Part shown: piece by piece, positions 1 through 64,000 of the stretch | Position numbering within the stretch: the stretch's first letter is position 1 | Layout of the letters: each line of letters starts with the position of its first letter | Assembly (NCBI GenBank): GCA_000002435.2 | Contig: CM018792.1 | Strand: one strand, 5' to 3' | Source of the DNA: Giardia intestinalis | Taxonomy: Eukaryota | Length of the DNA: 64,000 bases | Made by a program: the position numbers and the translations under genes | The notes under the pieces: generated by a model | Database searches by the model: none | What the model saw: the letters and a program-made list of their open reading frames with translations, nothing else | What the model was told of the DNA's origin: nothing

Positions 1-615
1 CGTTGCACAAATAGGCACACGTTCCAATAGTGGAGCAGAGCTGTCTGCCCTCACAATTGGAATCGTCCATGCAATATTGCTGGCAGCTCCCGTTCATGCA
101 CTTAAGCTGGACCTTCAATCCGCTTGAGCCAGAGTCAGCCTCCTTACATACCTCAGAGCTTGCGCAGACCTCGAAACAGTAGTTGCTAATGCACATCATT
201 GGTTGCTGGCAGTCGGAGCACGTCTTCCGATACAGGCCATCTGGCGCACACAGTTCCCCCGGATTTGGCGTTCCTTTGCAGGGCCAGAAGCACTTCTTAG
301 TTGTTAGGTTGCATTGCTTAAGGGTCTGCACTTGAGACCACTGACAGTCCGAGTCCTCCGAACACTCTATCCTACATACGTTTCCCATGCATGTCTCGCC
401 ATTGCTCATATCACAATCAATGTCAAAGAGACACTTGGAGTAGCAGTAGGTTGAACAGATAAACGCATCGGCAGGCCTTCCCCAGCTCTTCTCGCAGTCT
501 GCCGTCGTCGTGCACTTGGCCACGCATCTTCCACTTAGACAATACATCTCATTTGGACATTGGTCAGTGCAGACGATCACCCCAAGTGCGGTCGGTATTA
601 GAAGAGAAAATAGCA
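1..615 (-). CDS. Secreted cysteine-rich repeat protein (EGF/tenascin-like Cys spacing), 3'-truncated by the window edge.
   Basis: The ATG at 615..613 is preceded on the minus strand by ccaaaaaATG. My own translation is MLFSLLIPTALGVIV (signal-peptide-like) followed by CTDQCPNEMYCLSGRCVAKCTTTADC... with Cys modules of the form C-x3-C-x5-C-x3-C-x3-C-x5-C. The frame is open to position 1. It is absent from the ORF track because it is truncated. Confidence 0.5.
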
Positions 616-653
616 TTTTTTGGAAATGCACATGACCTAAGTTACCAGCAAGA

Positions 654-2498
654 TCACGGCAAGCCTTCCAATTGCCGTGTTAGTTCTTCGCTACGAGAAT
701 CCAGTGCATTGATCTTTTCACGGATCTTCAGCATGCGCTCGCCCCGCTCCTTTTCGGAGTCTTGTCCATCTCTACCAAGTCTCATTCCCAGCAGCGACTT
801 AAGTTGTTGTTGCATGTGTTTGCGCTTATTCACTAGAATCTTTAATTGTATTTCTAAGTCCTGTCTTTTTATGGAGGGTGTAGGCATCTGTTCTTCTTGG
901 TATATATCCTTGTGGTGTATTGCTTCTGTTCCTGGATGTATCCGCTCAGCACGTGGTGCAGATTCATGCTGCTTGGCATTGGCTGCTCTTCTCTTGATTG
1001 TGCTCTTTTTACCGCGCCCTTTAGTGGCCTGTCGCATAGAGGTGCTTACCAGGGGTCCAAGATCCTCTTCTGTCAGCGGTTGTGAGCTTGAGACTGCCCT
1101 CTGTTTGTATTTCGGGTTCTCTTTAACGACCTCCCATCCATTCACGTGCTGTACTTTGAGGTTAAGACTTGCTGAGGTTGCTAGCTCCTGTTTGAGCGCA
1201 TCTTCTTCCTGCTTTTCTCTTAAATGCTTTCTTCTTTGCACGGCTATTTCCTGCTCTATGCTTTTGTCCTTTATAATGGGGGTACTGGACATAAATAAAT
1301 ATTTTCTGGGTGCAGTCTTTTGCTTGTGTTGCTGAAGAGAAGCCATTGCACTCATTGTTCTGGGATGCTTAGCAGAAGCAACGCCTCCTTTATTAGTGAG
1401 TATGAATGGAGAGTGTATCTTCTTGGCTGTTCGGGCAGAGCTGGGCCTGTCATCGACTTGCTTCCTAAACAAGGTCTTACTAGATGGACGAGCTGACACG
1501 CTAGGTGAGCGGTCAAGCTCCCGGTGAGCATTATATTGTCGGACTAAACTATTACCAAGCCTAGGATCGATATCAGTCCCAGGCCTACGACGCTCATCGT
1601 GCTTTCCAGTATTGGGGACAGAAGTAGCACCGGGATGAAGTTGGCTGTGCTTTCCTGACGTGCTAGAAGTAAGCACGTCGCTTAAGCTTTGCATGTACCT
1701 ATTTGCATCCTGATTTATGATGATCTTGGTAAGCTCTTGGGTACGGTCGCCTCTCTGGAAGTCCTTAGCTACCCGTGCATTTCCTGCTGAATCGTTACTC
1801 TTAAAATATAAAACACCATCTATGTATCTTCTGTAATCCTCAACGGAATCCACAATTCCTAACCTCATTAAGATCTTATTTCTTAACGCCTCTCTAAGAT
1901 CAACCACTTCTTTTAGATATATTTGTAATTCTTCGTTGAGAGTGTGTTCCATCTTTTCAGCGTTACTTAGCCTCTCACCCAGCTGTTTTACGCGCTCTGA
2001 ACAGTCACTTTTCTGAATCCTTAGCTCCTCTTTGTCACGTTGGCATAGCTGCACGAACTCAGTAAATTTCTTCTCATGCTCTTCTTTAGCTTTCCCGTGT
2101 GCTGCAATAGACTCTTTTAGCGCTTGCAGAGCGTTGAAATTCTGGACGCTGCTCTGCAAAAAGTACCTAATAGCTTCGCTTATTTGTGCATAGCGTGCAT
2201 GATATTTTTCTTTCAGCTCATTTTGTATATTGTTGGCATGGCTTTGCGTTTCTTGGCAAATCGTCTCGAGGCGGCCCGACTGTGCACTGCATGCGTCTAG
2301 TGTGCTTTTCAAATAGGTCCAGTGATCCTTTAGCATAGCATTCTGAACAGAGGCATTCATGTAGCCCGGTTGTGCTTCATGAGCTGGGTAGGCCTGAGTA
2401 GAACCTGATCTATTGAAGGTACCCGTGTAGTCCGCAGTATTGGATATATGGCTACATAGGAAGGCAGAAGGGAGCTCTCTGGTGCCGCTATTGGACAT
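654..2498 (-). CDS. Hypothetical basic/coiled-coil protein, about 614 aa.
   Basis: A long ORF with no similarity I can recognise. The track start at 2513 is TTG. The first ATG (MSNSGTREL) is at 2498, preceded by atttaaatttgg on the minus strand. Confidence 0.55.
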   Translation of the reverse strand: MSNSGTRELPSAFLCSHISNTADYTGTFNRSGSTQAYPAHEAQPGYMNASVQNAMLKDHWTYLKSTLDACSAQSGRLETICQETQSHANNIQNELKEKYHARYAQISEAIRYFLQSSVQNFNALQALKESIAAHGKAKEEHEKKFTEFVQLCQRDKEELRIQKSDCSERVKQLGERLSNAEKMEHTLNEELQIYLKEVVDLREALRNKILMRLGIVDSVEDYRRYIDGVLYFKSNDSAGNARVAKDFQRGDRTQELTKIIINQDANRYMQSLSDVLTSSTSGKHSQLHPGATSVPNTGKHDERRRPGTDIDPRLGNSLVRQYNAHRELDRSPSVSARPSSKTLFRKQVDDRPSSARTAKKIHSPFILTNKGGVASAKHPRTMSAMASLQQHKQKTAPRKYLFMSSTPIIKDKSIEQEIAVQRRKHLREKQEEDALKQELATSASLNLKVQHVNGWEVVKENPKYKQRAVSSSQPLTEEDLGPLVSTSMRQATKGRGKKSTIKRRAANAKQHESAPRAERIHPGTEAIHHKDIYQEEQMPTPSIKRQDLEIQLKILVNKRKHMQQQLKSLLGMRLGRDGQDSEKERGERMLKIREKINALDSRSEELTRQLEGLP

Positions 2499-2536
2499 GC
2501 GGAAGCCTTCCAAATTTAAATCGCAGCCAAGGAGCC
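2499..2536. promoter_or_regulatory. Shared 38-bp divergent intergenic spacer with an AT-rich initiator (aaatttaaa).
   Basis: CAT (2496-2498) and ATG (2537) of two head-to-head genes flank the AT-rich tract ccaaatttaaatcg. Confidence 0.4.
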
Positions 2537-3076
2537 ATGGACGACGCCTGTCTTGTCTTTAAAACGGCATTCGACTGGTTGGCAGTTATCATAGCTGATC
2601 GCCTACTCCTGAAAGACGGCCTTGGACCCAAGTTTGCACCGTTTCTTGCAGAAAGAATAACCATTGAAAAGGTCCTAGAGCTGGCGGACTATCCCTTCCC
2701 ACGCCAACAGGCCGTGATAAGCAACGTCATCCATCGCACATTCCGCGAATATAACGTGAACCTCAATCACTATCTAATTTACAGAGACTTAATGTCCTCT
2801 GTTGGCGAAGGGAGTACTTCGAGCCATGTTGTGGACAGCTCCATGCTTAAGAAAAGCTTAGAGCATCACAAGATTGCTGGGACAACAGATTGTCTTCCAA
2901 TCTATTATATTTATAAGGAACTGATTGAAAATACGCCTCTTGCTGGCTCGCACTTTTACTACTACAAGAGAATACACTTTTACTTCAGCTTGTTAGTCGC
3001 TCTCTTAACTTCATTAGTCGTTAGTATTATTTGGGGCGGCGAACTGGTGTCCATCCTGGCCAGTTTGAGACTCTAA
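2537..3076 (+). CDS. Hypothetical protein, 179 aa, with a C-terminal hydrophobic (TM-like) segment.
   Basis: True ATG at 2537. The C-terminus LLVALLTSLVVSIIWGG is hydrophobic. No similarity I recognise. Confidence 0.45.
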   Translation: MDDACLVFKTAFDWLAVIIADRLLLKDGLGPKFAPFLAERITIEKVLELADYPFPRQQAVISNVIHRTFREYNVNLNHYLIYRDLMSSVGEGSTSSHVVDSSMLKKSLEHHKIAGTTDCLPIYYIYKELIENTPLAGSHFYYYKRIHFYFSLLVALLTSLVVSIIWGGELVSILASLRL

Positions 3077-3328
3077 TCCGAAACTTCAAAAAGATATTCA
3101 AAGGACTATATAACGGTAGCCTAATGTTATAAAACTATCTACAAATATTCTGGTACAATGGAGTGAATGCAGTAGCTATCTGCCTAGTCAACCTTTTAAG
3201 GCTGTCCTTGATCCTTGTGGCCTTGCAATGTAAAATATAGGTTACTACGGATTAATATGAATCAATACGAAGTTTGAATAGAATAGATTGCTTCACCAGC
3301 GTGCTACTGGACTGGATGCTTTTTCTCT

Positions 3329-6300
3329 TTACAGAGGTTTCAAGGGTGTCTTAGGCTGAAGCGACTCGGGAGGCTGTGCAAGCCGTCGTGATGCATTGGC
3401 AGAGGCACCCCTCGCTATGACAGACTTCGGTAAGGACCGCACAGACTGTACACCTGGGGTTACGGTGCTTGAGACAAGGAGCGGCGTGTCTGCCGGTTTT
3501 GTGCTTGTAGGGTTGATCCTTAACTGCGCAGAACAGGTGGCTAGCGTTTTGAGTTTGTTCACTGCTTGCTGCTTCATAACACTTGAAGAAAAGGAGCCCC
3601 TCATGTGTTCCCATCCGTCTTTGTGTAGGTTAATGCTATGAAGATGACCAGAATCGTCCACCATTCTATCATTAAATATCAGCGGATTGCCCCTACTATC
3701 TCTAAGGGCAGAGAGGGATGGTATAGAGCCTCTGGCCGCAGATGCCCTTAGTAAAGACTTTTCGGTCACGTCATTCAAATAGCATTTGCTCTCTATTGAA
3801 GGAATAGCATCCAGATCCTCCACTTTCATGCGGGGTGAAAGTGAAGCAGGCTCGTCTGACACACTCTTTGATCTATTTCTACAGATAGTCACAGCTTTGA
3901 AGGACGTGACGGATCCTGCACGGTTGTTAGAAGCAATAGATGGCAGTTTTTCGAGGCTAGTTGAAACGACTTTTACGGTTAACAAGGGCTGAGTGTCCGA
4001 TGAGGTTCTCTTGGCGCTATCATACGCTTGCGAATTGTCGTAGCTTTTAACGAGAAATGCGTCGTCTCTCTTCTTAATTAGATCTGTGAGTGATGATAGC
4101 AGTCTTCTATGCGCCGTTTCATTAGAGAGAGAAGCTCCCAATTTGGATTCATGCAATTCGGATTGATTGGGTAGGTTTTGCCTGCTGTCGTTAATCTCCT
4201 CACAAACAGAACACTCTGAGACAGCATCGGAATCCGGACATATATATGGAATTTGGGGTGCTTCTAATATAGAAAGTTCGGGGCTGACACAAACGTGATC
4301 ACCGTTTGCTGCATCCACTCTAGGAGCTAGTGTATCATGTGCCACAGCAGATGAGCTCTTTGCATCTAGAGTTGGCGCAGGCGTCGATTCTATTTGGGAG
4401 TTCAGAGAGTTGATGATATCAGGATTCCGAAGCATCGCCCCCGACTCCATAACCACCGCCATAATATTAATGTCCTTAGGGTCACCACCGATCCCTGACA
4501 TATATTCCACTGCTTTCCTGTACCGAACCGGTGCTGTATCGGTGTCGTAGATAAGAAGCGTCGGCTTTTGAATAGTTGATCCTATCTTATCAGGGTTTAG
4601 GAGTGAGGTATTGGCCATCCGAGTCAGTTGTTCTTCCAGTTCTGCAGCTTCTTCTGCAGACACATCTAATTTTCCTGTTTTGATGTCTATTGCGTGGAAA
4701 CCTTTTCGTGTGCGTCCACCCACGCTTTTTGCTCTTCGTTCCGCAAGATATATGTCTTCCTCTCTCTTCTCAGAGAATAGCGCAATGCGCTGCAGACATG
4801 GTGGCTCGAGTCCTGAGATTTCGTTAGATGGTCCTTTATCTGAGAGAGCGCCTCCTTCAATAGTGGCCCACGGAGACATTTGGGCACGATGTACACCACC
4901 AAAGAGTATACAGGAGCTCGATCGCTTCATTCCTGGCCTCGGTTCTGTGAATGCAGAATCTTCTGCGGTAATATCCCGTGCCCCATCAACAATGCTGCAA
5001 CTGTCGATAGAATGGGGAGCAGTTTGACGTGCAGAAAGGCAAGTGCTATCAGCAGAGAATGAAGGAGCCGTATTTGTGGGAGTAAGCGATGGTAGTTGGT
5101 GAAGTGGTTCGGTTGAAAATACGTTCCCAAGAGGCATGTCCTTGTAGTTATGAACCATTCTGTGGCGGTAAGAATTAGGATTGTCATCAGTGAAATAATC
5201 TACTCGAGGTTGATGCCCAGATAGCAAACTAAGGTCTGTTTGAACCACGACTGAGTGTCCACTACGGGGAGTGATGGCTGGATCATATATGCTGACTTTT
5301 TGCAACATGTAAGTATAGTGGGTGTCGGTCTGCTGCTTTGCACTTCCAGCTCGACTAGTTACGCGGCTAGAGTTTTTACTAGACCCTCGACTACTTAGTA
5401 GCGAACAGGTTGTATCTGAGACATCGCTGATAACTCTATTATGTGTACTATATTGTGCATATTCACCATAGAACGTGATGTTTCCCGCTGAGGAAATGAA
5501 CCCAACAACGTCTCCGAACGAATCAAAAAGATAAAGTCTTCCAGAGACATTTGTGGGCCTCTGTTGGTTACTTCTTGACGGAAAAGAACGCAAAGTTGAT
5601 GAGGCACACAAGTCGTCAGGGGGAATTTGGAGCTCGAGAGAGGTGACACTAGGCCTCAAATCGCACGGTATAATGTACGAAGTAGCGGGATTCTTAATTA
5701 TATGTGCTGGAAGATGGTCTGTACTACATAGCAGATCCTTGAATGGATGTGGATCGTCTAGTGAAAGAGATTGGACAGTTAGTCCTTCAACTGGGTTGAT
5801 AGGTAGTGATGCAGAGCGCTGTAGTATGTGGGGCTGTGTTTGCAGAGAACTGTCACCAGGGATAGATGAACTAGTAACTTTTAATAGTGGCTGTGATATT
5901 GCGGTTGTATCTGCCACAGTCTCCGCTGGTGTACACTGCAAATGTGGAGGGCTTGTTTCTACTGCAGTTGCATCTTGTAAAGAGATAAGACACGCAGCTA
6001 CTTCTTGTCTCAACCTATCCATCGTCGCAGTAGCAGAAGTTGATGGAGAATCGGCGCCCTTAAGCACTGCTCCCAAAAGTTCTGTAAACGTATTCTTAAC
6101 AACCAGTTGAAGCTCAGCAAGGTCGGCTGTGTTGGCCATACTTTTGCCAATAAGTCCCATGGCTGTATCAACAGCGCTAGCAATAGTATCGGTTGCTTGC
6201 ATTTTATAACGCATTCTGTGGGCCTCCCTCTCCGATAACTTAGCGAGATACGCTTTCCGTTTCTCTCCTAACTTTTTTCTTGTCGTCTCAGCCAAATTGT

Positions 6301-8740
6301 ACAATCTACTAAACACATCGTCTGGTCTGTCAAGGCCCATTGTACGTGAGTTATAATGTATTTGGAAGCCGCTCGTATTCTTTCTAGTTCTAAGAATAGA
6401 ATCAGCAGCATACGATGCTCTATTGACATGTGGGTTATACCCGTCTGCCTCCAGATCGTCTCCAATGCTCCCACGTCTGTCATCATCCGCCCCATTATGA
6501 ACACCAATAGATACATCTCTGTAGTTATGGAGCGCTGCCTTGGCAGCCTTAGCTGCCTTCTGTATCGTTGCCAAATCGACGACCTCTTCTCTATGGGCGT
6601 CGAGTAGCCCTTCAAGCTCCTTTTCTTCTAAAAGACTTACTACTGATTGTCGCAAGGTATCAATCTTCTCCTTTGCGGAAAGAACTACTGCAGAAGTAGG
6701 ACCATTGAGTGAGGCAACGCGATGCTTATTCAAATCAATAGCGGCTTGAAGAACACCTCTAGCTTTCGCCACTAGTGTGCGGCTAAATGCCATAGCTGGA
6801 TCAATGCTTCTAAGCAATTCTTCTTCCTCAGGTGATAACTCCTTATATTCGTTACTGGCACCTGTAGTCAGCTTGGACGACTCTTTAGAAAGGGTCGTGT
6901 CTGGCCCGCATCCAATACTCTTAGTTGTGGTAGTTTTTGCAGGACCTTTGTGGATAGATGAACCCGTTTGCGCAAGTATTGAGTCGTCAAGTGGTACTTT
7001 CTCAGATGCACGTTCCTTCTGAAGGGCTGACTCGGCTTCTGATAGTCTTGAAGCCGCTTGCTCCAGCTGCTTACGCAATCGATCAATTTCGCTTGCTTGC
7101 TCCTTTATTTGTGTAGTAAGATGGGCATTTTCCGAGCGTGCTTTTAGCTCCGCCTCAGTATCCTGATGGAGACGCGCACTAGGTGAGTCTTCTCTTCTAT
7201 CCTTTGGAATATATTGTGGAGACCAGGGGGCAGTTTGAGAGGCCTCAGTCTTTGTTTCACTCATGGATCCCAATTTGAGTTGCTCAATTTCTTTCTCTTT
7301 AGCAGCCAACGCTTTTAACAGCTTGTCAACTTGGTTCTTTAACTTCTCCGTCTCAGCAGAGTCTTTCTTAGAGATCTTAGCATCGCCAGAACCGCTGTTC
7401 TGAAGCTTTTCCGAGTTATAAGATGACTTAAGCTTATTTGCTAGAGCAACAGTACGCTGCTCAGCCTCATCTATGCCCTTTGTGTACCTCTTCTGTAAGT
7501 TTTCCATCTCCTTCATCTTTGCGTCATAGTTGGCATGCATCTCTGCAAGAAGCCTGTCAAGCTCATCTGATTCTTTCTTCAGCATTCTCAATTGGCGGTG
7601 GCGGTCGTCTGTGGCATCTAGGACTCCAGTTAAGCGCTTTATCTCCGCTTCCATGAACTCATTCTTCGCATTTAGTTGAGCTATTAGCTGGCGTTTCTCT
7701 TCTATTTTACGTTCTAACAGTTTAACATCATCTTCTAGTTCTCGCAAGAGGCGCCGTTGCTTTAAGCTCAAAAGCTGCTTTTCAGTTCCTGTGTCCTCCT
7801 CGTCCTCGTCTAACCCTTCATCAAATTCCTCCGACCAGGCCCCTCGCTTGCTTTGCTTAATATCCATATAATCTGGCTTGTACTGAACATTGGTGGAATC
7901 GGGGGCCAGTCGGCCACGCCAGTGAAGCTGCTCTTTGAGAGTTATGATCCGTTGGATGAGTACTTTGCGATCTATCGCATTAAGTGTAGCCGACTGAGAA
8001 ACACCTAGCTCAAATTCGGCGAGCTGATTCTTCAACTGGTCTACCAACCGTCTCAAGTCGTCCAGCTCATCAAGCATTGTTTGCTTTCGAAGCATGTCAG
8101 ACTCTAGCGTTCGCGCCACAGCTACCTCAATTTCGTGATACAGCTGAGGAAGAACCAGACTATAAATGGATGATTCTGCTTCGTCGAGAAAAGGCAGAAA
8201 GATAGGCAGCGTACTCTTCGGATTCAAATGGTCATATTTTGAGTTGCAATCTAAGATATCTTCGAACATGACAAAAAGCTTCCTTTCCTCGATGTTAGTT
8301 TTCAATTTCTTGAACACAACAGACGCAGACTTATAGACTATCTTCTTAGTGCTTAGAATGAGATTTGAAATTTCACGCCTACTAGCGGGGTCGATCATAC
8401 TGTACAGGGAACCTGTTAGCGTTGCTTCATCCAGGCCACTGCTAAAGAGTTTCGTATCTAGAACAAAATCTGTGAGGAAAGCATTGTCTGCTTGCTTGCT
8501 TTGAAGAAGCTGAGTCCCATGAAGTGTGGTCGCCGTAGTGTTAGATATATTTGACTGCTCCATGGGAGCGTCACGAGACTTCTGATCCTCCCTTCGGGGC
8601 TTAGACTCTGCAGTACTGTCTTCACAAAGTACGAGCGGAGACTCTACACTGCTTATACCAATGAGATCTCCAGTGTGTTCAGTTGCTGGCCTGCCAACGC
8701 TAGACTCAGGAGAGGCAGGCCCTTCCACGGCATCATGCAT
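3329..8740 (-). CDS. Large coiled-coil protein, about 1803 aa, function unknown.
   Basis: A 5.4-kb uninterrupted ORF. The central region is long heptad-like Glu/Lys/Leu-rich. The track start at 8851 is GTG. The first ATG (MHDAVEGPAS) is at 8740, preceded by gtaaattttggATG. Confidence 0.7.
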   Translation of the reverse strand: MHDAVEGPASPESSVGRPATEHTGDLIGISSVESPLVLCEDSTAESKPRREDQKSRDAPMEQSNISNTTATTLHGTQLLQSKQADNAFLTDFVLDTKLFSSGLDEATLTGSLYSMIDPASRREISNLILSTKKIVYKSASVVFKKLKTNIEERKLFVMFEDILDCNSKYDHLNPKSTLPIFLPFLDEAESSIYSLVLPQLYHEIEVAVARTLESDMLRKQTMLDELDDLRRLVDQLKNQLAEFELGVSQSATLNAIDRKVLIQRIITLKEQLHWRGRLAPDSTNVQYKPDYMDIKQSKRGAWSEEFDEGLDEDEEDTGTEKQLLSLKQRRLLRELEDDVKLLERKIEEKRQLIAQLNAKNEFMEAEIKRLTGVLDATDDRHRQLRMLKKESDELDRLLAEMHANYDAKMKEMENLQKRYTKGIDEAEQRTVALANKLKSSYNSEKLQNSGSGDAKISKKDSAETEKLKNQVDKLLKALAAKEKEIEQLKLGSMSETKTEASQTAPWSPQYIPKDRREDSPSARLHQDTEAELKARSENAHLTTQIKEQASEIDRLRKQLEQAASRLSEAESALQKERASEKVPLDDSILAQTGSSIHKGPAKTTTTKSIGCGPDTTLSKESSKLTTGASNEYKELSPEEEELLRSIDPAMAFSRTLVAKARGVLQAAIDLNKHRVASLNGPTSAVVLSAKEKIDTLRQSVVSLLEEKELEGLLDAHREEVVDLATIQKAAKAAKAALHNYRDVSIGVHNGADDDRRGSIGDDLEADGYNPHVNRASYAADSILRTRKNTSGFQIHYNSRTMGLDRPDDVFSRLYNLAETTRKKLGEKRKAYLAKLSEREAHRMRYKMQATDTIASAVDTAMGLIGKSMANTADLAELQLVVKNTFTELLGAVLKGADSPSTSATATMDRLRQEVAACLISLQDATAVETSPPHLQCTPAETVADTTAISQPLLKVTSSSIPGDSSLQTQPHILQRSASLPINPVEGLTVQSLSLDDPHPFKDLLCSTDHLPAHIIKNPATSYIIPCDLRPSVTSLELQIPPDDLCASSTLRSFPSRSNQQRPTNVSGRLYLFDSFGDVVGFISSAGNITFYGEYAQYSTHNRVISDVSDTTCSLLSSRGSSKNSSRVTSRAGSAKQQTDTHYTYMLQKVSIYDPAITPRSGHSVVVQTDLSLLSGHQPRVDYFTDDNPNSYRHRMVHNYKDMPLGNVFSTEPLHQLPSLTPTNTAPSFSADSTCLSARQTAPHSIDSCSIVDGARDITAEDSAFTEPRPGMKRSSSCILFGGVHRAQMSPWATIEGGALSDKGPSNEISGLEPPCLQRIALFSEKREEDIYLAERRAKSVGGRTRKGFHAIDIKTGKLDVSAEEAAELEEQLTRMANTSLLNPDKIGSTIQKPTLLIYDTDTAPVRYRKAVEYMSGIGGDPKDINIMAVVMESGAMLRNPDIINSLNSQIESTPAPTLDAKSSSAVAHDTLAPRVDAANGDHVCVSPELSILEAPQIPYICPDSDAVSECSVCEEINDSRQNLPNQSELHESKLGASLSNETAHRRLLSSLTDLIKKRDDAFLVKSYDNSQAYDSAKRTSSDTQPLLTVKVVSTSLEKLPSIASNNRAGSVTSFKAVTICRNRSKSVSDEPASLSPRMKVEDLDAIPSIESKCYLNDVTEKSLLRASAARGSIPSLSALRDSRGNPLIFNDRMVDDSGHLHSINLHKDGWEHMRGSFSSSVMKQQAVNKLKTLATCSAQLRINPTSTKPADTPLLVSSTVTPGVQSVRSLPKSVIARGASANASRRLAQPPESLQPKTPLKPL

Positions 8741-8843
8741 CCAAAATTTACACTTTAGTGTGAATTGCGAGAATGCAAAGGATAGAGGACAGTAGCAAAG
8801 TCGATAGGGGACGGAAATACGGATACATGAATGCGCCAGTGCG

Positions 8844-9860
8844 TCATGCACACTTGGTCTCGCCGTCTGCTGTCACCATGAAGTCACGACCCTCTTTGCA
8901 ACACATTCTTGCCGTCACATAGGGCTCCAGCATGAGGGGGTGAACCTCTATCAGCGTGTCACCTGCGCGGCGCTTAGGATACGCATATGCCTGGCGAAAG
9001 TTCACGAGGCAGTTGGGAACATCAGCAGCAAGCTCCCGAATAACCTCACGCTTCTCTTCGTTTCGCTCCTGAAGCTTCTTAATCCTGCAGTACTCTCGAT
9101 CAATCCGCTCTAGCTCCCTGAGGCTCTGCTGGTCGTGGCAACTCGCTGCAGGGACTGCTGGCCGGAACATGGTACGCGTCACGCTAGTCCTGTAGGGGTT
9201 GCAGTTAGTGTCAACTGGGCCCTCCACAATCAGGGGGCGGGGAATGTCTGGCGCTGTGGACGCACGAGTGAGGTTGAGCTTTTCTATCAGGAGTTGCTCA
9301 GGCGTTCTATTATACCTCTCATCTTGGCACTGGCAGAGTCCGTTGCAGCATCCAGTACAGTAGCAGGAGCGTTTGCACCCGCATGGCTTTGGTTTATCGG
9401 AGTTGAGGATCTCGCAGGTCTTACAACGGGTCGATGCGCCGTGTGGACACGCATCCGTGAACTCTGTCTTCCCGAAACTGGACCTGGAGATGGGGGGAAG
9501 GTCTTCAATAATGCGAGTCCCTGGTGGTGTTACCTCTAAGGGATACTGACACTGTGGACATGGGTGGTCCACGCTAAATGGGCTCTTTAAATTGTTGAGC
9601 CGTAGCTTGTTCTGGGTTGTAGTTCCTGGAGGGTGATAGATGGTCCTTGCAGATTGGTTGTTCGGCTGATCAGCAGCGTGCTGCTTGTTAGAAACCTTTT
9701 GCTGGCGACCTTGGGGATGGGTGGCCAGATGCTTATTAAAATTAAAACAGTAGCATCCCAGCCTGGGATAGATCCAGCACTTCTTGCAGTTACATGCTCC
9801 TTCGCAAAATCTGTAGCCGGGCTCCTTCAGCCGGCAATCAAGGGCAGGGTTGTAAGGCAT
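8844..9860 (-). CDS. Cysteine-rich protein, paralog A of a 4-gene tandem family.
   Basis: The ATG at 9860 is preceded by gctaaaaataaaaATG (the track start 9902 is TTG). It has an N-terminal CEGACNCKKCWIYPRLGCYCF cluster and further clusters CPQCQ and CGCKRSCYCTGCCNGLCQCQ. A C-terminal motif FRQAYAYPKRR is shared with the neighbouring ORFs. Confidence 0.55.
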   Translation of the reverse strand: MPYNPALDCRLKEPGYRFCEGACNCKKCWIYPRLGCYCFNFNKHLATHPQGRQQKVSNKQHAADQPNNQSARTIYHPPGTTTQNKLRLNNLKSPFSVDHPCPQCQYPLEVTPPGTRIIEDLPPISRSSFGKTEFTDACPHGASTRCKTCEILNSDKPKPCGCKRSCYCTGCCNGLCQCQDERYNRTPEQLLIEKLNLTRASTAPDIPRPLIVEGPVDTNCNPYRTSVTRTMFRPAVPAASCHDQQSLRELERIDREYCRIKKLQERNEEKREVIRELAADVPNCLVNFRQAYAYPKRRAGDTLIEVHPLMLEPYVTARMCCKEGRDFMVTADGETKCA

Positions 9861-9956
9861 TTTTATTTTTAGCGGACTCCTAAGGCGGTAGCGGATAGTC
9901 AATGACTTCCCTGTTTACTGATAACGGTGAGAACACGCATTCCTTGCCCGTTATTA

Positions 9957-10817
9957 TCAATAATTTGCAGTAGCCACTCCGCTCCAATTCCGTATACTCG
10001 TGACCCGCCTGTTATTCTGGAGCATGGCGAGCTCCTTTCTACAATCTGGCTTATTAGTGAAGCTGTTGTGCCCGTATTCGAGTGGATTGCCGACGGAGAT
10101 TTCTTGTACACTGCGGGGCCGAATTAGTGAGTGGAAGTCCCGACGGTTGCCCACGGGCCCACTCCTCTGTCCATACGTATACACGTTGTCTGTTCCATTC
10201 TTCAATCTGCTTTCCATCCCTGCGTGAGCCCACGACTTCTCGTACGTGGCAGCCTGGCGAGCTCGTTCTATATCTCTGTTGCGGGACTCCCAATCGAAAA
10301 ATGCTGGAGTGCGATCCATGGACGTGAGGAAAACCTCATTAGTCTCCTGCTGGGCCCCTGTGCATCCCGCTCTGTCTGTTCCCGGAAGCTGACTCTCTTC
10401 GGGAACCCAGGGCGGATAAGGAATCGTGGCAAGGTCCATCAGACCAGAGGATGCGTGGCCACAGCATGTTTGATTCTTTGGGTGTGGAACGCACGAAAAG
10501 CGGCCCTCTATATCTAGATTGTGCGGGAACTTATAGATATATCTGTTGGGTACGGGCACTGCACAGGTTGGCCTGAGAGGCTTTATATGGCAAATGTTGG
10601 TGTGAGGATCGATCCCTTGGCACGGAAGCGCATACGGATTGAGACTATTGTAGCTGAATGTGCCGTCTCTAGGTGGTGCATTGACTTCGCCGTGATGACA
10701 TATCCCAACACACTGGCAGACTCTTTTATAGTGGTGCGCGCGATTGCAGCACGTATAACAGTCGCACTGGCCATGCTCTTCGCAGGCGGAGGAGCTGCAG
10801 TTAGGTTTTGGCCACAT
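9957..10817 (-). CDS. Cysteine-rich protein, paralog B.
   Basis: True ATG at 10817 with gttaaaattaaATG upstream. The N-terminal cluster is CEEHGQCDCYTCCNRAHHYKRVCQCVGIC. It also carries a PCQGIDP motif and ARQAATYEKS, and ends ...ANY like paralog D. Confidence 0.55.
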   Translation of the reverse strand: MWPKPNCSSSACEEHGQCDCYTCCNRAHHYKRVCQCVGICHHGEVNAPPRDGTFSYNSLNPYALPCQGIDPHTNICHIKPLRPTCAVPVPNRYIYKFPHNLDIEGRFSCVPHPKNQTCCGHASSGLMDLATIPYPPWVPEESQLPGTDRAGCTGAQQETNEVFLTSMDRTPAFFDWESRNRDIERARQAATYEKSWAHAGMESRLKNGTDNVYTYGQRSGPVGNRRDFHSLIRPRSVQEISVGNPLEYGHNSFTNKPDCRKELAMLQNNRRVTSIRNWSGVATANY

Positions 10818-10901
10818 TTAATTTTAACCCGGCCTGCGCGGGCTTCTGAGACAAAACAACCGGAGTTCATTCAGTTGACTAAAAGTTATGTGTGTCTGTT
10901 A

Positions 10902-11474
10902 TCAGCATCTCTGAAAGTCCATAGCAGGAGACGGCTGTCTCCGATTGAAGTCGGGACCACAGTGCGCCTTTATCTGTTTTGTTCGCCAGTCGTCCCAGTA
11001 AAAGCCGGTGCATCGCCCGCAGACGTACTTCTTTCCAAAGAGATCTCCTGGCTGGTAGCAGCAAGGGATAGCGTCTTCTGCTGTCCCGGCCTTGCTGCTA
11101 TGATCATTGAAAGGCAATAGATCCGAAGGTCTCAGTGCCTCATGGAACGTTGTGCATCCGTTGTTCAACCTCCACTCTTGACAGGCAAGTCCTCGGAGGG
11201 CCTCTTTATTAGCCTCACTCCTTTCTCTGTGGGCATAAGCGCGCTGTTTGTAACTGGTATAGTCGCCAAGCGTTTTGGTGTAGTTAAACGTGTTTACAGA
11301 CAGGTGTGGATCAAGCATGGCCATTGAGAAGATATCTGTTTGACAAGGCCTTGTTACTGCGTATATTGGGCAGCTCCCTCGGTGTGTGCGCAGATTCATT
11401 TTTGAAAACAGATGACCAATACTGCTGAAAGTACGCCCGGAACCGACTATGGGGTATAGTGAAATATACAGCAT
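10902..11474 (-). CDS. Short member (C) of the same Cys-rich family.
   Basis: True ATG at 11474. It carries the KQRAYAHRERS motif (compare A: RQAYAYPKRR; D: RDQAYVHALQ) and a C-terminal cluster CCYQPGDLFGKKYVCGRCTGFYW resembling D's GCCGEVFDPDHPCCEAC. Confidence 0.4.
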   Translation of the reverse strand: MLYISLYPIVGSGRTFSSIGHLFSKMNLRTHRGSCPIYAVTRPCQTDIFSMAMLDPHLSVNTFNYTKTLGDYTSYKQRAYAHRERSEANKEALRGLACQEWRLNNGCTTFHEALRPSDLLPFNDHSSKAGTAEDAIPCCYQPGDLFGKKYVCGRCTGFYWDDWRTKQIKAHCGPDFNRRQPSPAMDFQRC

Positions 11475-11719
11475 GAGATTCTAGCATGCCAACTGAACCC
11501 TTTTATAGGATTTCCTTACAGACTAGAAGATATAAGGGTAGACCGTAAGACTTAGACTGCTGCTGTATGCCAATTCAATCCAGGGCTCGTCTACTCATAT
11601 AACCATTTTGCTGTAAGGCTTCGTTTGCTCTCAGATTGACGTCCTCTCATCCGGAAAGTTTGATGACGACAATTTCCAAATTGATAGATTGTTCAGTACA
11701 ATTCAAGAGAACATTTACA

Positions 11720-12646
11720 TTAATAGTTTCCTTTCCACGTTCTGTGAAAGTGTGCTGCTGGCTTGGAACCTGTGAGCGACCAATCGAGCATGTGCTGCCT
11801 TTGGGTGTTCTTGGCTTGAAGCGCGTGCACATATGCCTGATCACGTTTCGAGTCAACAAGATCGCACGTTTGGGATGTGTAAGACACGTTTGCAATGTCC
11901 GTTGATTTATAGGGATTGTATAGATGGATTCTTCCAGATCTTAGATGAGGGCTAAGCGAGGTATATAAAGCTTGAGTCGGAACATCATACCAGCTGTCTC
12001 CGCGGGAGGTTTGAAGAATGGGTGGTTCATTTGGATTGACAACGTAACGGGTAGTTGTCTTCAGAGGACAGGTAGTATAATACTTCTCTTGCTTGCGTGC
12101 ATTCGCTGATTCCGTGAAAGTAATGGCCTTTTGTGGAAGACTGCATACATAAACGGGACGTGAAGCTTGTGCATTTAATGTACCTCTTGCACATCTGGGA
12201 TTTCTTCGCATTGTTTGTGCAAATCCTTGTCTTGTATTAGGACGCCTGCCGTGCGCCTCTGCACAGGCCTCGCAACAGGGGTGGTCTGGATCGAAGACCT
12301 CGCCGCAGCATCCCAGTGCGCCCTCCCCGAAGGCACGGGGGCCAGGCCTGGGGCTGCACTGGGAGAAGCTGCGCGGCGGGCAGCCCGGGTCGATGCACGG
12401 ACGGCCGTTCTCGATGGGGTCGATGGCCTGCCACTCGGGGTCGAGGGCGCGGCGGGCCATGCGGCGGCGCTCAAAGGCGAGGTACTGGTTGACGTCGTCC
12501 TGGGTGACATTGTTGTTCGGGGGGCAGTGGCACCCGTGCCTCTCCCAGTTGGGACACTCGCAGCACTTGCAGGGATTCAGCGTGGTGACCCCGCAGTATC
12601 TAGGGCCGTCCTCCTGCCTGTGGAGCGCGGGTCTGGCGGAAAACAT
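11720..12646 (-). CDS. Cysteine-rich protein, paralog D.
   Basis: True ATG at 12646 with aacttaaaaATG upstream. N-terminal cluster CKCCECPNWERHGCHCPP, then PCIDPGCPP, GCCGEVFDPDHPCCEACAEAHG and RDQAYVHALQ. It ends ...KGNY. Its 5' half (about 12200-12650) is conspicuously GC-rich. Confidence 0.55.
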   Translation of the reverse strand: MFSARPALHRQEDGPRYCGVTTLNPCKCCECPNWERHGCHCPPNNNVTQDDVNQYLAFERRRMARRALDPEWQAIDPIENGRPCIDPGCPPRSFSQCSPRPGPRAFGEGALGCCGEVFDPDHPCCEACAEAHGRRPNTRQGFAQTMRRNPRCARGTLNAQASRPVYVCSLPQKAITFTESANARKQEKYYTTCPLKTTTRYVVNPNEPPILQTSRGDSWYDVPTQALYTSLSPHLRSGRIHLYNPYKSTDIANVSYTSQTCDLVDSKRDQAYVHALQAKNTQRQHMLDWSLTGSKPAAHFHRTWKGNY

Positions 12647-12700
12647 TTTTAAGTTGCCCAGAGCGCCGGCCCCAGCTTCACAGGAGGGAGACGTGGGGGA

Positions 12701-13633
12701 CTACTCTTTAGGCATATCAGTCAGAAGAGAATGCAGCGTTTCTGCTGCAGCCAACTGCTGATGGATACTACTAACAGCTCTGCTCACTGTACTTTCAGAA
12801 TCAACACCATTGACCCCTGTCTTGCGTTGTTCTAATATAATTTGCTCAAGGGAGTGTTGAAGGTTTTGCAGATAATGATGTATAGCCTTTGTCTGTTGAT
12901 CAATCTTGCTTGTGTTGGTAGCAATTGTATCTTCAAATTTATTCACCCGGTCTAGTGCGGACTGCAGCCGTGGTTTTTGAGCCTGCTCCTGCTTAAGTTG
13001 CAATTCGAGGTCTTCAATACGAGCCTGCAGTTCAGCAATCTGAGTTGATTGCTCGTTAAGTCTTGTCTGTATCTTCCTTAGAAGTTTGTTAGCAATGGCT
13101 GATCGGGACAGTAATCTTTGTGTCCTCTTCTGTTCTGTATTTATTGAGTGAACGATGTTATCTATAAGCTCATGTCGATAATCCATCTCCTTCTTGACAT
13201 CTTCAAGCAGCTTGTTCTTTATCCCCTCTATCCGTCCGTCCCTATCATTTAAAAGCTTGTGGACAATCGGTTCTACTTTTTCGCGATCGAAAACCATGGT
13301 TTGTTGGTTGGGGCTGATCAAGTCAGAGATAGATAATGGTCTTTGCAGCTCAGAACGCTGGTTGAGATCTTGATCCCTTGTGGGGGATGCATGGTAGATA
13401 GTGCGGCTTGGATGTCTTGCCCCAATGTCCTGCAGGCTTCTGCGAACGGCACTTAGATGCCCAAATGCCGGTGACTGTATTCTAGGTATGAGAGTGGAAG
13501 GAACTTGAGAAGTGTCTTTCACGGGACTTCTGGTCGTTTGAAGAGGTGTATTAGTACATCCACAACTAGTGTACCGGACGTGGTGAGGTTGGCGCGGATC
13601 CTGTGTGCCAATAACACTCTTAGCACGATACAT
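12701..13633 (-). CDS. Coiled-coil protein, about 310 aa.
   Basis: The C-terminal half is heptad-like (IAELQARIEDLELQLKQEQAQK). The track start 13753 is not the best start. The ATG at 13633 (MYRAKSVIG) sits on ttttatatttcc...ATG and is divergent from the helicase gene. Confidence 0.5.
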   Translation of the reverse strand: MYRAKSVIGTQDPRQPHHVRYTSCGCTNTPLQTTRSPVKDTSQVPSTLIPRIQSPAFGHLSAVRRSLQDIGARHPSRTIYHASPTRDQDLNQRSELQRPLSISDLISPNQQTMVFDREKVEPIVHKLLNDRDGRIEGIKNKLLEDVKKEMDYRHELIDNIVHSINTEQKRTQRLLSRSAIANKLLRKIQTRLNEQSTQIAELQARIEDLELQLKQEQAQKPRLQSALDRVNKFEDTIATNTSKIDQQTKAIHHYLQNLQHSLEQIILEQRKTGVNGVDSESTVSRAVSSIHQQLAAAETLHSLLTDMPKE

Positions 13634-13658
13634 GACGCTCGGAAATATAAAAGCACCT
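13634..13658. promoter_or_regulatory. Bidirectional AT-rich initiator (aaatataaaa) between head-to-head genes.
   Basis: 25 bp lie between CAT (13631-13633) and ATG (13659). The only AT-rich stretch is ggaaatataaaagc. Confidence 0.4.
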
Positions 13659-15458
13659 ATGTTCATTCGCAACCGTCCCTCGCCACTGCCACTAAACACA
13701 CCTGAACCACAGCTTCGCAGAGCCTTGCCAACAGAGAGTGACGCAAAGAGCACTTCATTGAATGGTCTCCTTCAGGAGCTCCACAATGCAGATAGGAGAG
13801 ACAGTACCCCACACGGTGATAGCGCCTCGACCCAGATAGGGCACTCTAGCTTTGAATATCTGGATCTGAAAAGGACCGCACAACTACGAGCACAGGCATC
13901 TCAGACTCGTCTTGCCGAGAGGCTGACAGCGTCAATCTCCGCGGCCGAGGAAGCCCATCCTCTGGGACACAGTTCCATGCCCCTTCCTTCCATGCCGGAT
14001 AGGTCAGATGAATTGAACTCCGACGATTTCCACATTTCTGACTTCTTTGATGAAGCTTCATCCAAGCACAAACACACCGTTGTTAAAGCGGCAATATCCT
14101 CATGGAACCAGCTTCCTGGATTTACTACAGACCTCTTTCAGGGGATGATACGCTCAGAATATACGCAGTTGACTCCTGTGCAGACAGTGGTCCCCATGTT
14201 GCTTGTTCATGGCTATAATGTTATCTGCTCGGCTCCAACAGGGTCAGGGAAAACCCTTGCATTCCTCGTCCCACTTATAATTCACATGCAGCGGGTAAGA
14301 CTCATGTGGCCTGATGACCCCAATTTGCAAAGTACCTGTTATGCGTTGGTGCTGACGCCGACCCGCGAGCTTGCGATGCAAATACACTCTGTCTTGCTCG
14401 AGATTATTAGCCAATCTAGCATCACTCTGACAACATCTCTCCTAATAGGCGGCTACACACCCACTGAGATGCATCCCAATGTCATCGTCGGTGTGCCAGG
14501 AAAGGTGGAACACTTTGTTCTGGGATATAACTCTCACAAGTACTCCTTGAGGAAGTGCTCGTATATCGTCCTGGATGAGCTGGACGAGCTCTTAGACGCT
14601 GGGTTTATAGAGCAGGTGTCTACGATACTAAAGGTATGTGCACGTGATAAGCAGATCGTCGGCACGACAGCCACACTCAGCAAGCAGGCCCATAAAGTAG
14701 TAGAAGATGCTGGGCTGATTAATAGAGACTGCTTGAGAAAAACCTTTAAGTGCGCAATGGCTGGAAGTGTTTTGCAGCCAAACGTGCGGATTGCACAGAT
14801 ATTCGTGGAGTTTAGCTCTTCGTTATTGGGGAACCAGACTAGTCTATCAGTGGCAACGACCAATCCACTACTTCCGGATCCGTCCACTTATCTTTCAAAG
14901 CAAGAGATCTTGGCGAGTATCCTTCAGGTCCACTATAGTACACGGCCGACCAGCCAAACGATTATCTTCCTGGCATCTAAAGAGAATGTGGACAGCCTAC
15001 TAGAGTACCTGCTGAGGTCTAAAGCTAAAGACTCTTATTCTGCTTTATATCACTGTGAAGTAGCGGCGTTCCATAGTGGTCAGGAACAACAAAAGCGTAC
15101 CACAGTTATATCGCGTTTCCGGGCCAATCAAATACAAATACTGATCACTACTAGTGGGGGTGGCAGAGGCCTTGACTTTCCTTCTGTCTGCCTGATTATT
15201 AACTACGACATTCCCCGATGCGCTGAGTACTATGTTCACCAGATCGGCCGAACTGCACGCGGAATGGCCACAGGTACAGCACTCACCCTTGTTGATTTGA
15301 ACGATGATGTAAAGTATTTGGCAGAACTGGCTGTGCGTGTGGCAGGCGTGCGGAAGCGACTGAGCAAAGATGCGACTTATAAAACTAATGGTATGCCCCT
15401 CCCTCCTTCCTTTAATCAAGAACATAACACACTAAGACTGACCCTTTGCATCAGATGA
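13659..15458 (+). CDS. DExD-box ATP-dependent RNA helicase.
   Basis: Motif I is APTGSGKTLAF, Ia is LVLTPTRELAMQ, II is VLDELDELL (DELD variant), III is TATLS, and VI is HQIGRTAR. The track start 13605 is GTG. In-frame ATGs lie at 13632 and 13659, and I favour 13659 (aaatataaaagcacctATG). Confidence 0.85.
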   Translation: MFIRNRPSPLPLNTPEPQLRRALPTESDAKSTSLNGLLQELHNADRRDSTPHGDSASTQIGHSSFEYLDLKRTAQLRAQASQTRLAERLTASISAAEEAHPLGHSSMPLPSMPDRSDELNSDDFHISDFFDEASSKHKHTVVKAAISSWNQLPGFTTDLFQGMIRSEYTQLTPVQTVVPMLLVHGYNVICSAPTGSGKTLAFLVPLIIHMQRVRLMWPDDPNLQSTCYALVLTPTRELAMQIHSVLLEIISQSSITLTTSLLIGGYTPTEMHPNVIVGVPGKVEHFVLGYNSHKYSLRKCSYIVLDELDELLDAGFIEQVSTILKVCARDKQIVGTTATLSKQAHKVVEDAGLINRDCLRKTFKCAMAGSVLQPNVRIAQIFVEFSSSLLGNQTSLSVATTNPLLPDPSTYLSKQEILASILQVHYSTRPTSQTIIFLASKENVDSLLEYLLRSKAKDSYSALYHCEVAAFHSGQEQQKRTTVISRFRANQIQILITTSGGGRGLDFPSVCLIINYDIPRCAEYYVHQIGRTARGMATGTALTLVDLNDDVKYLAELAVRVAGVRKRLSKDATYKTNGMPLPPSFNQEHNTLRLTLCIR

Positions 15459-18203
15459 TCCCAGGTGGTAATCAGCGATAACATTCGCTACACGCCCTAT
15501 TTTCTCACGAAGTAGATCAATCGTTGTGCCAATGAGCTTCAACGAAGTTTCTTTTTTATGAAGATTTTCGTTATCCAACCAGAGCTTCTGAACCTGTTCG
15601 AAGCAACGAAGAGAGTCGGCGAGAAGGCCATGCTTTATAACAGGATCACAGGTCGGAAGCTGGGAAAGAAGTTTAGCTGTTTCAAAAATGCATGTCTGCA
15701 TTGAATCGCGATCATCGAATGTCAAAAATTTCATAATCTCATCTTTGGAAAACTCCTTTCGCTTGAAGTGGTATTCTTGAAGTAGTCGTGCACGAGAGTC
15801 CGCCTCATACGTTTTGCAGACAGCCCTCCATGCCTCAATTGCTCGACTGCAATGCGCAGCGACTGTACTAATGAGGACAGAATCTTTATCTGGCAGAGGA
15901 TCTATCTGCTTAAGTTGTAATTGCGCAGCGTACTCCATGTCTTCAGTAAGCCTCTTGAGGTACGGGTTACATGCGATATCTCTGCTCACAATGTGATAGA
16001 TCGCAGTCCTGGCTTCTGCCACCTCCACCTGCAAAGAAGCAATAAGCTTGCTGTAGTGGTCTAAGGAAAGTTCAGGGATGACCTTTTCAAGGGTTGTACA
16101 GCGTCTGGTATGTAGCTTAATTAGAGGAGTATAGCTGACCTTCTCTGCCTCTTCTGAGGTAGCGCTGTTAGTCAAAAAATCAAGTCGTGCCTCTTCATAG
16201 TAGGCATAAATCTGATGTAAAGTTGAGATATCTAAAAGAATTTGGCAGTGATCGGTCACAAATCCATCAAGAATGAAGTATCGTGATGCAGCTATGAACT
16301 GTCGGTATGAGTCATAGAACAATGTTCGTACAAGCGGCTCTGCAAGGAAAAGATTCTGAAGCTTTGGTGTTGTGACCTTCTCGCCACTCTTCTCATCAGT
16401 TTCACTCTCAGGATCAACGTCTCCTTTGGTTTGCAGTCCCAGCTTGCGAAGCTGTCGTTTTGCTGCTGCTTCCAGAGTTGCCTCCAGGTCAGGTGCGAGC
16501 AGCAAATCATAGAGTTCCCTGACAGAGGAGACACACTCATCCTGCGATATCTGGCAAACGGCCTTGATTTGCTTATGTGCTAGCTCCTTATCATCGTTGC
16601 TCAGATCTTCTGATGATGTGTACTGAATTTTCATTTGCTCTCTACGAGCCTCCAAGAGCAGTTCTCGGCGTTGGTAGCTATTAGATAATATCTGAGAATA
16701 AAGGCGAGCACGTTCCGTGCGGATTTGGGCTAGCACTTCTCGAGCCGTGTCAAGGCTAAGGATGCTCCGAATCACGGCTACAGACTCCACCTTTTGCCTA
16801 GCTCTAAACTGCAAGTATGCTACATCATCTTCTGGCATATTTTCATTTGCGGGTAAATCCTTTACATACTGTGCTCTCTCCTTTGGCCCGTATTCAAAGA
16901 GGACTTCCTCTGCAACATCAATCAATGTAAAACTGGGCCTGAAAATGTTATTTGTCGTATAGTATTTCTGCAATGTGAGACAGTTTATTATGAAATCTTG
17001 CGGGTCGAAGTCTGGATTGAGAGCTCGCTGCTTATACTGTCTCGAGATGGTCATACCACAATACTCAGCAGATTGGCACGGGCTATCCTCTCCGTAAACC
17101 TGTGCTAAAAAGTATATTGTATAGGTATTCAAACTAGAAATCATCTTACTGCTGCAGACAGGAAGGATGAAGGAGAGCTTGTCGGAACAGCTCCGTTGAA
17201 AGAAAGGATGAGCACTGTTTGGAAGGTACAGCATGTGGGTATGCAGCTCCTTCCCGTCGCCATCGTTCAAAGGTTCTGTAATCAGAAATGGATCATCGTA
17301 ATCAAAGAGGCACATAGCTGACTCTGCACTCTTTAGTATATTGAGTGCCAGCTTGCGATTCTCTCTGTTAGCCCATATTACGCCTAAGTAATTCAATGCT
17401 AGGACGTAGAATGGCAGAAGCTGAATCTGTATCGTGGTTGTCATGGCAGGAGCACCAGCGCAATCCCCGACGCAGGACAGCTTAAGAAGTGTTTCCTCCA
17501 TTCCAAATTTGGGAGGCTTTGCATGCTTAACGTCGTCGCTTTCCTCTACTGCACTTGTTACCTCTGTAATAAAGGCAGCATCAGGCTCCGTTGTGTTCTG
17601 CGTAAGTGCATCAAGATCCATGCTACCCAGGCCATCCACTAAAGTAGTCGCGTATGCAGCTGATGGGTCAGTAGGGTCTAGCTCCGGATGGGAGGATTCG
17701 TCTGTGTCCTTAAGATTGGCCATTAGCTTTTCATGAGTACATGCTGCTTGATGTGTTTCGGGGTGTAGGACGTTAGCTAGCTTCAAGTAGTCGTTATAAC
17801 TGTCCGCAAAGAAGGACCAAAATTGAGTAAATCGCTTCTCTGTTTTTACCGGTGGCTGGAACGACAAGAAAGACGGCGCCCCAGAGAATAGCGAGTGGAT
17901 ATTCAAGGATTTAATAATATCGGCATTTTGGAAGCGAGCCACAAAATAGACGACAGCGGTGAATAGAAAGTCTATTGCAGCGGTAGGCTCATCTGTCTCT
18001 GCGGCGATTTTTCCTCGAAGAGCGTAGAGCACGGCTTGGAGGTCGAGTGTATACTCACTTTCATTTATTCCTAGTTGCTCCAAAAGGGCTTCTAACCAAC
18101 GCACAGCCTCATATTTCGGCTTATACGGATCACTTTCTGGCCCTACCTCATCTATTAGGGAAGCAATCCTATCCAAGCTCTCTCTCAGTTGATCAGATGC
18201 CAT
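15432..18203 (-). CDS. Hypothetical protein, about 923 aa.
   Basis: A long clean ORF. The ATG at 18203 (MASDQLRESL) is only 7 bp (TTTTAAA) from the divergent phosphatase ATG. An alternative ATG at 18290 would overlap that gene. Its 3' end overlaps the helicase 3' end by 27 bp. Confidence 0.6.
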   Translation of the reverse strand: MASDQLRESLDRIASLIDEVGPESDPYKPKYEAVRWLEALLEQLGINESEYTLDLQAVLYALRGKIAAETDEPTAAIDFLFTAVVYFVARFQNADIIKSLNIHSLFSGAPSFLSFQPPVKTEKRFTQFWSFFADSYNDYLKLANVLHPETHQAACTHEKLMANLKDTDESSHPELDPTDPSAAYATTLVDGLGSMDLDALTQNTTEPDAAFITEVTSAVEESDDVKHAKPPKFGMEETLLKLSCVGDCAGAPAMTTTIQIQLLPFYVLALNYLGVIWANRENRKLALNILKSAESAMCLFDYDDPFLITEPLNDGDGKELHTHMLYLPNSAHPFFQRSCSDKLSFILPVCSSKMISSLNTYTIYFLAQVYGEDSPCQSAEYCGMTISRQYKQRALNPDFDPQDFIINCLTLQKYYTTNNIFRPSFTLIDVAEEVLFEYGPKERAQYVKDLPANENMPEDDVAYLQFRARQKVESVAVIRSILSLDTAREVLAQIRTERARLYSQILSNSYQRRELLLEARREQMKIQYTSSEDLSNDDKELAHKQIKAVCQISQDECVSSVRELYDLLLAPDLEATLEAAAKRQLRKLGLQTKGDVDPESETDEKSGEKVTTPKLQNLFLAEPLVRTLFYDSYRQFIAASRYFILDGFVTDHCQILLDISTLHQIYAYYEEARLDFLTNSATSEEAEKVSYTPLIKLHTRRCTTLEKVIPELSLDHYSKLIASLQVEVAEARTAIYHIVSRDIACNPYLKRLTEDMEYAAQLQLKQIDPLPDKDSVLISTVAAHCSRAIEAWRAVCKTYEADSRARLLQEYHFKRKEFSKDEIMKFLTFDDRDSMQTCIFETAKLLSQLPTCDPVIKHGLLADSLRCFEQVQKLWLDNENLHKKETSLKLIGTTIDLLREKIGRVANVIADYHLGSSDAKGQS

Positions 18204-18210
18204 TTTTAAA
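18204..18210. promoter_or_regulatory. 7-bp AT-only spacer (TTTTAAA) shared by two divergent start codons.
   Basis: The sequence CATTTTTAAAATG spans 18201-18213. Confidence 0.45.
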
Positions 18211-19398
18211 ATGCTCCTCCTACTTTGCTTCTCCCTCTGCGTCGCCACTGTATTTTCTGACGAAAAGGCTCGTTTGCTAAAGGTGTTCATTTATACCCGC
18301 CACGGGGCTCGATCCCCATACACTGCCTTTCCACGAGACAATGTATCATGGTACTGCGACGAAATCACGGCGGATTCGGTTGCCTATGCTTCTGAAGGGA
18401 TAATGCAAGAGATCGGGAAGGGTTTTCTGCATTTATACGACAAGTCAAACGTCCTTCCTGGAACCTGCTACCAAGGCCAACTAACAAGCGTTGGCTTAGC
18501 CGAACAATACCTGCTTGGAACTAAATATCGGTATAAGTACATCCATGCGCTCCGCTTTGCACCAAAAGAGTTCGATCCTAGCTTTTTCCGTTTGCGCTCC
18601 ACAGACATTACCCGGACCAGGCAGTCTTTAGCATCTCAGCTGCTAGGCTGGTATGGGGACTCTATTTCTCACAAGCATCTTCACCCAGTAATTAACATTC
18701 AAGAAAAAGACACCGATCCTCTCGCAGATCAAAGCTGGTGCATCGCCTTCTCATCAGTTAAGAAACGCCTCCAGGTTACCAATTTAGACCTTATCGCCGT
18801 CCACAGTGATCGGCTTCATGAGCTGCAAAACATACTTGGATATGGAGGAGACGAGGGAGATGACGAGTACGACTTGTGGTATACCATTTGGGATAACTTG
18901 ATAACCAGAACATGGCTTGGGATGTCTTTGCCTCAGAACGTCACATATGCAGATGTCGTCACCGGGAACAATGTTGCAGATATTTTCACTGCACTCCTTT
19001 ACTGCAATAAGGACCCCAGCGTCTCCATGTTTATGAAGCGGGCTAGAATAGGTCCTTACATTGCAGAATTGATGGGCTTACTCACCGCGGAAGACGGCCC
19101 TAGAGCTGAGAAGATTCACATCACTGCTTGCCATGACACAACCATCATGCCTCTCATGGCCACCTTTGCAGAGTCCAACTGGGACTGCAACTGGCCTCCT
19201 TATGCATCTCATATTGAGCTAGAGATTTGGGAGCACGGGTCCGAAAAGTATGTGAGGCTCTACTATATGGGCAAACGTGTTTTACCTGCTGGATGCACTG
19301 ATAGTCGCATATGTCTTCTTGACGACTTCATTAGTAAGATTCGCGAGGTGTCCGTGCCATATGAGGATTGGAATAGCATTTGTACGGTCGAGAAGTGA
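18211..19398 (+). CDS. Histidine acid phosphatase (lysosomal/peripheral-vacuole type) with an N-terminal signal peptide.
   Basis: The signature is FIYTRHGARSPY (RHGxRxP). The N-terminus MLLLLCFSLCVATVFS is hydrophobic. True ATG at 18211. Confidence 0.85.
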   Translation: MLLLLCFSLCVATVFSDEKARLLKVFIYTRHGARSPYTAFPRDNVSWYCDEITADSVAYASEGIMQEIGKGFLHLYDKSNVLPGTCYQGQLTSVGLAEQYLLGTKYRYKYIHALRFAPKEFDPSFFRLRSTDITRTRQSLASQLLGWYGDSISHKHLHPVINIQEKDTDPLADQSWCIAFSSVKKRLQVTNLDLIAVHSDRLHELQNILGYGGDEGDDEYDLWYTIWDNLITRTWLGMSLPQNVTYADVVTGNNVADIFTALLYCNKDPSVSMFMKRARIGPYIAELMGLLTAEDGPRAEKIHITACHDTTIMPLMATFAESNWDCNWPPYASHIELEIWEHGSEKYVRLYYMGKRVLPAGCTDSRICLLDDFISKIREVSVPYEDWNSICTVEK

Positions 19399-19399
19399 A

Positions 19400-22108
19400 C
19401 TAGAAACCCAGCGCCCGCGCTCGCTCCACAACCCCTGTCGCCGATGTAGGAGAAGACAAGGGTACAGACCCGGCGGCTCCACCCCTCTCATCCTTCTCAG
19501 TATTCATGCCTATTAGAGAGTTGTACTGCCGCTCACGGGCGCCGATTCCTCCTTTCCAGACAGAGTCTGTGACAACCTTGCGCATGATGGCAGAATTCCT
19601 GTAACATGTAGCATTCAGCCACTGTGCTGGTATACGCGGACTTATAAAGCGCAAAGCTATGGTTTGGTTAGTTATAGCTGATAAGTCTTCGAGATTATAA
19701 AGTGTTTTAACAGCACAAGGATCTAGCTGTCCGCGAGCATCAACTGCATCTTGCTCCAGCTCTTTACAGAACTGTACTAGGTAGTTATTATTGTGTGCGA
19801 CCGCTAATATATGTGCAACGCTACTTCCATATTTAAAGAAGTCTGTTTGGCTAACAGTATAGTAACCCGCCAAAAGATTGAGCTGCCTGTTGGGTTTTTG
19901 AATATAGAATCTTTTGCGTTCCCTTTCTCCGAGCTTTTCTACCTTATCTAATACCACAACTGAGCTGAAGGACGAGGGAATGGGCTGATCATCTAATATG
20001 GCCTTAAATAGAGCAAATCCGGGATGATCCTTGTGGATCAAAATTATTGGGTCCGAGAGCCGATTTCTTTGTTGCTCTAGAGGTGTGAGCTGATCATAAC
20101 TTTTTTGTGCCGCAGAAATCAACTCAGAGGAGTTTATGAACGGAAGTAAAAGGACCCCCTTCCAAAGGGCCGTCTTCTCACTGAGATCGCATTTAATGAG
20201 CGAGGGATAGAACTTATTAAGAATAGAGGCAGGATCTGTCATCAGACATCTCATAACAGGTGGGAGAAGTGCTGCGCTTGCAGGAGGCATAACAGCTAGA
20301 AGCTGCTCATAAGGATTGAAGGGCCGATTTGACACTGTATGCTGTTTCCAGGTACGGGTATACGTCTGAGATGCCGATGCCAGATCAGCCAGTAGAGGAG
20401 AATGGTGGTAAGGGTAATACCAGCCCCAATCTTCCACCTTAGGCAGAAAGTAGTACCGAAAGACCCAAATTAACCCATCTATATAATGATAGCACATCGT
20501 CTGAATGCGCTTTCTTAACTCTGCCTTGAAGGTATCCGATTCTTGGTTAGTTTCTGGGAAGTCATCCATAAGCCCGATTCCCAGATAATAACGCTGTGCA
20601 TAGCCAGGCTTCTCAAGTTCATACTTTATCAATATATGCTTAACCGCAACGACCGTCGGAGGGAGAGGCTTATCGTGCAAATTACAGTAGTCATCTATTG
20701 CATCTTTAATCATTCTTTTGTCATCCCTCTTGAAAAACTGGAAGTACTCTCTAATAGCACGTTCTCCAGGGGTTTCGTCCTTAGTGTCTGGTGCCTCACT
20801 TATTTGCGAGTGTCGCGCATTGAGTTTTCCACTGGCTCGAGCCCTAAATATTCGTGCTTCTTGCTCTGCCAGTTCTTTTAGGAAAATGTGAAGGTCTTCC
20901 ATATTAACGTCTGACCCGGTCGTCAAGAATCCTATCTTTCTTGATCTTTTAAGTTGCTTGTAGAAGTATATCATTCTGATCACTGCGTCCTCTCGAATGT
21001 CGAGACACTGAATGTGGGGCAAGAAATCATTACCAACAAGAAAGGTAAGAAACACAAAATCGTCGATGGCCCGTTCAAATATGACATCTGCCGCATCAAA
21101 TTCGCGTTGTAAGTACTCCCGAAGCCTGCTAACATGTAGGAATTGAAAGGGGCTGCGGAACGCCACTGGCCGTAGAGACGACCCGGGGTAGAAGGGACAG
21201 TCTATCCCTCCTTGGTCTTCATGACGTGTAGTGAAAGGATCCACCGTCCCTGTTCTATACTCACTGGAAACCCGCAGATGCCCACAACGCGTGCAGGTGC
21301 GCTTAAGATTATCCGTATCCACCACATCTCGAAGAATAAGGAAATTGGGTTCATGAGTACCTAAGGCAAGCATTATCAAGTCTGCGTCAAGGCCGTATAT
21401 GCAATGCACAGTGCATGGGTCATATCCAGGTTGGGACCGCTGGATCCTGACAAAGCTCATTATTTTGTGCTCCCCCTCCCCAGGAGACCATGCATCTGCA
21501 TAGAGAACCGTAAGGTGGCGCCATAACTTGCTGTTTGCCTGTCTATTTGCAACATAGTACTTTAGTGCCACCGAGAGGCGAGACATGAAGGGAGTTCCTG
21601 GTGTAATGGCGTTGGAATCAAGGACATTCTCTGTAGAAGTATCCATGGCATTGCCTTCTTCAAAGCTTAGCTTTTTCAAGCTGGGCTCTGCGTCGCCAAG
21701 ATTCATATTCATGAGCCTTCGCTCTTGGGCGCGCTGTTTAATCTGCCGCTCATACGCCGCCATAAAACGCCTGCTCCGCTGTTGGTTGAGCTTTGCACGA
21801 GGAGCAGGCCCGTCGACGGCAAGGTATAGAAGACGCCGCGGTCTACAGATCGAAACGACCCTATCTATGACTTGGAAGATCTCCTCGAACACTTCTGCTT
21901 CTGTTTCTGGCTGAGGTCGCCCCTCGGGGTGGAAACATGGGTGGATGAGCCCATTTGTATCGAAGTAAAGATTATCTATTGCAAAGCCAAGAGGAAGCGC
22001 GCCGCCATCTATGTTGGCTTCGTATGTGTCTGGGAGTGCTTCAATGACATTGTCTATAACGCTACCGTAACGCTGCACTATCCACCTGAAGAACGATGGA
22101 ACGCCCAT
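19400..22108 (-). CDS. 5'-3' exoribonuclease, XRN family (XRN2/Rat1-sized, 902 aa).
   Basis: The N-terminus MGVPSFFRW is the canonical XRN start (MGVPKFFRW). The acidic-catalytic-residue region is conserved. True ATG at 22108. Confidence 0.9.
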   Translation of the reverse strand: MGVPSFFRWIVQRYGSVIDNVIEALPDTYEANIDGGALPLGFAIDNLYFDTNGLIHPCFHPEGRPQPETEAEVFEEIFQVIDRVVSICRPRRLLYLAVDGPAPRAKLNQQRSRRFMAAYERQIKQRAQERRLMNMNLGDAEPSLKKLSFEEGNAMDTSTENVLDSNAITPGTPFMSRLSVALKYYVANRQANSKLWRHLTVLYADAWSPGEGEHKIMSFVRIQRSQPGYDPCTVHCIYGLDADLIMLALGTHEPNFLILRDVVDTDNLKRTCTRCGHLRVSSEYRTGTVDPFTTRHEDQGGIDCPFYPGSSLRPVAFRSPFQFLHVSRLREYLQREFDAADVIFERAIDDFVFLTFLVGNDFLPHIQCLDIREDAVIRMIYFYKQLKRSRKIGFLTTGSDVNMEDLHIFLKELAEQEARIFRARASGKLNARHSQISEAPDTKDETPGERAIREYFQFFKRDDKRMIKDAIDDYCNLHDKPLPPTVVAVKHILIKYELEKPGYAQRYYLGIGLMDDFPETNQESDTFKAELRKRIQTMCYHYIDGLIWVFRYYFLPKVEDWGWYYPYHHSPLLADLASASQTYTRTWKQHTVSNRPFNPYEQLLAVMPPASAALLPPVMRCLMTDPASILNKFYPSLIKCDLSEKTALWKGVLLLPFINSSELISAAQKSYDQLTPLEQQRNRLSDPIILIHKDHPGFALFKAILDDQPIPSSFSSVVVLDKVEKLGERERKRFYIQKPNRQLNLLAGYYTVSQTDFFKYGSSVAHILAVAHNNNYLVQFCKELEQDAVDARGQLDPCAVKTLYNLEDLSAITNQTIALRFISPRIPAQWLNATCYRNSAIMRKVVTDSVWKGGIGARERQYNSLIGMNTEKDERGGAAGSVPLSSPTSATGVVERARALGF

Positions 22109-22181
22109 TTTTCGGCATCAGCCGATTGGTTTGGACATCTACAGGCACATTTACTGGTAAAGCAAAGAGTTGCGACTACCT

Positions 22182-23588
22182 CTAATCCTTGCGTGTTCTA
22201 GCTCTGGGTGCCCGTTCTTTCGGCCCATCCTTCTCAGCATAGCGACGCTCCGGTGCATGGCCTTCGAGCTCTGCACGCTCTCGTTCTTCCATCTTTCGTG
22301 CACGGGCCTCTCGTGTTCGATCAACCAGCCGTTGATGATCTTCCTCATAGATCCTGTCTGCCTCCTCTTGTGACATGAAGCTTACTGTCTGCGGGAGTGG
22401 GATGAGAAGGTCATTGAACGTGGGCGCATACTTCTCGCGGAGCCTATCATACACATCATACCACCACTTCACATCAGGCCATACCTGGAGGCTAGCATCC
22501 CTCTTTGTTTTCTCTAGGGTTACCCACGGCTTCTCGGTCACATAGTGAACAACATAGACTTTTCGCTCAGGTGTCTCGCCATCATATGTACGATTGGGAT
22601 ATCTAAGAGGGAAGTACCCCTTTTCAAACTTGTGCTTCAACCAAGGGACGCAGTTGTATTGACGCGATACGTTTGTCCACTTTGTCCTAGGATCCTGTAC
22701 CACTTTCTGCTTAACATCTGTTCCTTCTTTACCATCCTTCTTGGCCGTGTCCTCTTGCTGCGTTGAGTCCTGCTCCTTGTTGAGGTACTCATAACGGTTG
22801 CTTTTTGAATCATACTTAAAGTCGTGGGAGTAGAGCCATGTAAATATCTGCTCGTCAGGGCCTGCATTGAGGCGCCTCCTGACTGGTATGTCAGAGTTAA
22901 TGTCTAGATCTTTTGGTGTCTCGTAATAAGTTCCATTCTGCCTTATCTTTTCCCTGATATGTAGCTTAGCTATTTGGAACATATCGTCGTCGGGCTGGAC
23001 GCAGAAGAAGGCGCCGGAGATTCCGTACGAGTTAAGAAGGCTAAGTAAGATCGTTCTCCGCGCCAAACGTGTTCCTGTTTCTAACCCCTCTTTGCGGTAT
23101 GTCACTAGTGTACCAAACGGTGTTTTTAGGTCGAAAATGTGGTCTATATTATGTAGTACTAGCATATCACTATCCATAAACAAGGCCTTTTCGTAGGGCT
23201 TGAGCTTCAATAGGTAGAGCTTGGTGAAGCACTTGGGAAGCCAGTTGCTGTACAGCTTCTGGAAACGAGGCCACACCTCGAGAGAGACGCGAAACTCCAA
23301 CGGGGTCACGATTATGATAGCATCAAAGACCTGCTTGCAGAGAGAGATGCATCCCTGGACCTTCTTGTCCGGAGAGTAATTCAACGTGTCACTCAGAAAC
23401 AGGACAAGATCGACTGTGGTGTTTGTTTCACGAAGCGAGTGGGCCAGAACTGCTGCAGCAATCAAATAGGCCTCGTCATCGAAGGCAAGAGTTGCAATAC
23501 AACAGGACTTCTCTGTGGAGATGGCAGAGGTGCTTATGGTCCAGTCATAGATGGCGGCCCTACAGGCGTCGGACGCCGCGGTCGTCAT
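22182..23588 (-). CDS. Glycosyltransferase family 8, glycogenin-like.
   Basis: ATLAFDDEAYLIAAAVLAHSL...DLVLFL and LFMDSDMLVLHNIDHIFD (DxD) align to glycogenin. True ATG at 23588 with aaaactaattttcATG upstream. The C-terminal tail is charged. Confidence 0.75.
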   Translation of the reverse strand: MTTAASDACRAAIYDWTISTSAISTEKSCCIATLAFDDEAYLIAAAVLAHSLRETNTTVDLVLFLSDTLNYSPDKKVQGCISLCKQVFDAIIIVTPLEFRVSLEVWPRFQKLYSNWLPKCFTKLYLLKLKPYEKALFMDSDMLVLHNIDHIFDLKTPFGTLVTYRKEGLETGTRLARRTILLSLLNSYGISGAFFCVQPDDDMFQIAKLHIREKIRQNGTYYETPKDLDINSDIPVRRRLNAGPDEQIFTWLYSHDFKYDSKSNRYEYLNKEQDSTQQEDTAKKDGKEGTDVKQKVVQDPRTKWTNVSRQYNCVPWLKHKFEKGYFPLRYPNRTYDGETPERKVYVVHYVTEKPWVTLEKTKRDASLQVWPDVKWWYDVYDRLREKYAPTFNDLLIPLPQTVSFMSQEEADRIYEEDHQRLVDRTREARARKMEERERAELEGHAPERRYAEKDGPKERAPRARTRKD

Positions 23589-23685
23589 GAGAAAATTAGT
23601 TTTAATAAATGCAATTCAATTTAAGCTTAGTGTCCATATCAAAATGCAATCTTGACAAAACAGAATAAATCACAATCCTTAATCG

Positions 23686-26600
23686 CTACAAAAAAGCCAT
23701 CCAACCCCCGAACATACAGCTCAGGCGCGATGAGTCCGCTGCTTGGGCAAGGGCTGCATTGACTATCTCTTCTGCCCGCTGAGTCTCCAACATCTCTTTA
23801 ACCTGACGAACATATCCCAGAGAAGCCCGAACAATGGCAAGAGGGTAAAAGACATTAATGAATGCCGGTGCATTTTCTTGAATTAGTGAGACCATCTTCA
23901 CAAGTTCCCAATAGAAGCACCCGTGGATCCCTGTTGGGCCAAGAAGCTGTGCGATCAGTGCTGTCAGGCGGAAAGGCACTAACTCAGCATACGATAGCAG
24001 CTTTGGGTACTCAAACACTGCCTCAAAGTCTATAAAGTGCACAGACCCGTCGTCTGTGTCTATAAGGATGTTGCACGAATGTCTATCTCCAAGCCCCGTT
24101 ACGATGCATACTGCACACCAGTGCGCAAGAGTTGTGGCAAACATTCGCTGATTCTTTTGCGAAAGTGCTATAAACCTACATGGGTGGGTCTTAGACAAGG
24201 CCATCTCCATATGGGACAGTGCAGTGACGGATGCCATAAAAAGATCAAAAGTGGGGAAGCATCCGTCTTCGTTGGGCTCCTGCTCATTTATGAATTCTGC
24301 TGCTTTGGTTTTGGCACCCATGAACACAGGAGTCAACAACTCATCAATTGGCACGACATTGCCGTCGATATGCTCGATAATACTGACCTGATTCTTTGGA
24401 ATATTGATTAGTACAGCTACAAAGTATGGCTTAAAGAAGGTGTTAACACTACATTTCGCCAGCTCCTCCGTGAACTGCATAACGGCATAGTCTGCCACTG
24501 TATCCTCTCCACACTTTAAGATGAGCCTTGTTCCGTGATCATTCTTAGTTCGCGACATTCTGAATAAAAGAGGTGCTCTTTTGCTAGAAAAATGTCTCAC
24601 CATTGTAACGTAACTCGCTGCGTATCTACTGCTATAGTATTCATAATAGTGCTCCAGTACGCTGACACACTCGGTATGATTATCAATCTGGTGTGGAGAT
24701 CGTTTATCCGTAGTCATGCTATACTCAAACTCCCTAAGGGAAGAGATTGCTTCCAAGGTGGGAATTAGGAAAAAGGATCCTGAGATTATATGGGGTAAGA
24801 GACACTCCTTAGATGTGTTCAGGCTTTTCTTTGCATACTCCAGTTGCATGTATTTTAACACATTCGTCATTGTGGTTGAGAAGATGATGTACCGTGTGTA
24901 CGCCGGGTTGTATACCTCATGGGCTTCTAGTACTGCAAAGATTCTTTTTATGAGGGAGTTAAAGACTGGATGGCGTAGGGCTTCTTCTTCCAAGCTATAG
25001 TCCCTATTCATATGCACCCCGAACTGGCGGATTGCAATGTCAAAGTGAGCGGAATATGGTATCAGCTTCTTAGCAATTACGTTAAGAATGTGGTTTTTCA
25101 TCACATCTACGGACATAGACGAGTATTCTACAGCAATGAGATTAATCTTAGTATCGCAAAGACGGATCACCATGCTACAAATATTATGGAACTGATTCTG
25201 AAGCAAGATAGCCGGGGAGCCCTCTATTATCTCTGTAAGCTTTTCATTTGCCTCTGTGATCAGTGTATCAAGGCCTAGTGCTAGTAAGAAATTCAGCACG
25301 TGAGCTTCTACACCTGGAATGCCCTTTTGTTCGTCTGATGCAGCACCAGCACCTGAGCCAATTGTACCCTCTATCAACTCTATAATTGTACCAGCCACTT
25401 TTTGATGTTTGTCCATGCAAAGACAAAAGTCAGTTGCTGGAGCAAAATATAATAGAGAGCTTGTTAAGAAAGAGACCGATACTTTGTTCTTTTCATTGCT
25501 GTCCATTAGGAGCTGTGCATTGTAAGCCAGGAGTTTTGTAAGGGAGCACACAACGAGCATCCATGCAGACAGGGCGGTTACCAGGCATTTCTGATAGAAT
25601 CTAGACCAACAATCTGCTTTGCTAAACGAGTCTGGGCCGCCTAACGGTCTTCTGAATAACATACGATGAATAATTGCTAAAATAAAGGTATATGTCGCAA
25701 GTGCGCTGTACATGTTACCAACAAAACTGCACCGCGTGCTCATAGAGACTATGGATGAGTTTTTTCCTTCTATGCCGTCAAGGTCTACCATCAGTTCTCC
25801 AAACATGGCCTCAATTATGAAGCTCTGCGTATCCTCAGCAAAGTCGAATAAATTATTATCAATGAATTCGTGAACTAGCAATCTCACAGATAAGTCGGTG
25901 TAGCGGCACTCCCGGTATCGAGCACATGCCAAGTTCAGTATCTGCTTATACAGAAATTGGCAATTATGCTGGAATAAAAGTGATTTGTGCCTACGCAGTT
26001 GCGCTATGAAGTGAGCATGTGTGTTGGCAGGAAATTGGTCCAGTGCCAAGAGCATTTGATCGAAAAAGTCTTGCTCTCTCAGGAACTGCGTTAGCTCTGT
26101 CCACATTGATACCCTAAGTAACATATTACTATACTGATGCAAAAGATTTCTGATAGTTACTATAGATGTTGCAGTCGTCCCGCAAGAAGTGTGCGACTCT
26201 GGAACTCCATTAATCACATTGTTGTGCAGCCGCCATTGAGGTATGGAAAAGGAGTCGTGTAGAGGATAGCTGGATACTGCTGCATACAGAGATCCCAGCA
26301 AGGTATAGCTTATGCCGTAGAACCGGTCGACAAGCTGAGCGTTACTTGATGTGTCGTTGATGTCCTGGTTGTAGATAAGTTTCTGTTGCTCTGCTGACCC
26401 AGCTATCAATTTGTTGATTACCCCAGTGCGTAGAACCATAACTGCATTTTTTCTTTCGGTAGCGATAGTGGACAAATGGTCTGTAGCACCTTCTGCCAAT
26501 AAGGTAAGAATAGAGAAAAAGGCATCAGGCCTAAATACCTTCAAGAAGCAGATGGAAAACACTGTTGCGTATGAGCGTGAAATGTATTGCAGAATATCCA

Positions 26601-29600
26601 CAAATACCCCCTTATAGGTAACTTCGTTGGCTGCCCAATACACACCAGCTATCATAATGGCTCTGAGAGGATTGCCGACTAACATTGAGTGTCCCGACAA
26701 AAACGTTAGATAGTCCACACTAGGCTTCTGGGCTGTTTTTGGAGCTGTACGTGTTAATGACATGCTGTCTTCAAATGAAGAGTCTAATCTGCTCATGTAA
26801 AGAGTTCTATCCACCTCTGGCGATAGCTCAGCGACAAGTGTCTGCCAAGAGGATGCTGCCTCCTGCTCTTCAAAATACTTGCGAAAATGTGTCTTTATGA
26901 GGAAGGAGCTGATTACGTCTAACTCTATGGCCTCGTCTGAAATCCTTATTTGATGCAATAATTCCATTGAGTTCTTGGAGAATCTATACGGTTGGAAGGC
27001 GACTAACTCAATGATCTGTTTCATAGCGACGAACCTTCGCAAGTCTAACACATCTCCAATCAAAGTGTCTCGCATAGATGGCTCGTCCTGTTCTAGCTCA
27101 GCTAAACAGTCTTTTTCATTGCTATTAGTTAATCTATCAGAAGACGGAATGGTACTGTAAAGAGTTTCCACAGAAGTAACGTAAAGCGAACTTATAAAAT
27201 GGGACTCAATATGCTCAACAAGTTTGCAATGATCTGTTATCAGTGCCGCAAAAAACAATGCAAGGAATCTGCCGATGCCATCAATTAGAAGGCTGAGATC
27301 AGAATATTCTAACAGTAATGACAGCAGTGCATCGTAAAAGGCTGCCCCGATGGCCTGGGACACATTTATATATGGCTCAACAATAGCCCACAGATCAGAC
27401 ACATGAGCCATGTGCTTTTGTGCTTCAGGTGCCAATTTTATGTTCTTTTGCGTCACACCTTTCTGCAACAATTTAAGAAACAAATCAATAAAGATAGCAA
27501 AAAATGAGCTTGCGTTGGTGATTACAAGGGATGTGTTCAGTAGGTGCCTCTTTTCTGTGTCCCTTATAACTATTGGCAAAAGTTCGACAAATGACTGCAT
27601 CCTTTGATAGATCTTGCTAGAAATATAGACGGTCTTTTGGTCCTCGCCTAGCGTGGAGAAGTATTCGTTGAGTTCTGTGATGCACGATGCAGCATAAAGG
27701 TCGCCTCCTTCAATAACACGAGTAATAAAGTCAGTGAAATACCCACATGAACCCCTTGTGACTTTACCTTCTGGTCCCTTTTGGCTGTCTCTTGGCCCAT
27801 TACTAGGATTCAGAGTCCGATAGTCTAAAAGTGTGCCATAGGTCTTTAAAACTTGTTCGGCAGATTGCTTAAGCTTTGTATTTTCAATCCTTCCTTGGTA
27901 GGCTTTAATATACAAGAGTAGATGCGCTAACGGGGTCCCTCCACCTCTAATCTGTAGCATGCCTCGCTGGTCAAAGAGGTTAGCTCCATGGGGCAAAAGA
28001 GTTATTAGGAGAGATAGATAGGACCTCACAAACAGCCCATTGAGGACGTGTATGACCAGGGGAATCAAGACTCGCCACAAAAATTCGCATGGTGTATGTG
28101 AAGCATCAACGAGCAGTTCAAGTAAGGCAAGCACAGCAGCAGGATCATCCACGTCATGAAGTTGGGAATCCACAGACGAATATAATTGAGTGTGCCGCAT
28201 TTCATTCTCCTTTCGGTAGATAGAAACCAGAAGCCTGGCTACGCGTTTTGTTTCCTCTGATATCCTCCGTCCATCGATAATCAGCTCGATCAGTTGAGTC
28301 AGGGTCTCGCCACTATGCTCCAAGAGCAATCTAATATATCCTAGCCAATATATAGTAAAGATACTGTTGTTTTGATCAGTGTCAATAACCTCTTCCAACG
28401 TTAGGAACATATCGACGGCAAGCTGTGTATAAAGAAAGCCTGGGACCAGAGTGGATACAGCGTAAAAGAAGATCCCAAAATAGTCAAGTAATGACTCTAG
28501 GATAACGGGGGTATGGATACCATATATTATCACCTGCAAATACATGACCTTTAGCCTGTTCCACAAAGCAACCACATCTGGAGCTTTAGGCTCGTCATCA
28601 ATATATGCCTCCCTGTAGCATATGGAGCCCAGCAAAGGCTTCATGTGACAAAGTGATGTTATTCTGAAGAGAAAGCCAGTATAGTTGGAGAGATTAGCAA
28701 AGATGCTAATCGGCATCTCTGCTGGCGCGGATCCCTTCTTCTTGCTGCTCACAAGGGTGTGGAGTAACTGAACTCTATGTAGTACGTCCCTGCTGAACGA
28801 GAAAAGGGCTGTCATAAGGATAAATATGACCGATAGTAGTCTAAATATGTGTGCAGTCGCTCCATTATACGATTCAATCCCTTCGGAAAAGAGCTTATGC
28901 GGCTTGACATTAGCGAAAATGGGCAATGCTACTAATTCCTTTATTGCCTTGATGGAAGACGTCACTAGCTCAACTTTCTTTAAGGTTTTTGCACCCGCTA
29001 ATGCCTCAGTATCGGCATAAAGAACGGTTAAAAATAGAATTGCAACAACTAATGCATCATGCAAGGTGGCATCTGATAAAGAGAGGTCTTTCGGTGATGC
29101 ATGGTACGCTAGCGCCGACGCTATAGTGCTGTCGACGCAAGATAAGATGGCTAGGGCACCTGTTACGGTAACAAAGTCTTCTACAGATAGTCGGGGATAG
29201 CTCATCATAACCGGTGTCCTGCTTTCAACACACAATAGGGCCAACTCTTTTGACAGTGCCGTGCGTGATAGTGGTAGATACAAGTTTATAATTAGGGACG
29301 GCAGGTAGGCAGACGAAAATAGACAGAATGCAACACTAGTCTGCTTGCATATTTGCTCCATACATAGTTCGCTGATGGTAGTTGTAATGAGATGGTATTT
29401 CTCACCACAAACTTGAACCAGGAAATACTGAAAGAATATATACGCAAGCATATAACGAGACGTCTGCGCTGACTGATTGAGCGTCGCCACTGTGTGGCAG
29501 CTGTCTGCAATACGGCATATAAGTTTATAGTAGGACTGTACGCGAGGATTGGTATCGTATAACTGAGAAATTTGCTTTAGATATAGCGAGACAAAATCAG

Positions 29601-31587
29601 ACGGCACAGAGGCCCCAGGAATAAACGAAGCGATTGCAAATGGAAGCAGTGAAATCAGAAATTCCTCAGTTGCAGTTGCGGGTAAAAATGAGCGCAAAAG
29701 GTCTTTGTGCTCCTCGCTAAAATCGATAACCATGTAACCATCGTGGCTAGCAGAGAAAATAGTATCTAATGAAAATAAAAATGCAAAGCAGGAGGCAAAT
29801 AGCTTACTCGTCATGCTCGACTCATGCTGTTGAAGACCAACCATATTACTTAGGTGCAGGTGTCGGCGAAACAATAAGAGCAATAATTGAGTGGCAAGGG
29901 GAACCATTGTATATGTTTCCGATATTGAAGAAGAGTCCTGAGTGTAGCATTCTTCTGAATTGACGGGGATTGGTGCAGATGATTTATCTTCTAGACAGTG
30001 CAAAACATAAAGTAATTGGATGCCGGAAAGAATTGTGTGCAATAACCTTACGCTGAGTAATTCTGAGCACAGCTCATCCATTAGTACTGCCGAAGTGCCC
30101 ACTGGATTTGAAAGGAACTCCGTCAAGACTTGCATCAGCCTGCAATAAGCATTGACAGCCTGCCTAAGAAGGGCATGCTGCGAAGTGTCCATCCGTGCGT
30201 CTCTTAGCATCAAGTGCAGATGCTTAGAGTGATGCTTGCTTGCATGTGTTATGTGAGCTATGATATCAGTTACATGTGTATTATTTTGAGAAACGGCACT
30301 TGGCACAGGAGAGGGATCAGATTTGAGGGATCGCCATGTGTAATCTAGAGCATGCACACATACAGCTAGATAGCAAGTCACATTAAGTGAAGATAAAGCA
30401 GCAAGGCCACTAGCTTCTGCACAAAGAGAGATATTGTGCTGTAAGGACGAAGGAGACGAGCTGTAGGAACTGACAAGTTCGGCACACACTCTGCCATAAT
30501 CCGCATGCAGCCAATCATCAAAGTAGGCAAACACAACGTGAATAAGTACGAAACGCTTGTATGCCTTCATATAAATTCTATTCGTAAATGCAGACAGTTT
30601 TCTCAGTGTATCGTGGGCATACAATGTATCTAGTATACTCTTAGATACTTCAGACACGCTGCCGAGCCGTTGCCCCTCCACCTGGTTAGGCAGACCAAGG
30701 CCCGCTGCCAAGTGGCAAAAGTGCGAGCCCCTGTTTGCAACCAGAGCAGCCAGGCTGTCCGGGGCGATACATGCAGAAAAAAGCCCCACCAATACCGTTG
30801 CGTTACGTAGCTCCGCCGCAGCCACACCGTTAATCCTGTCGGTTACGGCCTGCACATCAGAAAGCCTGCACATCAGAGAGTCGGCGTCGGCCAACTTGCG
30901 CGCCCGCCTGCATGTGAGAAGCACCTGGAAAGTGTCGCTCGCTGTAAGAAGCCTGGGGAAGGCCGCCGGGTCAGCGGGGGGCAGCCACGGATTGGCCGAC
31001 GAAGCGGCTCGATGGGCTGCGAACGCGCATGCGTCAGCCCGCAGAATCTCCAGCAGCGGAAGGCAAGCGCTGAAAGGCTCTCCGCAGCCCTTGCCAAAGC
31101 CCAGCAGCATGCACAGCAGCGCTGTACCACACGCATAAACGCTCAGAAACGGAGCTGCGTCAGTGCCCAGGGGAGCGGTCAAGACGTCCCGCACAGTGCC
31201 TACGCCCCCGATGACACAGAGCTCCGCAAGGGCTGCTCCGAATGTGGTGGCGTCGAGTAAATGCGCGCACACAAGGCACAGCAGCAGCCTTGTTGTAGGC
31301 CAGTTGAGGACGCATTCGCTGCTCTCCGGCTGGAGGTCCAGAATCCAGAGGACGTACGGCTGCTCCACCCCGAGCTGTAGGTCTGACAGCAGGACGATCC
31401 GCTCCAGCCTCTCGGGCCCCTCCCCCGCTGTGCGTATTGCAAGGCTCGCTGCGAAGGCACACGAGACAGGGCTGCGCCGTGCATCCTCGAGCAGGCCGTC
31501 ACTCAGCGCCAGCAGCTCCGCATCCTGCACGACGCCGCCGGTGGCGTGGTAGTTCGCCATCAGGGAGCGCAACGAAGACGCAAGCAT
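23686..31587 (-). CDS. PI3K-related protein kinase (PIKK family; ATM/ATR/TOR-like), about 2633 aa, with a FATC-like C-terminus.
   Basis: The kinase N-lobe is RLILKCGEDTVADYAVMQF. The catalytic loop is GLGDRHSCNILID. The activation segment is VHFIDFEAVFEY...VPFRLT. The C-terminus ...CMFGGWMAFL is FATC-like. The region upstream is helical-repeat (HEAT/FAT-like). The track start 31644 is TTG and the first ATG is at 31587. The first roughly 280 codons lie inside a GC-rich island, so the true start is uncertain. Confidence 0.85.
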   Translation of the reverse strand: MLASSLRSLMANYHATGGVVQDAELLALSDGLLEDARRSPVSCAFAASLAIRTAGEGPERLERIVLLSDLQLGVEQPYVLWILDLQPESSECVLNWPTTRLLLCLVCAHLLDATTFGAALAELCVIGGVGTVRDVLTAPLGTDAAPFLSVYACGTALLCMLLGFGKGCGEPFSACLPLLEILRADACAFAAHRAASSANPWLPPADPAAFPRLLTASDTFQVLLTCRRARKLADADSLMCRLSDVQAVTDRINGVAAAELRNATVLVGLFSACIAPDSLAALVANRGSHFCHLAAGLGLPNQVEGQRLGSVSEVSKSILDTLYAHDTLRKLSAFTNRIYMKAYKRFVLIHVVFAYFDDWLHADYGRVCAELVSSYSSSPSSLQHNISLCAEASGLAALSSLNVTCYLAVCVHALDYTWRSLKSDPSPVPSAVSQNNTHVTDIIAHITHASKHHSKHLHLMLRDARMDTSQHALLRQAVNAYCRLMQVLTEFLSNPVGTSAVLMDELCSELLSVRLLHTILSGIQLLYVLHCLEDKSSAPIPVNSEECYTQDSSSISETYTMVPLATQLLLLLFRRHLHLSNMVGLQQHESSMTSKLFASCFAFLFSLDTIFSASHDGYMVIDFSEEHKDLLRSFLPATATEEFLISLLPFAIASFIPGASVPSDFVSLYLKQISQLYDTNPRVQSYYKLICRIADSCHTVATLNQSAQTSRYMLAYIFFQYFLVQVCGEKYHLITTTISELCMEQICKQTSVAFCLFSSAYLPSLIINLYLPLSRTALSKELALLCVESRTPVMMSYPRLSVEDFVTVTGALAILSCVDSTIASALAYHASPKDLSLSDATLHDALVVAILFLTVLYADTEALAGAKTLKKVELVTSSIKAIKELVALPIFANVKPHKLFSEGIESYNGATAHIFRLLSVIFILMTALFSFSRDVLHRVQLLHTLVSSKKKGSAPAEMPISIFANLSNYTGFLFRITSLCHMKPLLGSICYREAYIDDEPKAPDVVALWNRLKVMYLQVIIYGIHTPVILESLLDYFGIFFYAVSTLVPGFLYTQLAVDMFLTLEEVIDTDQNNSIFTIYWLGYIRLLLEHSGETLTQLIELIIDGRRISEETKRVARLLVSIYRKENEMRHTQLYSSVDSQLHDVDDPAAVLALLELLVDASHTPCEFLWRVLIPLVIHVLNGLFVRSYLSLLITLLPHGANLFDQRGMLQIRGGGTPLAHLLLYIKAYQGRIENTKLKQSAEQVLKTYGTLLDYRTLNPSNGPRDSQKGPEGKVTRGSCGYFTDFITRVIEGGDLYAASCITELNEYFSTLGEDQKTVYISSKIYQRMQSFVELLPIVIRDTEKRHLLNTSLVITNASSFFAIFIDLFLKLLQKGVTQKNIKLAPEAQKHMAHVSDLWAIVEPYINVSQAIGAAFYDALLSLLLEYSDLSLLIDGIGRFLALFFAALITDHCKLVEHIESHFISSLYVTSVETLYSTIPSSDRLTNSNEKDCLAELEQDEPSMRDTLIGDVLDLRRFVAMKQIIELVAFQPYRFSKNSMELLHQIRISDEAIELDVISSFLIKTHFRKYFEEQEAASSWQTLVAELSPEVDRTLYMSRLDSSFEDSMSLTRTAPKTAQKPSVDYLTFLSGHSMLVGNPLRAIMIAGVYWAANEVTYKGVFVDILQYISRSYATVFSICFLKVFRPDAFFSILTLLAEGATDHLSTIATERKNAVMVLRTGVINKLIAGSAEQQKLIYNQDINDTSSNAQLVDRFYGISYTLLGSLYAAVSSYPLHDSFSIPQWRLHNNVINGVPESHTSCGTTATSIVTIRNLLHQYSNMLLRVSMWTELTQFLREQDFFDQMLLALDQFPANTHAHFIAQLRRHKSLLFQHNCQFLYKQILNLACARYRECRYTDLSVRLLVHEFIDNNLFDFAEDTQSFIIEAMFGELMVDLDGIEGKNSSIVSMSTRCSFVGNMYSALATYTFILAIIHRMLFRRPLGGPDSFSKADCWSRFYQKCLVTALSAWMLVVCSLTKLLAYNAQLLMDSNEKNKVSVSFLTSSLLYFAPATDFCLCMDKHQKVAGTIIELIEGTIGSGAGAASDEQKGIPGVEAHVLNFLLALGLDTLITEANEKLTEIIEGSPAILLQNQFHNICSMVIRLCDTKINLIAVEYSSMSVDVMKNHILNVIAKKLIPYSAHFDIAIRQFGVHMNRDYSLEEEALRHPVFNSLIKRIFAVLEAHEVYNPAYTRYIIFSTTMTNVLKYMQLEYAKKSLNTSKECLLPHIISGSFFLIPTLEAISSLREFEYSMTTDKRSPHQIDNHTECVSVLEHYYEYYSSRYAASYVTMVRHFSSKRAPLLFRMSRTKNDHGTRLILKCGEDTVADYAVMQFTEELAKCSVNTFFKPYFVAVLINIPKNQVSIIEHIDGNVVPIDELLTPVFMGAKTKAAEFINEQEPNEDGCFPTFDLFMASVTALSHMEMALSKTHPCRFIALSQKNQRMFATTLAHWCAVCIVTGLGDRHSCNILIDTDDGSVHFIDFEAVFEYPKLLSYAELVPFRLTALIAQLLGPTGIHGCFYWELVKMVSLIQENAPAFINVFYPLAIVRASLGYVRQVKEMLETQRAEEIVNAALAQAADSSRLSCMFGGWMAFL

Positions 31588-32192
31588 GAGCCCTTCTCGG
31601 CAGCCTCTTCGGTTGTCCGCCTGTCCGGGAATTATTCTTGCCAAATTGCATACGATTGCATTTTGAGATTTCGTCTCCTTCCTTGGTGGACTGGAGCTTC
31701 AGCGTAGCGTCGTGTCTCCCAGGCCCGTCCACGCAGTGGCAGGCTACAGAGCCCGTTTGGCTGTCGCACAATGCACTGGTCTACCGGGCACGCTGGGCAG
31801 CATCTTAGCGCCTCCGACGACGAGGAGCCACTGGCCCCTGGACTGCACCACTACGTCACCTATCGGGCACGCGCATGCTTCTTTCCGGGCCCCGTCCATC
31901 CAGCTGCCAGCCCCGGAGGCGGAGCAAGTCGGGAGACACCCCTCTGGCGAGAGCACGACGGACAGCAAGGGCCGGCAGCCTTGCCACGGTTGCCCTCCTC
32001 GGCAGAGAGCCCGGGCCATCGCCCACTCCCCGCGGTCTCCGAAGAGCGCTCGCCTCCTGGTCCACCGGTCCGCATGCGCATCTATTTGCCACGCTCTAGC
32101 AACGAAGGCCCTCACCGGTCTGGCTATCCTGCACTCGACGTGGAAGGTGTTTACATGCGTAATGCACCGGCCGTGGACCAAATCTTAACTTT

Positions 32193-33521
32193 ATGGCGCC
32201 CAGGGCGTCGTCGCCGGCGGAGGCTCCCTCCTTCCCGTCTGTGTCCTCTGCGCTGCAGATGCTTGTGCGGCCGCCTGTTCCAGCGTCAACAGGCGGGCAT
32301 GACCCCGGTGGAGCGAGTCGTCTCCGAGAGGGGCGCAGGGCCTGCGACCTGCGTTCTAGGCTGGGCCTTCTTCTGGGCCAGGCTGACGCGATGTCGGGGA
32401 GAAGCCGAGTGGGCCCGGAGACGCACTGCGCAAGGCTCCACCAGCTTCTAGCGCGGCTCGCAAGGCTGCAGGAAACAGACCGCTTGCTGGACGCCATTGA
32501 GTGTTCGAGTGCCTGCATGGCACAGATCAGCGACCCGGCCTGCCTCCGGTGCCTTCTTCGCGCACACTCCGCCCTAAGCATATCCCCGCCTCCGGCTGGC
32601 CGTGGCGTCTCTCTAGAGAGGCAGCGGCAGTGCATGGCGTCGTCCATCTGTGAGCACTTTTCAGCAGGAATCCGAGGGGCGCTGGACAGGATCCTTGCTT
32701 CGCGCCTCCGCGCCTACCACGAGACGCGCGCTCAAGCGCATCTTACGAAGCCAGAGGCCTCCGACCAACTGGCTAGCCTCCTGTCCGGCCTCCGCGTGGA
32801 GGATGCTGCCCCCATTTCGGCGCACTGGAGCGACCAGCTCTTCTACACGGCTCTCTGCCGCGAAGCAGCCGTTGTCTGCGAGTCCCTGTCTTCACTTGCC
32901 CTTTCGGTGTCGGAACAGGTTAGGCGCTGTATGCACTTGGGCGACAGCGGACCTTTGACTGCGCTGCTCCACGCCGCCAGGTCTTTCGTTTCTGCGTGCG
33001 AGCACGCCTTTTCTGTGTCCTTCCCGACTGGGCTGATGAGTGAGAGCGGAGAGGCAGGCCTTTTGCTGGGCGGGATCGAAGAGACGGGGCCCTACTTTTC
33101 TGCGCGATTGAAGCTGGCCCGGGCAAGGGGGCGGCCTCGTTTAATCGGGCGGCTGTTCGGTTGGTCCGCTGCGTCCCCCATCGAGGCATATGTAGAGCGT
33201 ATTCGTCAAAACTTCAGCGGCCCTGCAGCATGGGCTCCTCCCTACCCAGAGCCGGGCCAGAGCCTTGTGTCTGACAGCTCTGCTGCGAGGCGGTGGCACA
33301 CTACCGGCGCAGGCCAGCTCTTCGTCGACTTCCTTGTTTTGTTTCTGGGGTCAATCTTTGATGCATTTACTCTCGGGGATCAGATTGCAACCTTCCCCTC
33401 TATAGGCCTGTATCTCAGCAACAATCCAGTGGCGGAGGAAGGCGGGCTATTCGCACGGGTCTTCGCTACATACTCAGGAATGGTTGCCAGTGAAGCAGGA
33501 GGTCTAAGGGCTATCGAGTAG
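32193..33521 (+). CDS. Hypothetical protein (442 aa) inside the GC-rich island.
   Basis: True ATG at 32193 with aaatcttaactttATG upstream. The amino-acid composition is not purely Arg/Pro/Ala/Gly. No similarity I recognise. GC-rich DNA leaves many frames open, so caution is needed. Confidence 0.4.
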   Translation: MAPRASSPAEAPSFPSVSSALQMLVRPPVPASTGGHDPGGASRLREGRRACDLRSRLGLLLGQADAMSGRSRVGPETHCARLHQLLARLARLQETDRLLDAIECSSACMAQISDPACLRCLLRAHSALSISPPPAGRGVSLERQRQCMASSICEHFSAGIRGALDRILASRLRAYHETRAQAHLTKPEASDQLASLLSGLRVEDAAPISAHWSDQLFYTALCREAAVVCESLSSLALSVSEQVRRCMHLGDSGPLTALLHAARSFVSACEHAFSVSFPTGLMSESGEAGLLLGGIEETGPYFSARLKLARARGRPRLIGRLFGWSAASPIEAYVERIRQNFSGPAAWAPPYPEPGQSLVSDSSAARRWHTTGAGQLFVDFLVLFLGSIFDAFTLGDQIATFPSIGLYLSNNPVAEEGGLFARVFATYSGMVASEAGGLRAIE

Positions 33522-33820
33522 AGCCATTACTCTGTCCCGATGAGCCGATCCCACCTCGCACCCGTCGCCCGTGCAGCGCCGTCCCTCCGGGCACACGACA
33601 GGGCGCCTCGTGTGCGACCAGGCCAGCGGGCTTCTCCCAGGGGCAGCCCTCGGAGTGGGAGTCTCAGAGAGGAGGCCGCCGGGGCACCCCCACCCGCTGC
33701 ACGCAATCCGGTCCACACCACAGCCTCTCTACTGATACCCCTGTTCGTGGTGAGCGCGCTTGCAGTAACCTACCAGACCGGCAAGTGCGAGACGGTCGGT
33801 AGCACAGAGATCTGCACCCA

Positions 33821-35776
33821 GTGCAGGGCCGGGGCGTCCCGGTCGACGGCTTCTGCCGGCCCCCCGGCTCCATCCAGGCCGCGGCAGCCGGGTGCACCAA
33901 AGCGGGTGGGGCTGCCCTCGATAAGACGGCAACCACCTGCGGAAAGTGCGGCGATGGGTACTTCCTCTTCATGGGCGGGTGCTACAAGACAGAGAGTCAG
34001 CCCGGCAGCGAGATATGCACAACAGCCAGTAATGGACTGTGCACTGCTTGTAACACAGATAGTCAGTACATATTCCAGAACCCTGCTGCACCATCAGAGA
34101 AGGGTAGCGAGTGCATCTTGTGCTGGGATACTACAGATAGAAACGGGGTCATGAGAGTGGATAACTGTCTCAAGTGCACGGCACCTGGTGGCAATACAGG
34201 AGCTGCTAAGTGCACTGCCTGCACAGAGGGACACTTCCTACACACAGATGGGACGTGCCAGGCATGCGGCGCCGGTTGCTCCGAGTGCACGTCCAACACA
34301 GTGTGCACGCACTGCATACCTGGAAGGTACCTGAAAACTGGTGGCAGCTGTGTCGGTGATAACGGCTGTGACGCACAACACTATGCAGACCCGCAGAGCG
34401 GAGAGTGCAAGTCGTGCCCCACTGATACAGCGATACCGGAGTGCACCGCGTGTGCATACAATGATACCCTCAAGAAGCCCGTATGCAGCGAGTGCGACAG
34501 TGGACAAGCAAAGAATCTTCTCAAGAAGAAGGTCGACGGGACTGCGGAGTGCGTCGATGCTGCTGGGTGCGCAACTGTCGGACAGGACGGGACGCACTTT
34601 CGAAGTGACGGAGATACCAAGTGTATACTGTGCGGTGATAGCAGTGGGTCTGGCAACGACCAGGGCATAGCAGACTGCGAGATGTGTAGCAAGGAAGCCT
34701 CTCAGAAGCCGGTGTGTAAAGCATGCCTCCCTGGATTCTACTTGAGTAGCACTTGCAAGCCCTGTGCAGGAAACTGCGCAAAGTGTGGCTCAACAGGAAA
34801 CATACAGGACTGCACTGAATGCATGCCAGGGTACTTTCTAAAAACCGAGGGTGTAACAAAGGAGTGCGTCCCTTGTAGTGACACAGCCAAAGGTGGCATC
34901 GATGGATGCAGTGTCTGCTCGAATGATGGCAATACTTTCAAGTGCACTGACTGTAAGCCTAACTATAAGAAGCAGCCCAATGGAGGAGCAGGGGATGACT
35001 ATACGTGTGTGAAGGTGTGTGAAGACCCCACTGCCTGCGGGGGGACAGCTGGCTCTTGTGATGCAATAGTGATCGACAATGATGGAGTAGAGCATCACTA
35101 CTGTTCATACTGTGGGGAGAGTACTAAGGTACCAATTGATGGCATCTGTGCTACTGATAAGAAAGGTAATACTTGTAACAGTCATACATGTACACAGTGT
35201 GCTCAAGGGTACTTCTTATACATGAATGGCTGTTACAAGGTTGATACAGAACCAGGAAGCCTCATGTGCTCGAAAGCAACAACAGCTGGTGTCTGCACTA
35301 CTCCCAATGCCAACAATAGGTACTTCATAGTCCCAGAGGCAAAGGCTACTGATCAGTCTGTGTTGGCCTGTGGCAACCCCCTTGGCACACTAATAGGTAC
35401 TCAAGACAAAGCTAAGGCATACGTCGGGGTGGATGGCTGCTCCCAGTGTACAGCCCCGACACAGCTAGAGGCTCCTGGTATGACCTCCGCTGTGTGTACT
35501 GCCTGTGACAGTGGTAGGAAGCCCAACAAGGACGGCAGTGGGTGTGTGCTGTGCTCTGTGGGTGATTGTAAGAGCTGTGTGATGGATGATGTGTGTGGGG
35601 AGTGCAACAGTGGCTTCAGCCTAGACAGCAGTGGGGCCTCCTGCGTGTCCTCTGGCGCCAACAGGAGCGGGCTCTCCACGGGGGCCATCGCGGGGATCTC
35701 CGTCGCTGTCATCGTCGTCGTGGGGGGCCTCGTGGGCTTCCTCTGCTGGTGGTTCCTCTGCAGGGGGAAGGCATAA
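33821..35776 (+). CDS. Variant-specific surface protein (VSP), with an intact body but a disrupted 5' end.
   Basis: There are dozens of CXXC motifs, GYFLFMGGCYK and GYFLYMNGCYK (GGCY) motifs, and a C-terminal TM ending GFLCWWFLCRGKA-stop. The track start is GTG. The signal-peptide-like sequence SLLIPLFVVSALA and ...EICTQC lie upstream in another frame (33723-33830). Confidence 0.85.
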   Translation: MQGRGVPVDGFCRPPGSIQAAAAGCTKAGGAALDKTATTCGKCGDGYFLFMGGCYKTESQPGSEICTTASNGLCTACNTDSQYIFQNPAAPSEKGSECILCWDTTDRNGVMRVDNCLKCTAPGGNTGAAKCTACTEGHFLHTDGTCQACGAGCSECTSNTVCTHCIPGRYLKTGGSCVGDNGCDAQHYADPQSGECKSCPTDTAIPECTACAYNDTLKKPVCSECDSGQAKNLLKKKVDGTAECVDAAGCATVGQDGTHFRSDGDTKCILCGDSSGSGNDQGIADCEMCSKEASQKPVCKACLPGFYLSSTCKPCAGNCAKCGSTGNIQDCTECMPGYFLKTEGVTKECVPCSDTAKGGIDGCSVCSNDGNTFKCTDCKPNYKKQPNGGAGDDYTCVKVCEDPTACGGTAGSCDAIVIDNDGVEHHYCSYCGESTKVPIDGICATDKKGNTCNSHTCTQCAQGYFLYMNGCYKVDTEPGSLMCSKATTAGVCTTPNANNRYFIVPEAKATDQSVLACGNPLGTLIGTQDKAKAYVGVDGCSQCTAPTQLEAPGMTSAVCTACDSGRKPNKDGSGCVLCSVGDCKSCVMDDVCGECNSGFSLDSSGASCVSSGANRSGLSTGAIAGISVAVIVVVGGLVGFLCWWFLCRGKA

Positions 35777-35786
35777 GTACTTAGGT

Positions 35787-35793
35787 AGTGAAT
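35787..35793 (+). terminator. AGTGAAT, a Giardia-type AGTRAAY polyadenylation motif.
   Basis: It lies 11 nt downstream of the VSP TAA (35774-35776). Confidence 0.5.
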
Positions 35794-36203
35794 GCTCCGT
35801 TGGTGGTTAGTGCTCAGTGAGCGTCTGCTGTCCATCCACTCGGTGCTGTTCTGAGGGCAGTGTGCGCTGGGAGCGGTCTCCAGGGTCCTCCCGGCCGGGG
35901 CAGGGCAGGCGACAACGGAGCCACGTTTGCAAGGGACTGTATGAAGCATGAGAGTCTATGCAGGGGTGTGAATGGTAAAGAGGAGTATCTGTGTTTTAAA
36001 TAGCATCATAAGATGAGAAGGCATATATAATCAATGCTTGCTGATTAGCACTCCTTTAATAGCAGATAGCCATTACTAAAGAACCTAAAAAGAAGGCGAC
36101 ACCTCAAGGCTGAGACACGATAGACAGGCCCCATGACGAATTATTCGACCGCAGTTAACGAGCTTAAAGATTATTGAGCAGACCAATGTGAATAAACGGA
36201 AAA

Positions 36204-39200
36204 ATGGCTAGTCGAAAACCTAGCGAGCAGCCTCGAACCGGGACAGAGCAGATTAAAGAGCAACTTCTTGCTATCGAGCGAGCAGATGCTCTCTATGGGT
36301 GTTATAGAACAACGACCCCGGGAGTCTACCGAGGCTGGCTTTATAATCTCTACGAAACCGTTTTATTTGGCGACCCCAATGAGGCACGAATCCCTTCTGC
36401 TCAAAGTCCTCCACTTTATGCTGCCGTTGAGTGCTACTTTATGACCGCAGCCCTTGATTTATTCAAGATAATCATTCCTGTGAAACCTTACTTCTATATC
36501 CAGGCTCCTGTGGAGAATTACTTATTCATACAAGAGCGTCTCCTTTTACACTACCCTGACTTGCACATTGAGATGACGCTGATAGAGCGCAATGACTTGT
36601 CGGTCCAGAATCACATTGCTAATGATGGAATAGCTCACTTGCGTCTTTCCTTTGACAATCTCACTAATCTCCGCACTGTGTCTACAGCCCTACTTGGGTT
36701 ACTCCGCCAGAAAGAGCTTTCTGCTGTCGGTGATATTTATAACAAGGCTGGAATTGCCCGAATTACACCAAACACGGACATCAAATCCATTCCTCGAACA
36801 CTCAAGTCCCTCGTGGATTATATAGGTAACGTTTTGGAACACGATGTCAACCTGACCGCTCGGTTCCTTATAGATAATGAACTAACCATGTCGACATGGT
36901 ACAGCGTGACAGTAAAACCAGAGTTAGAAACTCCTTTACTAGAACGCCTAGAGGGTGGTGAATTTGAGCTCCCACCTGTTCCAAAGGTACTAGCCTATGA
37001 CATAGAGACAACAAAAAAGCCCCTTCGCTTCCCAAATGCGGAGGCTGGAGACCAAATAATGTGCATTTCATATATGTTTGATGATCAGGGGTATCTGCTA
37101 ATTAATCGTTCAATCTTCAGCAGAGATATAACTGATTTTGAATATACTCCAAAGCCCGAGTTCCCCGGAAAATTTGCCTGTTTCAACTTACCTACGGAGA
37201 AGGATCTCCTAATCTTTTTCTTCACACATATACGTACAGCCCGGCCGAACATTTTTGCAACATTCAACGGGGACTTCTTTGACTGGCCCTTTGTTGACGT
37301 TCGTGCAGCAGCCTATGGCATGGATTTGCTAGACGAGATTGGAGTTTTAAAATCTGAGTCCACTTCCCGTGCTGGACTTGTTGAGAAGCAATATTATGCA
37401 CGAGCTGTCCCCCATTTGGATTGTTTCAGATGGGTGCGTCGTGATTCCTACCTTCCCCAGGGCTCACAAGGCCTTAAAGCTGTCACACGGGCCAAACTGA
37501 AATATCATCCCGATGAGCTTTCTCCTGAGTTAATGGTTTCCTATGCCCAGACAGATCCGCAGGTTCTGGCTTCTTATTCTGTCTCTGATGCCGTTGCGAC
37601 ATACTATCTATATCGAAAATATGTACATCCATTCATTTTCGCACTGGGAACCATCTTACCCCTGAATCCAGATGACATTCTGCGGCGAGGAACAGGAACG
37701 CTTTGCGAGCACCTCCTCATGGTGGAAGCATACCAGGCTAATGTGCCGTTCCCCAATAAGCATAATGACCCGCTACTTCAGGTAGTGTTTGATGCAAATA
37801 AGGAAAAACGAATCTTACTTAATCAGACCTACGTCGGTGGCAAGGTGGAAGCAATAAATGCAGGTGTCTATAGAAACGACATTGCCTACGACTTCGGATA
37901 CTACAGTGAAGCCTTTAAGACTAGGAGGTTTGAAGGGTATGGATATCTGCTACGATACATAGACAGAGATCTGATTATTCAGCTTAATGTGAGCAAAGTG
38001 TGTAACGAACATACGAGCGCATACCAAAGTGTGCTCAACATACTTGAAGAGATAAGCTTGGAACAGAAGACGATTGAAAGTATATGTAAGAAGGATTCTC
38101 ATGCTTCAGCAACAGAATTATGTTTTTATAAAACGCCAAACAAAAACATTATCTGGCTGCCAGATACCTGGACTAAAGCCAGGGAGCGACTAAAAGAAAG
38201 ACTTTCAAAACCGTTTGAGTCTTATGGCAATCATGTTGACAACCTCATTAGGCATGTTGAGACTACTATCTGTTCCAATTATTCTGAAGTACGGAACTAT
38301 ATTATCGAAGGATTGGTTGCATGTAGCAATACCGTTACTTCCAAGCCCCTTCTCTATCACCTCGACGTTGCAGCTATGTATCCGAATATCATGTTAACAA
38401 ACAAGCTCCAGCCTACTGCTATTGTTGACCCAAATACAACTTGTGCTTCTTGCGACTTTAGCACTATTAAAGAGGCGCAAGTATGCCAGCGTATCATGGA
38501 ATGGGACTGGCGAGGGTCCTACTACCCACTCGACTTTTCAGAGTATCTGATGATAAAAAATCAAACAATCTCTCAGATTGGTGCTGACAGGTGGATGCAC
38601 GCTCTTACTGAATCTGAAAAGGCCAGACTCCTTCATGAGCGTTTAGAGACGTATTCCAAGAGCCAATATAAGCTAAAACAAAAGACCGAAGAGATGCGAA
38701 GGAAAACCATTGTATGTCAGCGTGAAAATAGCTTTTTCATAGATACAGTTCGAAAGTTTCGTGATCGTCGCTACCGGTTCAAGAGAGAGCAGAAAGACCA
38801 TTCCTTAAAGCTGAGTAAAGCAAAGAAACAGCTCACCGAATTAATGGAAGCAGGCCTTGAAGCGTCTGAAGATGCCCAAAATTTACGAAGGGAAATAGAC
38901 TCCCAAACTGGGCTGATAGTTTTAAAGGAGTCACTCCAATTGGCTCACAAATGCATTCTCAACTCCTTCTACGGATACGCCATGCGCAAAGGAAGCCGTT
39001 GGTATTCCCTTGAGATGGCTGCAGCCGTCACACATGCTGGTGCAACCATTATAAAGCGTGCACGGACCCTTATTGAAATGATTGGGTTTGTGCTAGAGCT
39101 GGACACGGATGGGATTTGGTGCTGTTTACCATCATCGTTTCCTGAAACCTGTACGTTTACTATTATCGATCCAGGAAACACTGATGCCCAAAGCAGCCGG

Positions 39201-42200
39201 AGGGTAAGCTTCAGCTATCCTGGAACAATGTTAAATGCACTGACACAAACGCAGAACACTAATAAGCAGTATCTTATTAACGTCATACATAATAAGGATC
39301 CTCCATCTCATGACCATGGCATTAAATTAAAGTGTGATAAGAATGCTCAAGGATCCCTTCCTGGATTTGACTCTAATGATATGTCATTGTTATTATATGC
39401 GTCCTCTCCATCTAGGGATTTGTTACTAGGCAAGAATACCTCGTCTTCTAGCACTCAGTTGGAATCGCCAATTAAGGCATGGAAAAGAGTCAATGAGTGC
39501 ACAATTGAGTTTGAGGTTGATGGACCCTACTCATGTATGGTTTTATCAGCAGCTAGAGAAGAGGGTGTTCGAATCAAGAAAAAGTACGCAGTCTTTGACC
39601 TTACGGGGGGCCTTTCGGAACTGAAAGGATTTGAGCTCAAAAGGAGAGGTGAGCTAAAAATTATCAAGTCATTTCAGACACGTGTTTTTTCCCAATTCCT
39701 TAAGGGTGGAACTCTGGAGGATGCATACGATCACGCAGCAAGGGTTGCAAATACGTATTTGGATATTATTTATACCAAGGGATCCTTCCTTACAGATCAG
39801 CAACTCATTACACTTATATCTGAGGCCAGTACTCTGAAAAACTCCCTCAACAGTACGCCCAAAAACCGCAAATCCACTTCTATTACATGTGCTCGCCGCA
39901 TGACCAGCTTTCTTGACCCTTTGTTCGCAAGTGTAGACGGATTAAGCGTTGAGTACATCATTAGTAAGCTCCCAGAGGGATCACCTGTTAGTGAAAGAGC
40001 TGTTCCAGTCCAGATATTCAATTCTCCCGAACATGTACGGTTCAAGTTTCTTCGACAATGGATAGGAGATCACAAAGGCGACACTGTTGCAGATATACGT
40101 GAACTTATTGACTGGGATTACTACCTAGCTAGACTGTCCGGAGCTATCTATAAGATAATAGTTGTTCCATCTGGTCTCCAAGGGATTGCAGCCTCACCAG
40201 TTCAAAGAATTGCATTTCCTGATTGGCTGGTCCAATCCCAGGCACAACTATCCACCAAGCAATTCAGTAACATTTTGCAGCAGTATTTAAAGATAGGAAG
40301 TGAAAAATCTAAGGCCGCAAAGTTAAATACACAAGCAATCGAACGCGGAAATCCTTATCCTAACGAAGAGCCTCTGTCCTCTGCTAATACTAGTAACATT
40401 CAAGAAGATGACCCCAACGAAAGTGAAGATGAGAATGATACCGTTTCAACTGGGACAGAATCCGATGACAGTAGTTGCAGCCATGAAGAAAAAGATGGTC
40501 ACGTTAGGCCGCACCTTGTCGAGAACAGGCTCGTCCACCACCCAAAAACAGCTGCAGAATTTTCACGATGGTATATGCAGCAAACCGTTTACTGGACAGA
40601 ACTTGTGGAGAAGAACATCATTGGAAGGCCGTACTATCTCTCTCACAATGTATCTCTCGGCGGTAAACATTCCATATCCCATCAATTACGTGCCAATCGT
40701 GCGATGTATGATGCCAGTAACGATTTTAAGTTACACATAGTGACCGTTACTGTTCTCCCCTCGGGAAAAGTATCGTGCTTCTGCATAAATAAGAATAGGA
40801 TAATGAAACGCATTATCTTTGGAACATCGGTACGGGTATACTTCAACCTCAAAACTGCCATTCCGCAGGATGTTATTGCTAATTATTCATCACCGACACT
40901 TACAATTGCTGATGTTACGAAAAAGAATCTGGTTCTTCCCGATATGGCTTGTTGTACTCAGCTGTTGCTGTATGAAATGAGTGCAGATACACATGCATCG
41001 GGACAGTCGTCCTTCCAAGAATTGAAAAGCAGTGTTGTTGTAACGGACGTTTACGAAGCTGATGTATCAGGGCCTTTTCGGTTCTTAATTGAGTTTCGTC
41101 ACAAGTTGGACCTTCCCGAAACATATGAAAGTAGAAGATTTCTTAACATGGGGGAAGTACCATACACATACTCAGCAAAGTATGCTAGTCAAGGATCTGC
41201 AAAGAATGGTACTGATTGGTTTTCTATTTTTCCATTTGAAAAGGATACTTCACCGTGTTACCCTGTTGGTTTTGTGGTAGAGACAAACAAGCATCTTACA
41301 AGCCTACTTCCAGATGGACGGTTGGCACTCATAACTGTTGCTACTGACATTGATCCACTTAACTTAGATATTGACGCAGAGGCAGTAGCCCCTGACGTAG
41401 CTTCTCTTTTTGCTCAGTTGCTAGAGGATTTTGTGGGACACCTTTCCACAGGGGCCACCAAACCAGGCCAGGCTACATTAGATTCAGTAGTTGCTCACAC
41501 ATTTAGGTATATCCTAAGAGTCATTAAGCAGTGTGGGGTTGAAGAAAAGGAAAGGACGTCAGGATTGAATATACAGACACTCAAGAATGCTCTCCTATTT
41601 AGAACAGCAAGAAATCCAAGTGATGCCATTGAAGCCCTTGCAGAGTTATATAGTCAAAATAGTGAGTCTGCATTATTATTCTGGAAAGCAGATTGCAAAA
41701 GTAAGAGCCGAGCCAGAAGCACGTCGACAAACATATATTTCAAAGAGCAACATTTTATCATTGATTTGCCTGAAAACCCGTGTCCGTACACAGAGATCCT
41801 AATCTCACATGACACGCATGCCCCTTACAACCAAGACGCACCAACTGAAGAGCCAAGTCTGAAGCGACCACCCGTTCTTTCTGCATGCAACTCAGAAATC
41901 ACAAGACGTTTCACTATGATGCTCCAACCCTTAGTATCTCTAATAGTTGACACAATAGTGGCTCAATATATCTCTCACATTTTCACTATTCCTATAAACC
42001 TCGTGCTAGATGAATCTGAGTTCTGTAAAGTTGTTCTTCCTCAAGATCTTCTATCTGGAACTCAAGCATCCTGTACTACTACTCTACTACTTGATACCCT
42101 TATTGCAAGAGAGTATGCCAACAACAACATGCTGCTGCCATCACGAGACCGGAAAGAATCAAGAATGTTTGCCACCGAATACACGTTGCGAAGTGGAATG

Positions 42201-43976
42201 TACCACGGTTACAGCTTGATGATTCCAGTAAGGAATACGTTTATGCAGCTTCTTATGAACTATCTTATAAAGCCTCCTGTTGTAATCGCAACGCCATCAA
42301 ATCAAACAATTAAGGCTCTCCCAGCTCGTGTAACCTCCGCGTCCCGCTTGCGCATGCTCAGCAAAACACTCAAAGGTATTGCATTTTCACAGAGCATCCC
42401 TGCGCAAGTTAAGCACCATATTTCGAGCATGATAAAAACATATCTCTTCTCCAATGTGTCTCTTTTATTTAGCAATGGAATGGTTGAAATTCTATACGAA
42501 GAACTTCACCAGTTTTACGCAACATATGACGATATCCTCGCAGAAAGCGGATACATCCTGGTGTACGCAGATGTCACGAAAAACATCATCGCGTCAGAGA
42601 AGATGGACCCAGAACTGCTTTTAAATAGTTATCGCTACTTGCTGCGTAACGTCTACTCGACGGGTCTCTTTCAGCTGTACGAACTACCATCTGTGGAGGC
42701 TGTCTGCCAGTGTTTGTGTGGATGTCCCGCCTATAGCAACGCCATCAAAGAGGCTCTAGTAATGCAACTACACAACAATACTATCATGAACATAGAGGGT
42801 TCTGTCTTCCTTTCAAAGGCAAAGGCACAAGCAAAACAAGCTTTAGAGTCCTCCCCTAGTTATGCGTTAAAATCCCCAGCCACAATAAACCCAACCTCGA
42901 AACAAGAAGAAGCGAAGACAGGAGAGGCAGCGTTCTGTTTTAACTCAAATATACCACAAATTACAGTAATACGCCATCTGGCGTTCATAGATATTGCAAA
43001 CTACTTTGGATACTCGTGCAACCTAGACCATGTGATAGGTCATTTTAGTGCTCAAGAGCCACTACCAAAGGAGCTTAGATACATCTTCCAGCTAGCTGCA
43101 TCTGCGTACTCTCTAATCATGAACGACAGTATAAGCAAGAGCGCTAAATCTGTCTCCTCGGCAAATGGAGAACTGAAAAGCAGTGGAACGAGATTCATTG
43201 AGTTTCTTCAAAAATGCGTTTTTGACATGGCGCCCTTTACTAAGGACGAGCAGGCTGTCTTCATGGGCAAATTAGTTGCTCTACAAGCAAATGCTAAGAT
43301 CCGCGAAACGCTACATACACTGGCAGATCTATTTCACATCTATTATATTAAAAACATAACTCAGTGGCCTCAGAAAGTAACGCACATGTACGCACAAGCA
43401 GGAATGTCGAAGTTGTTAGATAGTCTATCACCTGGGATATACTTTGTTAGAACATTTCTGTACATTTTTTCACTAGATGAACGAATCAGAGATGTGACTA
43501 GGTCGTTCTGCTGGGGGATTTTGCCCGGAATAGGAGTATATAGTCCCCTAGACACCAGAATAAAGTACGAAGAATTATTCCAGGAATATAATGTGTCGAA
43601 CATTCTGTGTGACGCATGCAAACAACTAAACCGCCTGGATGTTATGCGTAATAAGGCGTTCTACTGTTTCTCCTGCGGAGGCGTTATAGAAAGTAGCGTG
43701 CTTGAGAGAGGCTTAAGTAGGCAGTTATCACAACTGGTAACCGATTACTTTTCTCGGCAAAGCACATCAAGAACCGTGATAATTCATAAACACAATAATC
43801 TAGACAAAAATGAGGAAGAAATGCTTCTTGACCGTGTAACAAATGAAATAGGAATGATATTATTGGCATCTCAGGTTCATGATATGGTTGATCTCTTTGA
43901 AATGTGCACGTGGTGGAGCCAACAGCTTAATTATCACAACAGACAATTTAGTTTTGCGACGGTGGGGAAACAATAG
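36204..43976 (+). CDS. POLE: DNA polymerase epsilon catalytic subunit A.
   Basis: Exo I is YDIETTKKPLRFPNAEAGDQIMCISYM, and ...NGDFFDWPF follows. Pol motif A is LDVAAMYPNIMLTNKLQP, NSFYGYAMRKGSRWYS is present, and motif C is ELDTDGIWC. C-terminal Cys clusters are present (CDACKQL...CFSCGG). The true ATG at 36204 is preceded by aataaacggaaaaATG. Length is 2590 aa. Confidence 0.9.
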   Translation: MASRKPSEQPRTGTEQIKEQLLAIERADALYGCYRTTTPGVYRGWLYNLYETVLFGDPNEARIPSAQSPPLYAAVECYFMTAALDLFKIIIPVKPYFYIQAPVENYLFIQERLLLHYPDLHIEMTLIERNDLSVQNHIANDGIAHLRLSFDNLTNLRTVSTALLGLLRQKELSAVGDIYNKAGIARITPNTDIKSIPRTLKSLVDYIGNVLEHDVNLTARFLIDNELTMSTWYSVTVKPELETPLLERLEGGEFELPPVPKVLAYDIETTKKPLRFPNAEAGDQIMCISYMFDDQGYLLINRSIFSRDITDFEYTPKPEFPGKFACFNLPTEKDLLIFFFTHIRTARPNIFATFNGDFFDWPFVDVRAAAYGMDLLDEIGVLKSESTSRAGLVEKQYYARAVPHLDCFRWVRRDSYLPQGSQGLKAVTRAKLKYHPDELSPELMVSYAQTDPQVLASYSVSDAVATYYLYRKYVHPFIFALGTILPLNPDDILRRGTGTLCEHLLMVEAYQANVPFPNKHNDPLLQVVFDANKEKRILLNQTYVGGKVEAINAGVYRNDIAYDFGYYSEAFKTRRFEGYGYLLRYIDRDLIIQLNVSKVCNEHTSAYQSVLNILEEISLEQKTIESICKKDSHASATELCFYKTPNKNIIWLPDTWTKARERLKERLSKPFESYGNHVDNLIRHVETTICSNYSEVRNYIIEGLVACSNTVTSKPLLYHLDVAAMYPNIMLTNKLQPTAIVDPNTTCASCDFSTIKEAQVCQRIMEWDWRGSYYPLDFSEYLMIKNQTISQIGADRWMHALTESEKARLLHERLETYSKSQYKLKQKTEEMRRKTIVCQRENSFFIDTVRKFRDRRYRFKREQKDHSLKLSKAKKQLTELMEAGLEASEDAQNLRREIDSQTGLIVLKESLQLAHKCILNSFYGYAMRKGSRWYSLEMAAAVTHAGATIIKRARTLIEMIGFVLELDTDGIWCCLPSSFPETCTFTIIDPGNTDAQSSRRVSFSYPGTMLNALTQTQNTNKQYLINVIHNKDPPSHDHGIKLKCDKNAQGSLPGFDSNDMSLLLYASSPSRDLLLGKNTSSSSTQLESPIKAWKRVNECTIEFEVDGPYSCMVLSAAREEGVRIKKKYAVFDLTGGLSELKGFELKRRGELKIIKSFQTRVFSQFLKGGTLEDAYDHAARVANTYLDIIYTKGSFLTDQQLITLISEASTLKNSLNSTPKNRKSTSITCARRMTSFLDPLFASVDGLSVEYIISKLPEGSPVSERAVPVQIFNSPEHVRFKFLRQWIGDHKGDTVADIRELIDWDYYLARLSGAIYKIIVVPSGLQGIAASPVQRIAFPDWLVQSQAQLSTKQFSNILQQYLKIGSEKSKAAKLNTQAIERGNPYPNEEPLSSANTSNIQEDDPNESEDENDTVSTGTESDDSSCSHEEKDGHVRPHLVENRLVHHPKTAAEFSRWYMQQTVYWTELVEKNIIGRPYYLSHNVSLGGKHSISHQLRANRAMYDASNDFKLHIVTVTVLPSGKVSCFCINKNRIMKRIIFGTSVRVYFNLKTAIPQDVIANYSSPTLTIADVTKKNLVLPDMACCTQLLLYEMSADTHASGQSSFQELKSSVVVTDVYEADVSGPFRFLIEFRHKLDLPETYESRRFLNMGEVPYTYSAKYASQGSAKNGTDWFSIFPFEKDTSPCYPVGFVVETNKHLTSLLPDGRLALITVATDIDPLNLDIDAEAVAPDVASLFAQLLEDFVGHLSTGATKPGQATLDSVVAHTFRYILRVIKQCGVEEKERTSGLNIQTLKNALLFRTARNPSDAIEALAELYSQNSESALLFWKADCKSKSRARSTSTNIYFKEQHFIIDLPENPCPYTEILISHDTHAPYNQDAPTEEPSLKRPPVLSACNSEITRRFTMMLQPLVSLIVDTIVAQYISHIFTIPINLVLDESEFCKVVLPQDLLSGTQASCTTTLLLDTLIAREYANNNMLLPSRDRKESRMFATEYTLRSGMYHGYSLMIPVRNTFMQLLMNYLIKPPVVIATPSNQTIKALPARVTSASRLRMLSKTLKGIAFSQSIPAQVKHHISSMIKTYLFSNVSLLFSNGMVEILYEELHQFYATYDDILAESGYILVYADVTKNIIASEKMDPELLLNSYRYLLRNVYSTGLFQLYELPSVEAVCQCLCGCPAYSNAIKEALVMQLHNNTIMNIEGSVFLSKAKAQAKQALESSPSYALKSPATINPTSKQEEAKTGEAAFCFNSNIPQITVIRHLAFIDIANYFGYSCNLDHVIGHFSAQEPLPKELRYIFQLAASAYSLIMNDSISKSAKSVSSANGELKSSGTRFIEFLQKCVFDMAPFTKDEQAVFMGKLVALQANAKIRETLHTLADLFHIYYIKNITQWPQKVTHMYAQAGMSKLLDSLSPGIYFVRTFLYIFSLDERIRDVTRSFCWGILPGIGVYSPLDTRIKYEELFQEYNVSNILCDACKQLNRLDVMRNKAFYCFSCGGVIESSVLERGLSRQLSQLVTDYFSRQSTSRTVIIHKHNNLDKNEEEMLLDRVTNEIGMILLASQVHDMVDLFEMCTWWSQQLNYHNRQFSFATVGKQ

Positions 43977-44313
43977 ACAAAACCAGATTTTCACGCTCTG
44001 TGGCTATTGTCGTGCCATTATGGAATGCTAGGTACGCTTGCTGAGCATGTGATGCCAATAAGGTCGCAGAGGCAGCAAATCGTCGTATTGCAACAGTATT
44101 TTCCCGACTAATTATACTGTTTTCCAGCCCCAGGTCAACCCCATAGAGCCAGCTAGCGAAGCTCGTGGCCAGATGCTCGTCGTTCATCTATAACTTAGGT
44201 TCTAAATTGATTTTATTCGTCATGTTTTACAAGGAAGAAGCAAGTCACGCTAATTATGCAATTAATTCACTTGTTGCTTTGCAAACACTACAACTTGTAG
44301 TATGATACCGGCG

Positions 44314-45510
44314 TTATTTGTCGTCATATTCAATCCCAGGTCCAGCTGGAGGCGGCCCTTGACGCCCTGTTCTAGTAAACGCCCCGGAGCGGGCCTGGAG
44401 CGCGATTGCGCGGCGCGCGTCTGCGGCGGCGCCTCTGAAGAGCCCGCGCTCGGCGGCGTTGTGGGAGCCACAGCCCGGGCAGCGGTAGAGGTGGTGGCGC
44501 CGGGCGACAAAGAGCCCGCCGCACTCGTGGCATGCGCAGTCGACGAAGACGCCCCGGTACTCGGGCGGGACCGCAAGCGATCCCCGGAGCTCCTCCAGGC
44601 GCGCCTCGTAGAGCTCCCTGTCCTGCCCGAAGAGGACGAGCCGGCGGCAGACCGGGCACTTGTAGTTCGCCCCACCCAGGCGAAAGACGGCCTCGTAGCA
44701 GTGGCGGTGGCACGAGTGGCGCCCGCAGGGAAGGACGATGTACGGGTAGATGTTGTCCCGGAGGCCGTCGAGGCAGTAGACGCAGTTCCCGGGGTCCGGC
44801 GCGCACGCGTGAACCTGGCCAAGGGCGACTGTGTGGCATGTCCCGCAACGCTCGCAGTGCTCCGAGTACCCCGGAAGGCCCTGCCGGCACGTCCCGCAGC
44901 GGGCGCAGTGGAAGCTCGGACGCCCCTCGCGGCCCATTCCGCAGATGAGGCGACACGTCTCGCAGTAGCGCGTCCCGAAGGGCATCTGGCAGTGTGTGCA
45001 GCGGAGCCCGATGGGGCCGGTGGCGCGGCAGAAGAGACAGAAGACCTCTGCCGTGCGGGTCCGCGGGAACTCGTGGTCGTCGTGGGAGGCATCGTGGCAG
45101 AAGCGGCATAGAGAGCGCTCTCCGCAGACTGCGCAGTAGAGGAGGCAGCCCCGGACATAGTGTGGGCAGCCCACGGAGAGGCCCTGCTTGTGTGCGGCAT
45201 AGAGGTAGTGCGAGGCAGGGAGCGCCGGGTCCCGGGCGACCCGGCCGGCGCCCGCTGCGACCCGGATCGCGTAGGGCAGGGCGGGATCGTACGCCTCGAG
45301 CAGGCAGACGGGCTCTGCGACCTCCTCCCAGGAGCCCTGCAGCCCGCGGCCAGAGCCCTCGAGGATCGCCGAGATAAACGTCTTGCGCGGGCACCGCTGG
45401 CTCGGCTCGGCAGGATCGCCGCCGGGAGGGACGGTAAAGAGGGTGGTCAGGAGGACGCAGATTCGGGAGTCCGTAGGAACGCGTTCGACATCTGAAGCGC
45501 TATAGAGCAT
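44314..45510 (-). CDS. RING finger and CHY zinc-finger E3 ubiquitin ligase (Pirh2/RCHY1-like).
   Basis: The CHY finger is CPHYVRGCLLYCAVCGERSLCRFCHD, and a CTCHC-like zinc region follows. The RING-H2 is CVYCLDGLRD...LPCGHSCHRHCY...CPVCRR. A C-terminal zinc ribbon CHECGG...CPGCGSHN is present. True ATG at 45510. It lies in GC-rich DNA. Confidence 0.85.
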   Translation of the reverse strand: MLYSASDVERVPTDSRICVLLTTLFTVPPGGDPAEPSQRCPRKTFISAILEGSGRGLQGSWEEVAEPVCLLEAYDPALPYAIRVAAGAGRVARDPALPASHYLYAAHKQGLSVGCPHYVRGCLLYCAVCGERSLCRFCHDASHDDHEFPRTRTAEVFCLFCRATGPIGLRCTHCQMPFGTRYCETCRLICGMGREGRPSFHCARCGTCRQGLPGYSEHCERCGTCHTVALGQVHACAPDPGNCVYCLDGLRDNIYPYIVLPCGRHSCHRHCYEAVFRLGGANYKCPVCRRLVLFGQDRELYEARLEELRGSLAVPPEYRGVFVDCACHECGGLFVARRHHLYRCPGCGSHNAAERGLFRGAAADARRAIALQARSGAFTRTGRQGPPPAGPGIEYDDK

Positions 45511-45544
45511 CTTTTTGCAGGCGCGCAGGGAACGGCGCAGGGAA

Positions 45545-46494
45545 TCACAGGGGAAGGCGGACGTCTCCGAGAACCACCGTCGTCACGGTGTGCGAGTGCC
45601 CGTTGTAGGCGTAGACATACTTGTCGGTCGGGTCGCCCGCGATGTTCCAGAGCTTCGCGCTCTTGTCTGCGGCCGTGATGATGCACGCCGAGTCCGCACT
45701 AAAGGCGCTCGCCCAGACCGTGGCCTCGTTTGTCCCCAGCACGCGGGCGCGCGTCAGATAGCAGTCCTCCTCAAGAGCAACGGACCAGATCTTGCAAGTC
45801 TTGTCGGCGCTGCACGTCGCCAGGACGGCCCCGTCCGGAGAGAGGTTGACGTGCATCACGGCATCCAAGTGCGCCTGGATGGACTGCTGAGGCGCGAAGA
45901 AGTGGCTGCTGCCCTTGTAGGCGTAGACGCGGACGATGCCCCGCCCGTCAGAGCACGCGAGGATTTGAGCCCCCGGGGCGCAGCTGACCGAACGGACGCC
46001 GACGTCGCACTCGAACGCGACCGTCGTTGCGAAGGGGTGCCGGGGCTGGCGCAGATCGTACGCAAGCAGGCGACCCTCCTGATCTCCCGTGACGAGGAGC
46101 GCCGCATCCCCCCGGTCGCACGCGACAGAGAGCGTGTTGAGGGCCGCGTCGTGGACGATGCAGCTAGTCTGCTTCCCCCCGCGGGTGTCGAAGAGCAGAA
46201 GGCGTCCGTCCTCGCCCACGCTGGCGACGGTCGAGTCGCCCTGGAGAAAGCAGCATCCTGTGACGTTGGAGAGGTGTCCGTCGAAGGCGGCGACTGGGTC
46301 CCGCCCGGCAGAGCCGAGGTCATAAACGGTCGTGGCGGAGAACCCGGCTGCAAGCAGGACTTTCCGGTCCGCGCTGAGGGCCAGCCCGTTGGCGACCTTT
46401 CCGAAGTTCAGCGTGCGGAGCGCACTTTCAGAGGTCGGCCGCCAGAGCTTGATCGACCCGTCGTAGCTCCCCGTGGCAATGACGACCTCTTCCA
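45545..46494 (-). CDS. LST8: LST8-like 7-bladed WD40 protein (TOR complex subunit homolog).
   Basis: Collinear with LST8: VVIATGSYDGSIKLW; LLAAGFSATTVYDLGSAGRDPVAAFDGH...VGEDGRLLLFDTRG; ATCSADKTCKIWSV; ITAADKSAKLWNI. The start is taken at the internal MEEVVIATG ATG, about 46492-46495 (my coordinate is +/-2). The 250 upstream codons of the track ORF are GC-rich open frame. The initiator agtcaaaaaATG abuts the upstream gene's stop. Confidence 0.8.
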
Positions 46495-46502
46495 TTTTTT
46501 GA

Positions 46503-47843
46503 CTAGAAGCGTCTCTGAGGGTCGAAGCTTGGAAGCAGCGTGGCCAACAGCAGGAGCACAAGCCTTGCGGCGCTGTGCATGCGGGGCCCCTGGGGCTGCG
46601 GAAGATTGATGTTCGCCTCCTCGAGGAGCTTGAAGACAGCCGGGGCTTGCGCGACCCTCCGGTAGCCCCCATGGGCCCGCTGCTCGCAGTCCTCGCGGAA
46701 GAAGTCGTCGAAGAACGCGTGGTAGAGGACGCCCTCGGCCCCCACGGGGTCTGCAGACTTGATGAACTCGACGATTGGCGCGGGCGGCAGGAAGTTCGCG
46801 GTGCTGTAGATGAGGGCCTTGGCGGCGTACGTGACGACGTAGGTCTTCCAGTAGAGGGCGGCCAGGGCGGCGAGGCTGGGAACGCTCGCGAGCTGAAAGA
46901 TGTAGATGACGCAGACGGTCCAGAACGTCGAGAGGACGTGGACGGCGAAGCCGATGGGGGAGACACGGACTGCCAGGAGCAGGTCTGGAGACAGGAGCAG
47001 CGGCCAGGGGGCGGCAAGTCGAGTGGCCACGGCGAGGTGATGGAGGGCGCGCCCGACGGCCACGAGAGGAAGGAGGAGCGTGTAGAGCGTGCTTCCGGCC
47101 CGCACGTACAGCCCGACCTCAAGAAACTGGCGGCGCGAAAACAGCCGGCGAGACTCCTGGCCACCCGAGGGCGTGATCGGGGGCATCTGGACGACGCGCA
47201 CAAAGAACGGCCCCTGGACCCCGGATCGCTGCAGAAACGTGCCGTAGTGCTGCGCAAGGACGCCCATGGGAAGGACCCAGGGAGCCGGATGAAGGCCCCG
47301 GAGGGTGCGGCAGACAGCCAGCGCCGGGTCCTCCAAGGGGCCGCCCAGAAGGTCTGCGGGGTCCAGACTGGCGCGCGTTGACCCTCGGAGGTCTGCTGCG
47401 GCGTACCCGATGTCCCGACAGCGGGCGCTTGCCTCGGGGGCGGCAGCCAGCCCGGGACCTCCAGGCTGTGCCAGGGGGTGGGTGTATCGGAGCCGGGTGA
47501 CGTGCTGCTTCACAACAAGGAAGAACGTGAGGAGCTCGGCGTCGCCCCGGACACGCGTCTGGACACGCCGGAGGTCTTCAAGGGTCAAGTGGAGCGGGGG
47601 GAGCCACTGGAGGAGGTTACGGCGAGACCTGGTGACGACCTGGTAGAGCTCGCAGCAATCATAGTCGGGGAGGGGCGTGGGTGCCGCAGCGGGCCCTGGG
47701 GGCTCGAGCAGGGAAAGGTTGGCCAGGGCTGCAAAGACAACCTCCCGGAGGCCCAGCTGGCCGTGGAGTGTCAGAAGCAGCGCCCGAATGCGTCCCCGGT
47801 GGGCTGTGAGGATGGCCGTCGGGATGCCATCGCTGATAGGCAT
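46503..47843 (-). CDS. Hypothetical membrane protein, 446 aa.
   Basis: True ATG at 47843 with atcaaaattataaATG upstream. Several hydrophobic helices are present (VHVLSTFWTVCVIYIFQLASVPSLAALAALYW). It lies in the GC-rich island. Confidence 0.5.
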   Translation of the reverse strand: MPISDGIPTAILTAHRGRIRALLLTLHGQLGLREVVFAALANLSLLEPPGPAAAPTPLPDYDCCELYQVVTRSRRNLLQWLPPLHLTLEDLRRVQTRVRGDAELLTFFLVVKQHVTRLRYTHPLAQPGGPGLAAAPEASARCRDIGYAAADLRGSTRASLDPADLLGGPLEDPALAVCRTLRGLHPAPWVLPMGVLAQHYGTFLQRSGVQGPFFVRVVQMPPITPSGGQESRRLFSRRQFLEVGLYVRAGSTLYTLLLPLVAVGRALHHLAVATRLAAPWPLLLSPDLLLAVRVSPIGFAVHVLSTFWTVCVIYIFQLASVPSLAALAALYWKTYVVTYAAKALIYSTANFLPPAPIVEFIKSADPVGAEGVLYHAFFDDFFREDCEQRAHGGYRRVAQAPAVFKLLEEANINLPQPQGPRMHSAARLVLLLLATLLPSFDPQRRF

Positions 47844-47854
47844 TTATAATTTTG
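47844..47854. promoter_or_regulatory. 11-bp AT-rich spacer (TTTATAATTTTG) between divergent start codons.
   Basis: CAT 47841-47843 and ATG 47855-47857 flank it. It is the only AT-rich sequence within several hundred bp of GC-rich DNA. Confidence 0.45.
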
Positions 47855-48667
47855 ATGCCCCCCGGCATGCAACCTGACGACCCCCCGGCACGGCCAGCGG
47901 GATGCTGCCACAGGTTCGGAGCTGCGCTTCTCGCGATGCCCCGGTGTGCACTCTGCCTTCTTGCCCTCGAGCTGCTCGCCGGCCTTTCCCTGTCGCTGGC
48001 CTCGCTGGCGGGGGGCTTCCAGGCTGCAATCTGGCTCTCCATCAATATGGAGCGTGCATACAAGGACCTGGAGCTCTGGCGGCTGGTCAGCGCCCCTGTT
48101 CTCCCGGAGTCCGTCTTCCAGGGAGCCCTCTTCGCCTTGATCGGCTGGAACTCTGCGTTCCTACTGGAGCGGACCGTCGGCTGGAAGGTTTTTCTCGGGC
48201 TCCTCGCCTTTGCGGTCCCCTGCGTCTCCCTTCTGACGTCGGCCCTCACGGCCCTCCTCGCCCTCACCCCCGGCCTCCGGGACGTCCCGTACTTCGCCGC
48301 CCAGTGGACAAGCAATGCGAACATGGGGCCCGGACCCCTGCTGGTATTCCTGACGATTATGGGGATCCGGCTGTCCGGGCATAAGTCGTTCACTTGCTGC
48401 TTCCGGTGCCCCATCCCGGCGTGGGGCGTCATCCTCGTCACCGTCCTCATGGCCCAGGTGATGCTCTATCCCCCCTGGGAGGGCGTTCCCTACACGCTCT
48501 CGGGCGTCGTCGCAGCGTATGTCCTGCCGCGAAGAGCCTTCAGGAGGCCTTTGTCCCCGGAGGACGAGGCTCTCGTGGCCAGCGAGGACGGGCCCGAGGA
48601 CGTCCGGCCTACAGAGACACTTCCGCCTCCTGCCGAGGAGTTCCGGGGCCGGGGGAGGAGCCTGTGA
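47855..48667 (+). CDS. Rhomboid/derlin-superfamily polytopic membrane protein, probably catalytically inactive.
   Basis: ELWRLVSAPVLPESVF...LFALIGWNSAFLLERTVGWKVFLGLL matches the WRL...FLH...N...G..LE..G..FL architecture of rhomboid/derlin TM1-3. I see no clear GxSG. The track start 47852 is TTG and the ATG is at 47855. Confidence 0.5.
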   Translation: MPPGMQPDDPPARPAGCCHRFGAALLAMPRCALCLLALELLAGLSLSLASLAGGFQAAIWLSINMERAYKDLELWRLVSAPVLPESVFQGALFALIGWNSAFLLERTVGWKVFLGLLAFAVPCVSLLTSALTALLALTPGLRDVPYFAAQWTSNANMGPGPLLVFLTIMGIRLSGHKSFTCCFRCPIPAWGVILVTVLMAQVMLYPPWEGVPYTLSGVVAAYVLPRRAFRRPLSPEDEALVASEDGPEDVRPTETLPPPAEEFRGRGRSL

Positions 48668-49901
48668 CCGGTGTAAACCCCTCCCACGCAACTCCGTGGC
48701 GCCTGCTTCGGTTCATCAGGCGCAAACTACTCGTGGCAAAGCCGGGTAGGCTGTTGAGCCGGTGCTTGCAAAGGAGGTCGAGGGTCTTGTCTACCGGGCG
48801 ACTCAGGGGCCGTTCCAGACGCTGCCAGCGGAGGCAGAGCACCTGGGTCTCGAGGCGCGCGGCGAGCGCTCGTCGCAGTCGGAGGTTTCGGTCTGCAAAT
48901 GCGCGGCGCAGACGGTCGAGCGTGGGGGCGGCGCTGCCGGCCATCATCTCGCCGACGATGCGACGGGTCTCGTCGAATGCAGAGCCCCCAGAGGCCGGGC
49001 GGCTGGGCACTCCGCGGTGCGTGGAGAGGCGGCAGATCCCCGGCGCACGCCCACCTCTGCCCGCAAGCGACCCGCGGGCCCGAGGAAGCACAGGCGCGGC
49101 CGAGGAGGGCTCAACCGCAGACGGCACCCCGTCGTCGTTGAGGTCTGCCACCAGGCGCTCGATGTTTGCAAACTCGAAGGCCTCCTCGACCGCCTTGCTG
49201 ACCCCAACGACGCTGAACTGCCGCTGACGGGCGTGTGTCCTCGAAGGCCCGACAGGCGCCGATGCCAGCGGGAGCAGGGGCGCTGCGGCGTAGAGCCCGA
49301 CGTTCTGGACCGCCTGGAGGTGCGTCACGTCGTCGTGCTCGTCGTCCGGGGAGACAACTGGGCGGGAAAAGTAGGGCGCGCCCTGTGCGTCTGCGGGCGA
49401 AAGCGTCCGAAGGCCCTTGACAAGGTCGTCGTTTGCGCGAAAGCGGTTCTTCACGGGGCGGAGGCGTAGGGGAATGCCCGAGCGGGGCCCCAGGACCCCG
49501 CCGATCCCTGCGATGTTCGTTGGATAGGCCGGCTCGAAGCCGACGAAGCTGGAGGCCTCCTCGCTCGCGAAGGCGGCGCACGGGTCTGTAGGGAGCGGGG
49601 CCATGCGAGTTGAGCCTATGTGCGACTCGCGGTCCTGGAGGTAGAGAAGGGGCGGCTGGCCCGCGTAGATCTGGGCTGCAGTCGCCTGCTCAAGAGACAC
49701 GGCGCTGCTGCGCGTCACAAGGGCTGCTCTGTGACGGGGCGTGGGGGCCCCGAGAGCGACCTCGAGGGCGGCGAGCCTCTGTTCGCGCACCGCAATCGCG
49801 GTCATTAGAGGCGCCTTCCGAGCCGAGAGCTCGTCGAGGCGGCGGCTGATGGCCCAGAGCTCCTGGATTGCCGCGCCAAGCAGGGTGCTCTCGGGGTCCA
49901 T
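48609..49901 (-). CDS. Hypothetical protein, about 431 aa, in the GC-rich island.
   Basis: The first ATG (MDPESTLLGAAIQELW) is at about 49901, preceded by cggaatttacaaATG and divergent from the ankyrin gene. Its 3' end overlaps the 47855..48667 gene by about 59 bp. Because of the GC-rich context, it may be a spurious open frame. Confidence 0.35.
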   Translation of the reverse strand: MDPESTLLGAAIQELWAISRRLDELSARKAPLMTAIAVREQRLAALEVALGAPTPRHRAALVTRSSAVSLEQATAAQIYAGQPPLLYLQDRESHIGSTRMAPLPTDPCAAFASEEASSFVGFEPAYPTNIAGIGGVLGPRSGIPLRLRPVKNRFRANDDLVKGLRTLSPADAQGAPYFSRPVVSPDDEHDDVTHLQAVQNVGLYAAAPLLPLASAPVGPSRTHARQRQFSVVGVSKAVEEAFEFANIERLVADLNDDGVPSAVEPSSAAPVLPRARGSLAGRGGRAPGICRLSTHRGVPSRPASGGSAFDETRRIVGEMMAGSAAPTLDRLRRAFADRNLRLRRALAARLETQVLCLRWQRLERPLSRPVDKTLDLLCKHRLNSLPGFATSSLRLMNRSRRHGVAWEGFTPVTGSSPGPGTPRQEAEVSL

Positions 49902-49955
49902 TGTAAATTCCGATCGCAAGTTCATGTGAAATTGCAGCCAACACAAAATTCCTGG

Positions 49956-52175
49956 ATGCCCGACGACTCGCAATACAAGCGAAACCTCGACGCCTGGTTT
50001 GAGGCGGCGCGGTCCGGAGAGATCAAGTTCACCGTTGTCCATTGCAAGCAGTACCAGGGGGCCGTGCTCCCGGACGGGCCCGGGCTCACGGCGCTACACC
50101 TTGCAGCCCAGGGCGGCCACACAGGCACGGTCAAGTACCTTCTCCCGTACGAGAAGGACATCCGGAGCGACACAGGCTGGACCGCCCTCATGTCGGCGGC
50201 CATGCACGGCCACGATGCGGCGGTCTCAGCCCTCGCGCCCTACCAGGCTGGGAGGCAGCTTTCCGCCGCGGCCTTCGGGTACCCAGCTGGTGCGACGGCC
50301 ATTGAGATCGCCGCCTCCCGCGGCCACCTCTCGACCACGAAGGCACTCCTGGCGTTCGACCAGGAGCGGCCGTACCTCGCCGAGCCCCTTCTCGCCGCCC
50401 TCGATCTGAACGAGCCGGCCCTGAGGGCCCACGTGGCCGCAGGCGCCCAGACCCGGGACTGCCTGGGCCGCACACCCCTCCACTATGCCGCCCTCTCTCC
50501 GCGAGACCCCACCGTCTCGGTAACGCTCCTCGCCGACCTCTACCGCGGAACACGGGATGCGTCGGGGAAGACGCCCCTCATGCTTGCCGCAGAGTTCGGG
50601 CGCGCAGACGCCGTCCGAGTGCTGATTGAAAGGACGCCCGAGGACGTCGGCGCGGCGATCCCCGACAACCCGAGCTGCGGCGACCACGAGGGCTCGACCG
50701 CCCTGATCCTCGCAGCAGACGCAGGCCACCTCGCGTGCGTGAAGCACCTCATCGACGCCGAAAATGCCCAGCCCAACAAGACCGGAACAACTGCGATGAT
50801 GTTCGCCGCACACCGGGGCTTCCTCGAGATTGTCGGGGCCCTCGCGCCCTTCGAGGCCAACCTCCAGAGCACGGCGCCTCTCGGCCACTCCCCCGGGAAG
50901 GCCACTGCGCTCCAGCACGCAGCCCTGGCCGGCCACGCGCCTATCGTCGGGCTCCTCGCTCCCCTCGAGCACGGGCTCCGGAACGATGCAGGCCAGTCTG
51001 CATACGACATCGCCGTCCAGCACGGCCACCGGCAATGCCAGGAGATTCTGCAGGTCTACGAGGACGAGGTCGAGCCGTGCATCGTCACCGCCCTCATCCT
51101 CGACAGCCGGAGCGAGGAGTTCAACCTGGTCACCGACAAGCCCCTTACCGAGGCGATCCAGCGCCTTGCAGATCTCCTCGGCGTGCGTGACTCGGACAGC
51201 TTCTTCCAGGCGATCGAGGACATCCTCTCCCAGGGAGATGCGATCCGCGAGCTTGAGAAGCTCCGGGTCGAGCTCCAGGTCGTGGCTCAGGAGCGCGATG
51301 ACCTTCGTGCAAAGGTGGACGAGCAGGCGGCGGCGATTCGCGAGATGAAGGGCCATCTGTACGACATGTCCGAGCTCGAGAAGAAGGTTGCCGCCGCAGA
51401 GGCGAGGTATGCAGAGAAGGTCCGCGACACCCAGGCGATGGAGGAGGAGGTCGAGGAGGTCAAGGCCGCCGCCCGCCAGGAAGTCGAGGCCGCGCGGGGC
51501 GAGGTCGAGCTCATGAATGCACACGTCCGCGAGCTCGAGAAGCACATCACAGACCTCCAGAACAGCGACGACTCCGTCCTGGGGCAGCTGATAACGGCCC
51601 AGGAGCGCGTCAAAGAGCTCGAGGGAGAGCTGGCCCGGGCCGAAGCCGCGGGAGGCAACGCGGCGCGCGAGCTGGACGAGACGCGCCGCGAGCTCGACGC
51701 CCTGAGCGCAGAGCACGAGGACGCAAAGAAGCTCCTCGAGGAGATGGAGGAGATGCAGCGCAACCTTCTCGGGATGCAGGAGGCGATGGAGCAGTTCGAG
51801 GCCGAGGGCATCACGGTCGAGCGCTACGCAGACCTTCGCGCAGAAGTCGAGGCCCTGCGCGAGCGGCTCTTCGACAAGTCGCGCAAGGTGACCGAGGCCA
51901 ACTCCGTGATTTCGATGTTGATCGACGACATGTGGATCTGCAACAAGCGTCTGAGCGACACGCTCAAGAAGGCCACCGAGTCCAGTAAGGCGCTTGAGGA
52001 CGGCGACGCAGGCCCGCGGGGCTCCCAGCACTTTGCGATGCCAGACCTCATCGACGAGATGTCGAACCTCATCCGCAGCGGCTCCCTCGGGCGGTCGGCG
52101 GTCGGGGGAGACCTGGGGCTCGGAGAGCTGGACCGCGAGGCCCACGCAGGGCCGGCGAGGTTCAGCTACCTGTAG
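49956..52175 (+). CDS. Ankyrin-repeat plus C-terminal coiled-coil protein (Giardia protein 21.1 / GASP-like architecture), about 739 aa.
   Basis: There are at least 7 ANK repeats (GWTALMSAAMHGHDAAVSAL; TPLHYAALS; KTPLMLAAEFGRADAVRVLIE; STALILAADAGHLACVKHLIDAE; TTAMMFAAHRGFLEIVGAL; TALQHAALAGHAPIVGLL). About 250 aa of coiled coil follows (ELQVVAQERDDLRAKVDEQ...). The track start 49926 is GTG and the first ATG is about 49956. Confidence 0.8.
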   Translation: MPDDSQYKRNLDAWFEAARSGEIKFTVVHCKQYQGAVLPDGPGLTALHLAAQGGHTGTVKYLLPYEKDIRSDTGWTALMSAAMHGHDAAVSALAPYQAGRQLSAAAFGYPAGATAIEIAASRGHLSTTKALLAFDQERPYLAEPLLAALDLNEPALRAHVAAGAQTRDCLGRTPLHYAALSPRDPTVSVTLLADLYRGTRDASGKTPLMLAAEFGRADAVRVLIERTPEDVGAAIPDNPSCGDHEGSTALILAADAGHLACVKHLIDAENAQPNKTGTTAMMFAAHRGFLEIVGALAPFEANLQSTAPLGHSPGKATALQHAALAGHAPIVGLLAPLEHGLRNDAGQSAYDIAVQHGHRQCQEILQVYEDEVEPCIVTALILDSRSEEFNLVTDKPLTEAIQRLADLLGVRDSDSFFQAIEDILSQGDAIRELEKLRVELQVVAQERDDLRAKVDEQAAAIREMKGHLYDMSELEKKVAAAEARYAEKVRDTQAMEEEVEEVKAAARQEVEAARGEVELMNAHVRELEKHITDLQNSDDSVLGQLITAQERVKELEGELARAEAAGGNAARELDETRRELDALSAEHEDAKKLLEEMEEMQRNLLGMQEAMEQFEAEGITVERYADLRAEVEALRERLFDKSRKVTEANSVISMLIDDMWICNKRLSDTLKKATESSKALEDGDAGPRGSQHFAMPDLIDEMSNLIRSGSLGRSAVGGDLGLGELDREAHAGPARFSYL

Positions 52176-52186
52176 TAAACCGTCGT

Positions 52187-52582
52187 TTACTGGGCGGGGA
52201 CCCCGTAGAGCTGGAGTCCGGTCGTGTAGGCGCCCGAGCCCCCGAAGTTCTCGAGGATCGTGTAGCGCACGAAGCGCGCCACGCGGGGGGACGGAAGGGT
52301 GCACAGGTGGTCTCCGCCCCGGTGCGGGAGGTCCATCTCGGCGAGGGGCTCGGGGCAGGCAGGGTCGGCCCCGCACGCAAAGGAGACGCGCCGGGGGTTC
52401 TGGCTGTTTTCACCGTGGAGGAAGATGCCCACGCGCGTGAGGCAGACCGGCTGGCCCATGTCGATGACGACGTGCTGGGGGAGGGGCGCGTAGACCGACG
52501 TGAACCAGCAGACCGAGGGATCCTGGCGCACAAGGTTCTGGACCCCCGAGTTGTGGTGGTACTGCGAGCTGAAGTCGACCAC
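52187..52582 (-). CDS. APC10/DOC-domain ORF lacking an ATG start.
   Basis: DFSSQYHHNSGVQNLVRQDPSVCWFTSVYAPLPQHVVIDMGQPVCLTRVGIF...NPRRVSFACGAD aligns to the DOC domain of APC10 ([37 protein letters not shown]...). The track start is GTG. The upstream in-frame extension has no ATG before a stop. No CAT occurs on the plus strand in 52583-52720. Confidence 0.45.
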   Translation of the reverse strand: MVDFSSQYHHNSGVQNLVRQDPSVCWFTSVYAPLPQHVVIDMGQPVCLTRVGIFLHGENSQNPRRVSFACGADPACPEPLAEMDLPHRGGDHLCTLPSPRVARFVRYTILENFGGSGAYTTGLQLYGVPAQ

Positions 52583-52942
52583 CCGCGCGCCGTTCTCGGC
52601 GACGCCGAAGTTGCGGGGAAGCAGAGCGCCCGCGCGATGATCTTTGCTTGACTCAGATAAATAGATATAGATATCTTATGAGTTGTCACTGGCAAATAAC
52701 CAGCACTCGATTAAAAACACGTGGACAGGACAGGGCACAAGTGAGCAGCCAAGGTAGATGTCATATTTATACTAATGGATTGTCCAAAAAGCTACTGTAA
52801 ACAATGCTAAAAAGCCCTAGTAAATAGTCGATTATAAGGTTACAGTAGTACAACCACAGAAGTAAATAATTAGTTATGGAGTGAAATGCATTCACAATTT
52901 GTGACGAATCTATAACGTTCCGCAAATATCTAACGCTTATGT

Positions 52943-53635
52943 CTATTCTTTTTCGATAGACATTGGAATTCTAAGATACACGTTTGTGCTCCAAGAAGGT
53001 AAAGTACGAAGGTCAATTGGAGATGGGAGCAGAGGCTTGCATTCAAATACACGTTGCTTTGAGCTAGGTCGCTTTATGTCAAACGAAAGAGACTCAATGC
53101 GTCGTGCACTCTCTTGAAGCTGTTCGCACCGACTCCACATGGCGTCTGTCGAGTAATCTGCTTGTTTGTCATTCATTGTTGTATATGGCTTGTAACTCAT
53201 CTCGGTAAGCTTTATGAATATACTCATAGCCACGGCACGGCGTTTTTCATCTTCCTTCTCTTGTTCAGATGGGACGTAGTTCTCCAGAATAGAGATGTCC
53301 TTGGACAGTCTCAAAGTCTGTATCTCATCTTGATGTTTTTGCAGTAGAGATGGACGCCTCTCGACCTGAGATTCAAGATTCTTAAGATTGCGTATTCGGC
53401 GCTCTTCTGCTTGCAGCTTTGTCTGTATTTCAATAGGGATCGTTCTATCCTGCGGAGCAATGAGAGTCGGGACAAAGAATGAACTTGAGGATGACGTGCG
53501 ACTTTCAAAGCGGATTGAGTTGAAGTCGGAGTTAGGATCTAGAAAGATCTCCAACGCTCCCAGAAGCCCATTGAGCTCATAGTAGAATTCAGACGTCATG
53601 GTTGTAGCTGATGGATTAAATTTTTGCCAGCCCAT
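52943..53635 (-). CDS. Hypothetical coiled-coil protein, about 230 aa.
   Basis: True ATG at 53635 (an alternative ATG, MTSEFYYEL, lies at about 53598, with the aaaaatttaat tract lying between it and the 53635 ATG). The central region is heptad-rich. Confidence 0.5.
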   Translation of the reverse strand: MGWQKFNPSATTMTSEFYYELNGLLGALEIFLDPNSDFNSIRFESRTSSSSSFFVPTLIAPQDRTIPIEIQTKLQAEERRIRNLKNLESQVERRPSLLQKHQDEIQTLRLSKDISILENYVPSEQEKEDEKRRAVAMSIFIKLTEMSYKPYTTMNDKQADYSTDAMWSRCEQLQESARRIESLSFDIKRPSSKQRVFECKPLLPSPIDLRTLPSWSTNVYLRIPMSIEKE

Positions 53636-53647
53636 CTACTCCCAGGT

Positions 53648-54400
53648 ATGCATGGAATCTGTTTCTTTGGGTCACCTGGCTCTGGGAAAACGACACTCTG
53701 CCATGCGCTGACACAATTACTCACCTGTATGGACTATGACTGTATTACTATTGATCTGGACCCCTCCTCTCTTGAAGAAGATTGCTACGATATATCTATT
53801 AAAGATTTAGTCACAGCTAATGAAGTTCAGGACTTGGAAGGTCTTGGACCCAATGGGGCTATCCTCTATAGTATGGAATTTCTCAAAGAGAATGTGCACT
53901 GGCTGAGCACACAAATCTCCACCTTAGCCGGTACGTCCCCCACGAAAAGGCAATTTCTTCTCATTGACTTTCCGGGACAAGTGGAATGCTACATGGCATA
54001 CGATACCATTGACTCTATCCTAACTCACTTGCTTGTTGACCACAAGCACAACCTTTGCGGCCTTCTGCTCACCGAGGCATTTAACCTGTTAAATCCCCGT
54101 TCTCTTCTCTCTGCGGGACTATCTATAGCTGCACAACAAGTTTCCTTGGGGATTCCTGTACTGGCAGTGGCATCCAAGGGTGACTTACTTAGTGCAGACC
54201 AGCAGGCATCACTCATTAAGTGCTTAGAAACGGGAATCATTAATGTGGTTTCTTCCTTGCATAGGGTCCGCTCTTTCCATCTAGCAATGGCAGAGTTTTT
54301 AGATGCCAATCTAAGTCTTCTCCCTCTCCCTGTCTCAGTAGATAATGAAGGAGCTCTTCAACTTCTTCTTCAGGAGGTTACCCGGATACTAGGCATGTGA
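53648..54400 (+). CDS. GPN-loop GTPase (GPN1/2/3 family).
   Basis: The P-loop is FFGSPGSGKTTLCHAL and the diagnostic loop is EGLGPNGAILYSMEFL (the GPN motif). The track start 53624 is TTG and the ATG (MHGICFFG) is at 53648. Confidence 0.85.
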   Translation: MHGICFFGSPGSGKTTLCHALTQLLTCMDYDCITIDLDPSSLEEDCYDISIKDLVTANEVQDLEGLGPNGAILYSMEFLKENVHWLSTQISTLAGTSPTKRQFLLIDFPGQVECYMAYDTIDSILTHLLVDHKHNLCGLLLTEAFNLLNPRSLLSAGLSIAAQQVSLGIPVLAVASKGDLLSADQQASLIKCLETGIINVVSSLHRVRSFHLAMAEFLDANLSLLPLPVSVDNEGALQLLLQEVTRILGM

Positions 54401-54476
54401 CAGGCAGTGGAGTAACTGTAAATCGGCAGAATGCTTTCTCACAATGCATGACTGATTTCCGAAATCCAAAAAACTG

Positions 54477-57400
54477 ATGGCTGAAACATGGTTTGCTGCA
54501 GCAAAGAAAGCGGACTATGGCACAATACGATCACTAGGTTCAAAGTATTTTAAAGTACACAATGAAAGCGATGATGGAAATACTGCATTACTTTACGCCA
54601 TCAGTTCTAGCAACATGCAACTAATTTCTTACCTAGCTCCTCACGAGGTTCGTGAAACTAATATATTCGGGTGGAATGCACTGATGTTTGCAGCGTATTT
54701 TGACAATCACGACGCTGTGAAGCTCTTCTTAAATGATGAAAAGGGGATGCAAACGCGGGAAGAGTACAAAGGAATCCCAGCAGGAGCAACAGCGCTTCTG
54801 ATAGCTGCTACCCGAGGACATGCGGGTTGTGTCTCCTTGCTATATCCTATGGAGCAATCCACTAGCGGCTGGAATGATCTTTTTCTCGCTGCGTTTACGC
54901 ACAATGCTGCTCTTGTGGCACGCACCATCTCCTTAGTTTCCACACGTGATGCTCTTGGACGCACAGCAATGATGTATTTAGTTATGTTTCCTCGGCACTC
55001 AACCCTTGTGCTTCTGGAGGAGTGCATAGGGTATTTGGCTCAAGCACAGCAAGGTGCCATAGATGCTTGCACTAAGACAGCACTGATGTATGCTGCAGAA
55101 AACAATAATGCAGACGCCGTACAGTTGCTGCTCCAATTAACCACCCTAGAGGCCAGAAAGCAGATGGAAACAAAAGATGAATATACTGCTCTAATGATAG
55201 CTGCTTCGAGAGGCTATAGTGACATAGTCTTGCAACTGCTTCCTAAGGAAGCAGGGATAGTGACTTCCAATGGGGTCACAGCACTTATGTTAGCTGTTCG
55301 CTACAATCAAATTGAGGCTGCACGCTTATTAAAGGACGCTGAAGCAGAATTTCAAACGTCTGGCCCGTTTGATGTCTTTTCTCCAGCAGCCACAGCCTTT
55401 AGTATTGCACAGTACTATCACCGGCAAGAGCTTCTTTCTCTGTTGGGAGCAGGGTCTTTGCAGTTAACAAATACAGAAGAGAACATCACCACTGAAGACT
55501 CAGCAAGGTTAGTTCAGTCTCCGAAGGGTGTAACTGCATCGAGTGCCCTGGCTTTTCAGCAAAAAAGCTACATGCAATCACCAACTACTGAGGATGCCCG
55601 AGTAGCGACAATGATTAGTCCTATTTTTAACAGCAATATCGATATTTCACGACCAACACCGACTAATCATTCCAAAGAAGAACCTCAAGATAACGATCAG
55701 CTGGTTCTCACTGATACGCAAACAGTTGCAATTTTATCGAATACAGAGGCACTAGAACGACTGAAGGAAACCAACCAAGACTTAGCTACACGCGTTTTCA
55801 CCATGCAGAGATCCATGCAGTTAGAGTCTATTGAGCAACAAAACACTATCGATAAACTAGACATAGAACTAAGCTTAACCCGGCAAAGACAGACCGAGTT
55901 GGAAAGTAAGCTGAAGTTGGCAGAAGAGAAAATCACCATGTACAAAGATTATTCACAGCAAGCATATAAGCACAACGAGTCTCTATCAAAGAAATACGCT
56001 GAATTAAAGGAGTCCCATGATTCCCTCGTCAAGGAGAATGCCCAGTTGTCCGATAGTTTGGCCTCACTGAAATCGGAAAAGGCCTCTCTTGAAACAGTGC
56101 ATAAGGATCTAGCTGTCTTGTTTGACGAGCTTCAGCGACAAATAAAGGCAGACAAAAGTGCAGCAGACTCTCATATAACTAAGTATTCCAACGAAGTTCT
56201 AGCTCTGCAGCAAGATCTCAGCGAAACGAAGCAGGCTCTTGCAGCAGCTCAAGCTGCAGCGCATAGCAAGGACCAAGTTGCAAGCTCAGTAACTGAAGAG
56301 CTCTCGCAACTGAAGCCTCGTTATCAGGATTTAACGAGAGAAATATCAGATTTAAGAGCTAAGTACGAAGAGGCGGTCACCCATAGTAATACTATACAAC
56401 AAGAAAACAACTTATTAAAAGATAACTTTGATAAAGCTACAAGTTCGCTGACCTCACTTAAAGAAGAAAACATATGTATGCAAAAGCGGCTGGCGGAAGC
56501 GGAGGCAATCAACGCTGAACTTCATACTACAGTGACCGATCTCAACAAGGCAAAAATTTCCCAGACCCTAGAGTGTGAAAAACTGAGCGAACAAACTGCG
56601 GGGATGGAGGACCAAGTGCAGGGCTTGCAGCACTCTCTCCATAAAGCAACCAGCGAAGTGGAGTCATTGAATAGTCGTCTAGCAGAGCAAACCCTTGAGT
56701 CTCAAAACTTACGCGCCAGTATTGATCAGCTCCAGAAGGATCTTGTTTCTTTAGCTAACGAAAAAGACATTTTACAAACTCAACTATGCGCAGACCAGGA
56801 GCGTCTTGCTATTACAAGATCAGAGCTTTCAGCTGCTCGTCAAAAGGCGCTTGCGTTAGAAGAAACTCTCGATGTGAGATCTTCAGACCACAAAACCCTT
56901 GAGGCTAATTTTCAACGTGTACAATCGCAGGTTGTGGAGCAAACAGAGCTTACCCAGAAAGCTGAATCTGCAAAGGCTGCACTTGAGATAAAGCTAGGTC
57001 TTATTGAACAACAGTTGCTGGAAACTCAACGCGGAGCCAACACCGGGCAGCATGACCTAGCAGCCTTGCGAAGTGAGCTTCAAATTGCAGCGAAGAAGAA
57101 CGAGTGTCTAGAGACTCGCACTGCTGAGCTGGAGACCGCTGCAGATAATCTAAGTAAGGAGAAGGCAACGTTGGTAGCTAAGCTGCAAGATATCACAGAA
57201 GAAAGGGAGTCCTTGAAAGAACAATTGAATGCCTTTTCTTTTCAGCTAGAGCAATTACAAAGTGATAAATCCGCTTTGGAGCATCAGGTCTCTGATCTGC
57301 TTGCTGTCATTTCCCAGGAACAAGAGACCCAGGTCTCCCTCAAGAAGCAGATCATCGAAGCGGGCAGGAGGTCAGCAGAACTTGATGAGGAAGTTCTCCG

Positions 57401-60400
57401 ACTCAAAGATAAGCTAGACAAGGCAATAGACGAAGCGTCTACTCTAACTTCTAAACTTGCTAGTTCTGAAGAAGACAATGCAAAGACCGAAGCAAAATTT
57501 GCAAATTTGTCTAAAGAACGGAATTCTTTATTTAAGGAGCTCTCAACGGTATCTAAAGAGCTCTCAGACCTCAAGTTGGCCAATGCATCTCTCGAGAAGG
57601 ACGCGCAACTTGCACAGCAAAAGCTCAAAGAAGCTAATGTTTCAAAGAAATCGCTGGAGCAGAGCAGTAGCAACTCTTCCAAGAAAATAGCAAGTCTCTC
57701 AAGCGCGAAGACGTCTCTCGAGAAACAGCTATCCACCGCCAACGCGCACATCTCTGACTTGGAAAGTCAACTAACCGCGTTAGAGAAAAGAGATTCCGAA
57801 GCAAAGCAGGTCCTGTTAGCAAAGGAGAAAAACATTACTGAAGCAAACCGTAGTGTCTCCCAATTAAAACGCCAGCTTAAGGATATAAGGGCAGATAACG
57901 AAACAGCTCAAAACAACGTTATTGCGCTTACAAAAGAACTGACGTCTCTTCAGCTTTTGAAGGACCAGACGGACGCCACAGTGGCAAAGCTTACTAAAGC
58001 TGTTGCAGACGAAAGGGAGAAGAATGAAAGCTTGAGCAAACAACTGAATGAGGCAAATGGGCAAATATCTACTTTACAGAGTGCTCAAGACAGCATAGAG
58101 CTAGCACGTCTGTCAGCTACTGATAGAGTTGAAGCGCTTCTTTCGGAGAACAAAGGCCTCGGTGAACTAATAACAGACCTCAAGACTATAATATCGAGAA
58201 CCCAAAACATGCTCCAGGAAATGACCGATGAGAAAAATAACGCACTCGAAAGGTTAAAGCAAGCTGATAGCAAGATTGCCACATATGCACTCGATCAACA
58301 GACAACTAAAGCATCTGTGGATCAGCTCCGAGCAGATCTCAGTACGATGGAGGGAGCAAACAGGCAGCTTCAAAAAGATATTGTTATCCAGACAGAGCTC
58401 TGTGAGGACCTCGAAAGAAAAAATAACCAATTGAGCAAACAAATTTCTGAGTTGATAAAATGTCAAGCTGCGTTAGAAGAGCAATTACAAAGCAAGGATG
58501 CAGCTTTCACTGAAGAGCAATCGGCACGAGATGCTCTTCAGCGCGAATTGTCTTTGGCCGACAAAAGGTATCAAGATCTTCAAGAGGAGCACGTGGAGCT
58601 AAAGCAGGCGCTTGCAAATAAAAGGATTGACATTGAGCAGATGAGTAACTCCAAACTGTCTGCTGATGCAGCTCTCCAAAAAGCTATGGAGAAATGTTCT
58701 GCGCTTCAGGCAGAGGTAACCCTAGGCCAGAAGAGTATCGAATCAATGGCTCAGCATATTAGGGTGCTTGAGAATGAGATAGACAGACTTAAAGAAAAGA
58801 ATGCAAGCATATTTGGAAGCTTGTCACAAGCCGAGGCGTCAAGTGAAAGCTTAGAACGAGAGCTCAAGGCAGCTAAAAGGAAAATTGCAGAGCTCGAGGA
58901 GCATGGTCTGGAGGTCGAGCAGGGACAAGAGCGCATATTTAAGGGCTTGCAAACGGTTACAGGAGAAAAAGATGTTATTGAGCGGAGGCTCAAGGAAAAA
59001 ACGCAATTAGCTGAAGAGCAACATGCAGAGCTGGAGGCCTTGAAAAAAGCACTTGCAGCTAGCAACGAGCTAAATACGGATTTAACCTCCAATTCTGAAA
59101 GTAGTGTTAAAAGCATTCAGCAGCTCTCTAGACAATTAGCCGAATCCCAAGGAGAAATTGCAGGACTGAAGCGAGGTGCAGAGCTGACTGCTCGTAGGTT
59201 GTCAGAGCTGGAGGCCTTATGCGATGACCAGGCAAAGGTAATTTCGGTGAAAACTAGTACTACTACTGAGCTACAGACGGAAAGGGACCTTCTTTTTAAA
59301 AAGTTGGCTGCATGCACAGCTGCATCCACAGAGATCGAAGACACTTTAACAACGATGCAGAAAGAATACTCGGATCAATCCAGAAAGCTTATGGAGCTAG
59401 AGGCAGATAACTTGACTCTTCAAAGAACCGTCTCATCCTCTGAAAAAGCTATCGAAGATCTTAACGTAGCTCTTATGGCTGCAAACCAAGCTGCAGACGA
59501 AAGTGGAAGGAAGATTTTAGACTTGGAAGGAAGACGCGAGATTTTAGAGCGTTCGCTGGCACATGTCAACAAGCGGAATACAAGCTTAGAGGCGGAAAAG
59601 GAGCAACTAGCCAAGAATTTAATTGAGGCAAATCGATGTATGACCGATGCCGAGCTCGAGCGAAACACCCTCACAAGGGAGAATGCGTCTCTTCGAGCTG
59701 CAGCTGCTGAGCTAGAAGGAAAGCTATCGACGTCTGCCACAGCATTAGCCGGGAAGACTGCTGCCGTACTAGATTTGGAAAATCAAGTTGAACTGCTGAC
59801 TCATGAGCGTTCGGACCTAATGGCTTTGAAATTAGAACTTGAAGCCGAGCGAGATTCACTGCAGGTACGTGTAAAGATGCATGCAGAGACCATTGTGGAG
59901 ATGGAGAAAAGCAAGGCCGATACTGAGCAGCTTCTAGTCACTACAAACACTAAGCTTGTTGAGCAGGAAATGGCCTTTCAAACAGCTGAGAGAACACTAA
60001 AGACTCTGAAGGAGAAAGTTAGATTGACGAAACAGGAAAAGACTGCAGCTCTCTCAATTCAGGCAGATCTCAAAAGTGAAATTGCAACTCTTTCAGAGAC
60101 TATTAAGACATTAGAAGATACCGTCAACAGCCTTACCAAGCAGATATCAGAGCGTGATCGTGATAATGAAAGCCTTCGAACAGTTGCCAACGGGCATAGA
60201 TCGAACGAAGAAAAAGCTCTGGAAGAGGTTGAGCGGCAACGGAATATTATTCTCGACTATCAGCAGCAAGTGAGCCAAGCAAGCCTTGAGCAATTGGCAC
60301 TGACACAAAAGATCGACCAGGAAAAGAAAAAGGTTGTTGATGCCATGGCATCTAAGGAAGGACTACAAGATGACCTTCAGGCCCTTCAGAAACGCTATTC

Positions 60401-62453
60401 TGAACTCGAAACAGAGTATGATGCCATAAAAAAGGCACTAGCTAGTAATAACGCTACAATGGAGAAGCTAACGCTTCAGTGCAGTAGCTTGACTGCTGAA
60501 TTAAGTACTTTGAAACTACAATATAATAGCACACGCGTTGAACTGGAATCAGCCCAGATGTTAGTAGAAGCAACAAAAAAGGGTTCTGCGTCTTTGCAGG
60601 GAGAAATAGACAAGCTCACACGTGATCTTCAACAGGCAAACGAAGCGAATTCTCAGCTACGTGCTGAGCAGAACGTCCTTCAGCAGTCCTTGGACAACGC
60701 CAATGCAAGCCTCAACGCCCTTGTCACTCAGGGCGAGACTTTGTCCAGGGCCACTGCAGATAGCAATAAGAAACTCCACGACTATATGAGCGAACTTACT
60801 TTGAAGAATAACGAGGTTGACTCTCTTAAGAGATTACTAGCTCGGAAAGAAGCAGATCTTGAGGAGGTGCATACCCGCATAACTAGTAAGATAGAGGAGA
60901 TAAGTCAGTTGTATTCAGATAAGGAACAGGCAGAGGCACAGATCTGTGTGCTGCTTTCGGAAAACTCTGATCTGAAAATGTCAATAAGTGCCTTAACTTC
61001 TACTTTAGACTCCCAAAAACAACTTGTGAAGGATTTAGAAGGAGAGCTTATCTCGGCTCATGGTGAGTTAAAGAATACCTCTTCTGAAGTAGGACGACTG
61101 GAGCTGGAGCTTCAAAATCTCAGAGGCGATAATAAAGATAGCCATAATCGAATAGAAACACTCAATCAGCAAATGATATCTTATGACAAACAGATGGCTA
61201 GCATAGCAGAAGAAAAAGAGGGTCTTCTGAAGTTAGTTTCCCAGCTTAAGTTGACAATCAATGAACTCACGTTAGCAAAACAAGAGCTTGGCGCTAGCTT
61301 AGCCACTGAAAAGATGGCATCTCTAAAACTGGCATCTGAAAATGATGACCTGCTAAAGCGCTTAGAGTCCGGGCGGGCTGCCTATGAAGAGCTATCTGCA
61401 GAACACAAGAGTCTATTAGAAAGATACCATACTTTGAACTCTATGAAGGAGTTAGCAAATACCGAGCTAAATGCTTTAAGAAGCACAGCAAATATGTCAA
61501 AAGCGGACATAGATAAATTCTCTGCAGAGTACGAGCGATTCAGAGCCAAAGCGTCACAAGATCGGGCGGTTATCGTAAAGCTGCAAAGTGACCTTGAGAA
61601 GCTAGAGAGTAAGAATAAGTTCTTACTCGATGAAAAAACTCAGTGCACAAAGATTATAAAGAATCTAAACAAGGACATTGTAGACTTAAAGCTGCAATTG
61701 CATTCGCTTGACCAGTCCAAGGAAAGTGCTACTCGCAAGCTCTCCGTGCTCGGAACTGATAAGGAAGCTCTCATCAAGGAGGTTGATAGCCTTAGGAAGC
61801 AGACCTGTGATCAAGAGCATTTGATCCACGAACTCCAGAAACAATCTAAGGAGACTGAACGTCTTAAAGAAGACCTTGCACATATGAATACGACAATGGG
61901 AGAATTTGCAGATATGTATGCAGTAACGATTAATAAATATGCGGATGCCATGCGTCACCATGATGATATCTCCAAATTCATGCCGAAATACAATACATAC
62001 ATGTCTGACGCCGGGCTGATGACGGATGCACGTCTTCGACATTTCCTAGAAAACAATAAGGCGCTTCTAGATGAAAAGGCATTAGTCGAACGCAAATTCA
62101 AGCGACTAAGCGAATATGTCAATTATATCAAGGCCGAATTAGTCAACACAGACATGAAATATTTGGCATGGATCCAGCACAAAACAGCTGTGTTCAATAG
62201 GTCCGTGGCAAATGCTCGGCCTACTTCTCGACCTGACTTCATGACCAAAAGAATTGACGAGCAGGCTCGGCGGCTCTCGACAGCCTTGGAACCAACAGAT
62301 TTCAGCGCATCCGATGAAATGAACATTGAGCGGGCATCGATTGATAGAGCTTCATTGGCTAAGCAGCTACAGGCCTGTGATATTAAGTATGACGCGACTC
62401 GCACTGCTCAATATGATCATTACCCATCACGTCCGAGTAGCCAAAACAACTAA
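54477..62453 (+). CDS. Giant ankyrin-repeat plus coiled-coil protein (2658 aa, GASP-180-like architecture).
   Basis: True ATG at 54477 with ccaaaaaactgATG upstream. The N-terminal roughly 330 aa hold ANK repeats (DGNTALLYAISSSNMQLISYL; GWNALMFAAYFDNHDAVKLFL; ATALLIAATRGHAGCVSLL; RTAMMYLV; KTALMYAAENNNADAVQLLL; YTALMIAASRGYSDIVLQLL; VTALMLAVRYNQIEAARLL). An uninterrupted coiled coil of about 2300 aa follows (E/K/L/Q-rich heptads). Confidence 0.85.
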   Translation: MAETWFAAAKKADYGTIRSLGSKYFKVHNESDDGNTALLYAISSSNMQLISYLAPHEVRETNIFGWNALMFAAYFDNHDAVKLFLNDEKGMQTREEYKGIPAGATALLIAATRGHAGCVSLLYPMEQSTSGWNDLFLAAFTHNAALVARTISLVSTRDALGRTAMMYLVMFPRHSTLVLLEECIGYLAQAQQGAIDACTKTALMYAAENNNADAVQLLLQLTTLEARKQMETKDEYTALMIAASRGYSDIVLQLLPKEAGIVTSNGVTALMLAVRYNQIEAARLLKDAEAEFQTSGPFDVFSPAATAFSIAQYYHRQELLSLLGAGSLQLTNTEENITTEDSARLVQSPKGVTASSALAFQQKSYMQSPTTEDARVATMISPIFNSNIDISRPTPTNHSKEEPQDNDQLVLTDTQTVAILSNTEALERLKETNQDLATRVFTMQRSMQLESIEQQNTIDKLDIELSLTRQRQTELESKLKLAEEKITMYKDYSQQAYKHNESLSKKYAELKESHDSLVKENAQLSDSLASLKSEKASLETVHKDLAVLFDELQRQIKADKSAADSHITKYSNEVLALQQDLSETKQALAAAQAAAHSKDQVASSVTEELSQLKPRYQDLTREISDLRAKYEEAVTHSNTIQQENNLLKDNFDKATSSLTSLKEENICMQKRLAEAEAINAELHTTVTDLNKAKISQTLECEKLSEQTAGMEDQVQGLQHSLHKATSEVESLNSRLAEQTLESQNLRASIDQLQKDLVSLANEKDILQTQLCADQERLAITRSELSAARQKALALEETLDVRSSDHKTLEANFQRVQSQVVEQTELTQKAESAKAALEIKLGLIEQQLLETQRGANTGQHDLAALRSELQIAAKKNECLETRTAELETAADNLSKEKATLVAKLQDITEERESLKEQLNAFSFQLEQLQSDKSALEHQVSDLLAVISQEQETQVSLKKQIIEAGRRSAELDEEVLRLKDKLDKAIDEASTLTSKLASSEEDNAKTEAKFANLSKERNSLFKELSTVSKELSDLKLANASLEKDAQLAQQKLKEANVSKKSLEQSSSNSSKKIASLSSAKTSLEKQLSTANAHISDLESQLTALEKRDSEAKQVLLAKEKNITEANRSVSQLKRQLKDIRADNETAQNNVIALTKELTSLQLLKDQTDATVAKLTKAVADEREKNESLSKQLNEANGQISTLQSAQDSIELARLSATDRVEALLSENKGLGELITDLKTIISRTQNMLQEMTDEKNNALERLKQADSKIATYALDQQTTKASVDQLRADLSTMEGANRQLQKDIVIQTELCEDLERKNNQLSKQISELIKCQAALEEQLQSKDAAFTEEQSARDALQRELSLADKRYQDLQEEHVELKQALANKRIDIEQMSNSKLSADAALQKAMEKCSALQAEVTLGQKSIESMAQHIRVLENEIDRLKEKNASIFGSLSQAEASSESLERELKAAKRKIAELEEHGLEVEQGQERIFKGLQTVTGEKDVIERRLKEKTQLAEEQHAELEALKKALAASNELNTDLTSNSESSVKSIQQLSRQLAESQGEIAGLKRGAELTARRLSELEALCDDQAKVISVKTSTTTELQTERDLLFKKLAACTAASTEIEDTLTTMQKEYSDQSRKLMELEADNLTLQRTVSSSEKAIEDLNVALMAANQAADESGRKILDLEGRREILERSLAHVNKRNTSLEAEKEQLAKNLIEANRCMTDAELERNTLTRENASLRAAAAELEGKLSTSATALAGKTAAVLDLENQVELLTHERSDLMALKLELEAERDSLQVRVKMHAETIVEMEKSKADTEQLLVTTNTKLVEQEMAFQTAERTLKTLKEKVRLTKQEKTAALSIQADLKSEIATLSETIKTLEDTVNSLTKQISERDRDNESLRTVANGHRSNEEKALEEVERQRNIILDYQQQVSQASLEQLALTQKIDQEKKKVVDAMASKEGLQDDLQALQKRYSELETEYDAIKKALASNNATMEKLTLQCSSLTAELSTLKLQYNSTRVELESAQMLVEATKKGSASLQGEIDKLTRDLQQANEANSQLRAEQNVLQQSLDNANASLNALVTQGETLSRATADSNKKLHDYMSELTLKNNEVDSLKRLLARKEADLEEVHTRITSKIEEISQLYSDKEQAEAQICVLLSENSDLKMSISALTSTLDSQKQLVKDLEGELISAHGELKNTSSEVGRLELELQNLRGDNKDSHNRIETLNQQMISYDKQMASIAEEKEGLLKLVSQLKLTINELTLAKQELGASLATEKMASLKLASENDDLLKRLESGRAAYEELSAEHKSLLERYHTLNSMKELANTELNALRSTANMSKADIDKFSAEYERFRAKASQDRAVIVKLQSDLEKLESKNKFLLDEKTQCTKIIKNLNKDIVDLKLQLHSLDQSKESATRKLSVLGTDKEALIKEVDSLRKQTCDQEHLIHELQKQSKETERLKEDLAHMNTTMGEFADMYAVTINKYADAMRHHDDISKFMPKYNTYMSDAGLMTDARLRHFLENNKALLDEKALVERKFKRLSEYVNYIKAELVNTDMKYLAWIQHKTAVFNRSVANARPTSRPDFMTKRIDEQARRLSTALEPTDFSASDEMNIERASIDRASLAKQLQACDIKYDATRTAQYDHYPSRPSSQNN

Positions 62454-62479
62454 TTGCCAGAAGAGACCAGCTATTCAGT

Positions 62480-64000
62480 TCACATACCAATCGTGCGACT
62501 CAGGAGGTCATCTGCGCTCTCCAAGCGTTGTCTTGCCTTCTCTATACATTCGCATGATGCCCCTACTTCATTTCGAATTGACACCAGAGCTTCGGTAGAG
62601 CTCCTTAATCTGCTCTCTAATCCGTGTATTGTGGTTTCACTCTCCTGCTTGAAATTCATTAGAGAAGACTCTGCCTCTGCCAATTGTCTTCTCAGCGACT
62701 TGATCTCCTCGTTACCACCCTCGCGCATAGACTTTAGTTCCATGGACATTATTCTCAGGCTTTCTTCTGAACTTGCATTCTTGGTCATTAGTAGCTTCAT
62801 TTCTTCCTGAAGCGCATCATACTCCTGCAGCAAACACTCTGTTTTGGCTTCTAGTTCGCGCTTTTCTCTTGTAAGTACCTCATTATCTGACACTAATCGC
62901 TGGTGTTTTATCTCAAGAGTTTGTAGAGACGTTCCTTGTTCCAGAAGCTGTCTCTCTTTGAAGCTTAACTCAGCTGTTGAGACGCTTATGTCCTTTTGCA
63001 GATGATCTACTTTATTTTCTAGCAGGGCATTCTCCGTTTTCAATGCTGAAACCTGGGACTCCAAATCATCCATCACTTGCAGTTGTGCTCTAAGATCTTC
63101 TAGTTCCTCCTCCCTACGCTTTATACTAGTGTTGTTACGTAAGTCCTCCTGATCCTTGGCTTGGCGAAGGGCCTGCACCTCTTCCTGAGCTGCGTGGAGC
63201 TGCTTCGTTGTAAGGTCTAAATCGGCTGTTAATTTAGATATCTGTTCGCTAAGAAGCATATTCTGCCTTCTTTCCTTTTGAACAGATTCCTTGTAAACTA
63301 AAACTTTATTCCTAAGCTCAGAAAACTTTGCGTCAAAAACTCGTGTCTCTTGTAGGTTCTTGTCCAATTCATCTAAAAGCGTCGACTCTGCTCCTGCATT
63401 TGAACCACCCTGTACTTTATTATCAAATTGGCAGATGGACGATTTCAGTAACGTTAGTTCGCCCTCCAAGGCTGTCAGTGTCTTATTAAGGGAACTATCT
63501 GAATGTACGTTTGATTGTCCGCTCTGTCCAGTTGCTCCAGGTGTTCGGAGCAATGAAAGAATGCTTTCTATAGCCTTTAGACGATTGTTTGTCTCTTCTA
63601 GTTTAGAAATAATAAATCCATCCTGCTGGGTATGTGTCGAGTTTTGATTAAAAGTTCGGTGTTCCGGGGACGTTAGAATGGCATCCTCAGCGACTCTGTG
63701 TTGTTTGAGGATAGCATTTTCACGCTCTAGCTCGCTAATCTTCTGTTGCAGCCCCAAGAGTTCTAAATTACTATTTAGCGCTCCCTGAGCATTGTCAATA
63801 GACAGCTGAGAGTTTGAGCCAAGAGATGCCTTGAAAGCAGCGCCTGTTGTGTCCACCGTTGATCCACTAATGAGATCATTTATAAACAAATCGGGATGCT
63901 TGAGGACCTCTCGTTGTCGAAGAGCTATTAACATCGAGGAGATTTGTTGCACTAGGCCTTCATGTACAGACAACTTAGTTGTAATGTCATCTATTTTCTG
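62480..64000 (-). CDS. Coiled-coil protein, 5'-truncated by the window edge.
   Basis: The track start 63973 is TTG. The frame stays open upstream (…QKIDDITTKLSVHEG) to position 64000, so the true start lies outside the window. Heptad-rich (ELERENAILKQHRV...). Confidence 0.55.
   Translation of the reverse strand, partial: QKIDDITTKLSVHEGLVQQISSMLIALRQREVLKHPDLFINDLISGSTVDTTGAAFKASLGSNSQLSIDNAQGALNSNLELLGLQQKISELERENAILKQHRVAEDAILTSPEHRTFNQNSTHTQQDGFIISKLEETNNRLKAIESILSLLRTPGATGQSGQSNVHSDSSLNKTLTALEGELTLLKSSICQFDNKVQGGSNAGAESTLLDELDKNLQETRVFDAKFSELRNKVLVYKESVQKERRQNMLLSEQISKLTADLDLTTKQLHAAQEEVQALRQAKDQEDLRNNTSIKRREEELEDLRAQLQVMDDLESQVSALKTENALLENKVDHLQKDISVSTAELSFKERQLLEQGTSLQTLEIKHQRLVSDNEVLTREKRELEAKTECLLQEYDALQEEMKLLMTKNASSEESLRIMSMELKSMREGGNEEIKSLRRQLAEAESSLMNFKQESETTIHGLESRLRSSTEALVSIRNEVGASCECIEKARQRLESADDLLSRTIGM

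Follow-up and report, generated by a model that had tools for sequence, protein, structure and literature searches.

The analyzed 64-kb stretch of chromosome 4 of Giardia intestinalis WB (hereafter the window) contains four closely spaced minus-strand open reading frames (ORFs) at positions 8844..9860, 9957..10817, 10902..11474, and 11720..12646, which exact database matches assign to the WB genes GL50803_15446, GL50803_15445, GL50803_19834, and GL50803_11604, named here genes A, B, C, and D, respectively; all features of the cluster given below lie on the same strand. The gene A product is identical to KAE8304252/XP_001707807. A preliminary description of this DNA, made from its letters alone, had located the four ORFs correctly, recognized the organism as Giardia, and given the intergenic gaps as 84-245 bp (96, 84, and 245 bp for A/B, B/C, and C/D). 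It had also credited each gene with a genuine ATG and its own AT-rich initiator, which holds for A, B, and D, where an A-rich initiator directly precedes the start codon (TAAAAATAAAA, GTTAAAATTAA, and CTTAAAA, respectively, each followed by ATG). In gene C, such an initiator occurs only at an inner ATG at position 11399, and the 25 codons upstream of it are unconserved and lack an ATG in assemblage B; thus, we place the true start at 11399, as in the RefSeq model of 165 aa (10902..11399), and regard the 190-aa ORF reaching 11474 as an over-extension.

Comparison of WB with GS (assemblage A versus B) yielded dN/dS values of 0.044 for both A and B, 0.098 for C (0.08 when counted from the inner ATG), and 0.168 for D, and all four genes are under purifying selection. 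Trophozoite proteomics by mass spectrometry detected every product, with 18 peptides for A (60% coverage), nine for B (50%; PMC11527388 supplement), two for C (22.6%), and 16 for D, 13 of them unique (70.8%). Given the dN/dS range of 0.04-0.17 and the peptide coverage of 23-71%, all four are genuine, expressed genes, and their products are abundant. A single gene split by frameshifts was rejected, since assemblages A, B, and E all have the same separate ORFs and G. muris has three of the four.

The encoded proteins comprise 338 aa with 27 Cys, 9% Pro and pI 8.7 (A), 286 aa with 17 Cys and pI 8.3 (B), 165 aa (C), and 308 aa with 19 Cys and pI 8.9 (D). Across the four, Cys makes up 5.9-8.0% of residues (6.1% in the 165-aa C model), pI ranges from 8.3 to 8.9, and GRAVY from -0.7 to -0.8. 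The hydropathy profiles contain neither a signal peptide nor a transmembrane segment, the maximum 19-residue value (KD19) being at most 0.79 and the N-terminal hydropathy negative, and all four products are predicted to be hydrophilic, basic, proline- and cysteine-rich cytosolic proteins. High Cys content in a Giardia protein is the sole argument for assigning the four to the secreted or surface proteins (VSP, HCMP, or HCNCp type), and VSPs and HCMPs are likewise Giardia-specific and Cys-rich. We nevertheless regard this assignment as very unlikely, and the preliminary description had rightly set VSPs and HCMPs aside: besides the hydrophobic N-terminus and the transmembrane segment, the CRGKA tail and any Pfam VSP match are absent, whereas the VSP encoded in the same window at 33971..35776 scores 2.9e-35; the Cys motifs are CxC and CC, in contrast to the CxxC-dominated motifs of VSPs and HCMPs; and A and B are cytoskeletal, as described below.

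Genes D, B, and A have one-to-one orthologs in G. muris that keep the same order and orientation between different flanking genes, namely a 326-aa protein 36% identical to D, GMRT_11091 (49% identical to B), and GMRT_11092 (49% identical to A). The D-B-A trio is thus an old block of conserved micro-synteny, already in place before G. intestinalis and G. muris diverged, and it is under strong purifying selection. In G. muris, D and B lie 22 bp apart, and the locus lacks any counterpart of gene C, which is an insert between the two that is either younger or lineage-restricted. The rapid divergence that the preliminary description had read into the array is contradicted by the low dN/dS values and by the 87-89% identity of A and B between assemblages A and B. 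Its view of the genes as lineage-specific and Cys-rich fared better: Giardia proteins were the only matches both in word-based searches (queries A, B, and D) and when a D-family profile was run against every cluster representative, and these three genes appear to be restricted to the genus.

The preliminary description missed the one demonstrable paralog of D, GL50803_15605 (D2), which is encoded on the opposite strand of chromosome 4 about 130 kb away, outside the window. The two genes have in common a 449-bp tract (12251..12699), composed of 53 bp of upstream sequence and D codons 1-132, with 98.9% identity over 449 nt and sharp borders. Within one genome D and D2 are 98.8% (assemblage A) or 98.1% (assemblage B) identical, whereas either locus is 83-84% identical between assemblages, and GC3 is 0.86-0.92 inside the tract versus 0.38-0.48 outside it. 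The promoter-proximal 53 bp and the 132-residue Cys-rich N-terminal module have been homogenized by GC-biased gene conversion, a process that keeps them nearly identical while the C-terminal parts diverge; the latter retain faint similarity to approximately residue 205 and none further.

The preliminary description had presented the four genes as paralogs. However, all-vs-all BLASTP, even in a four-sequence database, gave no pair better than E ~0.2 (at least 0.16-0.29), none of them significant, and hhalign with ortholog profiles gave a probability below 1% for every pair. In a column-shuffle profile test, A-D alone stands out among the pairs of these four; the match consists of a 16-column motif, CNCKKCWIYPRLGCYC in A (residues 23-38; 9747..9794) and CKCCECPNWERHGCHC in D (residues 26-41; 12524..12571), that follows the pattern C-x-C-x2-C-x7-C-x-C in register and is invariant in G. 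muris and, for D, also in D2. Its z-score is 4.6 with global and 2.4 with local shuffles, and the local p of 0.02 is lost on correction for 10 pairs. Among all six frames of the window, this pattern occurs in A and D only. Neither this shared motif nor the D/D2 conversion tract is described in the papers that we found. The N-terminal cluster of B, CDCYTCCNRAHHYKRVCQC (residues 18-36; 10710..10766), opens with the same CxCxxC, but has an x10 spacer, and its last Cys, C36, is not kept in G. muris. Gene C has no motif in common with A, B, or D and no similarity to them by BLASTP, hhalign, or the shuffle test. Thus, the N-terminal Cys cluster cited in the preliminary description is well matched between A and D, loosely in B, and absent from C. 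Two further motifs cited for paralogy fared worse in the G. muris orthologs: [RK]Q.AY is not kept, and of the terminal -NY noted in B and D only Asn survives (B ends in -STAN, D in -RGNA). As far as sequence comparison can tell, the four genes are not demonstrably copies of one another, and no similarity beyond the short N-terminal cluster (A and D; loosely B) is detectable. Being old, well conserved, and not demonstrably interrelated in this way, the genes do not constitute a recently expanding family, as had been proposed.

Replacing "recent" by "ancient" in the same idea, A, B, and D (with D2) could descend from one ancestor by tandem duplication before speciation, with nothing but the CxCxxC knuckle near the N-terminus and some short collinear motifs still recognizable; we consider such an origin possible, although rather unlikely. 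Adjacency, common strand, similar length (286-338 aa), composition, pI, the conserved A-D motif, and the common subcellular location of A and B are consistent with it. So is the presence of CxCxxC at residues 18-26 in exactly these three neighbors; of the 45 window ORFs with 150 aa or more, the only other one to contain it is a CHY zinc-finger gene, where it lies deep inside. Moreover, a motif of 18-26 residues is common to B and D2: B residues 93-110, YIYKFPHNLDIEGRFSCV (10488..10541), match YVFKVPRKDDTYGRFVCM from the region unique to GL50803_15605; hhalign assigns this match P = 0.0012 and a probability of 19%, and its shuffle z is 5.3 with global and 4.3 with local shuffling. No other B segment has a statistically notable match elsewhere. 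On the other hand, no pair reaches conventional significance by BLASTP, hhalign, or the pooled D+D2 profile (P = 0.023 versus A and 0.015 versus B), the B-D alignment is not significant by hhalign or the shuffle test, and the D-family profile searched against all 1.84e9 cluster representatives retrieved Giardia D and D2, but not A or B. CxCxxC itself is not very improbable given the N-terminal Cys richness.

The localizations of A and B come from high-throughput C-terminal GFP tagging rather than functional work: A was assigned to the median body, the basal bodies, and the cytoplasmic posteriolateral axonemes (PMC4931700), and the GiardiaDB entry for B, given in the PMC11527388 supplement, reads "basal bodies, all cytoplasmic axonemes"; we found no published localization for D or C. 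With moderate confidence, we propose that the four separate expressed genes encode proteins confined to Giardia that are associated with the cytoskeleton and probably bind zinc. The conserved Cys clusters would coordinate zinc and fold small knuckles in otherwise extended polypeptides, and the latter would be structural components on microtubule-based organelles, as the localizations of A and B suggest. Judged by composition and neighborhood alone, D and C would have the same cytoskeletal role; in Giardia, gene adjacency is normally no sign of shared function. AlphaFold2 models of D and B, built on shallow alignments, had a mean pLDDT of 32 and were unusable.

Zinc binding, also raised in the preliminary description, is plausible because Cys residues are preferentially conserved when G. 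intestinalis is compared with G. muris, with 22 of 27 (81%) kept in A, 13 of 17 (76%) in B, and 12 of 19 (63%) in D, set beside overall identities of 60, 50, and 41%, respectively. The same residues could instead be redox-active, palmitoylated, or disulfide-forming. All 11 Cys of the central metallothionein-like cluster of A, CKTCEILNSDKPKPCGCKRSCYCTGCCNGLCQC (residues 146-178; 9327..9425), are kept in G. muris, and this CxC/CC-rich segment of 33 residues might point to metallothionein-like metal or redox buffers whose apparent cytoskeletal localization is incidental. To our knowledge, Giardia has no glutathione and relies on cysteine thiols, and the proteins enriched together with GiMlf, a proteotoxic-stress factor, include B and D2. 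Such a buffering role appears improbable, however, since the proteins, at 165-338 aa, have long conserved non-Cys segments unlike a simple metal sponge (B residues 57-125, for instance, are nearly invariant between the two species) and the GFP patterns are discrete.

The tesmin/TSO1 CXC module has the consensus CNCKKS.C...YCECF, and A, with CNCKKC...GCYCF, resembles it in the "CNCKK" start and the aromatic-C-x-C-F element. That the proteins are zinc-dependent DNA-binding transcription regulators of this type is nonetheless very unlikely. The resemblance noted in the preliminary description is superficial: Pfam searches with the tesmin CXC (TCR) model included gave no match for the four proteins at E <= 10, nor any Pfam match for the G. 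muris orthologs at E <= 1; the spacing differs, the third Cys being shifted, and the nine-Cys module lacks its second half; and A and B are found at basal bodies and axonemes, not in nuclei.

A parallel to the proposed cytoskeletal role is offered by the SAXO/MAP6-related proteins (TbSAXO, SAXO1/FAM154A), which stabilize axonemal microtubules (PMC3280300). Like the cluster proteins, they are proline-rich, basic (pI ~8.3-9), and axonemal or basal-body (known in the cluster for A and B only), with an N-terminal Cys cluster opening C-x-C-x2-C (SAXO motif 1, [GR][KT]CVC[ESR][LI]CTCGK[HC][KR]C; PMC3280300). After CxCxxC, however, the cluster continues x7-C-x-C versus x-C-x3/4-C in SAXO, and the cluster proteins have no repeated Mn-like modules, no significant internal repeats, and no Pfam match; Giardia has a separate SAXO homolog of its own (PMC3280300). 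The cluster proteins are thus at most SAXO work-alikes, not members. Among the hypothetical proteins of the Giardia basal-body/axoneme GFP catalog (PMC4931700), A is already an entry, and the GiardiaDB annotation of B is of the same kind; both genes resemble the cataloged proteins in being genus-restricted and free of known domains.

The window corresponds to positions ~1,934,341-1,998,340 of chromosome 4 of Giardia intestinalis WB (assemblage A), as deduced from the gene coordinates in proteomics tables. The four minus-strand ORFs of the preliminary description lie exactly where it placed them, except for the start of one. By exact-sequence look-up, three of them are GL50803_15446 (gene A; 8844..9860, 338 aa), GL50803_15445 (gene B; 9957..10817, 286 aa) and GL50803_11604 (gene D; 11720..12646, 308 aa), which, like GL50803_19834 (gene C; 10902..11399), are annotated as 'hypothetical protein'. 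Genes A, B, and D carry an A-rich Giardia-type initiator directly 5' of the ATG. The sole A-rich initiator of gene C (TTTTCAAAA|ATG) is at the inner ATG (11399), from which the RefSeq model of 165 aa starts, and the 25 codons 5' of it are unconserved and lack an ATG in assemblage B; thus, the gene itself stands, with its true start at the inner ATG, and the coordinates originally proposed for it were 75 nt too long. All four are real genes. They are listed in the trophozoite proteomics tables with 18 peptides and 60% coverage for A, 9 peptides and 50% for B, 2 peptides and 23% for C, and 16 peptides and 71% for D (PMC11527388 supplement). The Nei-Gojobori dN/dS ratios between WB and GS (assemblage B), for which synonymous sites are near saturation, are 0.044 for A, 0.044 for B, 0.098 for C (0.08 when counted from the inner ATG), and 0.168 for D. 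A single gene broken up by frameshifts, the alternative considered at the outset, is excluded, because assemblages A, B, and E all keep the ORFs apart, as does G. muris for three of them, and each is represented by peptides.

The four genes had been described as paralogous, a claim that did not survive comparison of their products, since no pair is significant by BLASTP or hhalign and a single pair exceeds the shuffle null under standard gap settings. In the all-vs-all BLASTP search the best inter-protein E-values were ~0.16-0.29, in a database of only four sequences. When orthologue alignments built for each gene from WB, GS, P15 (a further G. intestinalis genome), and G. muris were compared as profiles by hhalign, the probability was at most 0.9% in all six pairs. 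We also aligned the profiles by the Smith-Waterman procedure against nulls obtained by shuffling columns either globally or within 20-column blocks. The A-D pair was the only one above the null with standard gaps (z = 4.6 global; z = 2.4 local, p = 0.02), and its alignment is a 16-column block, CNCKKCWIYPRLGCYC vs. CKCCECPNWERHGCHC. Of the two gap settings, only the looser lifted the A-B pair weakly above the null (p = 0.003 global, 0.04 local), a signal that disappears once the number of pairs and settings is corrected for, and the remaining pairs were within the null. By sequence, the clear paralogue of D is GL50803_15605 (hereafter D2; 382 aa), which is located outside the window (loci L005, 3357..4583, and L006, 3001..4149), ~130 kb from D on the opposite strand of chromosome 4, and matches D with E = 5.8e-88 in phmmer and 4.8e-80 in hhalign. 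Pooling D and D2 into one profile brought no gain in local, greedy or global hhalign comparisons with the other three genes (P of 0.023 for A, 0.015 for B, and 0.44 for C), and a scan of all 1.84e9 cluster representatives with the D-family profile retrieved nothing but D of Giardia, including that of G. muris, and its paralogue D2, with neither A nor B recovered.

The proposed recent expansion and rapid divergence of the array is likewise refuted by the one-to-one G. muris orthologues of D, B, and A and by the dN/dS range of 0.04-0.17. The G. muris proteins (D, 326 aa, 36% identical; B, 278 aa, 49%; A, 273 aa, 49%) are encoded in the same order and orientation, separated by gaps of 21-22 bp between D and B (9114..9136 of G. 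muris locus L001) and 28 bp between B and A, and the genes that flank the D-B-A trio differ between the two species. Between assemblages A and B of G. intestinalis, genes A and B are 87-89% identical. In the 20.8 kb syntenic locus of G. muris, no counterpart of C was found between D and B, which would reflect either gain of C in the lineage of G. intestinalis or its loss from G. muris; despite its absence from that locus, C is under purifying selection and detected by mass spectrometry.

The relationship between D and D2 is concentrated in a sharply bordered tract at window 12251..12699 (minus strand), which comprises 53 nt 5' of the ATG and codons 1-132 and is 98.9% identical between the two genes over its 449 nt. 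Past the tract the similarity decays, reaching ~residue 205 in the hhalign alignment, and the C-terminal thirds are unrelated. Identity between the D and D2 tracts of one genome is 98.8% in assemblage A and 98.1% in assemblage B, whereas the identity between assemblages at either locus is 83-84%; the copies therefore group by genome and not by locus, a hallmark of ongoing gene conversion. The tract ends vary slightly by lineage: in assemblage B the 5' border lies ~20 bp further upstream, and in P15 the 3' border is shifted ~8 codons downstream. The GC3 content is 0.86-0.92 inside the tract vs. 0.38-0.48 in the remainder of both genes, a step that is absent from G. muris D (0.61 vs. 0.62), in whose 20.8 kb syntenic locus no D2 was found, and this difference points to GC-biased gene conversion. 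Thus, the sequence comparison indicates ongoing GC-biased conversion of the promoter and N-terminal domain between D and GL50803_15605. In addition, a 1383 bp contig of SRR22936437 carries a D2-type gene from a more divergent Giardia lineage, with an N-terminal module ~72% identical to that of G. intestinalis at the nucleotide level; its GC3 content of 0.86 in the module vs. 0.60 in the rest suggests that a conversion partner is present in that lineage too.

Among the motifs originally listed as shared by the array, an N-terminal Cys motif is retained in A and D and loosely in B. Across all 64 kb of the window, read in six frames, the pattern C-x-C-x2-C-x7-C-x-C has just two instances, one in A (residue 23) and one in D (residue 26), and it is invariant in the G. 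muris orthologues of both. Its opening CxCxxC starts at residues 23 in A, 18 in B, and 26 in D, is kept in the G. muris orthologues of all three, and elsewhere among the 45 window ORFs of at least 150 aa is found only deep within a CHY zinc-finger gene; the spacer is longer (x10) in the Cys cluster of B, whose final Cys is absent in G. muris. We therefore regard the conserved N-terminal Cys motif as a real sequence feature that A and D share, and B loosely. It is compatible with either very ancient common descent or convergent evolution of a similar metal site, and it cannot sustain the view of the four genes as one paralogous family. The other two motifs did not hold up: [RK]Q.AY is unconserved in the G. 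muris orthologues (FRQSNAPP in A, KRRQREYE in B, and KRTLGHVH in D), the terminal -NY is not intact there (-STAN in B and -RGNA in D, with Asn alone in common), and both are treated here as probable chance resemblances. Gene C has none of the array motifs, neither CxCxxC nor the full Cys motif, [RK]Q.AY or -NY. A separate short match links YIYKFPHNLDIEGRFSCV of B (10488..10541, minus strand) with YVFKVPRKDDTYGRFVCM (residues 197-214) in the unique part of D2 (hhalign P = 0.0012). It spans 18-26 conserved residues, with shuffle z of 4.3-5.3, and is the only notable match of B; it is suggestive, and may reflect either a shared module or chance.

Searches against known families gave no assignment for the four proteins. 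A Pfam-A hmmscan at E <= 10 returned zero families for A, B, C, and D, and their orthologues and D2 had no real match at E <= 1. A sequence search of the PDB gave nothing below E of ~0.1 for any of the four, none of which is a chain of a solved Giardia or axoneme structure, and an Rfam scan of the window returned nothing. AlphaFold2 models built from 4 D-family and from 3 B-family sequences had a mean pLDDT of 32 in both cases and were unusable. The resemblance to the tesmin/TSO1 CXC module (Pfam TCR) proposed earlier is thus not borne out by the profile search, and the Cys spacing also differs: the nine-Cys pattern of CXC is C-x-C-x4-C-x3-YC-x-C-x6-C-x3-C-x-C-x2-C, whereas A has C-x-C-x2-C-x7-C-x-C followed by 62 residues without Cys. 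All four proteins are hydrophilic (GRAVY of -0.72 to -0.83) and basic (pI 8.3-8.9), with Pro at 6-9% and Cys at 6-8%, and lack a hydrophobic segment (maximum 19-residue Kyte-Doolittle score of at most 0.79); they are therefore cytosolic and not of the type of VSP and HCMP, the Cys-rich surface proteins of Giardia. Membership in VSP/HCMP is thus rejected, as the preliminary description had already held, given the lack both of any hydrophobic segment that could serve as a signal peptide or as the C-terminal TM (with CRGKA) of a VSP and of a Pfam VSP match; the window's own VSP gene (33971..35776, plus strand; 11.8% Cys), used as a positive control, scores 2.9e-35.

The nearest functional analogue that we could think of is the SAXO/MAP6 family of axonemal microtubule stabilisers, and the likeness is one of layout only. 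SAXO proteins combine an N-terminal CxCxxC start with high Pro content and a basic pI; their motif 1 is [GR][KT]CVC[ESR][LI]CTCGK[HC][KR]C, their Mn-like microtubule-binding modules are tandem repeats of ~15 aa (...[TS][NT]YRS[ED][FY]GPKP...), and Giardia carries a separate SAXO homologue (PMC3280300). The array proteins are similarly Pro-rich and basic and, for A and B by literature, axonemal, features that are not family-specific; their 6-9% Pro is below the 11.6-20% of three reference SAXO proteins (PMC3280300). Of motif 1 only the opening CxCxxC coincides, with different later spacing, and when the profiles of A, B, D, and D2 were each aligned to themselves, no internal repeat rose above the shuffled null (p = 0.065-0.70). 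The lack of internal repeats and the misfit to motif 1, together with the absence of a Pfam match, led us to reject SAXO/MAP6 membership and the presence of Mn modules.

Conservation between G. intestinalis and G. muris is concentrated on Cys residues, which are preferentially kept: 22 of 27 in A, 13 of 17 in B, and 12 of 19 in D, beside overall identities of 60%, 50%, and 41%, respectively. In the central cluster of A, which has 11 Cys in 33 residues, all 11 are conserved. This preference and the cytosolic location point indirectly to a putative generic zinc knuckle. For protein B the recorded localisation is 'basal bodies, all cytoplasmic axonemes' (PMC11527388 with supplement), and the literature places A as well as B at basal bodies and axonemes; 11604, 19834, and 15605 are not named in the text of any paper found in our literature search. 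Based on the cytosolic character, the Cys conservation, and the published localisation of A and B, we propose that the cluster probably encodes Giardia-genus-specific structural proteins of the microtubule cytoskeleton, in which zinc stabilisation is putative and to which D and C are predicted to belong. A more specific version, which we consider rather doubtful, would make A, B, D, and GL50803_15605 an ancient Giardia-only zinc-knuckle family on basal bodies and long cytoplasmic axonemes, with the N-terminal C-x-C-x2-C...C-x-C module as a common assembly or targeting domain; the importance of this domain would be underlined by conversion, through which the promoter and first 132 codons of D and 15605 stay near-identical over ~130 kb even though the C-terminal 'effector' halves are different.

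The general importance of the locus is limited, as the genes are already annotated, existing catalogues of basal-body and axoneme proteins in Giardia include A and B, and the idea of an expanding paralogous array fails. From the preliminary description we retain the genes, their spacing, their Cys richness, and one N-terminal motif; the reading as recently expanding paralogues, possibly similar to CXC, is largely unsupported. New here are the motif that A and D share, the finding that the D-B-A trio is deeply conserved, and the conversion tract of D and 15605. These results nominate D (11604), C (19834), and 15605 as localisation candidates alongside 15446 and 15445, and provide in C-x-C-x2-C-x7-C-x-C a defined, conserved motif open to mutation. 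The D/15605 tract is a small, clean Giardia case of GC-biased gene conversion that homogenises the promoter and N-terminal domain between two otherwise different genes, and it bears on how Giardia keeps dispersed copies identical in sequence.

Immediately downstream of A lies a gene of ~1,800 aa (3329..8740, minus strand), which lacks a Pfam domain and is without an orthologue in the syntenic locus of G. muris; the start region of its GTG-extended ORF overlaps the A stop. Elsewhere in the window, two stretches are GC-rich against a background of 43-50%, namely ~30000..36000 (57-64%), at the edge of which the VSP gene is located, and ~44000..52000 (64-67%). The second stretch has no RNA gene by Rfam and shows long spurious ORFs in every frame; its genes are ordinary, and include those for a CHY zinc-finger protein (44314..45510, minus strand), a WD40 protein (45545..46672, minus strand), and an ankyrin-repeat protein (49956..52175, plus strand).

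What the first reader, a model, noticed from the sequence alone, without database searches (positions are those of the whole stretch)
33540..33960. VSP with intact 1.9-kb body but a disrupted 5' end: signal peptide and first CXXC in another frame, and no ATG
The VSP body (33821..35776) is a textbook VSP up to CRGKA-stop. The expected N-terminus (SLLIPLFVVSALA signal-like segment, then KCETVGSTEICTQC) is encoded in a different frame (that of ORF 33540..34154). The body frame has a TAG at 33800-33802. The two frames would join as ...EICTQCRAGGVPVDGFCRPPGS... if one nucleotide were added in the run cagggccggggcgtcccggtc (about 33821-33841). The signal-like segment is not preceded by ATG; the codon where Met is expected is tct. 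The nearest upstream ATG (33540) would add a 60-aa Arg/Pro-rich extension. Either this is a silent or recently decayed VSP pseudogene sitting at the edge of the GC island, or there is a homopolymer sequencing error. If real, it is a snapshot of VSP repertoire decay, or a donor cassette for recombination.
Basis: partly seen in the sequence, partly recalled or inferred. Interest (0 to 1): 0.55.

Follow-up and report, generated by a model that had tools for sequence, protein, structure and literature searches.

The report
Annotated Giardia VSP pseudogene, start-less
This is a surface-antigen (VSP) pseudogene of Giardia intestinalis WB that the reference genome already lists as GL50803_0050218; its missing start codon is old and shared with several sister copies, so it is an ordinary member of a well-known class.

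Summary
The window is Giardia intestinalis WB, probably chromosome 4. The VSP body (33821..35776) is intact up to CRGKA. Its signal peptide and first CXXC lie in another frame. TAG 33800 closes the body frame. One missing G in the run 33831-33834 separates the two frames, and no ATG precedes the signal peptide.

The locus is already annotated as pseudo-VSP GL50803_0050218 (old tag GL50803_40630; VSP-70 of Adam 2010, then read as a 601-aa VSP without an initiator). WB has about 208 such pseudo-VSPs. Pseudo-VSPs with the signal peptide in a different frame from the ORF have been described in print.

New here: the start-less 5' end is not recent decay. The same GC-rich leader and ATG-less signal peptide occur at the syntenic locus of isolate DH (assemblage A2), at two further DH loci and at one ENA-assembly locus. 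With the upstream 442-aa hypothetical gene it forms a roughly 3.5-kb repeated module. The VSP bodies behind these copies differ, about 70% identical at the syntenic pair against 97-99% in the flanks, so bodies have been exchanged behind an old dead 5' end.

The G4 frameshift is probably real, since the Sanger-era annotation implies the same frame break. It makes little difference anyway, because no usable start exists. Low interest; already known.

The parts
30647..34235 (.). Repeated GC-rich module (about 3.5 kb, 60-70% GC). It runs from just upstream of the PI-kinase gene body to about 500 nt into the VSP.
   Evidence: Window 30647-34235 matches L006 (DH contig AHGT01000001) at 93.5%. Window 30725-34198 matches L010 (DH AHGT01000095) at 94.7%. 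The syntenic DH locus L007 is 96.6% identical. The flanks of L006 and L010 are unrelated to the window. GC profile.
32193..33521 (+). GL50803_00113952, a 442-aa hypothetical protein gene inside the module. It ends at TAG 33519-33521, in the same frame as the VSP signal peptide.
   Evidence: Exact match to KAE8304263.1. Paralogues at >=90% identity: GL50803_00114445, d114445, 111911 and DHA2_153910. The ORF is intact in all 4 module copies; variable sites by codon position are 15/11/25. No Pfam hit.
33527..33722 (+). GC-rich leader shared by all five start-less VSP copies. It is non-coding.
   Evidence: About 93% identical in L005, L006, L007 and L010. L005 and L006 carry an in-frame TGA in it. 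There is no codon-position bias (6/9/11). It is only 28% A+T in the 60 nt before the expected start, against 57-75% for neighbouring genes, and has no PyAATGTT initiator.
33540..33542 (+). The only upstream in-frame ATG. It is specific to WB.
   Evidence: ACG in L005, L006, L007 and L010.
33723..33725 (+). GCC codon at the position where intact relatives have the Met codon.
   Evidence: Alignment of A-S-L-L-I-P-L-F to M-F-Q-L-I-P-L-F of P0001 and P0011. The codon is GCC in all five loci.
33726..33830 (+). Orphaned VSP N-terminus in the upstream frame. It holds the signal-like SLLIPLFVVSALA (33726-33764), TAC 33771-33773 (Tyr where the other copies have Cys TGC), and KCETVGSTEICTQC (33783-33824).
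   Evidence: Translation. Alignment to the four other loci and to P0011.
33800..33802 (+). TAG that closes the body frame upstream.
33831..33834 (+). G4 run, the site of the 1-nt deletion that separates the N-terminus from the body.
   Evidence: The homologues have GGGGG (L005, L007, L010) or GGAGG (L006) at this site. The repaired junction aligns continuously to P0011.
33803..35776 (+). Annotated pseudogene pVSP GL50803_0050218 (1974 nt; old locus tag GL50803_40630).
   Evidence: The sequence string and the length of 1974 nt match Table S7 of bioRxiv 10.1101/2022.03.07.483299. [quoted passage not shown]
33821..35776 (+). Intact VSP body ORF: 651 codons, transmembrane segment, CRGKA, stop.
   Evidence: The repaired 684-aa protein is 11.4% Cys with 28 CXXC motifs.
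33971..35776 (+). The 601-aa ORF from the first in-frame ATG. This is the 2007/2010 gene model GL50803_40630, VSP-70.
   Evidence: 601 aa, 61.6 kDa, 71 Cys and 26 CXXC match Adam 2010 Additional file 1 exactly.
34235..35632 (+). Variable VSP body, which differs from the syntenic DH copy.
   Evidence: L007 against the window: 96.6% identity up to 34231, 99.06% from 35632 onwards, only about 70% in between. The body is a mosaic of best matches to different VSPs.
35778..35797 (+). VSP-type extended polyadenylation signal TACTTAGGTAGTGAATGCTC.
   Evidence: Sequence. Listed for GL50803_0050218 in Table S6 of the bioRxiv paper.

Best explanation
This is a non-translatable VSP pseudogene of Giardia intestinalis WB, the annotated pVSP GL50803_0050218.

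Shown:
- It has a complete VSP body, C-terminal anchor and polyA signal, but no start codon, no initiator element and no A+T-rich promoter.
- In their place stands a GC-rich leader that forms the right end of a repeated module of about 3.5 kb. The module also carries the 442-aa hypothetical gene GL50803_00113952.
- The start-less leader and signal peptide are shared with the syntenic locus of isolate DH and with three other loci, so the inactivation is old.
- In WB a further 1-nt deletion in a G run (33831-33834) and a Cys-to-Tyr change (33771-33773) have been added on top.
- The VSP body behind the shared 5' end differs between WB and DH at the same chromosomal site.

Inferred:
- The bodies of these pseudogenes are exchanged with other VSP genes by ectopic recombination or gene conversion. 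The conserved N-terminal and C-terminal VSP sequences would serve as the homology arms.
- That exchange would keep the bodies open although they are not expressed as protein. It would make the locus a passive member, and possibly a donor, of the recombining VSP sequence pool.
For: Identity of the window. Six window proteins match WB proteins KAE83042xx exactly, on a 2.76-Mb chromosome. GL50803_00113952 and the PI-kinase flank the locus.

Existing annotation. pVSP GL50803_0050218 matches by sequence string and by its length of 1974 nt.

VSP membership of the body. PF03302 at 134 bits, CRGKA, extended polyA signal.

No start.
- ATG/stop map.
- No PyAATGTT initiator, and only 28% A+T upstream.
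- All five loci read GCC at the Met position.
- ATG 33540 is ACG elsewhere, and TGA lies in the leader of L005 and L006.

Frameshift. G4 against five bases in four homologues. The repaired junction aligns to P0011.

Same frame break in the Sanger-era gene model. 601 aa, 71 Cys and 26 CXXC.

Repeated module..

Body swap. 96.6% / about 70% / 99.06% identity along the syntenic DH locus. Mosaic best hits along the body.

Open bodies.
- 0 stops in 651 codons here; 695-, 703- and 657-aa open bodies in L007, L006 and L005.
- Neutral substitutions alone would leave the frame open with probability 0.16 at 3% divergence and 0.04 at 5%.

Literature.
- 133 VSPs plus 208 pseudo-VSPs in WB, the pseudo-VSPs defined by lack of a signal peptide or start codon (PMC7000408).
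- ATG-less vsp genes regarded as pseudogenes (PMC2996952).
Against: - No read-level data for WB could be inspected. Independent WB short-read contigs stop at the VSP 3' end, and none of the ORF products of this region that I looked up is on record in them.
- The DH assembly may contain homopolymer errors of its own. The platform is not known to me from these tools, so the DH C-run frameshift is uncertain.
- Gene conversion is inferred from identity profiles only. No donor or recipient tract was identified, because the other WB VSP loci could not be fetched.
- Table S10 of the bioRxiv paper gives the locus a logCPM of about 5.8, so it may be transcribed. An RNA-level role cannot be excluded.
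Confidence: 0.86

Rival explanations
1. Assembly artefact. The missing G is a residual PacBio homopolymer error. The true sequence would then be one long ORF from ATG 33540 to CRGKA, making an intact, unusual VSP with a 62-aa N-terminal extension.
For: The WB reference is PacBio-based, and its authors report frameshifts from homopolymer errors, corrected only where at least 10 Illumina reads gave at least 50% support. The site lies in a multi-copy module, where read mapping is harder.
Against: - The Sanger-era gene model GL50803_40630 is the 601-aa ORF from the internal ATG 33971, with identical Cys and CXXC counts. An open upstream frame would have given a model of about 745 aa.
- G4 is a short run.
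- Even with G5 there is no initiator, no A+T-rich promoter, and the signal peptide would be internal.
- ATG 33540 is ACG in all other copies, and the leader carries stops in two of them. The extension is therefore not a conserved coding region.
Confidence: 0.07
2. Recently decayed gene. A VSP that was functional until lately was inactivated in WB by the frameshift and a start-codon mutation, a snapshot of decay.
For: The body is perfectly open, with all VSP hallmarks. WB-specific lesions exist: the G-run deletion and Cys-to-Tyr at 33771-33773.
Against: The ATG-less 5' end and leader are shared by the syntenic DH locus and three paralogous loci, at 92-97% identity. The start was therefore lost before these copies separated. 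The open body is better explained by replacement: about 70% identity to the DH body between flanks of 97-99%.
Confidence: 0.05
3. Functional start-less gene. The ATG would be supplied by cis- or trans-splicing onto the CACAG|CC junction just before the signal peptide, or by read-through from the 442-aa ORF, which lies in the same frame.
For: The leader ends ...CCACACCACAG, which loosely resembles the ...ACACACAG 3' end of Giardia introns (resemblance judged from memory). The 442-aa ORF and the signal peptide share a frame, separated by a single TAG. The leader is conserved at about 93%.
Against: - There is no GTATGT 5' splice site within 1.5 kb upstream in WB, L006 or L007.
- The CTRAC branch motif is absent by eye.
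- L005 and L006 have an extra in-frame TGA in the leader, and L005 lacks the 442-aa gene altogether.
- WB and two DH copies carry frameshifts right after the signal peptide.
- 135 of 136 functional VSPs carry the initiator at their ATG.
Confidence: 0.02

Closest known systems
Pseudo-VSPs (psi-VSP / pVSP) of Giardia intestinalis WB, as defined by Xu et al. 2020 (PMC7000408) and in bioRxiv 10.1101/2022.03.07.483299
   Same: VSP-like sequence with a CRGKA tail and extended polyA signal but no proper start codon or signal peptide in frame. This very locus is listed as pVSP GL50803_0050218. The bioRxiv paper already notes a small group of pVSPs 'with ORF but without SP' whose signal peptide lies in another frame.
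   Different: Most pVSPs sit in arrays or are truncated. This one is solitary, between a hypothetical gene and DNA polymerase epsilon. It keeps a full-length body, and its dead 5' end is part of a repeated GC-rich module. I did not find that last point in the papers I read.
ATG-less vsp genes regarded as pseudogenes by Adam et al. 2010 (PMC2996952)
   Same: A conserved 3' end with CRGKA and no usable in-frame start.
   Different: The three genes described there are short (224-902 nt). This locus was counted in that paper as a complete 601-aa VSP without an initiator (VSP-70), because an internal Met was taken as the start.
Functional VSP genes closest in sequence (WB P0001 and P0011; VSP4A1 P0004)
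   Same: 55-61% identity over the whole body, 87-96% over parts of the N-terminal region, and the same MFQLIPLF-type signal peptide family.
   Different: Those have an ATG within the PyAATGTT initiator. Here GCC stands at that position, a GC-rich leader replaces the promoter, and the frame is broken.
Pseudo-VSP arrays of Giardia muris, proposed as a reservoir for gene conversion (cited in bioRxiv 10.1101/2022.03.07.483299)
   Same: Signal-peptide-less VSP copies with open bodies. The idea is that they exchange sequence with expressed VSPs.
   Different: A different species and arrangement (telomeric arrays). Here the only evidence for exchange is the body swap between WB and DH at one syntenic site.

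Membership tests
VSP (Giardia variant-specific surface protein, Pfam PF03302) | C-terminal transmembrane segment followed by the invariant CRGKA tail | tested here: met
   ...GGLVGFLCWWFLCRGKA-stop at 35776. PF03302 scores 134 bits against a cutoff of 31.4.
VSP (Giardia variant-specific surface protein, Pfam PF03302) | Cysteine-rich ectodomain with many CXXC motifs (about 12% Cys) | tested here: met
   11.4-11.8% Cys and 26-28 CXXC motifs.
VSP (Giardia variant-specific surface protein, Pfam PF03302) | Extended polyadenylation signal ACTYAGRTAGTRAAY a few nt after the stop | tested here: met
   TACTTAGGTAGTGAATGCTC at 35778-35797. Listed for this locus in Table S6.
Functional (expressible) VSP gene | ATG start followed in frame by a signal peptide | tested here: not met
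   GCC stands at the Met position. The signal peptide is in a different frame from the body. TAG 33800 closes the body frame.
Functional (expressible) VSP gene | Initiator element PyAATGTT at the start codon (135 of 136 WB VSPs) | tested here: not met
   No PyAATGTT on the + strand in 32000-36300. The 60 nt before the expected start are 28% A+T.
Pseudo-VSP (psi-VSP / pVSP) | VSP-like sequence lacking a proper signal peptide or start codon (definition of Xu 2020) | tested here: met
   See the rows above. In addition the reference annotation calls it pVSP GL50803_0050218, 'partial; pseudo'.
Giardia cis-spliced gene | 5' splice site GTATGT and 3' motif CTRACACACAG (consensus recalled from memory) | tested here: not met
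   No GTATGT within 1.5 kb upstream in WB, L006 or L007. The 3' end TCCACACCACAG lacks the CTRAC branch motif, judged by eye.
Processed (retro-copied) pseudogene | Poly(A) tract after the polyA signal, with homology ending at the transcript ends | tested here: not met
   No A tract follows AGTGAA. The 3' flank is syntenic with DH at 99%.

The most novel reading that the evidence does not exclude
The roughly 3.5-kb GC-rich module (442-aa hypothetical gene + leader + ATG-less VSP 5' end) would be a conserved, multi-copy platform. It would hold full-length VSP bodies in a silent, promoter-less state and swap them with the expressed repertoire by gene conversion. In other words, it would be a dedicated archive/donor site for antigenic diversification in Giardia duodenalis, not a chance pseudogene.
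Probability: 0.15. Interest if true: 0.45.

Novelty: already known. Interest (0 to 1): 0.12.

Why it matters
In itself it matters little. It is one of about 208 annotated pseudo-VSPs of the WB reference genome, and this type (signal peptide in another frame, no start) has been described.

The comparative detail found here has modest value for people who study how Giardia diversifies its surface antigens:
- The start-less 5' end is old.
- It belongs to a repeated GC-rich module.
- Different, still open VSP bodies sit behind it in WB and DH at the same chromosomal site.

This is direct, if limited, support for sequence exchange between silent and active VSP copies. It also warns against treating the 601-aa model GL50803_40630 as an expressible VSP.

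Tried and rejected
1. Independent WB assemblies as a stand-in for raw reads. Exact look-ups of the 651-aa, 601-aa, 204-aa and 442-aa ORF products found no contig. WB short-read contigs that carry polymerase epsilon stop at 35757-35856, at the VSP 3' end, or later at 36127.
2. A second database search with the 204-aa frame-0 ORF found only the DH fragment P0229. The G4 run could therefore not be verified at read level.
3. WB paralogues P0001 and P0011 could not be fetched as DNA. The promoter/ATG breakpoint against an intact WB VSP was inferred at protein level only.
4. L009, an ENA contig with the PI-kinase, ends 116 nt upstream of that gene's ATG and does not reach the VSP.
5. Rfam found no RNA family anywhere in the window.
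6. The bacterial promoter/terminator scan found nothing. It is not informative for Giardia.
7. A self-comparison found no second copy of the module or of the VSP inside the window.
8. Four ideas were considered and rejected, for the reasons given under the rival explanations and the membership tests:
   - an intron or trans-splicing supplying the ATG;
   - read-through from the 442-aa ORF;
   - a 62-aa coding extension from ATG 33540;
   - a retro-copy origin.
Full report
**Origin of the window.** Six predicted proteins of the window are exact matches to proteins of Giardia intestinalis WB clone C6 in the 2020 reference assembly. They include KAE8304264.1 (DNA polymerase epsilon, 36204..43976), KAE8304260.1 (XRN2) and KAE8304273.1 (ankyrin repeat protein 3), all on a 2.76-Mb chromosome. 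Two genes lie upstream of the finding:
- the PI3/PI4-kinase KAE8304262.1 (23686..31587, minus strand);
- the 442-aa hypothetical protein GL50803_00113952, KAE8304263.1 (32193..33521, plus strand).

No protein is annotated between that gene and polymerase epsilon. The best database hit to the VSP body is only 61% identical.

**Check of the observation.**
- ORF 33821..35776 is an uninterrupted 651-codon VSP body ending in ...FLCRGKA. It scores 134 bits on Pfam PF03302. The VSP-type extended polyadenylation motif follows at 35778-35797.
- The signal-like SLLIPLFVVSALA (33726-33764) and KCETVGSTEICTQC (33783-33824) are in the frame of ORF 33540..34154.
- TAG 33800-33802 closes the body frame.
- Inserting one G into the run 33831-33834 gives ...CRAGGVPVDGFCRPPGS.... 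This aligns without a break to WB VSP P0011: 69% identity over 174 aa, E = 7e-70.
- The only in-frame ATG between TAG 33519 and the signal peptide is at 33540.

One small correction: against the MFQLIPLF N-terminus of the closest intact VSPs, the Met-equivalent codon is GCC 33723-33725, not TCT.

**The locus is already annotated.** A string search of the supplementary tables of bioRxiv 10.1101/2022.03.07.483299 found this exact sequence as pVSP GL50803_0050218 on NC_051859.1. Its 1974 nt equal window 33803..35776. [quoted passage not shown]

In Adam et al. 2010 (PMC2996952, Additional file 1) GL50803_40630 is VSP-70: clade I, chromosome 4, 'complete', initiator 'No', 601 aa, 61.6 kDa, 71 Cys, 26 CXXC. 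The ORF from the internal ATG 33971 gives exactly these numbers.

The locus was therefore first read as an initiator-less 601-aa VSP and later reclassified as a pseudogene.
- Xu et al. 2020 (PMC7000408) count 133 VSPs and 208 pseudo-VSPs in WB. They define pseudo-VSPs by the lack of a proper signal peptide or start codon.
- The bioRxiv paper states that in a small group of pVSPs with an ORF but no signal peptide, a signal peptide can be found in another frame.

That is precisely this finding.

**Is the frameshift real?** I could not inspect reads.
- For an error: the reference is PacBio-based and had homopolymer frameshifts that were only partly corrected with Illumina data.
- Against an error: the Sanger-era gene model already started at the internal Met with identical composition. 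An open upstream frame would have produced a model of about 745 aa. G4 is also a short run.

I rate the deletion as probably real, about 0.85. In any case it does not decide the status of the gene, for the reasons below.

**The missing start is old and shared.** Four related loci were recovered:
- L007, the syntenic locus of isolate DH (assemblage A2, AHGT01000032), upstream of the DH polymerase epsilon;
- L006 (DH, AHGT01000001);
- L010 (DH, AHGT01000095);
- L005 (ENA assembly ERZ28528424).

All four share the GC-rich leader (window 33527-33722, about 93% identity). All read ...CACAG-GCC-T(T/C)T or ATT-CTA-CTG-ATA-CCC..., with GCC where Met should be.
- ATG 33540 is ACG in all four.
- L005 and L006 have an in-frame TGA inside the leader.
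- The leader shows no codon-position bias, 6/9/11.
- There is no PyAATGTT initiator in 32000-36300.
- The 60 nt before the expected start are 28% A+T, against 57-75% for neighbouring genes.

At the frameshift site the others have five bases (GGGGG or GGAGG) where WB has GGGG. L007 and L010 carry a different 1-nt loss in the following C run, C5 against C6 at 33859-33864. WB alone has TAC (Tyr) at 33771-33773 where the others keep Cys TGC.

The start was therefore lost before these copies diverged. The WB frameshift and the Cys loss are later, secondary lesions.

**A repeated module.** Window 30647-34235 aligns to L006 at 93.5%, and window 30725-34198 aligns to L010 at 94.7%. Both have unrelated flanks. 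The syntenic L007 is 96.6% identical over the same stretch. In 200-nt windows the three DH copies are about equally close to WB, 93-99%.

The module contains the 442-aa gene.
- This gene has at least three more paralogues at >=90% identity in WB (GL50803_00114445, d114445, 111911) and one annotated in DH.
- It is intact in all four module copies and shows a mild third-position excess, 15/11/25.
- It has no Pfam domain.

L005 carries only the leader and the VSP, without that gene. The VSP 5' end is thus not at the edge of the GC island; it is the right end of a repeated unit.

**Bodies are exchanged.** Along the syntenic DH locus, identity to WB is 96.6% up to 34231, about 70% across the body, and 99.06% from 35632 onwards through polymerase epsilon. 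Since WB and DH separated, at least one of the two bodies has been replaced, and the breakpoints lie in the conserved N-terminal and C-terminal VSP regions.

The WB body is a mosaic whose best 50-aa matches jump between different VSPs.

All four bodies seen are open: 651, 695, 703 and 657 codons. Neutral substitutions alone would keep 651 codons open with probability 0.16 at 3% divergence and 0.04 at 5%. This is moderate, indirect support for renewal by gene conversion, an idea already proposed for pseudo-VSP arrays of G. muris.

**Rejected alternatives.**
- Splicing: there is no GTATGT within 1.5 kb upstream, and no branch motif.
- Read-through from the 442-aa ORF: it shares the frame, but there are extra stops in two copies and the gene is absent in L005.
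- Retro-copy: there is no A tract, and the 3' flank is syntenic.
- Rfam found nothing.

**Verdict.** The interpretation as a silent VSP pseudogene is supported, but 'recent decay' is not. The feature is already annotated and belongs to a well-described class. Interest is low. The only addition is the comparative picture: an old, module-borne dead 5' end with exchangeable bodies.

Noticed in passing
window 30570-31587 (minus strand): The annotated PI3/PI4-kinase KAE8304262.1 starts at ATG 31587. Its first 310 or so codons (30650-31587) lie inside the repeated GC-rich module and show no codon-position bias among module copies (26/28/31). In DH the same stretch occurs at two loci with no kinase attached. 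ATG 30570 has a typical A+T-rich upstream (65% A+T) and may be the true start.
   Followed up: partly
window 32193-33521 (+): The 442-aa hypothetical protein GL50803_00113952 belongs to a multi-copy family at >=90% identity (GL50803_00114445, d114445, 111911; DHA2_153910). It is always intact in the copies seen, has no Pfam domain, and is low but detectable in the expression tables of the bioRxiv paper. In every copy whose flanking DNA I could read (this window and three DH loci), the start-less VSP leader follows it.
   Followed up: partly
window 44000-53000: A second, larger GC-rich island (61-70% GC) lies right after polymerase epsilon, with long overlapping ORFs on both strands. It contains hypothetical genes, among them GL50803_0017351, which has an identical duplicate d17351 (KAE8304269.1 / KAE8304278.1). 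It has no sequence similarity to the first island.
   Followed up: partly
L007 7433-7700 and L010 7537-7800 (DH), equivalent to window 33859-33864: Two DH copies, including the syntenic one, have C5 instead of C6 just after the signal peptide. Each therefore has its own frameshift at a different homopolymer from WB. The DH gene models start at GTG or in the shifted frame and are labelled 'partial' or misnamed (for example 'DnaJ-type Zn finger domain protein'). It could be real or an error in the DH assembly.
   Followed up: partly
window 35757-35856: Independent short-read (Logan) assemblies of WB that carry polymerase epsilon mostly end here, at or just after the conserved VSP 3' end. This is the expected effect of the roughly 300-copy VSP C-terminal repeat on short-read assembly.
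   Followed up: no
window 33519-33725: The 442-aa ORF and the orphaned VSP signal peptide are in the same reading frame, separated by the single stop TAG 33519. Stops in the leader of L005 and L006 make a fusion or read-through product unlikely.
   Followed up: yes

Follow-up and report, generated by a model that had tools for sequence, protein, structure and literature searches.

Among the examples of GC-biased gene conversion (gBGC) with measured high recombination are the mouse gene Fxy, which straddles the pseudoautosomal boundary, and the GC-rich recombination hot regions of yeast chromosomes. In Giardia, sex and meiosis are debated, and whether and where this protist recombines is a long-standing question. 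The classical explanation for compositional variation among Giardia genes is translational selection, to which Lafay and Sharp reportedly attributed, in 1999, a GC3 range of 40-100%. Giardia genes were later described as ranging from 39 to 81% in GC (mean 48.95%, SD 5.2%) and from 26 to 99% in GC3, with C/G-ending 'optimal' codons (Li et al. 2021, PMC8393687). Conversion tracts from AI to AII have been inferred in G. duodenalis; their median length is 3.3 kb (interquartile range 1.8-5.8 kb), they are non-subtelomeric, and GC-rich genes and VSP genes are over-represented in them (Nat Commun 2025, PMC12669663). In Spironucleus salmonicida, gene-dense, G+C-rich segments were found in a mostly AT-biased, compact genome, and their cause was left open (Andersson et al. 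2007, PMC1805757). Our search of the literature for GC islands or isochore-like structure in Giardia returned gene-level studies of codon usage and the Spironucleus report, and nothing else.

Here, we describe two G+C-rich islands in a window of 64,000 nucleotides from Giardia duodenalis assemblage A. The larger, island 2, spans 44334-52636 (~8.3 kb) and has 67.4% G+C, compared with 45.6% for the rest of the window. Its edges are maximum-likelihood change points in G+C, with a rise from 0.41 to 0.71 on the left (z = 13.5) and a fall from 0.68 to 0.42 on the right (z = 11.8). The first-pass annotation had placed an island of ~70% G+C at ~44300-52620, ending abruptly; the island and its sharp edges are real, its G+C content being somewhat lower and its right edge lying slightly further on. 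Across 44-52 kb the 1-kb profile stays at 61-70%, with flanks at 41-47%, and the 200-bp profile steps near 44300 and 52600. The edges of the islands are step-like, less than 50-100 bp wide (under 50 bp for both edges of island 2), and no tail of the island 2 G+C excess reaches POLE or the 230-aa gene, which lie 300-360 bp off. Pfam confirms the flanking genes POLE, GPN-loop GTPase and giant ankyrin/coiled-coil, and their composition is AT-normal, as had been proposed; the figure of ~30% G+C given earlier for the spacer after the island fits stretches of it but not its average (Table 1).

Table 1. Coordinates of the genes, spacers and other features discussed.
Feature	Position	Strand	Evidence and remarks
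Island 1, G+C-rich, 63.5% G+C	30656..34010		3.4 kb; specific to assemblage-A lineage
PIKK-family kinase gene (PI3/PI4-kinase + FATC)	23686..31587	-	One island 1 edge inside it
Non-coding spacer, 605 bp	31588..32192		62.5% G+C; each of the six frames contains stops; coding signal absent
442-aa gene	32193..33521	+	In island 1; GC1/2/3 0.66/0.58/0.72; B-like ortholog 0.57/0.44/0.40
Variant-specific surface protein (VSP) gene	33821..35776	+	CRGKA tail, 27 CXXC motifs; adjoins island 1; absent from syntenic B-like contig
Left spacer	43977..44313		AT-normal, 43% G+C, POLE stop to CHY-finger gene stop; crossed by contig L032, 100% identity
CHY zinc-finger protein (RCHY1/Pirh2-like), 398 aa	44314..45510	-	Pfam zf-CHY E=1.2e-8; GC1/2/3 0.68/0.56/0.83; B-like ortholog in L007
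LST8-like WD40 protein, 316 aa	45545..46495	-	Pfam WD40; GC3 0.85; exact protein in Logan contigs
446-aa hydrophobic protein	46503..47843	-	No Pfam family; GC3 0.82
270-aa (or 243-aa) membrane protein	47855..48667	+	No Pfam family; GC3 0.83
430-aa protein, function unassigned	48609..49901	-	GC3 0.79
Ankyrin-repeat + coiled-coil protein, 739 aa	49956..52175	+	Pfam Ank_2 E=2.8e-47; Giardia '21.1'-type architecture; GC3 0.86
Discoidin / F5-8 type C-like ORF, 131 aa from GTG	52187..52582	-	Sub-threshold F5/8 type C match; GC3 0.92
716-aa antisense ORF	50226..52376	-	Codon-aligned mirror frame of ankyrin gene; non-coding by-product
Right spacer	52637..52942		AT-rich; averages ~42% G+C, 30-37% stretches; crossed by contigs L008-L029

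Island 2 comprises seven genes, the number first counted, nearly without spacers (intergenic gaps of only 7-54 bp). Each of these adjacent genes lies ~3.3-3.8 SD over the published Giardia mean, so a chance arrangement is impossible. The final ~7 codons of the CHY zinc-finger gene fall outside the island, and the 270-aa and 430-aa genes overlap by 59 bp at their 3' ends. Fungal TOR-complex LST8 proteins are the best named matches of the LST8-like protein (31-33% identity); no identifiers for Giardia LST8 turned up in the literature searched. The frame of the discoidin-like ORF is open up to 52660, with no in-frame ATG, and its closest solved structures are bacterial 'putative chitobiase' domains; the 'APC10-like' label that it had been given is unsupported, the sub-threshold match being to F5/8 type C (discoidin) instead. 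On recount, 43 of the 60 nt in the line at 45001 are indeed G/C, and the 716-aa antisense ORF and many nested ORFs reported earlier are present. The accompanying statement that every antisense or off-frame reading is open was too sweeping: the long ORF occupies specifically the mirror frame, which is open because sense TTA, CTA and TCA codons are almost lacking in the ankyrin gene.

An assembly artefact, or a contaminant joined to Giardia DNA, could account for such steps, and the many short-read contigs that stop within ~30-40 nt of an island edge would suit it. Contigs from independent short-read runs nevertheless cross both edges: L032 (36127-46976) takes in the left edge at 100% identity, and L008 and L020-L029 the right at 99.99-100%. 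The same gene order is found in B-like contigs. Because independent contigs span both edges, island 2 is not a mis-assembly; this refutes mis-assembly and contamination, and the chance of an artefact is negligible. A mobile element was also ruled out. The repeat search of 43900-53100 gave short chance repeats only, none of them at the edges, the tRNA scan gave no tRNA genes, and the Pfam scans no mobility domains.

The G+C enrichment of island 2 extends to every codon position. GC3 is 0.79-0.92 in its genes, and GC1 (0.64-0.72 vs 0.48-0.56 in flanking genes), GC2 (0.43-0.56 vs 0.35-0.44) and the share of Gly, Ala, Arg and Pro residues (GARP; 0.30-0.41 vs 0.17-0.26) are raised as well. Each of the seven genes is shifted at all three positions and in its amino acids, and the LST8-like protein, though conserved, has a higher GARP share than its fungal orthologs. 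The first-pass annotation had named confinement to third positions together with very high expression as grounds for accepting codon selection, and the gene-by-gene values are contrary to the first of these two conditions.

These values bear on gene-level translational selection, in which seven highly expressed genes would each be tuned to C/G-ending optimal codons. Codon for codon, the relative synonymous codon usage (RSCU) of island 2 follows the published high-CAI table and nearly reproduces its top-5%-CAI values (CTC 3.22 vs 2.96; GTC 2.72 vs 2.27; ACG > ACC in both; PMC8393687 Table 4). Moreover, at four-fold sites on the coding strand C (0.50) exceeds G (0.32), and C > G holds in both the A and the B-like lineage. 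This excess suggests an added codon- or transcription-linked effect, and codon selection may contribute in island 2 alongside a regional cause. However, the match is partly circular, because the 'high' set was defined by CAI and not by measured expression (PMC8393687). A bias confined to synonymous sites, which translational selection leads one to expect, is not what island 2 displays, as GC1, GC2 and amino acids are shifted too, and the shift is common to contiguous, functionally unrelated genes on both strands, with step edges. LST8-like, E3-ligase-like and 21.1-type ankyrin proteins are not known as typical high-abundance proteins, which would also count against this explanation.

The smaller island bears on the same question. 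One of its edges lies inside the PIKK gene, whose first ~310 codons (30656-31587) have GC1/2/3 of 0.68/0.52/0.72 and whose remainder is AT-normal (0.49/0.37/0.46), the PIKK reading frame being the sole stop-free frame at this edge. The spacers of island 2 are too short to inform on non-coding DNA, and the 605-bp spacer of island 1 was therefore used instead: it has 62.5% G+C in A, compared with 42% in the B-like and 28% in a third lineage, island 1 being absent from both of the latter. At four-fold sites, island 1 has C at 0.28-0.29 and G at 0.32-0.39; its codons depart from the 'optimal' set, G-ending ones being at least as frequent as C-ending ones. Action gene by gene is thus not what we find, since the shift covers seven genes in island 2 and, in island 1, stops in the middle of PIKK and takes in non-coding DNA. 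We consider translational selection quite unlikely as the cause. The first-pass annotation had favored a regional over a gene-level cause, and the GC1, GC2 and GARP shifts, together with the intragenic edge, the GC-rich spacer and the lineage-specific substitution bias of island 1 (below), support it; to a cause that is regional and non-translational we assign a probability of about 85%.

On the A branch, AT-to-GC substitutions in island 1 outnumber the reverse 5-9 times. There are 152 AT-to-GC vs 28 GC-to-AT changes in the PIKK N-terminus, alike at codon positions 1, 2 and 3, and 150 vs 17 in the 442-aa gene, and the A branch carries 2-2.6 times the B branch's number of lineage-specific amino-acid changes. 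The fraction of sites at which A and B agree with each other but differ from the third lineage is 0.187 in island 1 and 0.208 in the adjacent AT-normal part of PIKK. As A shares derived states with B at a normal rate, the change in island 1 occurred in place; island 1 arose on the A branch through AT-to-GC substitutions.

This bears directly on a foreign origin, by homologous replacement from a GC-rich Giardia relative or by horizontal acquisition. Homologous replacement would be expected to leave sharp edges and to exchange a portion of a gene collinearly and without gaps, as is seen here, and the GC-rich left arm of Lachancea kluyveri chromosome C offers a precedent. However, besides the unchanged rate of A-B sharing in island 1, where the A branch alone has become longer, the islands contain ordinary genes of eukaryotic or Giardia type, the PIKK N-terminus is continuous with its own C-terminus, and terminal repeats, tRNA genes and mobility genes are all absent. 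The B-like lineage also has island 2, syntenic and equally GC-rich, with normal A-B divergence. We regard a foreign origin as highly improbable.

The block in that lineage (contig L007) indicates how old the composition of island 2 is. Four-fold identity between A and B-like sequences is 44-56% in the island and 43-53% in the flanks, and GC3 is 0.85-0.91 in both lineages; the synonymous-site comparison suggested earlier thus shows an equally GC-rich block despite about half of the four-fold sites differing. High GC3 in both lineages despite this turnover implies that the composition is actively maintained. The left edge is at the same place in a second B-like contig (L030), and a third-lineage contig (L019) ends 30 nt inside the island. 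Searches for an island 2 outgroup with LST8 were swamped by WD40 proteins, and a chimeric four-protein query gave only PIKK orthologs and one CHY-finger match. As a compositional domain of an assemblage A chromosome, island 2 is long-lived, and its seven ordinary, unrelated genes have all been driven to ~67% G+C.

The recent differences between AI and AII within island 2 are all AT/GC exchanges. Polarised by the B-like sequence they run 11:2 from GC to AT. Codon positions 1 and 2 account for six of these changes, all from GC to AT (6:0), and these six are the only trustworthy ones among few sites, since third positions are near saturation and biased. Exact-match look-ups of AII flank sequence, intended for comparing divergence inside and outside the island, gave AI-type contigs alone. 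The few AI/AII sites suggest that AT-biased mutation may be countered in island 2 by a fixation bias. They also weigh on the idea of a regional mutation spectrum toward G/C without fixation bias, set for example by when the segment replicates or how near it lies to an origin, by a local repair polymerase, or by a process tied to transcription or chromatin. Such a spectrum would account just as well for a shift at every class of site, the GC-rich spacer, an edge within a gene and the appearance of island 1 in a single lineage; step edges suit a chromatin or replication domain better than they suit conversion tracts, and the C > G excess on the island 2 coding strand could be transcription-associated. 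However, the AI/AII changes, small as their numbers are, go in the opposite direction, and mutation is AT-biased in almost every organism studied. A regional mutation spectrum is, in our judgment, unlikely.

Our best explanation is a cause that acts on the DNA segment rather than on single genes, a persistent fixation bias of G/C over A/T common to synonymous, non-synonymous and non-coding sites. As to its mechanism, we consider gBGC the most likely and give it even odds. The segment would then be a hot domain in which recombination-based repair, or conversion between the homologous copies of the genome, is unusually common in this polyploid, binucleate cell. In the older island 2, the usual C/G-ending codon preference of Giardia is superimposed, and it may work better in DNA that recombines often. 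The AT-to-GC bias at all site classes that gBGC predicts is seen in island 1, and island 2 has the same GC1, GC2, GC3 and GARP shift, unpolarised. The over-representation of GC-rich genes in the published AI-to-AII tracts agrees with gBGC indirectly (PMC12669663). Two points speak against gBGC: conversion tracts spreading from a hotspot would tend to produce gradients rather than step edges, and a strand-symmetric conversion bias, with which the C and G values of island 1 agree, predicts neither the C > G excess nor the optimal-codon match of island 2. It is tempting to speculate, with the odds leaning somewhat against it, that Giardia chromosomes carry sharply bounded conversion hot domains of a few kb that come and go over the period in which assemblages diverge, with island 1 born in A beside a newly inserted VSP gene and island 2 older than the A/B split.

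If the islands are footprints of biased conversion, a composition scan of assemblage genomes would locate past hot domains of exchange and date their gain and loss. Were the hot-domain proposal true, GC islands would form a genome-wide fossil map of homologous exchange in a protist of disputed sexuality, would be a source of non-adaptive change in proteins, the PIKK N-terminus being an example, and would confound CAI and 'optimal codon' proxies for expression in Giardia. High GC3 or CAI in this organism is no proxy for high expression unless position is controlled, and in GC-rich blocks gene finders will predict spurious antisense ORFs. Many contigs assembled from short reads of different samples end within ~30-40 nt of an island edge. 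This tendency of short-read assemblies to break at the edges may add to the under-assembly of the GC-rich parts of Giardia genomes.

Regional G+C heterogeneity, with GC3 correlated with non-coding G+C, is shared with vertebrate isochores. Isochores, however, are homogeneous over more than ~100 kb, whereas our islands, at 8.3 and 3.4 kb, are tens to hundreds of times smaller and have far sharper edges. The PIKK gene resembles Fxy-type gBGC in the mouse, as it lies partly inside the domain and combines an all-position AT-to-GC bias, faster amino-acid change and a step in composition; high recombination was measured for Fxy and the yeast regions, whereas in Giardia sex and meiosis are themselves debated. 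Island 2 follows the codon-usage trend of Giardia in matching the high-CAI set (PMC8393687). Codon-usage studies treat genes as independent and invoke expression; in the islands, by contrast, the high-GC3 genes are contiguous, GC1, GC2 and non-coding DNA are affected too, and one edge is intragenic. The AI-to-AII tracts come from the same species, are of an order similar to the islands in size, and are rich in VSP genes, one of which adjoins island 1; they differ in that the paper on these 76 events reports a gene-level GC enrichment (median 0.541) and no discrete islands of 64-67% (PMC12669663). In the related diplomonad Spironucleus salmonicida, as here, high-GC3s genes and non-coding DNA co-localise in the G+C-rich segments, and neither lateral transfer nor the optimal-codon set explains the genes of its segments (PMC1805757), although that organism belongs to another genus and has a different genetic code and base level. 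Wide variation of GC3 among Giardia genes, like the G+C-rich segments of Spironucleus, has already been published, and the islands are a further case of a known type of feature; what they show and the Spironucleus report does not contain is a sharp multi-gene island with mapped edges, an edge inside a gene and lineage-polarised substitutions.

In 1-kb windows, G+C content is 61-70% at 44-52 kb, against 41-47% on both sides, and at 200-bp resolution it rises at ~44300 and falls at ~52600. Maximum-likelihood change points place the left edge of this block, island 2, at 44334 (G+C from 0.41 to 0.71, z = 13.5) and its right edge at 52636 (from 0.68 to 0.42, z = 11.8). The island has 67.4% G+C compared with 45.6% in the remainder of the window, which bears out the sharp GC-rich island described in the first-pass annotation, including its count of 43 G/C in the 60-nt line at 45001. 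The edges are step-like, with no gradient: the last 300 codons of POLE, 360 bp off, have a GC3 of 0.42-0.46. There is a negligible chance that island 2 is the product of a mis-join, because short-read (Logan) contigs from public sequencing runs span both edges: L032, which matches the window at 36127-46976 with 100% identity, crosses the left one, and L008 and L020-L029 cross the right one. Contig ends cluster within ~30-40 nt of the edges (44339-44371 and 52626) in many independent runs and three lineages (L001-L008, L018, L019, L030, L033 and L034). Three contigs of the AII type consist of exactly island 2 (8288 bp, 44339..52626), and flank and island contigs overlap by ~30 nt at the edges, resembling a de Bruijn graph branch; a GC-dependent coverage step and local heterogeneity are candidate causes of these breaks.

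Gene calls and a domain scan recover the seven genes reported earlier, separated by spacers of 7-54 bp and bounded by spacers of 337 and ~300-360 bp. The 270-aa and 430-aa genes converge and share 59 bp where their 3' ends meet (48609-48667).

Genes of island 2 in the window
Gene product	Coordinates	Strand
CHY zinc-finger, RCHY1-like protein	44314-45510	-
LST8-like WD40 protein	45545-46495	-
446-aa hydrophobic protein	46503-47843	-
270-aa membrane protein	47855-48667	+
430-aa protein, function unassigned	48609-49901	-
Ankyrin + coiled-coil protein	49956-52175	+
Discoidin-like ORF	52187-52582	-

The identities given to the flanking genes (POLE, a GPN-loop GTPase matching ATP_bind_1, and a giant ankyrin/coiled-coil protein) were confirmed. 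The label APC10-like for the discoidin-like ORF is not supported: the Pfam match is sub-threshold and to F5/8 type C, and among solved structures the closest are 'putative chitobiase' domains of bacteria. This ORF is not demonstrably APC10, and its bacterial discoidin relatives hint at a bacterial origin. Its frame (52187-52660, minus strand) has no in-frame ATG and stays open for 26 codons upstream of a GTG before reaching a stop, which could mean that translation begins at a non-ATG codon, that an intron has gone unrecognised or that the start codon has decayed.

Island 2 shows strong three-base periodicity, and GC3 is 0.79-0.92 in its individual genes. It had been proposed that codon selection would be a sufficient explanation if the enrichment were confined to third positions and the genes were among the most highly expressed. 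The first of these is not the case, since GC1 (0.64-0.72 vs 0.48-0.56 in flanking genes) and GC2 (0.43-0.56 vs 0.35-0.44) are also raised, and the encoded proteins are shifted towards Gly, Ala, Arg and Pro (GARP; 0.30-0.41 vs 0.17-0.26) and away from Phe, Tyr, Met, Ile, Asn and Lys (FYMINK; 0.11-0.16 vs 0.20-0.28). Even the conserved LST8 is richer in GARP than its fungal orthologs. The 716-aa antisense ORF noticed earlier is present at 50226..52376. Random sequence of 67% G+C has a mean open stretch of 45 codons, and one of 716 codons has P ~1e-7. The ORF reads the ankyrin gene in its codon-aligned mirror frame, where stops correspond to sense TTA, CTA and TCA, and it is open because these codons are rare in that gene; the last of them, at 50226, is the exact stop of the ORF. 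Together they number 0-9 per 1000 codons in island 2 genes, against 49-58 in flanking genes. Spurious antisense ORFs are a by-product of codon bias.

It could be argued that translational selection alone produced this composition: C exceeds G on the coding strand of island 2, a pattern also found in the B-like sequence (defined below), and relative synonymous codon usage (RSCU) is nearly identical to a published high-CAI 'optimal codon' table (PMC8393687 Table 4). However, the enrichment extends beyond third positions, and the match is partly circular, because the 'optimal codon / highly expressed' set of that table (5% of genes) was chosen for the highest CAI and not for measured expression. 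We consider translational selection improbable as the sole cause; in island 2, codon selection may add to a regional one, and may perhaps be more efficient where exchange is frequent.

The window belongs to assemblage A of Giardia duodenalis, since residue-for-residue matches to the LST8-like protein were confined to assembled public sequencing runs, two of which (SRR21529642 and SRR3177990) figure in papers on G. duodenalis clinical isolates and sub-assemblage AII, the latter being given as AII in PMC9618722. Contigs from many runs are 99.98-100% identical to the window, and we infer that these are AI/WB-like, as distinct from the AII contigs (99.5%). Three contigs (L007, L018 and L030) have ~75-78% identity, which fits the published A-vs-B distance, hence 'B-like', and two (L019 and L031) have ~70-72% identity with 37-39% G+C and represent one or more further lineages, here the third lineage; the labels AI, B-like and third lineage derive from these identity levels and the two run accessions. 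Background composition differs markedly between the lineages: at orthologous AT-normal genes, A and B-like have GC3 of 0.42-0.45 and 0.41-0.43, and the third lineage(s) ~0.29-0.31.

A second GC-rich block, island 1 (30656-34010, 63.5% G+C), is present in the assemblage-A lineage only and provides a natural experiment. Its left edge (~30656) cuts through the reading frame of a PIKK-family kinase gene (PI3/PI4-kinase and FATC), the sole stop-free frame of six over 30656-31644 and the one with the best coding score; GC1/2/3 is 0.68/0.52/0.72 in the first ~310 codons vs 0.49/0.37/0.46 in the other 2260 aligned codons. The B-like contig L030 (28.9 kb) has the same gene order without the island, with 42-43% G+C in the PIKK N-terminus and 46-47% in the ortholog of the 442-aa gene. 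L031, the outgroup by the A-B sharing rates given below, is not GC-rich at this locus, and orthologs of island 1 DNA in the two lineages (L030 8163-10900, L031 1-2300) have 33-47% G+C. In a gap-free three-way codon alignment, the A lineage accumulated 152 AT-to-GC vs 28 GC-to-AT changes in the PIKK island part (53:9, 34:9 and 65:10 at codon positions 1, 2 and 3) and 150 vs 17 in the 442-aa gene, against ~2:1 in both lineages in the remainder of the PIKK gene; parsimony against an AT-rich outgroup inflates AT-to-GC everywhere, so that the meaningful result is the contrast of 5-9:1 with this background. The 605-bp spacer at 31588-32192, where stops interrupt each of the six frames, the coding score is negative and periodicity is absent, has 62.5% G+C in A, 42.2% in B-like and 27.7% in the outgroup. 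The intragenic edge, the GC-rich non-coding spacer and the shift at all codon positions uphold the first-pass annotation in its view of a regional rather than gene-level cause, and for island 1 alone they settle that the cause is regional, not translational. Overall, we give a regional, non-translational cause a probability of about 85%.

Introgression, the replacement of a segment by DNA from an outside donor, is very improbable: derived residues common to A and B occur at a normal rate in the PIKK island part (0.187, vs 0.208 next door), where 54 amino-acid changes are A-specific vs 21 B-specific. Because only the A branch is lengthened while A-B sharing is normal, the change in island 1 is acceleration in place. 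A bona fide VSP gene (33821-35776; CRGKA tail, 27 CXXC motifs) lies between the PIKK-side genes and POLE, adjoining island 1; the syntenic B-like stretch (L030 8106-9953) lacks it, and there the POLE-PIKK gap holds only one gene, of 451 aa. In L031 (1316-9252), gene calling yields two ORFs, of 906 and 1708 aa and ~90 bp apart, for the PIKK ortholog; the gene may truly be split, or a frameshift or misassembly may be responsible.

Island 2 is shared between lineages. On the B-like contig L007, which has 69.8% G+C, three of the genes recur in unchanged order, and the left edge lies at the same place in L030; the third-lineage contig L019 gives weak evidence for the right edge, its G+C rising at the homologous position from 20-37% to 70% over the terminal 30 nt. 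Between A and B-like, four-fold identity is 44-56% in island 2 genes, with GC3 of 0.85-0.91 in both lineages, and 43-53% in flanking genes, with GC3 of ~0.40-0.45 in both. Synonymous sites of the island have largely turned over and composition is alike, so that the composition is at equilibrium, maintained by a force that has persisted since the A/B split or earlier. Comparison of 44339-52626 with L001-L003 revealed 31 fixed AI/AII differences, all AT/GC exchanges (29 transitions; no G/C or A/T exchanges), 21 synonymous and 10 non-synonymous, with A/T in the window (AI) and G/C in AII at 20 sites and the reverse at 11. Polarised with B-like sequence, GC-to-AT changes predominate 11:2, and 6:0 at the reliable positions 1 and 2, which, for these few sites, hints at AT-biased mutation opposed by a fixation bias. 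Elsewhere, G+C is mildly elevated (52-55%) at 8800-13000, where three adjacent genes (8844-9902, 9957-10817 and 11720-12646) show a GC3 of 0.56-0.60 and may mark an island that is weak or in decay.

As a mechanism we favour, at roughly even odds, GC-biased gene conversion (gBGC) in a conversion-prone segment, which would drive AT-to-GC change at every site class. The AT-to-GC bias at all site classes, the faster protein change, the intragenic step, the maintenance and the lineage-specific birth together form a classical gBGC signature; its textbook parallel is Fxy of the mouse, which straddles the pseudoautosomal boundary. Regional mutation bias is a serious rival, if an unlikely one. It is tempting to speculate that conversion tracts stop within the long AT-rich spacers, which align poorly (A-B identity of the island 1 spacer is 46%), and that the short internal spacers would be no barrier; this idea fails for the intragenic edge of island 1.

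Lafay and Sharp reportedly described in 1999 the variation in GC3 among Giardia genes and their C/G-ending 'optimal' codons. Wide variation and such codons are also documented in a published survey (PMC8393687), and our search of the non-subscription literature found no account of sharp discrete islands, an intragenic edge or lineage-specific island birth in Giardia. GC3 or CAI is not safely read as expression in this organism, and a gene's location in a GC island may confound the published expression proxies, because the high-CAI set does not come from measured expression and is matched by island 2. Moreover, the islands may offer a composition-based handle on past exchange in a protist of debated sexuality. 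We classify them with GC-rich domains of the recombination or gBGC type. Their sizes are of the same order as the AI-to-AII conversion tracts inferred in G. duodenalis, whose median length is 3.3 kb; in that study, with 76 conversion events, GC-rich genes and VSPs are over-represented in the tracts (PMC12669663). Similarly, the diplomonad Spironucleus salmonicida has G+C-rich segments, their cause left unexplained (PMC1805757), which, like the Giardia islands, are gene-dense and combine high-GC3s genes with GC-rich non-coding DNA.
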